Source: Candidatus Woesearchaeota archaeon (GTDB taxonomy: Archaea; Nanobdellota; Nanobdellia; Pacearchaeales; GW2011-AR1). Taken from it: DNA of 39,985 bases. The stretch spans positions 1 through 39,985 of the forward strand of contig CAZOGQ010000001.1 in the NCBI GenBank assembly GCA_964579545.1, in the 5' to 3' direction. Below, piece by piece: positions 1 through 39,985 of the stretch. Position 1 is the stretch's first letter, and the number at the start of each line of letters is the position of its first letter. The notes below the pieces were generated by a model that saw only the letters and a list, made by a program, of their open reading frames with translations, was not told the DNA's origin and ran no database searches. The translations under genes were made by a program, and so were the position numbers.

Positions 1-1
1 A

Positions 2-511
2 GAAGATTTAAAGATTTTAGAGCTTCCTTACAAAGGCGAGGATATTTCTATGTTAATTTTATTACCAACAGAGAATCTTGATTCTATAGAGAGTTTATTA
101 ACAGCAGAAAAACTTAATGAATGGAAATCTCAAATGCAAGAAACAAAATTAGATGCAATTTATCTTCCTAAATTTGAATTTGACACAAAATACAAGCTAA
201 ATGATAACCTAAGCGCATTAGGAATGCCAACTGCTTTTTCAGATAATGCAGATTTTTCAGGAATGGCTGGCAAGATCTTCTGTCTGCCCAAGAAAGACTT
301 GTTTATTAGTTTTGTTATTCACCAGGCTTATGTCAAGGTTGATGAAAAAGGAACAGAGGCTGCTGCTGCAACAGCAGTAGGCATGAGGATTATCTCTGCT
401 GGGCCAGGAAATGTTTTTAGAGCAGACCACCCATTTATATTTGTGATTCAACAGAAAGATTCTGGAAATATATTATTTATGGGAAGAGTCAGCGACCCTA
501 CAAAACAATAA
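2..511 (+). CDS. Serpin (serine protease inhibitor), C-terminal part; 5' end outside window
   Basis: The frame is open from nt 2 (EDLKILELPYKGEDISMLILLP), upstream of the tracked ATG at 50. It has the serpin hinge 'EKGTEAAAATAV' and the C-terminal signature 'FRADHPFIFVIQ..GNILFMGRV'. It is a paralogue of 32740..34347. Confidence 0.9.
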   Translation, partial: EDLKILELPYKGEDISMLILLPTENLDSIESLLTAEKLNEWKSQMQETKLDAIYLPKFEFDTKYKLNDNLSALGMPTAFSDNADFSGMAGKIFCLPKKDLFISFVIHQAYVKVDEKGTEAAAATAVGMRIISAGPGNVFRADHPFIFVIQQKDSGNILFMGRVSDPTKQ

Positions 512-513
512 AT

Positions 514-789
514 CTAAAATTTCTTAAAATATATTTTATCGTGATGGTCAAAGTCTGTAAAATAAATTAAATTTTCCTTTTTGTCAAATCTAAAGGCTAA
601 AACAAGACTTCCTGTGTGGGCTCTTTTGAATTCCTTTAAATCGTGTCTAAGATTTTTACAGTGCTCTATGTCAGAGGAATTAGTTATCTTATTAATCTTT
701 TTTAAAATTTGCTCATGAAGTTTTTTATCTTTTTTAGATAATTTCAAAAGGATTTTATCCAAATTTTTGCTTACCCCATAATTAAGCAT
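514..789 (-). CDS. RelE/YafQ-type type II toxin (putative mRNA interferase)
   Basis: 91 aa. The C-terminal half 'LKEFKRAHTGSLVLAFRFDKKENLIYFTDFDHHDKIY' fits the RelE/StbE/YafQ pattern. There is a 1-nt gap to the small upstream partner gene. Confidence 0.55.
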   Translation of the reverse strand: MLNYGVSKNLDKILLKLSKKDKKLHEQILKKINKITNSSDIEHCKNLRHDLKEFKRAHTGSLVLAFRFDKKENLIYFTDFDHHDKIYFKKF

Positions 790-790
790 T

Positions 791-1033
791 TTACTTTCCT
801 TCTATAATTTTTCTTAATTCTTCAATAGAAGTGAAAGTTTTTCCGTAACCTTCTTTTTCAATTTTCTTTAATTTTTCTAGATATTCTGGTCTTATTTCAG
901 GTTCAAGTTGTTTTTCATACCCCTTTAATAAGAAGATTATTGCTTGCTCTTTATTTTTAAATCCATATTTAGCTTTGACTATGTTTAGTATTCTATCTTC
1001 ATGTTCTGGGATGGAAATTGTTGCAGTTACCAT
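791..1033 (-). CDS. Putative antitoxin (RHH-like small DNA-binding protein) of the 514..789 toxin
   Basis: 80 aa, located directly upstream of the toxin. The N-terminal 'ATISIPEHEDRILNIVKAKYGF' resembles a ribbon-helix-helix strand plus helix. Confidence 0.5.
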   Translation of the reverse strand: MVTATISIPEHEDRILNIVKAKYGFKNKEQAIIFLLKGYEKQLEPEIRPEYLEKLKKIEKEGYGKTFTSIEELRKIIEGK

Positions 1034-1060
1034 TTTACAATATTTTACAATATTTTATAG
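1033..1060 (-). promoter_or_regulatory. Tandem 10-bp repeat plus TATA-like box upstream of the antitoxin gene (putative operator/promoter)
   Basis: The + strand reads ttttacaata ttttacaata ttttatag. On the - strand this is TATAAAAT followed by two ATTGTAAAAT units, the last overlapping the ATG. Confidence 0.4.
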
Positions 1061-1171
1061 TGAACAATAGCATCTAAACTTTTTGATTATTTCTTTTGTT
1101 TTTACTAAACTTTCAAAGAAAATTTTAGAAAGTTCTAAAACCCCCAATAATTATTTTAGATTTCACAAATA

Positions 1172-1179
1172 TTTAAATA
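1172..1179 (+). promoter_or_regulatory. TATA box (TTTAAATA), first T 29 nt upstream of the ATG at 1201
   Basis: The same box-to-ATG spacing recurs at many genes in this window. Confidence 0.5.
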
Positions 1180-1200
1180 ACTCTTTTTTCTGATAATATA

Positions 1201-2553
1201 ATGATATGTAAGAGAGGAGCATTTTTTTTTGTATTTATTTTTTTGTTATCAATTAATATTGTAAATGCAATTGAATTTGAACTTTCAAAGTCAATTTACC
1301 AGCCTGGCGAGACTCTTCAGGCTGAAATTTCAGGATCTATCTTAGAGAATATAGAACATGAAGATATTTCATTTTATTCTGGCAGGACAAAAGTTCCTCT
1401 TGTTTATGATTTAGCTAAGATAAATGATAGGTACTACACTTATGCTTTATTACCCTATAAAGAAAGAAATTATACAATTAAAGTGAAGGGTGTTTTTTAT
1501 AAAAAACAAGGAACAGAAATTCGTGAAGACTTGATTCTTAATTTCAGTATAAAATCAACAAAAAACTATTCTCTTGGCTTTAATCCTGGTTTTATTATAA
1601 CAAAGAATGATTTTTTTATTGGGTTAGAAAATAAAGGAAAAGAAGATGATATTAATGCAGTATTTGAAGCAACTGATGAAAAATATGAAATTCAGTTAGG
1701 CGAAGAAGAAAGTGAAAAGATTTTATTTTTAGTTTCTAAGATTGAAAACTATACAGAGAGTAAGATAAAAATAACGATAAAGGGCCAAAATTATGAAATT
1801 CCTGTGTTTATTATCCCTGAAGATTCTAGAATAAACATAACAAAAAAAGCAAGATTAAGATTTTTTCCTTCATCAAAAAATTTAACTTTAAAAAAAGATA
1901 AACTCTGGGTTACTAAATTTACACTTTCTAATCTTGGGGATATGGATTTAAAAGATATCAAACTTTCTATTATCGATAAAGATAAAGATATTAATGCACT
2001 TGTTTCTCCAAAGAATATCTCGTTTTTAGAAGCAAACGATGAAATAAAAATTAACCTTTCTTTTGAAGCTAAAGAAGAAGATATTTTTGTTTTTAAAATT
2101 AAAGCTAAAACAGAGAATCTAACTGCTTATACAACCTTCCAATTAAACTCAACACCAGAGAAAATAGAAAATGGAGAAAATGGTAAGGATGATGATTTTG
2201 ATGATACTAGGCCAGGCAATGAAAAAAAGTGTGGTGAGTTAAATGGGCAGATATGTGGTGAAGATGAAATATGTAATGCTGAAGAAACACTAGCAGCAGA
2301 TGGCTATTGTTGTCTTGGAGAATGTGAAAAACAAGGAAATAGTGGGGGAATTGGCAAGTGGATTGGATTTGTTTTATTTGTTGTAGTTATTATTATTCTG
2401 ATTCTTGTCTTCAGAAAAATCAAGAAACAAAAATCAAGTTCCGAAGAAATACTTAAGAAGAGAGCAAAAATACAGGGGCAAAAACCACTGATAACCAGAG
2501 AACAGAAGCCATCATCACCACAAGAACAAAAGAAATTATTGAAAAAGAAGTAA
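1201..2553 (+). CDS. Surface/secreted protein with C-terminal Cys-rich module, TM anchor and Lys-rich tail
   Basis: 450 aa. It has an N-terminal signal-like segment 'GAFFFVFIFLLSINIVNA' and many N-x-S/T sequons. It also has 'KKCGELNGQICGEDEICNAEETLAADGYCCLGECEK', the TM helix 'WIGFVLFVVVIIILILVF' and a K-rich tail. Confidence 0.7.
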   Translation: MICKRGAFFFVFIFLLSINIVNAIEFELSKSIYQPGETLQAEISGSILENIEHEDISFYSGRTKVPLVYDLAKINDRYYTYALLPYKERNYTIKVKGVFYKKQGTEIREDLILNFSIKSTKNYSLGFNPGFIITKNDFFIGLENKGKEDDINAVFEATDEKYEIQLGEEESEKILFLVSKIENYTESKIKITIKGQNYEIPVFIIPEDSRINITKKARLRFFPSSKNLTLKKDKLWVTKFTLSNLGDMDLKDIKLSIIDKDKDINALVSPKNISFLEANDEIKINLSFEAKEEDIFVFKIKAKTENLTAYTTFQLNSTPEKIENGENGKDDDFDDTRPGNEKKCGELNGQICGEDEICNAEETLAADGYCCLGECEKQGNSGGIGKWIGFVLFVVVIIILILVFRKIKKQKSSSEEILKKRAKIQGQKPLITREQKPSSPQEQKKLLKKK

Positions 2554-2982
2554 TTACTTTTTCTTTAATTCTTTTAATCTTAGAAAATCGAAGATTAAAA
2601 TCAAGATCGCAAAAAATGGGGTGAATGAAAATAAAAGAATCCCCATTTTTTCTATAAAGAATTTATAAAAAATTGAAATTAATATTAAACATATTATAAT
2701 TATACCAATCTGAAATTTTATTCCTGCTTCATGGCCTTCTATAAATGCTCTAAGCAACAAGAATTTAGCTCTGAAGAAAAATCCTATTAAAATTATTAAA
2801 ACAGCAAAGATAGAGATTAAGGCAGCATTTAATGAAGAAGAAAGTCTGGAATTTCCAAGTTGAGAATTAAGATAAATAAAACAACCAATCCCAAAAACAA
2901 TTATTATAACTATCAACAGATAAATATAAGCTCTAACAATCTTAGACTCTTTCATCTTTTGGGGTATTTCTCTTAGCTTCAT
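2554..2982 (-). CDS. Small polytopic membrane protein
   Basis: 142 aa with 3-4 hydrophobic helices. It has an ATGA 4-nt overlap with the upstream gene 2979..3509. Its stop codon abuts the stop of the convergent gene 1201..2553. Confidence 0.6.
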   Translation of the reverse strand: MKLREIPQKMKESKIVRAYIYLLIVIIIVFGIGCFIYLNSQLGNSRLSSSLNAALISIFAVLIILIGFFFRAKFLLLRAFIEGHEAGIKFQIGIIIICLILISIFYKFFIEKMGILLFSFTPFFAILILIFDFLRLKELKKK

Positions 2983-3509
2983 ATTTTCTTAGATTTTTTA
3001 ATTGACTTTGTCTTTTTCTTCCTCGCGTTTGGTTTTTTTGTCTTACTTGTTTTTTTGCTTTCTTTTTTTATTGCAGGTATTAGTTTATTTTTACTTTCTA
3101 TTTCTTGCTTTGTCCTTGCTAACTGATTTTGTAGTATATTTTTTTCCATAACTAATCTTTTTACAACTTCATCATATCTATGAAGTTTAATTATCAGAAG
3201 ATTGAGTAAATTATTCAAGTCATTATTTTTAAATTTTAACTCAGCAGGGGAAATAACCTCAATATGTGAAGGCATGTATTTAAATACAATCAAAAGTAAA
3301 ATTTGTAAGGAATCTGCTTTAATTTCCACATCTCCGAATATAGAATACATCTCTTCTTTTATTTTATCTATTTTTTTTGGTTCCGCAACTTTCCTGTCCA
3401 TAATTTCAATACCTTTTTCATTACCCATCCCGTCAATTAACTTTCCGAGAGTATCTTTTATATGTTCTGCTGGCCTACCAATCATTTCTAAAATTAAAGA
3501 TACATGCAT
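2979..3509 (-). CDS. Hypothetical protein with coiled-coil region and Lys-rich C-terminal tail
   Basis: 176-aa ORF translationally coupled to the downstream membrane protein. No recognisable family motif. Confidence 0.55.
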   Translation of the reverse strand: MHVSLILEMIGRPAEHIKDTLGKLIDGMGNEKGIEIMDRKVAEPKKIDKIKEEMYSIFGDVEIKADSLQILLLIVFKYMPSHIEVISPAELKFKNNDLNNLLNLLIIKLHRYDEVVKRLVMEKNILQNQLARTKQEIESKNKLIPAIKKESKKTSKTKKPNARKKKTKSIKKSKKI

Positions 3510-3531
3510 TTTTTGATTTTACCTTTTTTTC

Positions 3532-4377
3532 TTAACTCTTATTTATTTTAAATAAAAACAATAACACAATTAAAAGGCACAAGACACTGAAGCCATATAT
3601 TGCAAGTGTTTTTATTTTCTCGTTATTCGAAATATAAAGATTTTGCTTTTTTATATCTTTTGGCTCAGAATTCAGTTTGATTTCTTGGCTTTTTTTACCT
3701 TTTTCATCTCCTTCTTCTAAGCTTTCTTTAATTTTTTTAACATCTTGCCCGATCATTTTGCTTGTTTTACTTTCTTTATCTTCGTTATCTTTATCTTTTG
3801 TTTCTTGTCCAGTTTCTGTTGTTTGTTCTTTTTTAGTATCTTCACTTTCTTGTTCTTCTGATTCTTCATTCTTTTCTTGTGTTTCACAAAAATTTTCTTC
3901 AATAGGAGTTGGCCAACACTGTTGCCAGTCATTAATGAATTGCCAGCTTTTATCATTACTTGATGAGCTATAAGTGAAACTATCGATATTATCCCCCTCT
4001 TTATTTGTTAAACTAATGCTATCTCCTTTGTCATTCAAGCCTAGATTTTTAGCTTCTATTATTTTATCTTCCTGAACTTGCCAGTTTTTTAAAAAAGCCT
4101 GTTTGTTTTTTGTTATTATTAAAAAGTCTTCCATAGTATAGTTAAAAGTAAATTCTTGGTATCTGCCAGTTGTATCGATTTTCAAATTTGTTAGTTCTAC
4201 TAACTCATCACTAAAAATTTCAATCCACTCACAATTCTCAGTATAAATTGCCTTCGGAGTTCTCGGCATAACTTCGTTTATTCTAATAGAAGCAGAAACT
4301 AAACAAATATCAAGGATAAAAATTATAAAAGTTAAAGCTATTGCCAAACACCTGGAATTTTTTGTCCGCAAGAACAT
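3532..4377 (-). CDS. Secreted lamin-tail-domain (LTD)-like protein with acidic linker and C-terminal TM anchor
   Basis: It has a signal-like N-terminus. 'IRINEVMPRTP..NCEWIEIFSDELVELTNLKI' matches the LTD 'INEV...EWIEL.N' pattern. It also has a long E/D/K-rich region and the terminal helix 'LAIYGFSVLCLLIVLLFLF'. Confidence 0.6.
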   Translation of the reverse strand: MFLRTKNSRCLAIALTFIIFILDICLVSASIRINEVMPRTPKAIYTENCEWIEIFSDELVELTNLKIDTTGRYQEFTFNYTMEDFLIITKNKQAFLKNWQVQEDKIIEAKNLGLNDKGDSISLTNKEGDNIDSFTYSSSSNDKSWQFINDWQQCWPTPIEENFCETQEKNEESEEQESEDTKKEQTTETGQETKDKDNEDKESKTSKMIGQDVKKIKESLEEGDEKGKKSQEIKLNSEPKDIKKQNLYISNNEKIKTLAIYGFSVLCLLIVLLFLFKINKS

Positions 4378-5360
4378 CTGCCTCGTTTTAATTTATTTTC
4401 AATAATATTAAAACCATTTCTGCGTATTAAAGTTTTATTGCACTTTGGACAATATGTATTGTTGCCCTCTTCGTCTGGCAAATTCCCTGTGTAAACATAA
4501 TTCATGCCAACATTCATCGCTGTTTTTCTTGCTTTTTTTAAAGTTTCTAGTGATGTTGGCTGTCTATCTGTTAATTTATAACATGGATAGAAGGCAGTGA
4601 AATGCAGAGGAACATCTGCTCCAAGATTATTTAATATCCAAGAAATAATTTTTCTTATGCTATACAAAGAGTCATTTAAACCAGGAATTAATAAATTAGT
4701 CAGCTCAATCCAAACTCCTTCTTGTTTCATTATCTTGATTGCTTTTAACACAGGTTCAACTCTTGCTCCGCATATTTTTTTATAAAATTCGTCTGATAAA
4801 GATTTCAAGTCAATATTACTTCCATCTAAATATTTACAAAGCTCTTTAAGGGGCTTGGGATTTATAAAGCCATTAGTTACTGTTGTGTTTTTTATGCCTT
4901 CTGCTTGAGCGAGTTTAGCTATTTCAAGCATATATTCATAAAAAATAGTTGGTTCTGTGTATGTATATGAGATTATTTTCGTATTAGTTTCCTTTGCCTT
5001 AGAAATAACTTGCTCTGGTTTAATATTAAAACTGAATTTATCTATTTTCTCTGTATCTTCTTTCTTAATCTGCGAAATTTCCCAGTTTTGGCAATTCTTA
5101 CATTGTAAGTTACACCCGACGGTAGCAATGCTCAATGCATCTTGGCCTGGCAAAAAATGGTAGAGAGGTTTTTTTTCAATTGGATCAAGGTTCAAAGAAC
5201 ATGGTTTGCCATAAACTAAACTTTTTATTTTACCATTAATATTTTGTCTGACACCACACTTGCCGATTTCATCTATATAGAGAGTACAGTGATGTGGGCA
5301 TAACTGACACTGTACAACATTATTTCCAAGTTTTTTATAAAAAAGTGCTTGTTTTGGCAT
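4338..5360 (-). CDS. AmmeMemoRadiSam-system-type radical SAM enzyme (PflA-activase-like)
   Basis: It has an N-terminal Cys cluster 'VQCQLCPHHCTL..GKCGVR', 'DPIEKKPLYHFLPG', and the radical SAM motif 'GCNLQCKNCQNWEIS'. The 3' end overlaps the next gene by 40 nt. Confidence 0.8.
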   Translation of the reverse strand: MPKQALFYKKLGNNVVQCQLCPHHCTLYIDEIGKCGVRQNINGKIKSLVYGKPCSLNLDPIEKKPLYHFLPGQDALSIATVGCNLQCKNCQNWEISQIKKEDTEKIDKFSFNIKPEQVISKAKETNTKIISYTYTEPTIFYEYMLEIAKLAQAEGIKNTTVTNGFINPKPLKELCKYLDGSNIDLKSLSDEFYKKICGARVEPVLKAIKIMKQEGVWIELTNLLIPGLNDSLYSIRKIISWILNNLGADVPLHFTAFYPCYKLTDRQPTSLETLKKARKTAMNVGMNYVYTGNLPDEEGNNTYCPKCNKTLIRRNGFNIIENKLKRGRCSCGQKIPGVWQ

Positions 5361-5445
5361 TTTAAAAATAGTTTTGTTAACTTATATTATATTAATCAAG
5401 CATTTAAAATATATAAATATTTGCTAAGATAAACCCCCATAAACA

Positions 5446-6144
5446 TTAAACACTTATTTTAAGGTTTTCCAAAGCTTTTTCTAGACTTCTGGTAGCGTGA
5501 GCTAACACAAATAATAATTCAAAGGCATAATAAGGTGAGTCTTTATTTGTAGAATCTCCTTGATGTTCTGTTAACTGGTTAAGAATTGCTGAATTAATTC
5601 TTGGCGTGTATGCTTTCCATAAACTTACTACTTGTTCATATTCAATAGGATTTCTTTTGTGAGGCATAGTAGAATAACCAATTCTATTCTCCAAGAATTC
5701 TCCATGGCTAAATTCGCTAATTTCATCTCTAAACCCATGCCTTATATCATTTGCGATATTTGCTTGCATAGAGAAAGCTATAATTGGAAAATAAACTAAG
5801 TCAGAGATTCTATCATTTCTTTTTGCTTCGTTAAGGCAATCAAAGTCTAGTGGTAGTTTTTTAATATCCAGAATTCTTTTTTTTAATCGTTCAGCATAAC
5901 CTATGAAAACCTCGTCAAGGCTTATTTCTCCTTCATGCACGCCATCAATTCTTCTTGGAATTTGTTTTTCTTTATTTTCTTTTGCTACACATAAAAGCCT
6001 ATTTTCGAGTGAATGGAGTCTCGGGATAACTACGTCTGAAGTTGCTCTTTTTAGTTTAGTAAAAATATCTAATTTAGCGTACTCTCTAACCCTTTTAATA
6101 AGTTCATCGTCTTTTGAAATATATCTAAAATCAATAGGCGACAA
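5446..6144 (-). CDS. Half-length adenylosuccinate-lyase (PurB)/fumarate-lyase-family-like protein, probably non-catalytic
   Basis: 232 aa. 'IGYSTMPHKRNPIEYEQV' fits the signature GSSxMPxKxNP. 'RIDGVHEGE' aligns with PurB 'RTHGVHAEP', and 'SPIDFRY' resembles the PurB N-terminus. PurB proteins are about 430-460 aa. Confidence 0.6.
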   Translation of the reverse strand: MSPIDFRYISKDDELIKRVREYAKLDIFTKLKRATSDVVIPRLHSLENRLLCVAKENKEKQIPRRIDGVHEGEISLDEVFIGYAERLKKRILDIKKLPLDFDCLNEAKRNDRISDLVYFPIIAFSMQANIANDIRHGFRDEISEFSHGEFLENRIGYSTMPHKRNPIEYEQVVSLWKAYTPRINSAILNQLTEHQGDSTNKDSPYYAFELLFVLAHATRSLEKALENLKISV

Positions 6145-6225
6145 GATTAAATTTATCCATGAAACACAATGATAGAAAAACTATAAAAACCCATTGAAAC
6201 AACAAACTTTTTATAATACTATTTC

Positions 6226-6471
6226 TTAATCATAAACATGTTTTCTATGCTCGTATCTCAATAGATAAATTGTATTATTTTTGAAAGAATAAATAACTCT
6301 GTAAGGTTTATCATACACCGTTCTCTCTCCCTTTAACCCATATCTTAAGGGTTTTCCTACTTCTGGGTTTTTTATTATTTTTTCAATCTGCTTTTTAACT
6401 TTAATTTTCATAGAGAAATCAATTTTTTTAAAATCTTGTTCAAATTTTTCTGTCCAGATAACTTCTACCAT
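6226..6471 (-). CDS. RelE/ParE-family type II toxin
   Basis: 81 aa. 'KIIKNPEVGKPLRYGLKGERTVYDKPYRVIYSFKNNTIYLLRYEHRKHVY' is the classic RelE/StbE pattern. It overlaps the upstream antitoxin gene by 7 nt. Confidence 0.7.
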   Translation of the reverse strand: MVEVIWTEKFEQDFKKIDFSMKIKVKKQIEKIIKNPEVGKPLRYGLKGERTVYDKPYRVIYSFKNNTIYLLRYEHRKHVYD

Positions 6472-6734
6472 TCTTTTAGCTTAGCTAAGAATTCTTCACT
6501 AGTTGCTTTTTTAAATTTTCCTTTTTCTATATCTTCCCAAGCTTCTTCTATCTTCTTGAGAGTTTCTACTTCTTCTTTTACAAGTTTACTTTCTATTTTT
6601 TTTAAAACAAGTATATTTTTCTTTCTTATAACTGCTAATGCCTCTCCTTCGTGAAGCTCAAGCTCTTCTCTCATTTCTCTTGGTATTACAACTTGCCCTT
6701 TAGTGCTCATTTTAGTTACTTCTATTTTTGCCAT
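6465..6734 (-). CDS. AbrB/MazE/SpoVT-family antitoxin
   Basis: 89 aa. 'MSTKGQVVIPREMREELELHEGEALAV' is the swapped-hairpin AbrB-type motif. Confidence 0.75.
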   Translation of the reverse strand: MAKIEVTKMSTKGQVVIPREMREELELHEGEALAVIRKKNILVLKKIESKLVKEEVETLKKIEEAWEDIEKGKFKKATSEEFLAKLKEW

Positions 6735-6737
6735 ATT

Positions 6738-6752
6738 GTAAGATATTCTTAC
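6738..6752. promoter_or_regulatory. Perfect 15-bp palindrome GTAAGATATTCTTAC between TATA box and antitoxin ATG (putative operator)
   Basis: It lies between the palindromic TTTATAAA box at 6756..6763 (29 nt from the ATG at 6734 on the - strand) and the start codon. Confidence 0.45.
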
Positions 6753-6781
6753 TTCTTTATAAATCTTTCTATTTCCATAAT

Positions 6782-6789
6782 TTTATAAA
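6782..6789 (+). promoter_or_regulatory. TATA box (TTTATAAA), 29 nt upstream of the gatD ATG
   Basis: Box starts at 6782 and the ATG is at 6811. Confidence 0.5.
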
Positions 6790-6810
6790 TTCTTTTTTTC
6801 TTGTTATATC

Positions 6811-8124
6811 ATGTTAAAAAAACAAACAAAAAAACAGGCAGAAGCACAATCAGGTGATTTTGTGCAGATTAAGAAAGGCAAAGACATAACAAAAGGCACT
6901 TTACTTGAAAGTTATGAGCAAGGTATATTGTTGTTAAAGTTAAAGTCTGGTTACAATATTGGTATAAAAAAATCTGATGTTACAAGCACAAAGGTTATTG
7001 AGAGGTATAAAGAATCAGGACAAGAGGAAATACAAATAAAAAAAGATAATGAGAAAAAAAATATTGGCATGATAATAACAGGAGGAACAATTTCTGCTCG
7101 TCTTGATTATAAAACAGGAGGAGTAAGTTGGTTGACAAATCCAGAACAGCTTTTTAAATTTTATCCGAAAATATTTGATATTGTTAATATACAGAAAATT
7201 GAAGTGCCATTTATGATGGCAAGTGAAAATATGTCAGGAAAAGAATGGCAGATTATTGCTAAAACAGCTTTTGATCTATTGCAAGACAATAATGTCCATG
7301 GTTTAATTATTACACATGGAACTGACTTTTTGCATTATACTTCTGCAGCATTATCTTTTTTTCTTCGTAACCTGAAGAAACCAGTTGTCTTAACATATTC
7401 ACAGAGATCAACAGACAGGGGAAGTTCAGATGCTGCTTTAAATTTAGAGTGCGCTGCAAGAGCAGCTGTATCTGATATTGCAGAAGTCACACTTGTAGGA
7501 CATGCTTCTTTGAATGATGAATTTTGTTATGCATTGCCTGGTACAAAGACAAGGAAGATGCATAGTTCAAGAAGAGATACTTTTCGGCCAATTAATGCTT
7601 TACCTTTTGCCAAGATATGGCCTGATAGGATTGAGAAAATCTCTCAATATAGAACAAGAGAAATTGCAAAAAAATCTGGGAAATTTCAACTTGACAATAA
7701 GTTTGAAAATAAAGTTGCTTTAATTAAATTTTATCCTGGGCAAAGCCCAGATATTATTGATTTTTATGCTAAGAATTATAAGGGCATTGTTGTGGAGGCA
7801 AGTGGACTTGGGCATTTACCTGTTGGAAGCATCAAACACAATTGGCTTGCTAAATTAAAAAAATTAATAAATAATGGCTTAATTGTATGTGCAGCCCCAC
7901 AAACACTTTATGGAAGACTTGATCCATATGTATACTCGCCAGCTCGCCAGCTCCTTGATGCTGGTGTGATTTATCTTGAAGATATGCTACCTGAAACAGC
8001 TTTTGTAAAATTAGGGTGGGTACTTGCTAAAACAAAAGACAAAGAAAAAGCAAAAGAACTTATGCTAGAAAATTTTTCACATGAAATAAATAAAAGGTTG
8101 ACAACACAGGAATTTTTATACTAA
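6811..8124 (+). CDS. gatD: Glu-tRNA(Gln) amidotransferase subunit D
   Basis: 437 aa with an N-terminal GatD-specific domain followed by an asparaginase-type domain. Motifs seen: 'IITGGTISARLDYKTGGV', 'ITHGTDFLHYTSAALSF'. Confidence 0.9.
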   Translation: MLKKQTKKQAEAQSGDFVQIKKGKDITKGTLLESYEQGILLLKLKSGYNIGIKKSDVTSTKVIERYKESGQEEIQIKKDNEKKNIGMIITGGTISARLDYKTGGVSWLTNPEQLFKFYPKIFDIVNIQKIEVPFMMASENMSGKEWQIIAKTAFDLLQDNNVHGLIITHGTDFLHYTSAALSFFLRNLKKPVVLTYSQRSTDRGSSDAALNLECAARAAVSDIAEVTLVGHASLNDEFCYALPGTKTRKMHSSRRDTFRPINALPFAKIWPDRIEKISQYRTREIAKKSGKFQLDNKFENKVALIKFYPGQSPDIIDFYAKNYKGIVVEASGLGHLPVGSIKHNWLAKLKKLINNGLIVCAAPQTLYGRLDPYVYSPARQLLDAGVIYLEDMLPETAFVKLGWVLAKTKDKEKAKELMLENFSHEINKRLTTQEFLY

Positions 8125-8150
8125 ATAAAAAAATTAGAAACAAGTATAAA

Positions 8151-8543
8151 ATGGCAAAAACAATACTGATTGTTATCATTGGAATTATTGCACTTATTAT
8201 TATTTTTGTCTTGGTTTTTAGACCAGGAGGAGAAGATTCTTGGATTAAAGACAAAAGAGGGGTTTGGATAAAACATGGCGTGCCTCCAAAAACACCTGAA
8301 GAAGTTAGAGAACAAGAAGAACTTTTAAAAGAAGCTAAACAATTATGCGAAAATAAGAAAACTGAAATGCAACTTGAAAGCCAGTGTTTGGGAACAATTA
8401 GTGATTATGTTGTTGATATTGTGAGTGTGCCGAGAAGTGAAGAAGATAACCTTCCTGAGAATCAGTGTCAGGATTATAGAGAAGGCAAGGCAGGGCATTT
8501 TATTGAACTTGATAAAGAGGGTGGCTTAGTGAGAGTAGTTTAA
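8151..8543 (+). CDS. Small membrane-anchored protein of unknown function
   Basis: 130 aa with an N-terminal TM helix 'ILIVIIGIIALIIIFVLVF' and a Cys-containing soluble domain. It starts 27 nt after gatD. Confidence 0.5.
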   Translation: MAKTILIVIIGIIALIIIFVLVFRPGGEDSWIKDKRGVWIKHGVPPKTPEEVREQEELLKEAKQLCENKKTEMQLESQCLGTISDYVVDIVSVPRSEEDNLPENQCQDYREGKAGHFIELDKEGGLVRVV

Positions 8544-8659
8544 TTTTTTATATTTTGACATATATGTTGGGTTACACAAAAACTTAAAAAGAAAGTCTAG
8601 CCTATTAAAATTAGAGATAGAGGTGATTACACTAATAAAAAATACTAAATTTATTAACA

Positions 8660-11314
8660 ATGAATAAGTTGAGAAATTACAGAAAAATAAGAAGTTGTCT
8701 TTTAGTTTTATTTTTTTTAATTACTTTAATAATTAATTCTAATATGAGTTTTAGTGATTTAAATGATTCCCTTATATTAAACTTTATAGAACCAACCGCT
8801 AAAAACAATGCTACAACAGCAAATACAAGTACGATAATAAATATCAATGCTAATAAAAATGTGGATTCTTGCATATTGGTTTGGAACGGCTCTCGTAAAT
8901 TGTTTGATGAGGTGTCTGTTGAGCCACAGGAAAAATATGTTAAGAATCCTATACTAACAAGGTCTTCTAGTGGTTGGGATGAGTGGGGTATACGGGATCA
9001 AACATTTTTGGTTTATCCTAATGGTAGTTTAGTTTATGATGCAGACGGGAACCTATCTTTATATTATCGGGGCGAAAATAATAACAGAGCTTCAAGTATA
9101 GGGATAGCTATTTGTAGTAGGTCAAATGATAAGAAGACTATGGCTTGTTCAAAATATATGGGGAATCCTGTCTTTACTCCAGAAGAGATGGGGTGGAATT
9201 CAATTTCAAGGGTTGGCACAGGCTCTGTTATCAAAAATGGCTCTACTTATTGGCTGTATTTCTGGGGCTGGAATGGTACCGGAAATTATGAGTTGTATTT
9301 AGCAAATAGTTCAGATGGAATAAATTGGAGGGCATATAGCTTATCACCTATCTTAAGCTCAAGCCAATTTTATCCTGAAAGGGGTATTTCTCTTCAAAAT
9401 GTAAGATATGTTAAAAAAGGATTTTGGGTAATGTATATAGAACATAGTGCTTATGATATTGTTTATGCGACCTCTACAGATGGAATTTCTTGGACAGTGC
9501 AAAATAATGGAAAACCAATTATAGTTACTACAGACTGGGGTTATAAAACTTGTAACCCTAAATTTATAGAATTAGAGGATAATAAGTATATTATGGGAAT
9601 CAACAGTTATCCTGGCAATGGCGTGTATTGGCGTGGTGGTTTTTTAATTTCTACTAATTTAATTGATTGGGTAGATTATGGAAAAATTGTTTTAGATGCT
9701 GGAGCAGACAGTTATTGGGATGATGACAGAATTGAACATTTAGAGATAATTAAAGATGATATTAATGGAGAGATAATTGGCATGACCTACTTTGGCTGTC
9801 CTTCAGGACATGCTACATGGCATTGTGCAATTGGTTACACAACAATCAACCAATCTAAAACTAGTTCAGGGAATTATACAATGAAAATTCATAATGCAGG
9901 TGGGAGTACAACAGCGCTTCATAATATAACCCATTTAAAAGATGGGGAACAAATTTATTATGTTTGGTGTAATGATTCAGCAGGAAATTCAAATATAACA
10001 GAAACAAGAATTTTAAATGTTGACGCAAAACAGAAAATAGGTAATGACTCTCTTATCTTAAAAATGCATTTTGATAATAATCTAAAATATGGTGAAAATA
10101 ATAGTTTTGTTTATGATTTTTCTGGTAATGGGAACAATGGAATTGTAATGGGAGCGTTTTGGACCCCATCTGGTAAGTTCAATGGCTCATTTAACTTTGA
10201 TGGAAATGAAGATTATATTGCTTTAGGAAATAGCAACATTCTAAATCTAACTTATTTTACAATATCATTTTGGGCAAAACCAAATCAAATATCAGACCTT
10301 AGATTTATTCTCTCAAAAAGATATGGTAGTGATTATACTGTCCCTTATCAATTATATTTTAAGTATGGGAGATTAAGACTTGTAATGGGAAATAAAACTA
10401 CAAGTATGTGTGCATATAGCCCCATATCAACAGCAAATGAATGGCAATATTTTACAGCAGTAGTTAATGGTACAAGTATGAAAGTTTATAGAAACGCAGT
10501 TGAGGGAATTTCAACAGAATTTATTGGACAAAGGCAGTATAATAATAAAAATTTATATATTGGGAAATACGGAAGTTCAAATAAACTTTGGTATAATGGC
10601 TTAATAGACGAGCTAAAAATATGGAATAAAGCTCTAACAGAAGAAGAAATAAAAGAAGAATATGAAAAAGCAGATGAACCAGAAAATATTGGCATGGTTC
10701 TATATTTTTCTTTTAATGAGACAAATAGCAATACTGCACATGATTCTATAGGAAAAAATCATGGCACTATTCATGGTGCAGAATGGACACAAGGTAAAAT
10801 GGGAAATGCTCTGAACTTTGATGGAAATGAAGATTATATTGCTTTAGGAAATAGCAACATTCTAAATCTAACTTATTTTACAATATCATTTTGGGCAAAA
10901 CCAAATCAAATATCAGACCTTAGATTTATTCTCTCAAAAAGATATGGTAGTGATTATACTGTCCCTTATCAATTATATTTTAAGTATGGGAGATTAAGAC
11001 TTGTAATGGGAAATAAAACTACAAGTATGTGTGCATATAGCCCCATATCAACAGCAAATGAATGGCAATATTTTACAGCAGTAGTTAATGGTACAAGTAT
11101 GAAAGTTTATAGAAACGCAGTTGAGGGAATTTCAACAGAATTTATTGGACAAAGGCAGTATAATAATAAAAATTTATATATTGGGAAATACGGAAGTTCA
11201 AATAAACTTTGGTATAATGGCTTAATAGACGAGCTAAAAATATGGAATAAAGCTCTAACAGAAGAAGAAATAAAAGAAGAATATGAAAAAGCAGATGAAC
11301 CAGAATCTTTGTAA
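8660..11314 (+). CDS. Large secreted surface protein: beta-propeller glycosidase-like N-terminal region plus two LamG/concanavalin-A-like lectin domains
   Basis: 884 aa with a signal-like N-terminus. Repeated 'W..Y/F..G..S.DG..W' blades resemble the GH43/GH32/GH130 superfamily. Two Laminin_G_3-type domains end in 'LIDELKIWNKALTEEEI'. N-x-S/T sequons are very frequent. Confidence 0.75.
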   Translation: MNKLRNYRKIRSCLLVLFFLITLIINSNMSFSDLNDSLILNFIEPTAKNNATTANTSTIININANKNVDSCILVWNGSRKLFDEVSVEPQEKYVKNPILTRSSSGWDEWGIRDQTFLVYPNGSLVYDADGNLSLYYRGENNNRASSIGIAICSRSNDKKTMACSKYMGNPVFTPEEMGWNSISRVGTGSVIKNGSTYWLYFWGWNGTGNYELYLANSSDGINWRAYSLSPILSSSQFYPERGISLQNVRYVKKGFWVMYIEHSAYDIVYATSTDGISWTVQNNGKPIIVTTDWGYKTCNPKFIELEDNKYIMGINSYPGNGVYWRGGFLISTNLIDWVDYGKIVLDAGADSYWDDDRIEHLEIIKDDINGEIIGMTYFGCPSGHATWHCAIGYTTINQSKTSSGNYTMKIHNAGGSTTALHNITHLKDGEQIYYVWCNDSAGNSNITETRILNVDAKQKIGNDSLILKMHFDNNLKYGENNSFVYDFSGNGNNGIVMGAFWTPSGKFNGSFNFDGNEDYIALGNSNILNLTYFTISFWAKPNQISDLRFILSKRYGSDYTVPYQLYFKYGRLRLVMGNKTTSMCAYSPISTANEWQYFTAVVNGTSMKVYRNAVEGISTEFIGQRQYNNKNLYIGKYGSSNKLWYNGLIDELKIWNKALTEEEIKEEYEKADEPENIGMVLYFSFNETNSNTAHDSIGKNHGTIHGAEWTQGKMGNALNFDGNEDYIALGNSNILNLTYFTISFWAKPNQISDLRFILSKRYGSDYTVPYQLYFKYGRLRLVMGNKTTSMCAYSPISTANEWQYFTAVVNGTSMKVYRNAVEGISTEFIGQRQYNNKNLYIGKYGSSNKLWYNGLIDELKIWNKALTEEEIKEEYEKADEPESL
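10193..10685 (+). repeat. Direct repeat copy 1 (493 bp, 100% identical to 10814..11306)
   Basis: A base-by-base read shows identity with an offset of exactly 621 nt (207 codons), in frame. Confidence 0.95.
10814..11306 (+). repeat. Direct repeat copy 2 (493 bp, 100% identical to 10193..10685)
   Basis: Same evidence as copy 1. Identity starts inside the LamG domain (at 'NFDGNEDY') and ends at 'ADEPE'. Confidence 0.95.
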
Positions 11315-11340
11315 CTTGAATGTAGTTACAAATGGAAAGG

Positions 11341-11348
11341 TTTATAAA
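11341..11348 (+). promoter_or_regulatory. TATA box (TTTATAAA), 29 nt upstream of the ATG at 11370
   Basis: Fixed spacing shared with other genes in the window. Confidence 0.5.
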
Positions 11349-11369
11349 GTTTAGAATTATCAGATTTTT

Positions 11370-12146
11370 ATGAAAAGAAGAACATATAGTGTTATAAATG
11401 AAGAGTTTAGCTTATTTTTAAATGAATTAGATAAAGAACTAAAAGCTACAGAAATGGGATATTCCTTAGTTGGAGGAGCTGCGGTTCAGACACATTTAGC
11501 AAACTTATTATCTAGAAAGTATGAAAAAAGTATAGGAGAATTAGATGATAAAGTAAGACTTCAGAATTATATCAGGGCTACAGATGATGTAGATCTTTGT
11601 TTGCCAATTACTAATGATGCAGAAGGTGCTAAAAAGATTCTGGCTCTCATCAAATCTTTAGAAAAAGAGCTCATCTCACCAACAGAGCAGCACTTCATAA
11701 AATATACTTTAGAAAGATCTGGAATAAGAAGGCCAGTTTTTAGGGTGTATGTCGACGGTGAAACTGTTCAGGATAGTTTAATTAAACTAAATCTGTACAC
11801 TAGCGCGAAAGATGTTCGAGGTTTTGACGCTGGAAAATATTCAAGATTTGTAGATAATTCACAAGAAATTTCTTTCCCTTATTGTAATAATTTTGATGTA
11901 AAAGCAAGAGTTGCCAGTAAAGAAGACACTCTTGCAGGAAAAATATCTAGATTTAGTCCTAAAGATGCCATGGATATTTGGAATCTAACCCTACTAACTG
12001 AAGAACTTGGCGAAAAGTTAGATACCCGAGAAATGAAAAATATGCTTTTACCAAATCATGAAGAACATTATAATCTTTTCATGCATGGATTAAAAGTTTC
12101 ACAAGGTAAAGAAGAACCTATAAACCATCCAGACTTGATTAATTAA
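11370..12146 (+). CDS. AbiEii/AbiGii-like nucleotidyltransferase-fold protein (DUF1814-like), no adjacent AbiEi partner
   Basis: It has the Pol-beta NTase pattern 'LVGGAAVQTHL...RATDDVDLCL'. The later 'KEDTLAGKISRFSPKDAMDIWNL' resembles the AbiEii C-terminal motif. Confidence 0.5.
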   Translation: MKRRTYSVINEEFSLFLNELDKELKATEMGYSLVGGAAVQTHLANLLSRKYEKSIGELDDKVRLQNYIRATDDVDLCLPITNDAEGAKKILALIKSLEKELISPTEQHFIKYTLERSGIRRPVFRVYVDGETVQDSLIKLNLYTSAKDVRGFDAGKYSRFVDNSQEISFPYCNNFDVKARVASKEDTLAGKISRFSPKDAMDIWNLTLLTEELGEKLDTREMKNMLLPNHEEHYNLFMHGLKVSQGKEEPINHPDLIN

Positions 12147-12180
12147 ATGTGTATTTTAAAAAATTTATTTAATCACTAAT

Positions 12181-12188
12181 TTTAAATA
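12181..12188 (+). promoter_or_regulatory. TATA box (TTTAAATA), 29 nt upstream of the gatE ATG
   Basis: Box starts at 12181 and the ATG is at 12210. Confidence 0.5.
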
Positions 12189-12209
12189 TACCTTTTTCTT
12201 ATTGTTTTT

Positions 12210-13661
12210 ATGGATTATAAAAAAATAGGTTTAATGTCTGGAATTGAAATACATCAACAACTTGATACTGGTAAGTTGTTTTGTTCTTGTCCAAGTGTTT
12301 TGAGAACAGATAAGCCAGACTTAAATGTTGGAAGAAGACTACATGTTGTGGCAGGAGAAGCTGGTCAGACAGATGAGGCGGCTGAATATGAAAAAACAAG
12401 AGACAGGCAATTTATTTATGAGTTTTATAATGATACAAACTGCTTAATTGAATTAGATGAAGCACCCCCTAAACTTATTAATCAAGATGCATTGAAAATA
12501 GCTCTTCAGATTTCTCTTCTTTTGAATTGTGAAATAGTTCCTGTTAGTCAGATTATGAGGAAGACAGTTATAGATGGAAGTAATACATCTGGTTTCCAAC
12601 GCACAGTTCAAATAGCACGAAATGGCTATGTTGAAACAAAACAAGGCAAAATTGGTATTGAGGGTGTGTTTCTTGAAGAAGATGCCGCAAGAATAATTTC
12701 TCGAGATAAAGAGAATAATAAAATTGTATATAGACTTGACAGACTTGGTATCCCTCTTGTAGAAATAGCAACTGCTCCGGATATTAAGACTCCTAAACAG
12801 GCTAGAGAAGTTGCTTTACAAATTGGCGAAATTCTTCGGGCATGTAAAGTAAAAAGAGGCATAGGCACAATTCGACAAGATGTAAATATATCCATTGCAA
12901 ATGGAAAAAAACAAAGAAAGAGAATTGAAGTTAAAGGTGTTCAAGAGCCGCGGTTAATACAAAAGGTAATTGAAAATGAAGCTAAAAGGCAGCTTGAACT
13001 TATAAAGAAAAAGAAAAATATAAACGAGGTACGCAAGGCAAATCCAGATGGCTCTACATCATTTCTTAGACCAATGCCTGGTGCATCTCGAATGTATCCT
13101 GAAACAGACCTTCCACTTTTAAAAATTTCAAGGCAGTTAATTGATGAAGTTAAAAAATCTCTGCCGAGACTTAAGTCAGAGCTCCGGCATGAGTTAAGAC
13201 AGGAAGGTTTAAATGAAGAATTAATTTCTTTATTGCTTAAAGAAAATAAGCTGCAGGAATATAAAGAGCTTCTTCATATAATAGAAGAGCCTAGCCTCAT
13301 TGTAAAAATGCTTACTCTCTGGTTGAAGGAAATTGCAAGCCATGAAAAAAAATCACAAACAGCAGCCCAAAAAAAATTAAATATAGATGTTCTTGAAGCA
13401 ATCTTACAGAGTTTAAATAAAAACCAAATACAAGAAACAGATATCAAACAAATTATGGCAGATATTGTTAATGGAAAAAATGTACAAGAGGCATTAAAAA
13501 TAGAAAAAGTAGATATAGGCAAGATAGAAGAAGAAATTCTTCACTTAATTAAAGGAAAACCTGGCTTAAACATAAATGCATATATGGGTCTCATTATGAA
13601 AAAATTTAAGGGTTTCTCAGGAAAACAAATTATTGAGATTCTGAAGAAGTATGTTAAGTAG
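12210..13661 (+). CDS. gatE: Glu-tRNA(Gln) amidotransferase subunit E, short form lacking the AspRS-like (GAD) insertion domain
   Basis: GatE-type motifs are present: 'GIEIHQQLDTGKLFCSCPS', 'RKTVIDGSNTSGFQRT', 'GIPLVEIATAPD', 'GTIRQDVNISI' and 'FLRPMPGASRMYPETDLP'. It has a YqeY/GatB-like tail. It is 483 aa versus about 620 aa for characterised GatE. Confidence 0.8.
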   Translation: MDYKKIGLMSGIEIHQQLDTGKLFCSCPSVLRTDKPDLNVGRRLHVVAGEAGQTDEAAEYEKTRDRQFIYEFYNDTNCLIELDEAPPKLINQDALKIALQISLLLNCEIVPVSQIMRKTVIDGSNTSGFQRTVQIARNGYVETKQGKIGIEGVFLEEDAARIISRDKENNKIVYRLDRLGIPLVEIATAPDIKTPKQAREVALQIGEILRACKVKRGIGTIRQDVNISIANGKKQRKRIEVKGVQEPRLIQKVIENEAKRQLELIKKKKNINEVRKANPDGSTSFLRPMPGASRMYPETDLPLLKISRQLIDEVKKSLPRLKSELRHELRQEGLNEELISLLLKENKLQEYKELLHIIEEPSLIVKMLTLWLKEIASHEKKSQTAAQKKLNIDVLEAILQSLNKNQIQETDIKQIMADIVNGKNVQEALKIEKVDIGKIEEEILHLIKGKPGLNINAYMGLIMKKFKGFSGKQIIEILKKYVK

Positions 13662-13682
13662 CTAAAGATATAATCAAAACAT

Positions 13683-14675
13683 CTAATATAAAACAGTATT
13701 TATATTATGAACTTTGTAAACCAAAGCAGACTCTATTTTTTGAATATTTTTTGGAAATTTGTTTTTTAGTTCTCTTAAAAAATCATGTAACTCGAAATGA
13801 GAGGGGAAAACACACTCAAATTCCAGATCCCATCTACCCATCTCTTTTATTATTTTTATTGTAGAAGTAAAAAAGGCTATATAGCTAATTATCTCTTTTT
13901 CTTTTTCTTCATTTATGTTTGTTAGATTCAAAAAAACATAAAAATTGTTTAAACCAAGTAAAGAATATTCTAGTCTTATCTTGTATCCATAGATTATCTT
14001 GTCTTTCTCCATCCTCTTTATTCTTGCTCTTATTGTTTGCGGAGAAAGTTTTAATTTTTCCATTAACTCAAGCATACTAACTCGTGAATTTTGTTTTATA
14101 GAATTTATTATTTTGATGTCTGTTTTATCTATTTTTATTACTGGTTTTTCTTCAGTTGTGAAATCAATTTTTTGGTCTAGTCTGTTATAAAGAAAATTAT
14201 ATGGAAAGTGATAAGACTTTTCACCAATACATAATTCTTTATCTAAGATGTAGTTATTGAATTTGTAAATTATTTTGCTGTATATAGAATTCATCTCTTC
14301 TAAATTTCTTGCTAAAAAGACTATGCAGAAATCAAAGTTTCCATCAAGGGTAGCAACCCAGTGTATATTTTTTATTTTTTCTAAATCATCTAAAAGTTTT
14401 TTCTTTAATTGTTCATTAAAATGGTGAAATTTGAGGAAGAGTTTACAATGTAAATAGCTAAGTCTTTTCCGGTCAACTATTGTGCAAAATAAATTAATCA
14501 AGCCCGTATCTTGCATTCTCTTGACACGATAAGCAACAACATTTTTTGGTAATTTCACAGTTTTGCCAATTTGAGAAAATGATTGCCTAGAATTTTCAAA
14601 TAAAGCTAAGATTATTTTTTTGTCTTTCTCATCAAGTTTAATTTTTTTAATTTGTTTAACTAATTTCTTCTTCAT
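13683..14675 (-). CDS. Tandem (duplicated) Lrp/AsnC-family transcriptional regulator
   Basis: 330 aa with two HTH-plus-RAM modules. The first is 'LDEKDKKIILALFENSRQSFSQIGKTVKLPKNVVAYRVKRMQDTGLI'. The second is 'IDKTDIKIINSIKQNSRVSMLELMEKLKLSPQTIRARIKRMEKDKII'. A TTTATAAA box at 14697..14704 lies 29 nt from the ATG. Confidence 0.8.
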   Translation of the reverse strand: MKKKLVKQIKKIKLDEKDKKIILALFENSRQSFSQIGKTVKLPKNVVAYRVKRMQDTGLINLFCTIVDRKRLSYLHCKLFLKFHHFNEQLKKKLLDDLEKIKNIHWVATLDGNFDFCIVFLARNLEEMNSIYSKIIYKFNNYILDKELCIGEKSYHFPYNFLYNRLDQKIDFTTEEKPVIKIDKTDIKIINSIKQNSRVSMLELMEKLKLSPQTIRARIKRMEKDKIIYGYKIRLEYSLLGLNNFYVFLNLTNINEEKEKEIISYIAFFTSTIKIIKEMGRWDLEFECVFPSHFELHDFLRELKNKFPKNIQKIESALVYKVHNINTVLY

Positions 14676-14782
14676 TATATCAAATAGTAATTATTCTTTA
14701 TAAATTCTTCCTTTTTGTTCAAGATTTAAAGGGAAAGTTTGATATAATTTAAAATTCATGTTGTATTTAATAAGAAACTAAG

Positions 14783-15061
14783 ATGTTAGAAAAAATAGCG
14801 GTTGTTGAAATTCCACCCTGTGATAGAGATTTTACTACTACCTGCGGAGTCGTTATAGAATTTGATGAAAATTCAAAAAGATTGTTTGTTAACAGTAAAG
14901 AAAGAAAGTGGAAATATTCTAGACCACCAGAAGTTGGAGATAAGATATACCTAGGATGCTGCCATTCTTCTGGTGAAACATGTGATCACTGTCAAGGGAG
15001 GGAGTTATATGGTGAAATCAAAGAAATAAAGACTCTTGAAAATGCTAAGACCAAAATTTGA
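14783..15061 (+). CDS. Small Cys-rich (putative metal-binding) protein, first gene of an uncharacterised operon
   Basis: 92 aa with Cys at positions 13, 21, 59, 60, 67 and 70 ('GCCHSSGETCDHCQG'). Confidence 0.5.
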   Translation: MLEKIAVVEIPPCDRDFTTTCGVVIEFDENSKRLFVNSKERKWKYSRPPEVGDKIYLGCCHSSGETCDHCQGRELYGEIKEIKTLENAKTKI

Positions 15062-16064
15062 AAAAAACATAAGATATGAATCAGACTTAAGAGGAAAAGA
15101 GCCAGAATTTTTCATACAAATTGGTTTTGATAGCATTCATGATGTTCTTTTATCAATTGCTCATAGGCAATTGAGCAATGAAGGTTCTGGTTTGGTATGG
15201 AATAGTGAAAACAAAAGTTGGGCGAGAGTCATAAATGGCAAAACACTTTCTAATGCTTATGAAAAAAATAAAAAAGATACAAGAATCTATCATAATAAAA
15301 TTGAAGAGCATATAGAAGCTCTTGGTTTAGACAAGCTAAAAGAAAAAGATGAGAATTTAGAATTCATTATAATAAGCAATGGAAATCTTGGAAACAATCT
15401 TTGGCATGTTGCTTGGCAGTACGACAAAGAAAGAAGACTTTATCATTTAAAAGATGAGCCCTTCACAGAAAGGGTGTATTCATGTCTTGTTACTTCAAGA
15501 GATAAAAGCAAAAGACTAGGAATAAAAAGAATAAAATTTAATGAAGCAGAAGAAGTATTTGACGAAGCTGGCAGAACTATCTCAAGGGGGGTTAAATGGT
15601 GTGCTTATGGACAGCAAATTGTTAGAACAGACAATGAGAGAAATATCACAGAAGTTGTGCCAATTGAAGAAATTGTAGAGCAATTTTATGATGTTAGGCA
15701 TGTTTTTGATTTAAAAGACTTTGACAAGAGAAAAGAAAAAGATGGAATGGTGATTAGCAAATTATATGAAGATTATCCTACAAAATTCAGAGAAAATATG
15801 CTGATTAAGTTAAGAGAATTTCCAAGAGCAAAATATTATCATTCAACTCTTGGGACAAACGAAGAAGGCATTGTAATTTATCATTATAAGGATAAGATAG
15901 AAGAAATTGGAAAAAGACTTGTTGATAAAGGAGTAAAAGATGCCATAATCTTAGACCAAGGAGGGAGTGTAGGAATTTATTCCTCTTGGCTGAATGGCTT
16001 TTTAACAAGAAGCTCGTATTTCCGTCCTGCGCGAATTTCCACAATTGCTTTTGTTTTGAAATGA
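15042..16064 (+). CDS. Hypothetical protein; C-terminus faintly resembles phosphodiester-glycosidase (DUF2233/NAGPA-like) domains
   Basis: The tracked start at 15036 is a TTG, and the first ATG is at 15042. It overlaps the upstream gene by 20 nt. The C-terminal 'GTNEEGIVIYHY..IEEIGKRLVDKGVKDAIILDQGGSVGIY..RPARISTIAFVLK' recalls the 'LDGGGS' family pattern. No signal peptide. Confidence 0.45.
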   Translation: MLRPKFEKNIRYESDLRGKEPEFFIQIGFDSIHDVLLSIAHRQLSNEGSGLVWNSENKSWARVINGKTLSNAYEKNKKDTRIYHNKIEEHIEALGLDKLKEKDENLEFIIISNGNLGNNLWHVAWQYDKERRLYHLKDEPFTERVYSCLVTSRDKSKRLGIKRIKFNEAEEVFDEAGRTISRGVKWCAYGQQIVRTDNERNITEVVPIEEIVEQFYDVRHVFDLKDFDKRKEKDGMVISKLYEDYPTKFRENMLIKLREFPRAKYYHSTLGTNEEGIVIYHYKDKIEEIGKRLVDKGVKDAIILDQGGSVGIYSSWLNGFLTRSSYFRPARISTIAFVLK

Positions 16065-16366
16065 TGAAAAAATATTATGCAAGAGTAAATCTCATACAAG
16101 CAGGAGTTAGTTATTTGTCAGAGCATCACCCATATGCAATGGGAGACAATTTTTCATTAGAAGCAACATCTCCAGAAGAAGCTGTAAAAAAAGCTTATGA
16201 ACAATCAAGTGGGGAAGCATTTTCAGAATTTGATCCTTATATCAAGACAACTGAAGGCCTTTATTGTTTAATAAACATAGAGATAACCGAAGATTGCGAA
16301 AGTAAAGAGCCAAAATTTTGGAAAGCAGACATAAAAAATGGAAAAATAATCATTAAAAAAAGATAG
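16061..16366 (+). CDS. Hypothetical small protein
   Basis: The probable start 'MMKKYYARV' at 16061 forms an ATGA overlap with the stop of the preceding gene. The tracked start at 15986 would overlap it by 79 nt. Confidence 0.45.
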   Translation: MMKKYYARVNLIQAGVSYLSEHHPYAMGDNFSLEATSPEEAVKKAYEQSSGEAFSEFDPYIKTTEGLYCLINIEITEDCESKEPKFWKADIKNGKIIIKKR

Positions 16367-16377
16367 TTAAGTGAAAA

Positions 16378-16794
16378 ATGATATACAAAGTTATGTTAAA
16401 TTATAATTGGGGAAGAGAATTAGACGAAAGTTTAGTAGCAGATGATTTCGTTATTAATACAACAGAGCATTTTATTATAGCAGATTCTTTAGACAATGCA
16501 AAACTAAAAGCTGAAAAACTTAGAGAGGAAGAGAGAAGATTAGTTCAAATAAGTTTAAACCTTCCTTATATTGGGATTGAAAAAATTATGTCACAAAGAG
16601 AATTAATTCCATATATTGCAAAAATAAAACTTTCAGATGAGCAAGAAATATCAAGAGTTGTTGGAGTAAAACCCAATGAAGATTACAAGAAAACTATTGA
16701 GAGCTATTTAAAGAGGTGCTCTTCCAGTTGGTTATGGCAAAAAAGAGGTAGAGGAATTAGTATAGAAGAAATAATAAAAACAACAACTGAATAA
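16378..16794 (+). CDS. Hypothetical protein
   Basis: 138-aa ORF starting 11 nt after the preceding gene. It is the last gene of the packed operon, immediately upstream of the aspS promoter box. Confidence 0.45.
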   Translation: MIYKVMLNYNWGRELDESLVADDFVINTTEHFIIADSLDNAKLKAEKLREEERRLVQISLNLPYIGIEKIMSQRELIPYIAKIKLSDEQEISRVVGVKPNEDYKKTIESYLKRCSSSWLWQKRGRGISIEEIIKTTTE

Positions 16795-16795
16795 A

Positions 16796-16803
16796 TTTAT
16801 AAA
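16796..16803 (+). promoter_or_regulatory. TATA box (TTTATAAA), 29 nt upstream of the archaeal-type aspS ATG
   Basis: Box starts at 16796 and the ATG is at 16825. Confidence 0.5.
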
Positions 16804-16824
16804 CTTATTTTCTCTTTTTTTGAG

Positions 16825-18132
16825 ATGGAAAGAACTTACATTAAGGATATAAAATCAAAAATTGGAGAAGACATAGAAATTAAAGGATTTGTTCATGAAA
16901 TAAGGGATCAGAGTAAAATCAAGTTTATTATAATCAGAGATGTAACTGGGGTTATTCAATGTATTGTTAAACCAGAACAAAAAGAAGTATTTAACGAGAT
17001 TGTGAAAATTCCAAGAGAAAGTGTTTTAAAAATAACTGGAAAAGTAAAATCAAATAAACAAGCTCCTGGAGGAATTGAAATTTTAATTAGGGATTATGAA
17101 GTTCTTTCAAGAGCAGACTCGCCTCTACCAATTCCTGTTATTGAAAAAGGGCAGGAAGTTTCTTTACCAAAAAAATTAGATTATAGGTGGATTGAATTAA
17201 GAAAATCTAAAAATTTGTTAATTTTTAAAATATGGACATTTATGGAAAAAGCAATGAGAGAATATTGGGGTAAAAATAGTTATATTCAAATTTATAGTCC
17301 TAAATTTATGCCATCTCCAAGTGAAAGTGGAGCAGAGTTATTTAGTGTAAATTATTTTGGCAAAAAAGCATATTTAGCTCAGAGCCCCCAGTTTTATAAG
17401 CAAATGGCAATGGCCTCTGGATTTGAGAAAGTTTTTGAAATAGGGCCTGTTTTTAGAGCAAATCCTTCACATACAGTCAGACATGATACAGAGTTTACAA
17501 TGATAGATATGGAAATCTCATATGTTGACTCTCATGAGGATGTAATGAAAGTTGAGGAAGAATGGATTAATTATTTTATTAAAAGAATAAAAGAAGAATA
17601 TGGGGAAAAAATTAAAGAGGTTTTTGATGCTGATGTTAATATTCCTAAACTTCCTTTTCCTAGGTTAACAATGAAAGAAGCTCAAAAATTGCTTAGAAAA
17701 AAAGGGTACAAAGGGCCAAAAGATGATTTAGATGCAGAAGGAGAAAAATTGCTTTGTGAAATTATTAAAAAGAAATTTAATCATGAATTTGTTTTTGTTA
17801 CTGAGTATCCTTGGTCTGCAAGACCTTTCTATCATATGAAGAAAGAAGGAACAAATAACATTACCAAAAGTTTTGATTTAGTTTGTAAAGGAACAGAAGT
17901 TACAACAGGAGCCCAAAGAGAGCATAGATATAGGATTTTAAAAGAACAAGCTAAGGAAAAGAAAATTAATTTAAAACTTATTAAAGATTACTTGAATTTT
18001 TTTAAATATGGGTGCCCTCCACATGGTGGTTTTGCAATTAGCCCTACTAGATTCTTAATGTTATTATTAAATATAAAAAACGTTAGAGAAGTGACTTTTT
18101 TGCCGAGAGATACAGAGAGACTTACTCCGTGA
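16825..18132 (+). CDS. aspS: Aspartyl-tRNA synthetase, archaeal/eukaryal type (predicted non-discriminating)
   Basis: 435 aa. Motifs seen: 'AYLAQSPQFYKQ', 'GPVFRANPSHTVRHDTEF', 'GAQREHRY', 'GCPPHGGFAISPTR' and the C-terminal 'FLPRDTERLTP'. 'GFVHEIRD' and 'KQAPGGIEI' place His and Pro at the positions aligned to T. kodakarensis W26 and K85. Confidence 0.9.
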   Translation: MERTYIKDIKSKIGEDIEIKGFVHEIRDQSKIKFIIIRDVTGVIQCIVKPEQKEVFNEIVKIPRESVLKITGKVKSNKQAPGGIEILIRDYEVLSRADSPLPIPVIEKGQEVSLPKKLDYRWIELRKSKNLLIFKIWTFMEKAMREYWGKNSYIQIYSPKFMPSPSESGAELFSVNYFGKKAYLAQSPQFYKQMAMASGFEKVFEIGPVFRANPSHTVRHDTEFTMIDMEISYVDSHEDVMKVEEEWINYFIKRIKEEYGEKIKEVFDADVNIPKLPFPRLTMKEAQKLLRKKGYKGPKDDLDAEGEKLLCEIIKKKFNHEFVFVTEYPWSARPFYHMKKEGTNNITKSFDLVCKGTEVTTGAQREHRYRILKEQAKEKKINLKLIKDYLNFFKYGCPPHGGFAISPTRFLMLLLNIKNVREVTFLPRDTERLTP

Positions 18133-18170
18133 GTTAAAAATATTTAAGAATATTACTTTATGAGAAGAAA

Positions 18171-19568
18171 ATGGAAAACGTACACAAAACAGATTTTCGC
18201 ACACATACATGCGGCGAACTACGAAAAAAAGATATGAACAAGAAAGTCACGCTCTGTGGTTGGGCAAATACAGTAAGAGAACATGGCAAGTTAATTTTTA
18301 TTGACTTGCGTGATAGATATGGAATAACTCAGATTGTTTGTAGAGATATTGCTGAGGCGAAAAAAGTTGCTCTTGAGACAGTTATGCAAGTTAAAGGTCA
18401 GGTCAAGGAACGAAAAAAAGGAACAGAAAATAAAAATCTTACAACTGGCGAAATTGAAATTCTCGCAAATGAAATCAAAATACTTACAAAAGCAGCTAAA
18501 CTTCCTATCCAGGTAAATAAAAATGAAGCTGTTGATGAAAATACAAGACTTAAGTATAGATTTTTAGATTTAAGAAGACCAGAAATGCAAAAAGCTCTTG
18601 ACTTTAGAAATAAAGTTATTATTGCTGCTCGTGAATATTTTGAGCAGCAAGAGTTTATTGAGGTTGAAACACCTATCTTAGTTAAACCAACACCAGAAGG
18701 TGCAAGAGATTACATTGTGCCGAGCAGAGTAAACCCTGGCAAGTTTTATGCTCTTCCTCAAAGTCCACAGCTTTACAAACAGATTTTAATGATCGCTGGT
18801 TTTGACAGATATTTTCAAATAGCAAGATGTCTAAGAGATGAAGACTTAAGAGCAGACAGGCAGCCAGAACACACGCAGATTGATCTTGAAGTTTCGTTTG
18901 TAACAGGAGAAGATATTATGAAAATTGTAGAAGGAATGTATAAACATATTTTTAAAAAAGTCCTAGGCATTGAATTAAAAATACCTTTTCCACGTTTGAC
19001 ATATAAAGAAGCAATGTCAAAGTATAGAACAGACAAGCCAGATATTCGCAAGAACAAAAAAGACAAAAAAGAATACGCATTTTGTTGGATTTATGATTTT
19101 CCTCTTTTCGCTTATAATAAACAAGAAAAAAAATGGGAACCAGAACATCATATTTTCAGTTCACCAAAACAACAAGACATTAAACTTCTTGATACAGACC
19201 CAGGAAAAGTAAAAGGAGCATTATTTGATATTGTTTTGAATGGCAGTGAACTTGGCTCTGGCTCTATACGTATTAATGATCCTGAACTTCAAGAAAAAGT
19301 TATGAAAATTATTGGCTTGTCAAAAAAAGAAGCATATAAAAAATTCGGCTTTCTCTTAGATGCTTATAAATACGCTGGACCGCCACATGGGGGCATGGGA
19401 CTTGGCCTTGATAGACTTATTGCAATAATGCTTGGTTATTCTGACATAAGAGAAGTAATTGCATTTCCGCGAAATAAGGCTGCTCAAAATCCAATGGATG
19501 ATTCTCCTTCGGAGATTTCAAAACAGCAGCTTGACGAGGCACATATTTCTCTGAAAGGGAAGAAATAG
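18171..19568 (+). CDS. aspS: Aspartyl-tRNA synthetase, bacterial type, lacking the GAD insertion domain
   Basis: 465 aa. Motifs seen: 'FRTHTCGELR..VTLCGWANTVREHGKLIFIDLRDRYG', 'ALPQSPQLYKQ', 'YFQIARCLRDEDLRADRQPEHTQIDLE' and 'GPPHGGMGLGLDRL'. 'DKPDIRKNKKDKKEYAFCWIYDFPLF' replaces the usual insertion of about 130 aa. Confidence 0.9.
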   Translation: MENVHKTDFRTHTCGELRKKDMNKKVTLCGWANTVREHGKLIFIDLRDRYGITQIVCRDIAEAKKVALETVMQVKGQVKERKKGTENKNLTTGEIEILANEIKILTKAAKLPIQVNKNEAVDENTRLKYRFLDLRRPEMQKALDFRNKVIIAAREYFEQQEFIEVETPILVKPTPEGARDYIVPSRVNPGKFYALPQSPQLYKQILMIAGFDRYFQIARCLRDEDLRADRQPEHTQIDLEVSFVTGEDIMKIVEGMYKHIFKKVLGIELKIPFPRLTYKEAMSKYRTDKPDIRKNKKDKKEYAFCWIYDFPLFAYNKQEKKWEPEHHIFSSPKQQDIKLLDTDPGKVKGALFDIVLNGSELGSGSIRINDPELQEKVMKIIGLSKKEAYKKFGFLLDAYKYAGPPHGGMGLGLDRLIAIMLGYSDIREVIAFPRNKAAQNPMDDSPSEISKQQLDEAHISLKGKK

Positions 19569-19989
19569 CATATATGTTTGGGATTTAAGTACCCCTTACA
19601 ATCCAGATGCAATGGATTGGCCACAATTCCAGCACGATCCCCAACATACTGGCAATTACGGTCGTGGAGAGATACTAAAGTTATTTATAAAGTCTATGAT
19701 AAACAACACAGGTACAAAAATAATAACAGGTAGATTGTTTATAGAAGTAGGGAAGAAAGGCGAAATAAGTGGTTTAACACAGATTAAAACCATCATTGAT
19801 AAACAAATCAGTGTTTCTGCTGGCAGTTATCTTGCTCTTGATAAGGAATGGGCAACTACAGGCTATTTCACGCCGACAGAAACTGGAGAATATTCTGTTT
19901 ATGCAACTTTATTGGATGATAAAGGAAATGTAATAGAAACAACTGACGGAAAACTTGAATCAAGTTATGAGTTTGAAGTTGTTTCTTAA
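19555..19989 (+). pseudogene. 3'-terminal remnant of a beta-propeller (FG-GAP/PQQ-like) surface protein gene
   Basis: The frame is open from 19555, inside the aspS 3' end, with no start codon until 19612. It reads 'IYVWDLSTPYNPDAMDWPQFQHDPQHTGNY', a motif normally found at the edge of a large propeller protein. An Ig-like tail follows. Confidence 0.45.
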
Positions 19990-20009
19990 ATAAATCTGCC
20001 TTATTCAAA

Positions 20010-20510
20010 TTACACCCCACCACCTTTATGACTTATCTTTTTCATTAAGAACTCTCTTATATGTTCTGCTGCTTTTATACCCACTGCAGGTATATGTCCT
20101 TCTGATGTTATTCCACGTCTAGCATAGGCGTGATAACCTGCTGTTTGTATATTAATTGTTGAAAATCCAAGCATCCTTGCTAGTATGCCTCTATAAACAT
20201 CAACATTCTGAACTCTTTCATAAGGGACATTAGAATATCTTTTCCAGATTATTCCTCTTTGCAGCTTAAGATTTGTAGCTGTAAATTCATAATGCCAGTT
20301 GTTATAAGCTAATTGTGCGAAAATCTCGCTGATTCCAAAAACAAGAATTAACCAAAAAATAATTCCAATTAAAATTATTGGCCATCCAATCCCTTTTCCA
20401 CCTGCTGTTGCTGATATCAGGACAAGAATCAAGAAAATTCCAAATATTCCCAAGAAAGGGTATGCTCTTAATCTAAAGATCCATTTTGCTCCTGATTGTA
20501 ATTTTTCCAT
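20010..20510 (-). CDS. Membrane protein with bacterial-type PH domain (bPH_2 / YdbS-YdbT-like)
   Basis: It has two TM helices followed by 'YEFTATNLKLQRGIIWKRYSNVPYERVQNVDVYRGILARMLGFSTINIQTAG'. The start is trimmed to the internal 'MEKLQSG' (20510), which abuts the stop of the upstream gene. Confidence 0.7.
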   Translation of the reverse strand: MEKLQSGAKWIFRLRAYPFLGIFGIFLILVLISATAGGKGIGWPIILIGIIFWLILVFGISEIFAQLAYNNWHYEFTATNLKLQRGIIWKRYSNVPYERVQNVDVYRGILARMLGFSTINIQTAGYHAYARRGITSEGHIPAVGIKAAEHIREFLMKKISHKGGGV

Positions 20511-20511
20511 T

Positions 20512-20790
20512 TTATTTACCCCCAATTCTGATGCCACGAGAACTTCCTCCAAATCTGAGTCCCCTGATATGCCCGTATCTTGTTGCAAGTACTCCAAATA
20601 AAGCTAAAAGAAGTCCGACAACAAATAAAATTCCAGCGAGGGCATACTGTCCTACAATAAGGGAGTAAATACTTATGAGAATAAGAATAATACCAATAAT
20701 TATCATAATTGTTCCTCTAATTTTATTTCCTCTGATTCTCCATCTCTCACTAACTTCATAAGCTTTTCCTATTGTTTCTTGTACTGGCAT
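20512..20790 (-). CDS. Small two-TM membrane protein, partner of the PH-domain protein
   Basis: 92 aa with helices 'IMIIIGIILILISIYSLIV' and 'ALAGILFVVGLLLALFGVL'. It is directly upstream of 20010..20510. Confidence 0.5.
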   Translation of the reverse strand: MPVQETIGKAYEVSERWRIRGNKIRGTIMIIIGIILILISIYSLIVGQYALAGILFVVGLLLALFGVLATRYGHIRGLRFGGSSRGIRIGGK

Positions 20791-20905
20791 AAATTAATTA
20801 GATTCTGAGTATTTAAAAGCTTTTTCACCACCCTGCTTGACAGAAAAATTTATGTTTCAGAGTGCAACAATGTTTAAATATCTTAGAAATTTATAAAAAT
20901 TAACA

Positions 20906-21274
20906 ATGTCAAAAGAGAAACGATTTGGGGGACTTGCAGCAATCCTTTTTGCTGCAAGTAGTTGTCTGGGTGGTTGTAATTCTGATAATAATTCACTTAT
21001 TTTTGATAGGCCTAATACACCAATAATATCTTTTTCAGAAGATTTTTCTAAAAGACCTTATATTAAAGAAAAAGCTGGAATATATCATATTTATATTGAA
21101 CAAAAAACAAGAGGAAAAATTGAATCCCAGGAAATATATTCTACAAAAAGAGAGATAACAAAAACAGGAATTAGGCAAGGCAAAGTATATTTTACACAAC
21201 TAACTAGGGAAGGAGATGAAAGATATTTTATAATGAATTTAGATGGAACAGACAGGCAGAGAGTAAGAAACTGA
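20906..21274 (+). CDS. Small secreted/lipoprotein-like protein
   Basis: 122 aa with 'LAAILFAASSCLGGCNS' near the N-terminus. The C-terminal 'YFIMNLDGTDRQRV' resembles single beta-propeller blade motifs. Confidence 0.45.
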   Translation: MSKEKRFGGLAAILFAASSCLGGCNSDNNSLIFDRPNTPIISFSEDFSKRPYIKEKAGIYHIYIEQKTRGKIESQEIYSTKREITKTGIRQGKVYFTQLTREGDERYFIMNLDGTDRQRVRN

Positions 21275-21342
21275 AAACCAGACCCTTGCACAGGAAGATT
21301 TATAAACTATAGTTAGCTACAGTTTAGTATAGAAATCATAAA

Positions 21343-21606
21343 ATGATAACAACAATACAACTTGACAACAAAATAAAAGAAAAACTAGATCATCTAAAAG
21401 TCCACCATAGAGAAACATACAATGAAGTAATTGCTAGGTTGATAAATGGAAGTTCACCTAAAGAAATAGATAAAGATAGTTTAATTGAAACAATAGAAAT
21501 ACTTTCTGATCCAGAAACACTTAAAGATATAGCAGTAGCACTAGAAGAATATGAAAGAAAGGGCGGAAAAACATTCGAGCAAGTAGAAAAAGAGTTAGAG
21601 ATTTAA
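21343..21606 (+). CDS. Putative antitoxin of the RelE toxin at 21608..21859
   Basis: 87 aa. It has an RHH-like N-terminus 'TIQLDNKIKEKLDHLKVHHRETYNEVIARLI' and an acidic C-terminal tail. There is a 1-nt gap to the toxin gene. A 10-bp palindrome AACTATAGTT lies at 21305..21314, just after the TTTATAAA box at 21299. Confidence 0.55.
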   Translation: MITTIQLDNKIKEKLDHLKVHHRETYNEVIARLINGSSPKEIDKDSLIETIEILSDPETLKDIAVALEEYERKGGKTFEQVEKELEI

Positions 21607-21607
21607 A

Positions 21608-21859
21608 ATGTATTCTATTGAAATTCAAAGTCCTGCTGAAAAATTTCTTAAAAAATTAGATAAAAAAGAACAAAGAAGAATAATAAATAAATTAAAAGAG
21701 CTAAAGAAAAATCCAGAGATTGGAAAACCTCTTGTGGGCAAATTAGCTGGATTATGGAGTTTAAGAATAGGAATTTACAGAACAATTTATCAAATAAGAC
21801 ATTCAGAATTACTAATTCTTATTTTAAAAATAGGCCATAGAAAAAAGATTTATGGATAA
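21608..21859 (+). CDS. RelE/ParE-family type II toxin
   Basis: 83 aa with the motif 'KELKKNPEIGKPLVGKLAGLWSLRIGIYRTIYQIRHSELLILILKIGHRKKIY'. Confidence 0.75.
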   Translation: MYSIEIQSPAEKFLKKLDKKEQRRIINKLKELKKNPEIGKPLVGKLAGLWSLRIGIYRTIYQIRHSELLILILKIGHRKKIYG

Positions 21860-21889
21860 TTAAATAGCATAAAAATAAATAACATCAAA

Positions 21890-21897
21890 TTTATAAA
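21890..21897 (+). promoter_or_regulatory. TATA box (TTTATAAA), 29 nt upstream of the gatC-like ATG
   Basis: Box starts at 21890 and the ATG is at 21919. Confidence 0.5.
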
Positions 21898-21918
21898 TTC
21901 TCTTTCTTTGTTGTTTTT

Positions 21919-22182
21919 ATGGCAGATGCATTATGGCATAAAGTTAGTGAAGAGGAAAAGGAAAAAATTAGAGAGCAAGCAAAAAAAATCATGGATAATT
22001 TTGCTGCTGTTCTTGAACCTTTAGAGCATGAAACACGGGAAGTAAGAATTGAGAGACAAGAAGACACAAGACAGGAAATTAATGGAAAAGAAGCAGACCC
22101 TGAATTCAGGAAGATTATGTTTAAAAACGCAAAAAATAAAAATGGAAAACATATAATAGCTGAAAAAGGAGAGTGGGTTTGA
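21919..22182 (+). CDS. gatC: GatC-like subunit of Asp/Glu-tRNA amidotransferase (tentative)
   Basis: 87 aa. The N-terminal helix 'SEEEKEKIREQAKKIMDNFAAVLEPL' and the tail 'RQEDTRQE...MFKNAKNKNGKHIIAEKG' follow the GatC layout (R.D....NAP...G.f.vP). It leads the operon ending in gatA. Confidence 0.5.
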   Translation: MADALWHKVSEEEKEKIREQAKKIMDNFAAVLEPLEHETREVRIERQEDTRQEINGKEADPEFRKIMFKNAKNKNGKHIIAEKGEWV

Positions 22183-22189
22183 GATTAAA

Positions 22190-22603
22190 ATGTGGGAAGG
22201 AAAACTAATAATTGCATCAGGACCTGTAATAATAGAAGATGGCAAGCTATTAGTTAATAAAGATAATAAAGATGATTTTTATAAACTTCCTGGAGGAACA
22301 ATTGAAAAAGGAATTGAAGATTTAGAAGAAGCATGTCATCACGAGGTTAAAGAAGAAAATAATGCAGAAATAGAAATTATTAAACCACTAAGTCCAATGA
22401 TTCTTTGGAAAAATCCGCAAACAGAAGAAAAAATGGCTGTTGTTCTTATACATTATCTTGCCAAATTAAAAAATAAAGAAGATATAAAGGCGATTCCACC
22501 AATTCAAGAAGTAAAATGGCTTGATATAGAAGAGATTAAGCAAGAAAAACATTTTGTTGCTCCAAATATTAAATTTCTTATTGAAAAAGGAGATATAAAA
22601 TGA
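22190..22603 (+). CDS. Nudix-family hydrolase (variant Nudix box)
   Basis: 137 aa. 'GGTIEKGIEDLEEACHHEVKEENNAEI' matches GGx5Ex7REx2EExGU with R replaced by H and G replaced by N. It has an ATGA overlap with gatA. Confidence 0.7.
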   Translation: MWEGKLIIASGPVIIEDGKLLVNKDNKDDFYKLPGGTIEKGIEDLEEACHHEVKEENNAEIEIIKPLSPMILWKNPQTEEKMAVVLIHYLAKLKNKEDIKAIPPIQEVKWLDIEEIKQEKHFVAPNIKFLIEKGDIK

Positions 22604-23964
22604 ATCCACTGGAAAAACTCGGGCAAATAAAATCTGGAAAATTAACAGCAGAGCAGAACATAAAGAATTTTCTTGACAAAATTAAAAAACAAAATAAAAA
22701 ATATAATATTTTTCTTCAAATAAATGAAAATGCATTAAAGGAAGCTAAAGCTATTGACGAGAAAATTAAGAAAAAAAAGAAAGTTGGCAGATTAGTTGGC
22801 TTGGCAGTCGGAGTTAAAGCAGCCATAAATGTTAAAGGGTTGAGGGCAAGTTGTGCAAGCCTCACTTTAAAAAATTATATATCTGGATATGATGCAACTG
22901 CTGTTGCTCACATTAGGGAGGAAGACGGTATCATAATCGGGATGACAAATTGTGATGAGTTTTGTTGTGGAGCAAGCGGCGAAACATCTGCCTTTGGCCC
23001 GTGTCAAAATCCAGCTGCTCTTGGTCTTATTCCTGGAGGAACTTCAAGTGGAAGTGCTGCAGCTATAGCAGCTGGATTTTGTGATATTGCTCTTGGAAGT
23101 GATACTGGAGGCAGTATTCGAAATCCTGCTTCACATTGTGGTGTTGTAGGGGTTAAGCCTAGTTATGGTCTTGTGTCAAGATACGGATTAATTGATATGA
23201 GCATGACATTTGATCAGATTGGTCCGCTGGCAGTAGATATCGAATCAGCTGCCTTGTTGTTGGATGTTGTTAAAGGTAAGGATGAGCATGACCCAACTAC
23301 ATTTACATCTGAAAATATTAAACTTGCTGATTTGAAAAAAAACAAAATTATTATCGGTGTGCCAGACATACAGATACAAGATAAGAGAATTTCTGAATTA
23401 ATTAACAAAAAAGTTAAGGAAATAGCAAAAAAATATAAATGGCAAGTTAGAGAAATTAGATTAGAGCATATTGATTTAGCTGTTCAGGCATATTACCCAA
23501 TTGTTTATGCTGAATTTTTTTCAGGAACGCGGAAGTTTGATGGACGAAGATATGGAGAGAAAATCGAAGAAGTATGTGGACCAGAAGTTCTACGAAGAAT
23601 ACTTGGGGGTAGTGAGATAAGCAAAGCAGAGTACAAAGGGATGTATTATAGAAGAGCTCTAAGAGCTAAACAATTTATTAAAGAGCAGTTTGAGAATGCT
23701 TTTAAGTTTGTAGATTGTATAATCCTTCCGACAGTTCCGAGACTTCCACATAAACTTGGAACAAACATAACACCAGAGGAGATGTATTCTTATGATACTC
23801 TTACAGTGCCTGCAAATTTAGCTGGGTTATGTGCAATAAGCTTGCCTGCAGGCAAGCTTGATAACATACCGATTGGAATGCAAATAATATGTCCTGCCTT
23901 CGATGAGAGTAAAATGCTTTCTCTGGCAAAGGTTTTTGAAAGTAGATTAAAAAGAGGTCTGTAA
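22600..23964 (+). CDS. gatA: Amidase-signature glutamine amidotransferase subunit A
   Basis: 454 aa. Motifs seen: 'GMTNCDEFCCGASGETSAFGP' and 'GGTSSGSAAAIAAGFCDIALGSDTGGSIRNPASHCGVVGVKPSYGLVSRYGLI'. Confidence 0.9.
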   Translation: MNPLEKLGQIKSGKLTAEQNIKNFLDKIKKQNKKYNIFLQINENALKEAKAIDEKIKKKKKVGRLVGLAVGVKAAINVKGLRASCASLTLKNYISGYDATAVAHIREEDGIIIGMTNCDEFCCGASGETSAFGPCQNPAALGLIPGGTSSGSAAAIAAGFCDIALGSDTGGSIRNPASHCGVVGVKPSYGLVSRYGLIDMSMTFDQIGPLAVDIESAALLLDVVKGKDEHDPTTFTSENIKLADLKKNKIIIGVPDIQIQDKRISELINKKVKEIAKKYKWQVREIRLEHIDLAVQAYYPIVYAEFFSGTRKFDGRRYGEKIEEVCGPEVLRRILGGSEISKAEYKGMYYRRALRAKQFIKEQFENAFKFVDCIILPTVPRLPHKLGTNITPEEMYSYDTLTVPANLAGLCAISLPAGKLDNIPIGMQIICPAFDESKMLSLAKVFESRLKRGL

Positions 23965-24201
23965 AAGAACGAAATTAGGAACTTTTTGAATATATTAACA
24001 TTTAGAATTTATAGATAAGAGAAAATATAAAATTTATGAATGCGAAAAAAATGCAAAAATTACGCAATCATAATGCGAAAAATTACGAAGCTGAAGAGAA
24101 AATAGGTGGAAAAACAATTAAATACAAGCCCTTATGGAAATGGCTTTTAGAATAACTGAGATTTTTTCTGTTGTAAGGGTTTTTGAAGAAGACTAAATTT
24201 T

Positions 24202-25452
24202 TTAATCAATCCTAAAAAATTTTTTAATTAATTTCCAGATTTTTGTGCCAATTTTTTCTTGTTTTATTTTCCCCGTTTGCTCTTCTGAAACTTCTTCTAT
24301 TGTTTCTTCAATGTTCTTTTCCTCAGATCTTTGTTTTTTTAATTTTAAAGAAAATAAGGGGGTTATTTTTTCTGGCTTTTTGATTGTTAAACTAATACTT
24401 TCATCGCAATTATCAAATAAATAGGCTTTTCCAGGTAAAATATCAAAGTTCATATCTGGATAAGTTGGCCACCGCTCTTTTCTATTTATTTGCCATGTTG
24501 ATATTTCACAATGAATATTATTAGCTTGCAGAAACTGTTCATAAACTTCTTTGGTGGTGTATCCTTTAAACGGAACGCCAATATAATTATGGCCTTTTTT
24601 AATATCTAATGGAACTTTATCAACTTCATACCCTTGTATTGTTATTATTTTCTGTTTGTGTTTATTTTCTATAATAAAGCCTTCGCCAACATCTAATTGC
24701 ATATTAGAAAGTTCCCCTGTATTTGAATTCATAAATTTATCTTGAAAGTCTTTCCATTCTCCTGTTGTATCTTCCAAATTGACTTGCCAAGCCATTTCAT
24801 ATCTATAATCTCCTTCTCCTGCTTCTAATTTCCAAATAACATCTGCTGTTGCAGCAGATTTTTCACCTTCAAGCTTACCTCCAAACAAATCTTGGACACT
24901 ATTGCTTTCTGGCTTATACATAAGAGAAACAAAATTCATACCAGGAAGAAGAATTATTTCCTGTGTTTTTAATTCTCTTGCTTCAATTTTTTTTGTGACT
25001 TTTTGAGGTTCTATTTTTTCTCTCTCTTCTCCAAGCAATTCTATTTTCTTGCAAATACCATTCTTACAAGTCATGCTCTCTTCTATTTCTGAACAATTTT
25101 TTCTCTCTTTTTTTACCTCATTATCTAAACAATAATATTCATAAAGTATATCTGGATATTTACTATCACAATGATCTTTATAAGTTTTATTTCCATAAGT
25201 TATTTGCCCAGAGACATAGTAATCTTTTCCTTTATCAGGATCTTTACATTGTATTTGGGTTGGTGTTGGACTAGGACTTTGGGAATCTATTGGAGAAGGA
25301 TTTGGTGAATATTCTGGGCTTGAAGTAGGTGTTGGACTAGGGCTTGGAGTTTCTGATGCCATGCCAGTTATTCCTGGTTTTTTAATAAAAACAAGTCCAG
25401 TTATTAATAAAACAACAACAACCAATAATACCCAAAACATACTACTTTTCAT
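24202..25452 (-). CDS. Secreted protein: signal/TM segment, Pro/Ser/Thr-rich linker, 6-Cys module, divergent C-terminal domain
   Basis: 416 aa. It contains 'ETPSPSPTPTSSPEYSPNPSPIDSQSPSPTPTQIQCKDPDKGKDYYVSGQITYGNKTYKDHCDSKYPDILYEYYCLDNEVKKERKNCSE..MTCKNGICKK'. It is a paralogue of 39369..39985. Confidence 0.7.
   Translation of the reverse strand: MKSSMFWVLLVVVVLLITGLVFIKKPGITGMASETPSPSPTPTSSPEYSPNPSPIDSQSPSPTPTQIQCKDPDKGKDYYVSGQITYGNKTYKDHCDSKYPDILYEYYCLDNEVKKERKNCSEIEESMTCKNGICKKIELLGEEREKIEPQKVTKKIEARELKTQEIILLPGMNFVSLMYKPESNSVQDLFGGKLEGEKSAATADVIWKLEAGEGDYRYEMAWQVNLEDTTGEWKDFQDKFMNSNTGELSNMQLDVGEGFIIENKHKQKIITIQGYEVDKVPLDIKKGHNYIGVPFKGYTTKEVYEQFLQANNIHCEISTWQINRKERWPTYPDMNFDILPGKAYLFDNCDESISLTIKKPEKITPLFSLKLKKQRSEEKNIEETIEEVSEEQTGKIKQEKIGTKIWKLIKKFFRID
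25044..25252 (-). repeat. Cys-module repeat, inverted copy of 39503..39711 (about 95% identity, 131-nt perfect core)
   Basis: The reverse complement was compared by eye. There are about 10 mismatches, all near the two ends. Confidence 0.85.
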
Positions 25453-25720
25453 TTATATAATAAATATACTTTATATTTAAAACTTTTGTAAAGCTCACCT
25501 ATTATGTTCGCTCGCCTTTTTTCGTGTTTGCTTTATCAATCTTTAAGATTGATTCCATAATTTTTCCTGCCCTATGCATTAACCTTAATACAATATTTAA
25601 GCTGTCTAACCTGTAAGATATTGACTTTATAGGTTTGTTCTAGCAGGTAACAACTGTTTTTAGGAATCACATTATAATTCAAATAACAACATTTTTATAT
25701 ACACCACCACCCATTATTTC

Positions 25721-26389
25721 ATGAAAATAAAGGATGTAAATATAGAATGGCTTGGCCACGCAGGATTTTTAATTAGTAATAAGGGTAAGAGTATCTACAT
25801 AGACCCTTATAATATCAAAGAGAGTGAGAAAAAAGCAGACATGATTTTAATAACACATAGTCATTACGACCACTGTAGTATTGCTGATATCTCCAAGATA
25901 ATTAAATCTGGCACAACAATTGTATTGCCAGCAGATGTTCAAAGTAAAATAACAAAATTTGATCAAAAAATAAGTATGCAAGTTGTAGAACCCGGTGATA
26001 TGCTCGATCTTGGCGCAGTTAAAATAGATGTTGTAGCTGCGTACAATATCAACAAAGAATTTCACCCTAAACAAGAAAATTGGCTTGGTTTTGTTATTAA
26101 ACTTGGTTCTGTTGTTGTATATCATGCTGGAGACACAGATCTTATTCCTGAAATGCAAAAACTAACTGGTTATGGAGGACATGGAAATGAATTAGTTGTC
26201 TTGTTGCCTGTGGGTGGTAAATATACAATGAATACTGAAGAAGCTGCAAAAGCAGCTGCAATAATTAAACCCACCTTAGCTATACCAATGCATTATGCAA
26301 CTATTATCGGTACTGAAGAAGATGCTCAAAAATTTTGTCAGTTATGCCAAGAAAAAGGTATAAAATGTCAGGTGTTGGAGAAAGTTTAG
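25721..26389 (+). CDS. MBL-fold metal-dependent hydrolase (UPF0173-like)
   Basis: 222 aa. Motifs seen: 'EWLGHAGFLI', 'ILITHSHYDHC', 'VYHAGDTD'. A TATA-like TTTATATA box lies 27 nt upstream. Confidence 0.85.
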   Translation: MKIKDVNIEWLGHAGFLISNKGKSIYIDPYNIKESEKKADMILITHSHYDHCSIADISKIIKSGTTIVLPADVQSKITKFDQKISMQVVEPGDMLDLGAVKIDVVAAYNINKEFHPKQENWLGFVIKLGSVVVYHAGDTDLIPEMQKLTGYGGHGNELVVLLPVGGKYTMNTEEAAKAAAIIKPTLAIPMHYATIIGTEEDAQKFCQLCQEKGIKCQVLEKV

Positions 26390-26413
26390 AAATAAACTTA
26401 GTTCTTAATTAAA

Positions 26414-26818
26414 ATGTTAAGGATAGAAAGCGAGTATAAACTTAAAAAAAAACATTTCCGGAGGTATGGGCATCTAGAGAGCGCGAGTTATTATCCTTCC
26501 TCTGAAGAAGCAAGACACGAAGTACAAGAAAAATTAAACATACCAGATAGCGCGTTAATTAAAAGGGATATTGGCTTCTTTATTGGTGATCGCAGGATTA
26601 GGTATAAAAAAGAAATAAAATCAAGAAGAATAAGAGTTGTGTCGTTAATTAAAGAAATGCCAAGAAGGCAAATAATAACAATCAACCAAGAATTTTATAA
26701 TGACCTTGGGGAGCTTTGCGCAATTGGCTATATCATACATGTGTTCAAAGACTTAAAAAGCGGGAAAATGATTATGCCCCCAGAAGATTTTATGCAGACT
26801 CTTAGAGGATATTTTTAG
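26414..26818 (+). CDS. Hypothetical basic protein
   Basis: 134-aa ORF convergent with 26837..27499. No recognisable motif. Confidence 0.4.
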   Translation: MLRIESEYKLKKKHFRRYGHLESASYYPSSEEARHEVQEKLNIPDSALIKRDIGFFIGDRRIRYKKEIKSRRIRVVSLIKEMPRRQIITINQEFYNDLGELCAIGYIIHVFKDLKSGKMIMPPEDFMQTLRGYF

Positions 26819-26836
26819 TCTTAATTATATGATTAT

Positions 26837-27499
26837 TTAGCTTCTTGCAAGCCCCTCTAATTTTGATTTTAATTCATTTGGATTACTAACATAGACTAAG
26901 TTAATTCCAAATTTTTTTATATAAGCTTCTTCTTCATCTGGAAGTTTTGATGCTTTTATAAAGGGTGTGTAGATAAGATAAGTGAACTGGCAATTTTTTC
27001 CTGCCCTCAATTCAGGATGTATCTTATCTATTTTTGTTTCTATTCCTGGTTTGTTTCTCTTGATTAGTTTAAATAAATAAGTTGCATAATTTAATTCACC
27101 GTCTGTACCAGGACTTGAACCTAAATAAAGAAGAGCATCTCCAAATAAGCCTTTAATTAAATCATGTTTAAACCAATTCTTAGAATCTATAATTTTATCA
27201 AATAATGGTTTTCCATTAACTTGTATCTCTAAATATTGTTGTAGATGTTTGATTCCAAAAATTTTATCATTCTTTGGAAAAGTAGCTATTACTCTCTTTC
27301 TATCAGCTTCTTTATATTTTTTAGCTATTTCAAAACAAATTCCTCTATCTGGGAGCAATTCAATTTCAACACCACTTTCAGCAAGAGCTCTTGCTATTTC
27401 TTCTACTTGTTTTTCAAATTCTTCTTTAGAAATACCAAGCATTTTATAATAATGGAATTCTATATCCCCAGGTCCCATTAAAGATAATCTCAAAGTCAT
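26837..27499 (-). CDS. Divergent LOG/TIGR00725-like (SLOG superfamily) Rossmann-fold protein (tentative)
   Basis: 220 aa. The layout 'LSLMGPGD..IARALAESGVEI..' followed by 'GDALLYLGSSPGTDGELNYA' parallels the LOG 'PGGxGTxxE' motif. It has its own TTTAAATA box (27521..27528) 29 nt from the ATG. Confidence 0.4.
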   Translation of the reverse strand: MTLRLSLMGPGDIEFHYYKMLGISKEEFEKQVEEIARALAESGVEIELLPDRGICFEIAKKYKEADRKRVIATFPKNDKIFGIKHLQQYLEIQVNGKPLFDKIIDSKNWFKHDLIKGLFGDALLYLGSSPGTDGELNYATYLFKLIKRNKPGIETKIDKIHPELRAGKNCQFTYLIYTPFIKASKLPDEEEAYIKKFGINLVYVSNPNELKSKLEGLARS

Positions 27500-27544
27500 A
27501 CAAGTTTTATGTATGTAAGATATTTAAACATTATTATTTTATTA

Positions 27545-27560
27545 TTGATATGAATATCAA
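27545..27560. promoter_or_regulatory. Perfect hairpin/palindrome TTGATAT-GA-ATATCAA overlapping the stop of the 87-aa gene
   Basis: 7-bp stem. It sits between the 87-aa gene and the LOG-like gene promoter, so it could be a terminator or an operator. Confidence 0.35.
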
Positions 27561-27820
27561 TTCGCATCTTTTAGCTCTAAACTTTTCTTCAATTTTTCCA
27601 ATCTTTCTCTATAAATTTGAATAGAATCATCCTCTGCCCCTAAGATTTTAATCTTGATTTCTAATACCTTCAACAAACTTTTATCTATCTCTTTGATATG
27701 GTATTTTCCCCTGTCAATATTCTTTTCTCGAATATCTTCTTCAATTTTTTTAAAATGTTTTTCTATCTCTTTTTTTAAACTGTCAATACCACTTCCTAGT
27801 CTTTTAGCTCTTTTAACCAT
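27557..27820 (-). CDS. Small all-helical/coiled-coil protein coupled to the upstream nucleotidyltransferase gene
   Basis: 87 aa, K/E-rich heptad-like sequence. It overlaps the end of 27796..28545 by 25 nt. Confidence 0.45.
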   Translation of the reverse strand: MVKRAKRLGSGIDSLKKEIEKHFKKIEEDIREKNIDRGKYHIKEIDKSLLKVLEIKIKILGAEDDSIQIYRERLEKLKKSLELKDAN

Positions 27821-28545
27821 TTTTCAGACAAATTTATTATGTTTATTAATTCATCAGCAGAGAGGTTATTTAATTCTTTCTCATTTCTTTTTATCCTAAG
27901 ATAAGCTGAATAAATCTTCTCGCCTACAAGCTCTAAAAAATCTTCTTTGTGGTAAGCTTTTTTTGAAAATATACATTTTATCAAGTATAGTTCTCTCAAC
28001 CTCAAAACAAGAGAATAAGCAACTCCATCCGGAACATTCAGACTATTTTCTTTACAGATCCTTGCAGCATCTCTGTTTATTTTAAAGATTCTTCCAATCT
28101 CTGGAATAATTTTTCTAGTATTGATATTATATTCTTTGTTGATATATTTTTCAATTAATTTTTTATTGAAAATAACTTTTATTTCTTTTAAAATACTTAA
28201 ATAATTAAGATTATTTGGCAAGTTTTTTGCAAAAGAGTTCTCAGATACTAAAAGAATTTCATAAGTCTTGCAATTAATAAGTTTATTTGTATCTTTTGTA
28301 AGAATCAAAATATCAATGTCACTATTAAAATCAAAATCTTCTCTAGAATAACTTCCAAACAAATAAATTCCCATTATTTCTTCATTTAGATTATATTTAA
28401 AAATAATCTCAAAAACATCTTGAGCAATTTTTTCTTTTGATGGTTCATATAGGGTTACAACTACTTGTTTGTTTAGCCAACTTCTAGGTAATAAAACTCC
28501 TGCTGAGGTTCCAACTTCCCTTGTTTGTTTAACTATGTTTTGCAT
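27796..28545 (-). CDS. AbrB-like N-terminal domain fused to a minimal (MNT-type) nucleotidyltransferase and a helical C-terminal domain
   Basis: The start is trimmed to 'MQNIVKQTREVGTSAGVLLPRSWLNKQVVV' (ATG at 28545). The NTase motif is 'IYLFGSYSREDFDFNSDIDILILT'. The tracked 313-aa version adds an implausible Cys/Phe-rich extension that overlaps the TYW3 gene promoter. Confidence 0.6.
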   Translation of the reverse strand: MQNIVKQTREVGTSAGVLLPRSWLNKQVVVTLYEPSKEKIAQDVFEIIFKYNLNEEIMGIYLFGSYSREDFDFNSDIDILILTKDTNKLINCKTYEILLVSENSFAKNLPNNLNYLSILKEIKVIFNKKLIEKYINKEYNINTRKIIPEIGRIFKINRDAARICKENSLNVPDGVAYSLVLRLRELYLIKCIFSKKAYHKEDFLELVGEKIYSAYLRIKRNEKELNNLSADELINIINLSEKWLKELKD

Positions 28546-28627
28546 ATTATAATATATTATAATAAGTATATTTATAAATGTTTTGGTTTTTTTAAAAATA
28601 TATAAACTTCCTGAATTTTGTTTTTTT

Positions 28628-29194
28628 ATGAACAAAAATTTCCAACAGCAAAAAACTCGGCAGTTAGCAAAAAAAGACAGGTCAGATAAGCAAAGTATGG
28701 ACAGGAAAATAAAAAAATTGTGTGATAAAATAAACAAGAAAAAACAATATTACACAACGTCAAGTTGTGCTGGCCGTGTTGTTTTAATAAAAGCTCAGGA
28801 GAAAAAAGGCCCTGGCTTATTTTTGTTTCGGAGCCATAATAAAATAACTCTCAGCGAATTAAAAAAACAGCTTAACAAGATAAAAAGCAAGGAAAAAGGC
28901 TTTGTTTATTTTAAACAAGAAGCCTGTATTTTACATGTTGCATGTACAGATTTGCAAGCTGCACAGAATTTATTAAATAAAGCAAAATTTGCTGGCTGGA
29001 AAAAGAGTGGTTTTATTGCCAGCAACAAAAGGATAGTATGTGAGTTAATGTCAAGTGAAAAAATCGAATTACCTATAATAAACAAAGGGGAGATTTTAGT
29101 TAGCGACGATTATTTGAAACTCCTTGTTCAAGAAGCAAATAAAAAATTAGAGAAAAGCTGGAAAAAAATTAAGAAATTGAAAATATTGTTATGA
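28628..29194 (+). CDS. taw3: tRNA wyosine-derivative methyltransferase Taw3/TYW3
   Basis: It has the 'YYTTSSCAGRVVL' (S-S-C-x-G-R) TYW3 signature and 'ACILHVACTDLQAAQNLL'. The start is trimmed to the ATG at 28628 ('MNKNFQQQ'). Confidence 0.75.
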   Translation: MNKNFQQQKTRQLAKKDRSDKQSMDRKIKKLCDKINKKKQYYTTSSCAGRVVLIKAQEKKGPGLFLFRSHNKITLSELKKQLNKIKSKEKGFVYFKQEACILHVACTDLQAAQNLLNKAKFAGWKKSGFIASNKRIVCELMSSEKIELPIINKGEILVSDDYLKLLVQEANKKLEKSWKKIKKLKILL

Positions 29195-29210
29195 TTAGGA
29201 ATACTTTTTG

Positions 29211-29639
29211 TTATACAGAGGGTTCAATTTCTTGTTTATAAAAACAATTTAGAATAGGATTCAAAAAAAGAATTTTTAATGTTCTGAGACCTTCACCCAT
29301 TTTTTTTATAAGAGAAGGGTATTTTGTTTTAAAAACATCAGGTCCACAATATTTTATTGTATCTAAAAGATGATTTGCAACAACATTTTGATGTTCATAA
29401 TTTGGGCTCATTTCTCTTAATTCAGGATATTTTGTTGGTTTTTCCTCAAATAAAATACTAAAACCAAATTTATGAACCAGATTACATAGTCTGCGCCCTT
29501 GATATCCTAACTTCTTTTTATCAAGAGCTGAATTGTGTGGTAAATCAAACAAAGGTGTGTATTTTGCGCTTACAACTCTTTTTAGCTCTTTAGAACTTTT
29601 TCTTAATCTTTTTTCTAGACTTTCCAACCCTTGATTCAT
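29211..29639 (-). CDS. Hypothetical protein
   Basis: 142-aa ORF with no recognisable motif. Confidence 0.45.
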   Translation of the reverse strand: MNQGLESLEKRLRKSSKELKRVVSAKYTPLFDLPHNSALDKKKLGYQGRRLCNLVHKFGFSILFEEKPTKYPELREMSPNYEHQNVVANHLLDTIKYCGPDVFKTKYPSLIKKMGEGLRTLKILFLNPILNCFYKQEIEPSV

Positions 29640-29810
29640 TTTACCTCCTTAAATCTTAAAAGAATTATAATTTACTGATTTCTTCGCCTTATAAATCTTT
29701 GCATGAAATTTTTCCGTTAACTTATCGGTTGGTAAATAAGTGATTTTTGTAATTTTCTAAAAAGAATAAATATTTTAAAGAGGTATTATTTATAGATTAT
29801 ATGGAATTAG

Positions 29811-30069
29811 ATGTAAATGAGTTATTTTATAAAATTGAAGATAAAAATTTAGAATATGAAGAAGGATTTGATAACGATGATATATATCTCAAACAATCGC
29901 TTCTTTTTCAACGAGTGAGGGGTATATCTTAATTGGAGTTAAGGATGATGGAACTACAATAGGTTGCAGATGTTCAGAAGAGAAAGTTAAAGCAGAATTA
30001 AGTAATTTTTCTAAAGATTTAAAGGTGGGTAAAGGAAATATAGAAATTAATTTACGAAGTATACTCTAA
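29811..30069 (+). pseudogene. Frameshifted, truncated AlbA_2 (Schlafen-type) domain gene fragment
   Basis: The frame from the ATG at 29811 gives 'MELDVNELFYKIEDKNLEYEEGFDNDD' and then stops. The adjacent frame continues 'SQTIASFSTSEGYILIGVKDDGTTIGC...' and stops at 30067..30069. Together these give the AlbA_2 pattern 'LE.K....AFaNt.GG.liiGV.DdG.i.G'. Confidence 0.5.
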
Positions 30070-30130
30070 GGTCCTGTCTTAGGGTGAAAACAAAAGTAAA
30101 ATTAAAAAACTAAGAATTCTTAGCCAAACT

Positions 30131-30304
30131 ATGAATAATAAACTTCAAAAGTCAGCTCATAAAGTTTTTAGGTTAAAGTATCACTTTGTCTTTTGTATTA
30201 AGTATAGAAAGGATTTGTTTCTAAATGAAAAATATATAGAAACTGTTGGAGAAGGAGTAAATGCTGATGTTATAAGGAACTATATAAAAAAGCAAGGCAG
30301 GTAA
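30131..30304 (+). mobile_element. tnpA: Internally deleted IS200/IS605-family TnpA (Y1 transposase) remnant
   Basis: The 57-aa ORF 'MNNKLQKSAHKVFRLKYHFVFCIKYRKDLF..' has the TnpA N-terminal strand with the HUH-region 'YHFVF..KYRK'. It is joined directly to a C-terminal 'VIRNYIKKQG'-type tail. Full TnpA is about 130-150 aa. Palindromes lie upstream (30066..30082, 30110..30123) and downstream (30481..30500). Confidence 0.6.
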
Positions 30305-30626
30305 GGAGAGCAATTAAAGTTATTCAATTTTACTCAATGACATTCAGTGCTCTTAGCATTAGGTGGTTCACTTACTGTTTTAATTAGATTATTAGAAAAA
30401 TAACCAAAATATTATACTGGAAAATATATATTAATAAAACAAAAGATTTTTAAAGAACTAGTTTCTGTTTTATATAATTTAATTCATTGGGGGATGAATT
30501 GAATCCAAAAAGGGAATTGTCTTTCCTAATTGAATTCTTAAATATCGCAAGTAAGATGGATATTTAAATCTTTCGTTTTACTTGAATAGGAAAAAAGTGA
30601 AAGGAGGTTAAAAAGAGATAAAAAAA

Positions 30627-31703
30627 ATGGCACTAGATTTTGCAAAAGAAGCAATAGAAAAAACAGATTCTTACAGCATAAATTTTGATGAGCTTAGGGC
30701 AGGAAAAGCTAATATCAAGGTGTTTGGAATTGGTGGAGCAGGTTGCAATACAGTTACGTGGCTTTTCAATAAGGGAATTAATGGAGCAACAGTTTATGCA
30801 GCAAATACAGATGCTTTGCATCTTAGTATAACCAAAGCTGATGAAAAGATTTTAATTGGTAAGGAATTGACTCGTGGTTTAGGTTGTGGCGGATATCCAC
30901 AAAAAGGGAGAGAAGCTGCAAAAGAAGCAATCGTTGATATAAAGAAGGCAATTTCAGGAGCAGACATGGCTTTTGTTGTTGCAGGACTGGGCGGTGGAAC
31001 AGGAACAGGAGCAGGACCTGTCTTCGGACAGCTTGCAAAAGAATCAGGAGCAGTTGTTATTGGCGTAGTAACAATGCCTTTTGAATGTGAAAAAGCACGG
31101 ATAGATAAGGCAGAGTTTGGTTTACAAGAGTTGAGAGATTTTGTTAATACTGTTATAGTGATTGATAATAATAGACTAGTTGACATAGCAGGCATGTTAC
31201 CTATAGAGCAGGCATTTGCAGTTGCAAATGAACTGGTTAGTACAATGATAAAAGGAATTGTGGAAACAATTACCTTGCCTTCATTGATTAACCTAGATTA
31301 TGCAGATGTTTCTTCTGTTATGAAAGGAGGAGATGTTGCTGTTATAGGTATAGGGGAGGCAGATACAACAAGCAGAGTAGATGATGCTGTTAAACAAGCT
31401 TTAACTCATCCTTTATTAGATGTGGATTATAAGGGAGCAACAGGTGCACTGATACATGTAACTTGTGGTCAGGACCTGAAGCTCGAAGAGTTCAGCAATA
31501 TTGGGCAATTAATTTCTGAGAACTTAAATCCAGAAGCTCAAGTAATTATAGGAGCAAGAATAAACAAGGAATTTCAAGGAAAAGTAAGGGTTATTACAAT
31601 CATGACTGGTGTTTCTTCACCATATATACTTGGAAAGTCAAAACAACGAGAATCTTCGCCAACCCCAGAGATATCAGAGCTTGGGATAGAGTTTTTTAAG
31701 TAA
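30627..31703 (+). CDS. ftsZ: Cell division GTPase FtsZ
   Basis: Motifs seen: 'IKVFGIGGAGCNTV' and the tubulin signature 'GLGGGTGTGAGPV', with the following T7-loop region. Confidence 0.95.
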   Translation: MALDFAKEAIEKTDSYSINFDELRAGKANIKVFGIGGAGCNTVTWLFNKGINGATVYAANTDALHLSITKADEKILIGKELTRGLGCGGYPQKGREAAKEAIVDIKKAISGADMAFVVAGLGGGTGTGAGPVFGQLAKESGAVVIGVVTMPFECEKARIDKAEFGLQELRDFVNTVIVIDNNRLVDIAGMLPIEQAFAVANELVSTMIKGIVETITLPSLINLDYADVSSVMKGGDVAVIGIGEADTTSRVDDAVKQALTHPLLDVDYKGATGALIHVTCGQDLKLEEFSNIGQLISENLNPEAQVIIGARINKEFQGKVRVITIMTGVSSPYILGKSKQRESSPTPEISELGIEFFK

Positions 31704-31740
31704 GCTAAGAAATAATATTTCCTTTAGTAGTTTTTTTCTT

Positions 31741-31767
31741 GCCAGCCACTTTTGGCTGGCTTTTTTT
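31741..31767 (+). terminator. Stem-loop (GCCAGCC-ACTTTT-GGCTGGC) followed by T7, downstream of ftsZ
   Basis: A perfect 7-bp GC-rich stem at 31741..31760 is followed by ttttttt at 31761..31767. Confidence 0.6.
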
Positions 31768-31963
31768 ATTATGAAATTTTCTTTGAAAAACCTTTTAGCC
31801 TGAATTCTGAATCAGACATAACATTTAGATGAAAAAATCGTAAAGGCACCCGAGGAAATTAGATCTTCGTATGCGACTAGGAGGAGTCGCCGAAGGCAAT
31901 TTAGGTTGGGGAAAAGACAGGAGTATCACCAAATTTATATAGTATCTATTTCTTCTTAGGGCT

Positions 31964-32416
31964 ATGGAAAGAGGATTAGTAATATTAAGTTTATCATTGT
32001 TAGTAATTCCAACAGTACTTGGGGCAATGGACCCTGTAAGAGGATTTTGCGAGCATCAAGATTATACGGTAGATTTGGGTTTTTATGAGAATGATTCCGC
32101 ATATTACTTTTGTGTTTTTGATGACGAGAACAAATGTGATATGAATGAGTTTTATAGGGGAAATTGCGGACAAGAATTTAAAAAAGAATTTCAATGTAGA
32201 GAAGAAGGAAAGATTGTTTTTTCGCAATTTGAGGAATGTTGTAAGGGTCTGAAACCATACTTACCTCCAGACATAATTGGACAATCATCTTGCCAACCAT
32301 TCTCAAAAAGGTTTGTTGGAAATCTAAAATATATTTCTCTTTATTGGGCAGTGGGAATAGCAATTCTCATCTTGATAGTATTTATTATTGTAAGGGTTAT
32401 TAGGAAGAAGAAATAA
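31964..32416 (+). CDS. Secreted Cys-rich DUF333-like protein with C-terminal TM anchor
   Basis: It has a signal-like N-terminus. 'FCEHQDYTVDLGF..YYFCVFDDENKCDMNEFYRGNCG' fits the DUF333 pattern (C..gG......C.f.dg..CdEW.f.rG.C). The terminal helix is 'LYWAVGIAILILIVFIIV'. A TTTATATA box lies 30 nt upstream. Confidence 0.5.
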   Translation: MERGLVILSLSLLVIPTVLGAMDPVRGFCEHQDYTVDLGFYENDSAYYFCVFDDENKCDMNEFYRGNCGQEFKKEFQCREEGKIVFSQFEECCKGLKPYLPPDIIGQSSCQPFSKRFVGNLKYISLYWAVGIAILILIVFIIVRVIRKKK

Positions 32417-32633
32417 TTCTTAACATATTTTATGGGAAAGTTTCTATAAGCGAGCCCAGCCCTAATAATTAACTTATTTTATTTATCTTGTAGGCGTTTT
32501 CGGGAATTGAGCATAACATCGGGCTTAAGCAACCAGAAGGGCTCAAGTGGAACGAAGTGACTTCAAGTTTTTCTCCGAATACTTAAAGGGATTGGATTTT
32601 AGTGCAACGTTCGGCGAAGCCGAAAAAATCAAA

Positions 32634-32678
32634 GTCGTCGTGACTATATTTTTTTGTTTTTTAGGGGGTTATCGTCGC
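32634..32678. repeat. Imperfect inverted repeat, left arm (partner 34493..34529), flanking the serpin gene
   Basis: The left arm reads gtcgtcgtgac-N20-ggggttatcgtcgc. The reverse complement of the right arm reads atcgtcgtgta-N12-ggggttgtcgtcgc. Confidence 0.6.
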
Positions 32679-32739
32679 TTTTTTGCTTCTTTTTTCTAAA
32701 AAGAAGAGAATTAAATAATACTTTTTTGGGTGGGAATTA

Positions 32740-34347
32740 TTATTGAGTTGGATTATTAACTCTTCCTATAAATAGAATATTACCAGTTTTTGTTTCTTGG
32801 ATTATAAATATAAATGGATGGTCTGCTCTAAACTCCACATAATGAGGCATTGCAGCTCCAGCCATCATGCTAATAACAGTTGCTGCGGCTGCTTCTGTTC
32901 CTTCTTCGTAAACATCGATGTATGCTTTATGTAGTACTTTATCTATGTAAAGCAAATCAGTTCCATCCATTCCAGAAAAATCTGCACCAGGCCAAGTAAA
33001 TGGCAAATCCATTCCCATGCTTTTTAAGTAGTCTGATAAAGAATAAGATGTTTCAAAAGTGTATTTAGGCATGTAAATATAAACTGTTTCAGGCTTGAGT
33101 TTGTTTCTCCATTCTTGAAGTTTTCCCTCAGTTAGTATTGATTCTATTTGGGTCATATCACTTTGTTGAGGTTCAATTCCTTCCATTTCAAATCTTCTTT
33201 GAAGCATTGGATCTGTTATTTCTGTTCTTGGAAGGAGAACTAACATGGATATCTTATCTCCTTGATAATGCATTTCAAGTATCTGCACTCCATCAGATTC
33301 GACATAATTAAAATCCAGTTCGTCATCTGTAAGCCTCATCATTGGAACTTTTATTTTTGAACCAGACTCAAGAGTGAAGTCTTCTGGTTTTGTATCATCC
33401 CTATCAAATTGGTGTTCCCATTTTCCTTTGAAATATATAGCATTTGTTAGAACAGCACGAGACATCTCGTTAAACATACTTGGAGAAACAATATTTGTAA
33501 TCTTATTGTTCGTATTTTTTGAAACCCAACTATTAATATCAGAACTCGCACCACTAGGATTATTAACAAAATCAAGATTTTTAATTTCACCTAGATAATA
33601 TCTACTTATGGTATCTTTGTAATTTTTCAAAAAAGGATAATCTTTCTGTAACCATATTGCATTGGCTGTGCTTAGTTTATATTTACTACTTGCTTTGTTT
33701 AAGGTATTTAATATCTTAGCGTATGAAGATCTTCTTGAATTCTCATTTACTGTAAAATGGAAAATACTTTGAATTTCATTGGCTGTTTCTCCACGAGCAC
33801 CTTCATAAGCCATTGCCATAGCAGTTGATATGCTCCAAGGGGAGAAAAAAATGTTCTCATTAGATTCTTTATTTACCTCAGAATAGAGGTCAATAGCAAA
33901 TTGATTGTTCGCGTTAGCTACTTCTGTAACTCCTTGGAGTGTTGCTCCACTATCATCAGCGGTTGGAATGAAGATATCTCCCCATCCAAAATTAAAGAAA
34001 CCATAAATTACGAATCCAATAATTATAATAAAACCTAAAGCGATGAATTTTTTTGCATCCCATCTTATCAGAGTTAATTTGTTTTTAATAAATATAATAA
34101 TCTTCATTAGAATGCAAGAAACAATATATAACCAAAGAATTTCTATTATTAAACCAACAATCATAAATAATCCCATGCCAAACATAAAGGAAAAAACCAA
34201 AGGAAACCCTAATACCATTACTATTGGGATGAGTGTATTCTGAAGACCTACAGACATTAACTTAAAAGCCATGAAACCTGTAAGAAGCAGTAGCAAAATT
34301 GTTAAAATTATTTTCTTCCAATTTGGTTTAAAAAATTCTTTAAGCAT
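32740..34347 (-). CDS. Serpin with an N-terminal four-helix membrane anchor
   Basis: 535 aa. Residues 1 to about 125 form four hydrophobic helices. The full serpin core follows, from 'NQFAIDLYSEV' and 'NIFFSPWSISTAMAMAYEGARGETANEI' to the hinge 'EEGTEAAAATVI' and 'FRADHPFIFIIQETKTGNILFIGRV'. Confidence 0.9.
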   Translation of the reverse strand: MLKEFFKPNWKKIILTILLLLLTGFMAFKLMSVGLQNTLIPIVMVLGFPLVFSFMFGMGLFMIVGLIIEILWLYIVSCILMKIIIFIKNKLTLIRWDAKKFIALGFIIIIGFVIYGFFNFGWGDIFIPTADDSGATLQGVTEVANANNQFAIDLYSEVNKESNENIFFSPWSISTAMAMAYEGARGETANEIQSIFHFTVNENSRRSSYAKILNTLNKASSKYKLSTANAIWLQKDYPFLKNYKDTISRYYLGEIKNLDFVNNPSGASSDINSWVSKNTNNKITNIVSPSMFNEMSRAVLTNAIYFKGKWEHQFDRDDTKPEDFTLESGSKIKVPMMRLTDDELDFNYVESDGVQILEMHYQGDKISMLVLLPRTEITDPMLQRRFEMEGIEPQQSDMTQIESILTEGKLQEWRNKLKPETVYIYMPKYTFETSYSLSDYLKSMGMDLPFTWPGADFSGMDGTDLLYIDKVLHKAYIDVYEEGTEAAAATVISMMAGAAMPHYVEFRADHPFIFIIQETKTGNILFIGRVNNPTQ

Positions 34348-34492
34348 AATATTAATTATTTATTTTAAATAGTACATAAATGTTTTCTTAACTTCGATTT
34401 AGTTTGAAGTGAATTTTGTATTTGGGCGGGAAAAAATATTATTTCTATTAATTTCAAAAACGAAGTTTTTGAATATCTATCCCGAAGGGATG

Positions 34493-34529
34493 GCGACGAC
34501 AACCCCTTTAAATAAATCTACACGACGAT
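34493..34529. repeat. Imperfect inverted repeat, right arm (partner 32634..32678)
   Basis: It reads gcgacgacaacccc-N12-tacacgacgat. See the left arm for the comparison. Confidence 0.6.
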
Positions 34530-34695
34530 TGAAACTAACACCTATTTCACGAGATGTTTTATTCAAAATATGTGAAATATAAACAAAAAGTTGGGTGTTT
34601 TTCAATGAAACAGAAGTTTCTTTATCAGAGTGAAGTAAGAATTAAGAAGCAGAGAGAACACCAAGATAGTAAAGATACAAACGAGAATTCAAAAA

Positions 34696-35253
34696 CTAAA
34701 ATGCCTCGACTTTTTTAATGGGCTTCATGTGTTTTTCTCCCCATTTATTAAAAAAAATTAACTTGTCTAATTCTTTTTTGTATTTTTGCTTTCCCTTGCC
34801 TACCTCAAAACCAATTGGAAATATCGCATCTACTTCAATATTTTCCGGAATTTCAAGGGCTTTTTTTATTAATCTGTCTGAATATGCTCCAACCCAACAA
34901 GTTGCAAGTCCTATTTCAGTCAATGTGAGTAGAAAATTTTGTATAGAAGCTCCTGCTTGTTGTCTGCTGTATCTTTCTCCTCTTTCACCATAAGATCTTT
35001 TTATCTGCTCATTGTCTGTACAGAAAGCAATAATATAATGAACAGAGCCGACAAAATGTTGTTGGCATGCATCCATAATTTTCTTTATTTTCTCTGGCTC
35101 AGAAACAAGAATAAATTTTAAAGTTTGGATATTTCCTGCAAGAGGAGACTTAGTAGAAGAATCGAGTGCATCTAAAATATTACGCCAATCTGGCTTTTTA
35201 TCTTTAAATTTCCTACAGCTATGCCTTTGTTTTATTGCTTTATCAAGTTCCAT
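34696..35253 (-). CDS. Nitroreductase-family protein
   Basis: 185 aa. It has 'AIKQRHSCRKFKDKKPD' (the R.S.R.F motif) and a later 'GLATCWVGAY' segment. Confidence 0.8.
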   Translation of the reverse strand: MELDKAIKQRHSCRKFKDKKPDWRNILDALDSSTKSPLAGNIQTLKFILVSEPEKIKKIMDACQQHFVGSVHYIIAFCTDNEQIKRSYGERGERYSRQQAGASIQNFLLTLTEIGLATCWVGAYSDRLIKKALEIPENIEVDAIFPIGFEVGKGKQKYKKELDKLIFFNKWGEKHMKPIKKVEAF

Positions 35254-35299
35254 ATTTCAGAGAGGAAAAACCAGTATAAAAAGATTGCGTAATTATTGA

Positions 35300-35776
35300 T
35301 TACCTCGCAAAATAATCTTTCTTTTTTGTAAGATATATTGTGATTAATATTGAAATTACTGCACCAATTAAAAATAAAAATATTGTGGTTATTGAAATTA
35401 TATTTGCTAATGAAGAAACCATTGTACTAGAGAATTCTGCTGGTAGTTTTGATTTAAGTAGGAGGGTGTATAATGATTTGTCTAAAATAGAAAATATTGT
35501 GTTAATCAACTCTAAAATAATTGATAGAGGATACCATATAATCCCAAGTGTTCTTGCCCATTTAAGTCTTTTAATTATACCACAAAAAAGTATTATATAT
35601 ACTGCTATGAATACTAAAGTTAAGATAATAGCTCCTGCTCCTTTTAAAAAAACTGGCCCCACTTGTACTACTGGATTTAATATAAGCTGCAAACTACCGA
35701 CTGCACCCAACCCAATATATATTAATATTAAAATAATTATAGTGGGTATTTTTTGTTTGCTATCCTCTTTTTTCAT
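35300..35776 (-). CDS. Polytopic membrane protein
   Basis: 158 aa with 4 predicted hydrophobic helices. The antisense ORF 35340..35798 is considered a shadow. Confidence 0.55.
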   Translation of the reverse strand: MKKEDSKQKIPTIIILILIYIGLGAVGSLQLILNPVVQVGPVFLKGAGAIILTLVFIAVYIILFCGIIKRLKWARTLGIIWYPLSIILELINTIFSILDKSLYTLLLKSKLPAEFSSTMVSSLANIISITTIFLFLIGAVISILITIYLTKKKDYFAR

Positions 35777-35879
35777 TATTTATAAATGGAGATTATAATT
35801 TAAAAAGATATTGATTAATTGTATTATCAAAAACTTTAAAAATAAACAAAACTTGTTGATAAAGTAAAAAGAAGTGAAG

Positions 35880-36086
35880 ATGGTGAAAAAAACAGGAAAG
35901 GTAAAAGATGTAGGAACTTTGAGTAGAAAGCAGATTGCGTTGTTAAAGTGGTTTCTTCTTGCAGGTATTTTTGTTTACCTAATAAAAGAGCTTATAACAA
36001 GTATAGAATCAACAACAACCTGGATACTGGTTTTGCTTTTTGCTTGGTCTGTTCTAGAAATTATCTTACATTATCAGAGTAATTGA
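35880..36086 (+). CDS. Small two-TM membrane protein (tentative)
   Basis: The first ATG is at 35880, whereas the tracked start at 35874 is a GTG. Helices are 'LLKWFLLAGIFVYLI' and 'WILVLLFAWSVLEIIL'. Confidence 0.35.
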   Translation: MVKKTGKVKDVGTLSRKQIALLKWFLLAGIFVYLIKELITSIESTTTWILVLLFAWSVLEIILHYQSN

Positions 36087-36116
36087 AAATCTGAAGATGA
36101 GAAAGAGAAAATCTTA

Positions 36117-36566
36117 TTATTTTTTAGATTTCTTTAAGTGAAACCAAGCTAAAATAGTTCCCGTTATAGAGAGTATAGAATATTCTATACTTTGGATTAT
36201 ACCAATCATAATTTGCTTTCTTGCAACCTGAACACCATAGATATAAGAAAGAGAATTTATTATTTGTTCTTTAAATACTATGTATTTAACAATGTAATAA
36301 ACTGAGTAAATAGTAAATAAACCCAGAATAATAATTAACGGAATTCTAACCCCTTTTTTATTTAATATAACAAGGATTGCTAGGGCAATAAATAATACTC
36401 CTAATCCAAAATTGAAAAATAATGTACCAAAAAATAACCCCCACCACCCATTTTTTACCCATGAACTAAAAGATTTAGAATCAACTATTCCTGGCTGTAA
36501 AACTTGTATAGCTAATAATAATAAAATTATAAAAAGTATTATTATTCCAATCTTCTTTTTTTCCAT
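36117..36566 (-). CDS. Polytopic membrane protein
   Basis: 149 aa with 4 hydrophobic helices. Confidence 0.55.
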   Translation of the reverse strand: MEKKKIGIIILFIILLLLAIQVLQPGIVDSKSFSSWVKNGWWGLFFGTLFFNFGLGVLFIALAILVILNKKGVRIPLIIILGLFTIYSVYYIVKYIVFKEQIINSLSYIYGVQVARKQIMIGIIQSIEYSILSITGTILAWFHLKKSKK

Positions 36567-36611
36567 TTACTTATCTAGTATTTTGAATTTATCTATTTAT
36601 CTAAGAAAGAA

Positions 36612-36710
36612 CGTTCCGGGCTGGACTCGAACCAACGACCCCATGGTTAACAGCCATGTGCTCTACCTGTTGCTCCCTTTCTTTTTAGGAAAAGTCTGAG
36701 CTACCGGAAC
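36612..36710 (-). tRNA. tRNA-Asn (anticodon GUU) with a non-canonical intron of about 26-27 nt in the D-loop; no encoded CCA
   Basis: The reverse complement gives the acceptor stem GTTCCGG/CCGGAAC and the D-stem GCTC/GAGC, separated by 'AG-ACTTTTCCTAAAAAGAAAGGGAGCAAC-AGGTA'. The anticodon arm is CATGG-CTGTTAA-CCATG, the variable loop is GGGTC, the T-arm is GTTGG-TTCGAGT-CCAGC, and the discriminator is G. Total length is 99 nt. Confidence 0.85.
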
Positions 36711-36748
36711 TTGATTTTAAGAAACATAACATATTTATAAAACTTATT

Positions 36749-37261
36749 CTATTGTGTTTTTTCTTCCCTCAACCCCAAATCTTTTGCAAATCGCCTTTTT
36801 CTTGCTTTTTCTAAATACTTATAGACATTTGCCTGCCTACTTCCATGAATCAAGCTTTTAAGAGCATTTAGAGCAGTCTTAATATTAACTGAATTTCCTA
36901 TTATATAGACTGTATTATCTTTCAACACGAAGTCGCAGTCAGATAGTTTACATAAACTTCTCAGCGTCTTACCATGGGTTCCAATAATTCTTGCTCTAAT
37001 TTCTTTTGGATTCTTTCTTGACAGATCTTTTATATTTATTTTTTCTAATATATAATCTTCATTACAGAGTAATAAGGCAGAATTAATGCTAAAGCTATAG
37101 TTTATTGCTTCAAAAATCTTGCATGCACTATATTCATCAATTTCTTTGCCAGACAACTCTAGTTTCCTTCTTTTTATTGTTATCTTTACTTTTAAAGCCT
37201 CTTCGAGCTGTTTTTTATTTTGTATTATTTTTCTTGGATTTTCTACATCAACTATTTTCAT
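36749..37261 (-). CDS. KH-domain RNA-binding protein (archaeal Dim2/Pno1-like)
   Basis: 170 aa with two KH-like modules. 'ARIIGTHGKTLRSLCKLSDCDFVLKDNTVYIIG..NIKTALNALKSLIHGSRQANVYKYLE' matches the aDim2p-type pattern. Confidence 0.65.
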   Translation of the reverse strand: MKIVDVENPRKIIQNKKQLEEALKVKITIKRRKLELSGKEIDEYSACKIFEAINYSFSINSALLLCNEDYILEKINIKDLSRKNPKEIRARIIGTHGKTLRSLCKLSDCDFVLKDNTVYIIGNSVNIKTALNALKSLIHGSRQANVYKYLEKARKRRFAKDLGLREEKTQ

Positions 37262-37311
37262 TTTCTTAATTTATTGTTTATATTGAAGTATAGTAATGTT
37301 TTTAAATTTTA

Positions 37312-37512
37312 ATGTTATATTATGATATGGAAAGAAATAAACCTAATAATAAAGTATATGTAGATGCAGCTGTTATGGGCTATCCTATTTCTAATGGTGA
37401 AAGAGAAAAATGTATTGAAGAGACTATAAAATTAAGAAAACAGTTTCCTTATATTAGAAAAATAGTACCTCAAAATCATAGTAATTTATATTGGCTTTTA
37501 TTGACTGATTAA
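37312..37512 (+). CDS. Hypothetical small protein (weakly supported)
   Basis: 66-aa ORF filling the gap between two minus-strand genes. It has no motif and an alternative in-frame ATG at 37327. Confidence 0.3.
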   Translation: MLYYDMERNKPNNKVYVDAAVMGYPISNGEREKCIEETIKLRKQFPYIRKIVPQNHSNLYWLLLTD

Positions 37513-37514
37513 AA

Positions 37515-37940
37515 TTATTTCCTGTTTTCTGTATGCATTCCTGCTCCTCTACCCCAGTCTATAGGCTCGTATCTTTTTTCATAAAATTCAACATTAGCTT
37601 CACGTTGTTCTTCAGGTGTAGCTCCAGGGATTTTTGGTGGTGTTTCTGCTTTTTCTTTTTCTTGTTTTTCCAGATAGATTTGATATCTCTTATCAGCATC
37701 AGGCACTGGAACAAATTTAAATTGAGGAGCTCCATCCTCTTCCCATGCTTTAAAAATAAATTTCTCGCCTTCATAACCTTTTAATCCAAATTTTTTATAT
37801 TTCTCTAAGCTAAATTTTCTAGCTGTTGTATGTCTTTTAAGCTCATCATAATAAGAAAAACTAATGCTAGTTTTGTCGACAAATACGACCCCGCCTTCTG
37901 TTTCAAAAACTTTGCTTTCAAGACCTTGTTTGTTTGCCAT
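37515..37940 (-). CDS. Hypothetical protein
   Basis: 141-aa ORF with balanced composition and no recognisable motif. Confidence 0.5.
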   Translation of the reverse strand: MANKQGLESKVFETEGGVVFVDKTSISFSYYDELKRHTTARKFSLEKYKKFGLKGYEGEKFIFKAWEEDGAPQFKFVPVPDADKRYQIYLEKQEKEKAETPPKIPGATPEEQREANVEFYEKRYEPIDWGRGAGMHTENRK

Positions 37941-38002
37941 TTACATGTATGAAAAATAAGATTTATAAGTTTTTATGTAATAGAATATATGTATATTAGA
38001 AT

Positions 38003-38329
38003 TTAAAACTCATTTTCGATTTCTTTTAAATAACCTTTATTTCTAAGCCAAGCTACTTGGTTTTTCCTGTATTTAAAAATAACATCACCTTTTTCATCAT
38101 TAAATTCCCAAGGTTCTATAATCACAACATCTCTTTCTCTTAACCATAATTTTCTTCTGTATCTGCCAGGAACCCTGCAATTCCTTGACTTACCATCAAA
38201 ACATTTCACTATCATTCTACTTCCACCAACTCTCTGCTCAATAATGCCAAGAACCTCTCTTCCTCGCGGCAGCCTAGCTCTTGTGACTTCTTCTTGTTCA
38301 TCATCCTGCTTCTTCTTTTTGTATTGCAT
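38003..38329 (-). CDS. eif1a: Translation initiation factor aIF-1A
   Basis: It has the S1-like OB fold sequence 'RLPRGREVLGIIEQRVGGSRMIVKCFDGKSRNCRVPGRYRRKLWLRERDVVIIEPWEF'. Confidence 0.9.
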   Translation of the reverse strand: MQYKKKKQDDEQEEVTRARLPRGREVLGIIEQRVGGSRMIVKCFDGKSRNCRVPGRYRRKLWLRERDVVIIEPWEFNDEKGDVIFKYRKNQVAWLRNKGYLKEIENEF

Positions 38330-38368
38330 TATTTAAGAAAAAGAAACAAGTTTTTAAAGGTTTAGAAG

Positions 38369-38662
38369 TTACAACAACACTAAAGCAAATGGCACGTCTT
38401 GTATTTTCTTTATGCCTTGCTCCGAGATTATTCCTGATTTTAGAGCAAGAGCAACTGATTTCTCTCCAACAATATTGAAAGTGACATCCTCTTTTGCCCC
38501 CTCTTTTAATATATTTAGAGTTTCTCGCTCTGATTTTTCATCACCATTAAAAAATCCACTGATTTCAAGCTCAAAATTGCCTTGTTCAAATTTTTTACCA
38601 AGCAATTCAGAATCACATATAGCAATTGCATCCCTATAAGAATTATGTATTTTAACAAGCAT
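38369..38662 (-). CDS. DUF424-family protein
   Basis: The start is trimmed to 'MLVKIHNSYRDAIAICDSELLGKKFEQGNFELEISGFFNG'. The ending '..NIVGEKSVALALKSGII...DVPFALVL' fits the DUF424 pattern. The tracked 128-aa version overlaps the next gene. Confidence 0.6.
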   Translation of the reverse strand: MLVKIHNSYRDAIAICDSELLGKKFEQGNFELEISGFFNGDEKSERETLNILKEGAKEDVTFNIVGEKSVALALKSGIISEQGIKKIQDVPFALVLL

Positions 38663-38699
38663 TTTATGCCCTTTACCTTTAAAATTAAAAAAAATAAAT

Positions 38700-38864
38700 T
38701 TATTTAAGTTTTTCAGCTTGTTCTTTTGAAAGAATCTTTGCCATTTTTGTTCCACAACTTGTACATATTCCCTTTGCCATGTAACCTCCTCGTTTAGTTC
38801 TCACTACTTTTACATCTTTCATTTCTCTATTTGTTTTACACCTCATACATCTTCCTTCAACCAT
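38700..38864 (-). CDS. Small zinc-ribbon protein (DUF5679-like), absent from the ORF track
   Basis: My own translation gives 54 aa: 'MVEGRCMRCKTNREMKDVKVVRTKRGGYMAKGICTSCGTKMAKILSKEQAEKLK'. It has two CxxC pairs flanking a basic hairpin. Confidence 0.6.
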   Translation of the reverse strand: MVEGRCMRCKTNREMKDVKVVRTKRGGYMAKGICTSCGTKMAKILSKEQAEKLK

Positions 38865-38958
38865 TTTATTTTCCTCCTTTTTATTATTAATTTAAGAGGC
38901 TTAAAGGTTTTTTAAACCTTGTGTTTATTATTTTTTTCAGTTTTTTGATTTTGTTTGC

Positions 38959-39282
38959 TTAATCATGATATCCTGTATATACTATGCCCTTATAACCTAA
39001 TTTGTGCATAGCTCTAATTTCCCTTGTAATTGCTTGTTCTGTTTTCTTAAAATCTTTATCTTCCCCGCTAGTATGCATCCCAAAAGGCATTTTACGCGGA
39101 AAATCTCCCGGGACCAGGATCATAACTGTGAATTCTCTGCCCCAACCAAGAAGTTGTTTTTCAAGATTTCCAGCTTCATAATATTCTAAAAACACTTTAA
39201 TTTGTATATCTCTCCTTACTTTAAGTAACCCCTCTTCTATCCAGTTTTTAATAGGACTCAAATAATGAAATCTATCTAACAT
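38959..39282 (-). CDS. Hypothetical protein
   Basis: 107-aa ORF with a TATA-like box at the expected distance upstream. No family motif. Confidence 0.45.
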   Translation of the reverse strand: MLDRFHYLSPIKNWIEEGLLKVRRDIQIKVFLEYYEAGNLEKQLLGWGREFTVMILVPGDFPRKMPFGMHTSGEDKDFKKTEQAITREIRAMHKLGYKGIVYTGYHD

Positions 39283-39339
39283 TGTTAACTAAAAGCAAAC
39301 TTAATTTAAATATTTTTGTAAAATCTTTTTTTAATTAAA

Positions 39340-39347
39340 TTTAAATA
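39340..39347 (+). promoter_or_regulatory. TATA box (TTTAAATA), 29 nt upstream of the ATG at 39369
   Basis: Box starts at 39340 and the ATG is at 39369. Confidence 0.5.
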
Positions 39348-39368
39348 TACTTTAAGCTTATTTAGTAC

Positions 39369-39985
39369 ATGAAAAAACAAGTATTTATCTGCTGTATTTT
39401 AATTATATTGGTTTTACTAATAACAACAATTTCTTCACCAAATCCTTCTCCAACACCAACTGTATCACCAACACCAGGCCCTTCTCCTATACCTAGCCCA
39501 ATACAATGCAAGGATTCTGATAAAGGAAAAGATTATTATGTCTCTGGGCAAATAACTTATGGAAATAAAACTTATAAAGATCATTGTGATAGTAAATATC
39601 CAGATATACTTTATGAATATTATTGTTTAGATAATGAGGTAAAAAAAGAGAGAAAAAATTGTTCAGAGATAGAGGGGGGCATGACCTGCAAGAATGGTAT
39701 TTGCAAGAAAACAGAATTGCCTGAAGAACCTGAATCAACTCCAGAAGAACCAATCCAAATACCAGAAACTCCACTTCAAATCAGTCAGTTAGATGAAATA
39801 GCTCCTGAAGTTTTTATTCCTGCTCCACAAAAAACAAAAGTAATCTTGCAAGCTGAAAAACAAGAAAATAAAGAAAAACAAGAAGTTAAAAAAGTAATAA
39901 ATATCCATAATGAAGATACTGGAGAATTAGTTGCAGTTCTCGAAAAAACTGAGATTAATGGAAATGTTGAGAGAGTAGATATAAA
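39369..39985 (+). CDS. Secreted 6-Cys-module protein, paralogue of 24202..25452; 3' end outside window; absent from the ORF track
   Basis: My own translation is open to the window end. It reads 'MKKQVFICCILIILVLLITTISSPNPSPTPTVSPTPGPSPIPSPIQCKDSDKGKDYYVSGQITYGNKTYKDHCDSKYPDILYEYYCLDNEVKKERKNCSEIEGGMTCKNGICKK...'. Confidence 0.75.
   Translation, partial: MKKQVFICCILIILVLLITTISSPNPSPTPTVSPTPGPSPIPSPIQCKDSDKGKDYYVSGQITYGNKTYKDHCDSKYPDILYEYYCLDNEVKKERKNCSEIEGGMTCKNGICKKTELPEEPESTPEEPIQIPETPLQISQLDEIAPEVFIPAPQKTKVILQAEKQENKEKQEVKKVINIHNEDTGELVAVLEKTEINGNVERVDI
39503..39711 (+). repeat. Cys-module repeat, inverted copy of 25044..25252
   Basis: The 131-nt stretch 39537..39667 is identical to the reverse complement of the partner. 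The flanks have scattered transitions. Confidence 0.85.

Follow-up and report, generated by a model that had tools for sequence, protein, structure and literature searches.

A bacterial-type aspartyl-tRNA synthetase without the GAD domain in the gat gene neighbourhood of Woesearchaeota and Pacearchaeota

Analysis of a 39,985-nt stretch of DNA from a Candidatus Woesearchaeota archaeon (hereafter referred to as the window) confirms the presence of a bacterial-type aspartyl-tRNA synthetase (AspRS) that lacks the GAD insertion domain. The interpretation that we favour, and regard as likely, is that the enzyme represents a lineage-wide form of AspRS from which the GAD domain has been excised repeatedly, that the loss of the homologous insertion from the nearby GatE was a separate matter, and that the enzyme is predicted to be non-discriminating (ND) and to act together with GatCAB. 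The relevant features of the window are listed in Table 1.

Table 1. Features of the window that bear on the GAD-less AspRS
Feature	Position	Strand	Length	Evidence or remark
GatD, partner subunit of GatE	6811..8124	+		Pfam GatD_N, Asparaginase and Asparaginase_C; NF003217, 450 bits (cutoff 310)
GatE without the AspRS-like (GAD) insertion	12210..13661	+	483 aa	NF003107, Pfam, alignment to 2d6f_C
Lrp/AsnC-type regulator	13683..14675	-		Two winged-helix domains
Archaeal-type AspRS	16825..18132	+	435 aa	NF003483 aspartate--tRNA(Asn) ligase, 513.9 bits (cutoff 353)
Bacterial-type AspRS without the GAD insertion	18171..19568	+	465 aa	Continuous frame
AspRS linker KNKKDKKEY (residues 294-302)	19050..19076	+		Replaces ~124 aa of GAD
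Probable archaeal GatC	21919..22182	+	87 aa	NF000681, 44.4 bits (under the cutoff of 64)
NUDIX hydrolase	22190..22603	+		Overlaps the start of gatA
GatA-like amidase	22600..23964	+	454 aa	Pfam Amidase, 388.8 bits; TIGR00132 gatA, 476.8 bits (cutoff 481.1)

Domain searches reveal in the bacterial-type AspRS a tRNA_anti-codon domain (PF01336, residues 26-105) and a tRNA-synt_2 domain (PF00152, residues 122-436), the latter matched over its full length (profile positions 1-308 of 308), with no Pfam match to GAD (PF02938) in this ORF. A GAD HMM built here likewise gave no match with E<0.5 anywhere in the window; its positive controls scored 1e-39 to 1e-47. The protein passes the NCBIfam model of aspartate--tRNA ligase NF001750 (677.9 bits, cutoff 443), with the match split into two stretches, as well as TIGR00459 (635.6 bits, cutoff 373.85), and among PDB chains its best bit scores are 484 to bacterial AspRS structures versus 164 to archaeal ones. 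In the alignment with 6wom, residues 5-295 of the query correspond to residues 6-300 of the chain, and residues 298-460 to residues 425-587; the jump between chain residues 300 and 425 indicates that ~124 residues are missing, and the alignment with AspRS1 from T. thermophilus (6hhv) breaks at the same place. The missing segment is exactly the GAD insertion, which in bacterial-type AspRS sits between motifs 2 and 3, and the earlier note, which had read this ORF as a 465-aa bacterial-type AspRS with a cleanly excised GAD, is borne out on identity, architecture and length.

The class II motifs 1-3 and the aspartate-binding motif QSPQ are kept, and among 38 homologues there is little or no variation at Q197, S198, P199, Q200, R222, D223, E224, D225, H406, G407, G408 and R415. 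The AlphaFold2 model (pLDDT 84.4, pTM 0.84) superposes on bacterial AspRS minus GAD, and Foldseek comparisons gave TMq 0.81-0.88 to bacterial and 0.70-0.71 to archaeal AspRS. A look-up of the exact AspRS sequence matched no record. The conserved motifs and the predicted fold suggest that the ORF encodes a working class IIb bacterial-type AspRS, from which GAD would have been removed at the domain boundaries, and we infer that it is catalytically active, aspartylation of tRNA(Asp) included.

Comparison with the well-characterized bacterial-type enzymes, i.e. those from E. coli (1C0A), T. thermophilus (AspRS1, 1EFW/6HHV) and P. aeruginosa (ND-AspRS, 4WJ3/4WJ4), reveals the same OB-fold and class IIb core (430-484 bits, TMq 0.82-0.88), the difference being that in the window enzyme the ~124-aa GAD is absent and a conserved nine-residue linker joins the two halves. 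With the archaeal-type ND-AspRS (T. thermophilus AspRS2, 1N9W/3KFU; S. tokodaii, 1WYD) it shares a compact, two-domain shape devoid of GAD, but its similarity to them is limited to ~130-165 bits and TMq ~0.7, and the true archaeal-type AspRS of the locus is encoded by the neighbouring gene, which ends 38 nt upstream. The removal of GAD would thus have given a bacterial-type AspRS the compact shape of an archaeal-type one.

The linker is flanked by DKPDIR (residues 288-293) and AFCW (residues 303-306), so that the junction reads DKPDIR-KNKKDKKEY-AFCWIYDFPLF, with the break in the PDB alignments at residues 295/298; this agrees with the Lys-rich bridge between DKPDIR and FCWIYDFPLF described in the earlier note, the linker being nine residues long. 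Five of these nine residues are Lys, a content reached in 13 of the 2234 nine-residue windows of five proteins from the window (background Lys fraction 11%). The same junction and linker motif recur in ~95 homologous clusters from many samples, and ~90 clusters of Woesearchaeota and Pacearchaeota have the GAD-less AspRS with the conserved linker (DKPDLR-K[ND]KxDPxEF-AFCW). A frameshift, misassembly or truncated gene call that mimics a domain deletion has practically no chance of being the explanation: we found no point in its support, the reading frame is continuous, the ~95 clusters with this junction are independent, and the structural model is confident across it, the 10-residue blocks having pLDDT of 92-97. 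In the GAD-containing homologues, the tail that follows GAD has the pattern R-L-[NDKE]-L-[IV]-x-x-x-[ED]-[FY]-K-F-C-W, and its GAD-less counterpart, with identical spacing, is R-K-[ND]-K-x-D-P-x-E-F-A-F-C-W, which suggests that the short post-GAD tail was remodelled into a conserved hydrophilic linker. A YbaK-like domain in the protein P0013 was considered as a possible replacement of GAD and ruled out, as it is a C-terminal fusion.

The database check proposed in the earlier note turned up GAD-less bacterial-type AspRS in two large groups. One comprises ~90 clusters whose names point to Woesearchaeota, Pacearchaeota or Nanoarchaeota, with 61-73% identity to the window protein; relatives that contain GAD (61-65% identity) carry the same archaeal names, and a contig search with the AspRS protein alone returned three loci, all GAD-containing. 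The other belongs to the CPR/Patescibacteria, in which the architecture is widespread: the best 120 clusters in a CPR search are all 450-495 aa long and without PF02938, and their names include Yanofsky-, Nomura-, Parcu- and Paceibacterota as well as Woesebacteria. The CPR forms (e.g. from Candidatus Yanofskybacteria GW2011_GWC2_37_9 and from Nomurabacteria) have the same architecture and deletion boundaries, and a nearly identical linker, but are found in bacterial genomes (e.g. the locus L089 has bacterial neighbours), in some cases with AsnRS-like genes nearby. We also found a third group of GAD-less AspRS (loci L009 and L010), in which the linker is different; the neighbours in L010 are hisS, PhoH, RecO and PolX. 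In the literature library that we searched, no description of a GAD-less bacterial-type AspRS was found.

We calculated distance-based neighbor-joining (NJ) trees with the Kimura correction and 100 bootstraps, which are not likelihood trees. The GAD-less and the GAD-containing AspRS of DPANN archaea form one clade in 100/100 bootstraps, and the archaeal GAD-less clade sits apart from that of CPR; a single clade of all GAD-less AspRS was recovered in 0/100. Sliding-window identities place the DPANN GAD-less proteins nearer to the DPANN GAD-containing than to the CPR GAD-less ones in every window except the junction. As the archaeal GAD-less forms are nested among GAD-containing ones and apart from CPR, GAD was probably excised at least twice, at identical boundaries. 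The GAD-less form would thus be lineage-wide in Woesearchaeota and Pacearchaeota and descend from GAD-containing bacterial-type homologs of the same archaeal group, while the same architecture would have arisen separately in CPR and probably for a third time in other bacteria. Such repeated, separate origins would imply that GAD is repeatedly dispensable for the core enzyme.

An alternative is that a single ancient deletion, e.g. in CPR, gave rise to all GAD-less AspRS, and that the archaea acquired a gene already devoid of GAD, in which case its loss would be unrelated to the history of this organism. The similarity of the linkers (RKDKNDPNELAF in CPR and RKNKNDPKEFAF in DPANN) at the same boundaries, in proteins with only 40-54% overall identity between CPR and the window, speaks for it and is an uncomfortable coincidence if the deletions were independent. 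We nevertheless consider a single origin unlikely in view of the bootstrap values given above, and also because the shared linker mostly corresponds to the native post-GAD tail and CPR proteins mostly have Q/K at the two specificity-associated positions at which the DPANN proteins have H/G. We likewise rejected the possibility that the junction is a mosaic or arose by gene conversion, since outside the linker the sliding-window identities everywhere favor the DPANN GAD-containing relatives, with no mosaic signal beyond the junction.

GatE, whose gene ends 4.5 kb upstream of aspS, has lost the homologous insertion, as the earlier note had claimed. It passes NF003107 (487.1 bits, cutoff 456) and TIGR00134 (454.1 bits, cutoff 319.55) and contains the GatB/GatE catalytic domain (PF02934, 209 bits), with no Pfam match to PF02938. 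Among GatE of known structure (M. thermautotrophicus, 2D6F; P. abyssi, 1ZQ1), chain 2d6f_C can be aligned with the catalytic and helical regions of the window protein (query residues 1-273 with chain residues 1-268, and 272-428 with 397-550), and the lack of a counterpart of chain residues 269-396 indicates that the AspRS-like insertion, ~128 aa, is missing. This insertion distinguishes GatE from its paralog GatB, so that the window protein has a GatB-like architecture with a GatE sequence. GAD-less GatE is present in at least 120 clusters, the closest 120 of which are 472-516 aa long and all without PF02938. The junction (IKKKKNINE, approximately residues 265-273, nt 13002-13028) was described in the earlier note as very similar to the scar in AspRS; the likeness holds for the Lys-rich composition, while the conserved motifs differ (RK[ND]KxDPxEF in AspRS versus L[IV]K-xxK-SxAEVRKA in GatE).

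Both genes belong to a conserved neighborhood with the order gatD-gatE-aspS-gatC-gatA. In the window gatD sits 4 kb upstream of gatE, and the gatC-like ORF and gatA are located 2.3-3 kb downstream of aspS; gatC-gatA is downstream of aspS also in five related loci (L004, L090, L091, L095 and L096). The linkage aspS-gatC-gatA(-gatB) is seen in L004, L093, L095 and L096, and in L093 aspS runs into the start of gatC, and gatC into that of gatA, with gatB following. GatA from the window scores slightly, and GatC clearly, below the respective curated cutoffs, and the gatC-like ORF has no Pfam match; its position, however, agrees with that of gatC in L004 and L093. The pairing of the NUDIX hydrolase gene with gatA occurs also in L007 and L095, and an Lrp/AsnC-like gene adjoins aspS in L007 and gatD in L092. 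Neither gatB nor any tRNA gene is present within the 40-kb window.

Eight syntenic loci of related archaea, including the window, could be classified with respect to the GAD state of both proteins. The co-occurrence proposed in the earlier note was found in six, namely the window and the five loci with gatC-gatA downstream of aspS listed above, in which both AspRS and GatE are devoid of GAD, but each of the mixed states occurs as well: one locus encodes a GAD-less AspRS of 457 aa together with a GatE of 611 aa in which PF02938 is retained, and another combines GAD-containing AspRS (573 aa) with GAD-less GatE (468 aa; NF003107, 466 bits). In L092 GAD-less GatE is accompanied nearby only by an archaeal-type AspRS. 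The two losses are thus separable. CPR bacteria possess GAD-less AspRS and are not known to encode GatE; GatDE is archaeal (PMC2811023). Neither the window nor any of eight related loci contains a free-standing GAD ORF that the GAD HMM could detect, and a locally encoded, trans-acting replacement is therefore not seen.

These results bear on the proposal of the earlier note that a function or partner common to GAD in AspRS and GAD in GatE is no longer needed, or is supplied by another factor, and that both domains were therefore lost together. The six loci with both domains absent, the location of aspS and gatE in one conserved neighborhood and the fact that published models give both domains a role in transamidosome geometry (PMC2943598, PMC3367201) are in its favor. 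The published roles, however, differ: the GatE insertion has been proposed to dock the class I GluRS and to exclude AspRS, and GAD of AspRS to affect the scaffold tRNA and product release (PMC2943598, PMC3367201). With both mixed states on record, GAD-less GatE next to an exclusively archaeal-type AspRS, the CPR enzymes and no stand-alone GAD ORF locally, we regard a coupled loss as improbable; the earlier note is supported in part, for the two clean losses and not for their functional coupling. The deletion in GatE would rather be a separate and more widespread event with no mechanistic connection to the loss in AspRS, and the frequent co-occurrence is to be expected from common descent within a single DPANN clade. 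The idea may hold in a weaker version, namely that GAD domains are generally dispensable in the ultra-small cells of CPR and DPANN.

To predict the tRNA specificity, we compared two positions which we take to be the determinants, presumably H31/G83 in bacterial-type and W26/K85 in archaeal-type AspRS. The His/Gly positions were reportedly identified as such in the mutagenesis work of Bernard et al. 2006; a literature check of the two pairs returned nothing usable. The window enzyme has H38 and G84, and H/G is also found in the structures from H. pylori (5gro, deposited as Asp/Asn ligase) and M. smegmatis (4o2d, deposited simply as aspartate--tRNA ligase), while E. coli has L/K. In DPANN, His occupies the first position in 75/89 GAD-less and 28/28 GAD-containing proteins, and Gly the second position in 85/89 and 25/28, respectively. 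[quoted passage not shown]

The neighboring archaeal-type AspRS has His24 and Pro, as do the ND enzymes 1n9w and 1wyd (H/P), while T. kodakarensis has W/K; with an ND-type pattern in this neighbor as well, the bacterial-type copy may be redundant or the two may divide the labor differently. In Thermus and Deinococcus the bacterial-type AspRS is discriminating and the archaeal-type one is ND. This precedent and the H/P pattern fit the alternative that the neighbor is the ND-AspRS that serves GatCAB, and that the GAD-less copy is a discriminating or non-canonical paralog, which acts on tRNA(Asp) only or has some other aspartate-activating role; some GAD-less members are indeed named by NCBI only as "amino acid--tRNA ligase-related protein". 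We consider this alternative unlikely, given that the enzyme keeps, in conserved form, its anticodon-binding domain and every catalytic motif, that H38/G84 agrees with ND bacterial enzymes, and that five related loci have no AspRS gene other than the bacterial-type one up to 10 kb away from gat. The compact archaeal-type AspRS of Thermus builds a stable transamidosome with GatCAB (PMC3367201).

A further variant concerns GatDE. The GatE insertion has been modelled as docking ND-GluRS and excluding ND-AspRS (PMC2943598, PMC2330236); as the exclusion of the class II ND-AspRS is steric in the published model, GatDE without the insertion might dock an AspRS, either GAD-less or archaeal-type, and form Asn-tRNA(Asn) or a combined Asn/Gln transamidosome. 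This is quite improbable in our opinion. If true, the gene order gatD-gatE-aspS would reflect a partnership, and the recurrent removal of GAD would re-engineer the pairing of synthetase and amidotransferase.

The favored interpretation, with repeated excision of GAD from AspRS and an independent loss in GatE, has several implications for the family. The presence of GAD has served in one survey as the criterion for "bacterial-type" AspRS (PMC4206432); our findings indicate that GAD is not defining for this type, and a classification based on it would mislabel such enzymes. CPR bacteria and a clade of DPANN archaea are large natural groups without GAD in AspRS, and these natural deletion variants, together with their GAD-containing sisters (61-65% identity), make the role of GAD in product retention, transamidosome stability and tRNA handling testable. 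In the same way, GAD-less GatE provides a natural test of the published model of the insertion as a docking site for GluRS that keeps AspRS out. Finally, the locus itself may show the in-place displacement of an archaeal-type AspRS by a bacterial-type one.

The aspartyl-tRNA synthetase (AspRS) of 465 aa encoded in the window belongs with the bacterial type by sequence, fold and phylogeny. An OB-fold anticodon-binding domain precedes its full-length class II D/K/N core, and its score exceeds the cutoff of NCBIfam's bacterial aspartate--tRNA ligase equivalog (677.9 vs. 443 bits), the match falling into two stretches. The Pfam domain search found no GAD domain (PF02938) in this protein, and its alignment to bacterial AspRS structures breaks where the earlier note had placed the lost GAD insertion: in 6wom, residues 6-300 correspond to residues 5-295 of the window AspRS and 425-587 to 298-460, with ~124 residues skipped. 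The AlphaFold2 model (pLDDT 84.4, pTM 0.84), which is of high confidence across the junction (10-residue blocks 92-97), matches bacterial AspRS with TMq of 0.81-0.88 and TMt of 0.65-0.79, the latter being lower, as expected, because the targets carry the extra domain; for archaeal AspRS TMq is 0.70-0.71. The presence of GAD is an architectural feature that defines bacterial-type AspRS in PMC4206432, and it is this feature that the window protein lacks. GatE, for which a similar loss had been claimed, scores above its equivalog cutoff and indeed has no counterpart of residues 269-396 of M. thermautotrophicus GatE.

Other GAD-less bacterial-type AspRS are present in Woese-, Pace- and Nanoarchaeota and in CPR bacteria, and the GAD loss is a trait of the family, not of this locus alone. 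Searching 5.8 billion proteins returned ~80 GAD-less clusters (453-478 aa, 61-73% identity), all devoid of PF02938, followed in the ranking by GAD-containing relatives (573-605 aa, 61-65% identity), also from Woesearchaeota/Nanoarchaeota. The deletion has the same limits in all of the ~95 GAD-less AspRS, and their linker is conserved (DKPDLR-K[ND]K[x][DN][Px][KN]E[FY]-AFCW). The best 120 GatE clusters (120/120) are 472-516 aa long and lack GAD; they share a moderately conserved linker, unlike that of AspRS. A C-terminal YbaK/ProX-like tRNA_edit domain of ~150 aa (PF04073) extends some bacterial-type AspRS of DPANN archaea, with or without GAD; it was confirmed in P0013 (612 aa) and P0118 (740 aa) and, judging from length, is also expected in P0242 (744 aa) and in locus L002. 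Such a fusion would join AspRS to a putative aminoacyl-tRNA deacylase. Some GAD-less AspRS (P0108, P0476, P0481) are named "amino acid--tRNA ligase-related protein" by NCBI, whose annotation rules seem unsettled by the missing domain.

CPR bacteria share the GAD-less architecture. A metagenome scan revealed 25 further GAD-less loci at 40-54% identity (G+C 0.25 to 0.60), with the linker DKPDLRKDKNDPNELAF. The database record of one protein in this set assigns it to a bacterial MAG, and another aspS has ScpA/B, Der, Pth, DprA, TopA and sigma-70 genes as neighbors. In a search seeded with one such protein, the best 120 clusters were all of 450-495 aa, without GAD, and named Candidatus Yanofskybacteria, Nomurabacteria, Parcubacteria, Paceibacterota or Woesebacteria. 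An AsnRS-like gene adjoins aspS in some CPR loci (L019-L021). In a third GAD-less group, from loci L009 and L010, the linker is shorter and of another sequence (RKETGSEFAF, RQDKNGDLLNF), and the nearest relatives of this group are GAD-containing. L010 shows an ordinary-looking bacterial context (hisS-aspS, PhoH, RecO, PolX), which places it in a bacterium outside the CPR-like clade.

In order to distinguish one loss from several, we calculated neighbor-joining trees from an alignment of 310 sequences (436 columns, junction excluded). DPANN GAD-less and GAD-containing AspRS formed a clade in 100/100 bootstraps and the CPR GAD-less clade was nearly intact in 96/100, while a single clade of all GAD-less AspRS was recovered in 0/100. 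A single origin of the GAD-less form is therefore, in our judgment, rather improbable, although the trees that contradict it are distance trees only. Window-by-window identity places archaeal GAD-less AspRS much nearer to archaeal GAD-containing than to CPR GAD-less sequences (0.65-0.80 vs. 0.35-0.47 in the C-terminal third), except for 40 residues around the junction; a mosaic origin was rejected, as the likeness to CPR is confined to these residues. The linker R-K-[ND]-K-x-D-P-x-E-F-A-F-C-W has the same spacing as the segment that ends the insertion in GAD-containing AspRS, R-L-[NDKE]-L-[IV]-x-x-x-[ED]-[FY]-K-F-C-W, and is thus the native post-GAD tail with its hydrophobic residues replaced, which partly explains the likeness of the CPR and DPANN linkers. 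We conclude that CPR bacteria and a lineage within the archaeal clade probably lost GAD in separate excisions.

The earlier note took the parallel losses in AspRS and GatE to suggest that the GAD domains share a function which the organism no longer needs, or which another factor supplies. Among eight loci with both genes classifiable by conserved gene order, a sample drawn from GAD-less queries that cannot measure correlation, six (the window, L004, L090, L091, L095, L096) are GAD-less in both, and there is one mixed locus of each kind: a 382-kb JGI contig combines GAD-less AspRS (457 aa) with a 611-aa GatE containing PF02938, and L093 combines GAD-containing AspRS (573 aa) with a 468-aa GatE-equivalog without the insertion. 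In L092, GatE is GAD-less and the slot holds only an archaeal-type AspRS, and CPR bacteria, being bacteria, are not known to have GatE. Either loss can thus occur without the other. Common descent would account for how often they coincide, and the functional coupling is not supported as proposed. A stand-alone GAD ORF was found neither in the window nor in eight related loci.

The window (G+C 27-35% in 2-kb windows) carries a gene cluster for tRNA-dependent amide amino acid synthesis, and the names of the closest homologs (Candidatus Woesearchaeota, Pacearchaeota or Nanoarchaeota) mark the organism as a DPANN archaeon.

Features of the window and of other loci (L numbers)
Locus	Feature	Coordinates	Strand	Remark
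Window	gatD	6811-8124		
Window	884-aa protein	8660-11314	+	two Laminin_G_3 (concanavalin-like) domains; between gatD and gatE
Window	gatE	12210-13661	+	
Window	Lrp/AsnC-type regulator	13683-14675	-	
Window	four successive ORFs	14783-16794	+	92, 342, 126, 138 aa; no Pfam match
Window	tandem aspS pair	16825-19568		
Window	archaeal-type aspS	16825-18132		NF003483, 514 bits
Window	bacterial-type aspS	18171-19568	+	38 nt downstream of archaeal-type aspS
Window	two small ORFs	21343-21859	+	RelE/ParE-like by eye
Window	gatC-like ORF	21919-22182		profile score below cutoff
Window	NUDIX gene	22190-22603		
Window	gatA	22600-23964		
Window	serpin	32740-34347	-	535 aa
L002	AspRS open frame	9803-12196		798 codons
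L007	AsnC-type regulator	11791-12798		
L009	GAD-less AspRS	97-1509		
L010	GAD-less AspRS	2855-4252		
L092	AsnC-type regulator	5161-6123		
L092	archaeal-type aspS	12238-13524		

The gatE-gatA slot holds GAD-less bacterial-type aspS alone in five loci (L004/L090/L091/L095/L096), archaeal-type aspS alone in L092, and both in the window. As either type can occupy the slot, the tandem pair may mark a stage at which one is being displaced in situ by the other. Related archaea repeatedly have, next to their aspS/gat genes, a regulator of 320-335 aa that contains two AsnC-type HTH domains and may control the cluster in response to amino acids; in the window, the four-ORF stretch separates it from archaeal-type aspS. 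In several genomes small toxin-antitoxin-like gene pairs occupy the aspS-to-gatA interval (in the window the two small ORFs, in the P0078 contig HicAB, in L090 PIN, in L091/L096 ParE), where insertions seem to recur.

GAD is not required for catalysis in archaeal or eukaryotic AspRS, and all catalytic motifs are conserved in the window AspRS. Linkage of aspS to gatC and gatA is persistent; in L093 the three genes overlap end to start, followed by gatB. The anticodon-binding domain of the window AspRS has H38 and G84, putative determinants of tRNA specificity. The same residues occur in H. pylori 5gro (deposited as Asp/Asn ligase) and in M. smegmatis 4o2d and are conserved in the archaeal clade, GAD-containing and GAD-less alike. 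In the discriminating E. coli enzyme they are replaced by L and K; the first position is also L in T. thermophilus AspRS1. The window AspRS would thus be non-discriminating (ND), supplying Asp-tRNA(Asn) to GatCAB. The H/P pattern of its archaeal-type neighbor is that of the ND enzymes 1n9w and 1wyd; two ND-type AspRS may coexist in this organism. At the positions of H38 and G84, CPR GAD-less AspRS mostly carry Q (27/43) and K (32/43), and given the AsnRS-like gene beside aspS in some CPR loci, they may be discriminating.

It has been proposed that the GAD of bacterial ND-AspRS gets in the way of the scaffold tRNA or makes the transamidosome less stable, with possible trapping of the product (PMC3367201). 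According to a review, Asn-tRNA is released more slowly from the archaeal-type complex, where GAD is absent (PMC9499178). Given these roles, GAD-less bacterial-type AspRS would presumably come closer in behavior to the compact archaeal-type partner. The GatE insertion has been modelled as forming a pocket that binds ND-GluRS without tRNA and clashes with ND-AspRS (PMC2943598, PMC2330236); its loss would remove the modelled clash and predicts tRNA-dependent GluRS binding, as for GatB.

In the literature searched for GAD-less AspRS we found no description of the bacterial-type form and met none of insertion-less GatE. The AspRS sequences are long-standing public entries under the names aspartate--tRNA ligase or "amino acid--tRNA ligase-related protein". 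GAD-less bacterial-type AspRS is not a new system but an apparently unremarked, widespread natural deletion, which makes the question of GAD function directly testable.
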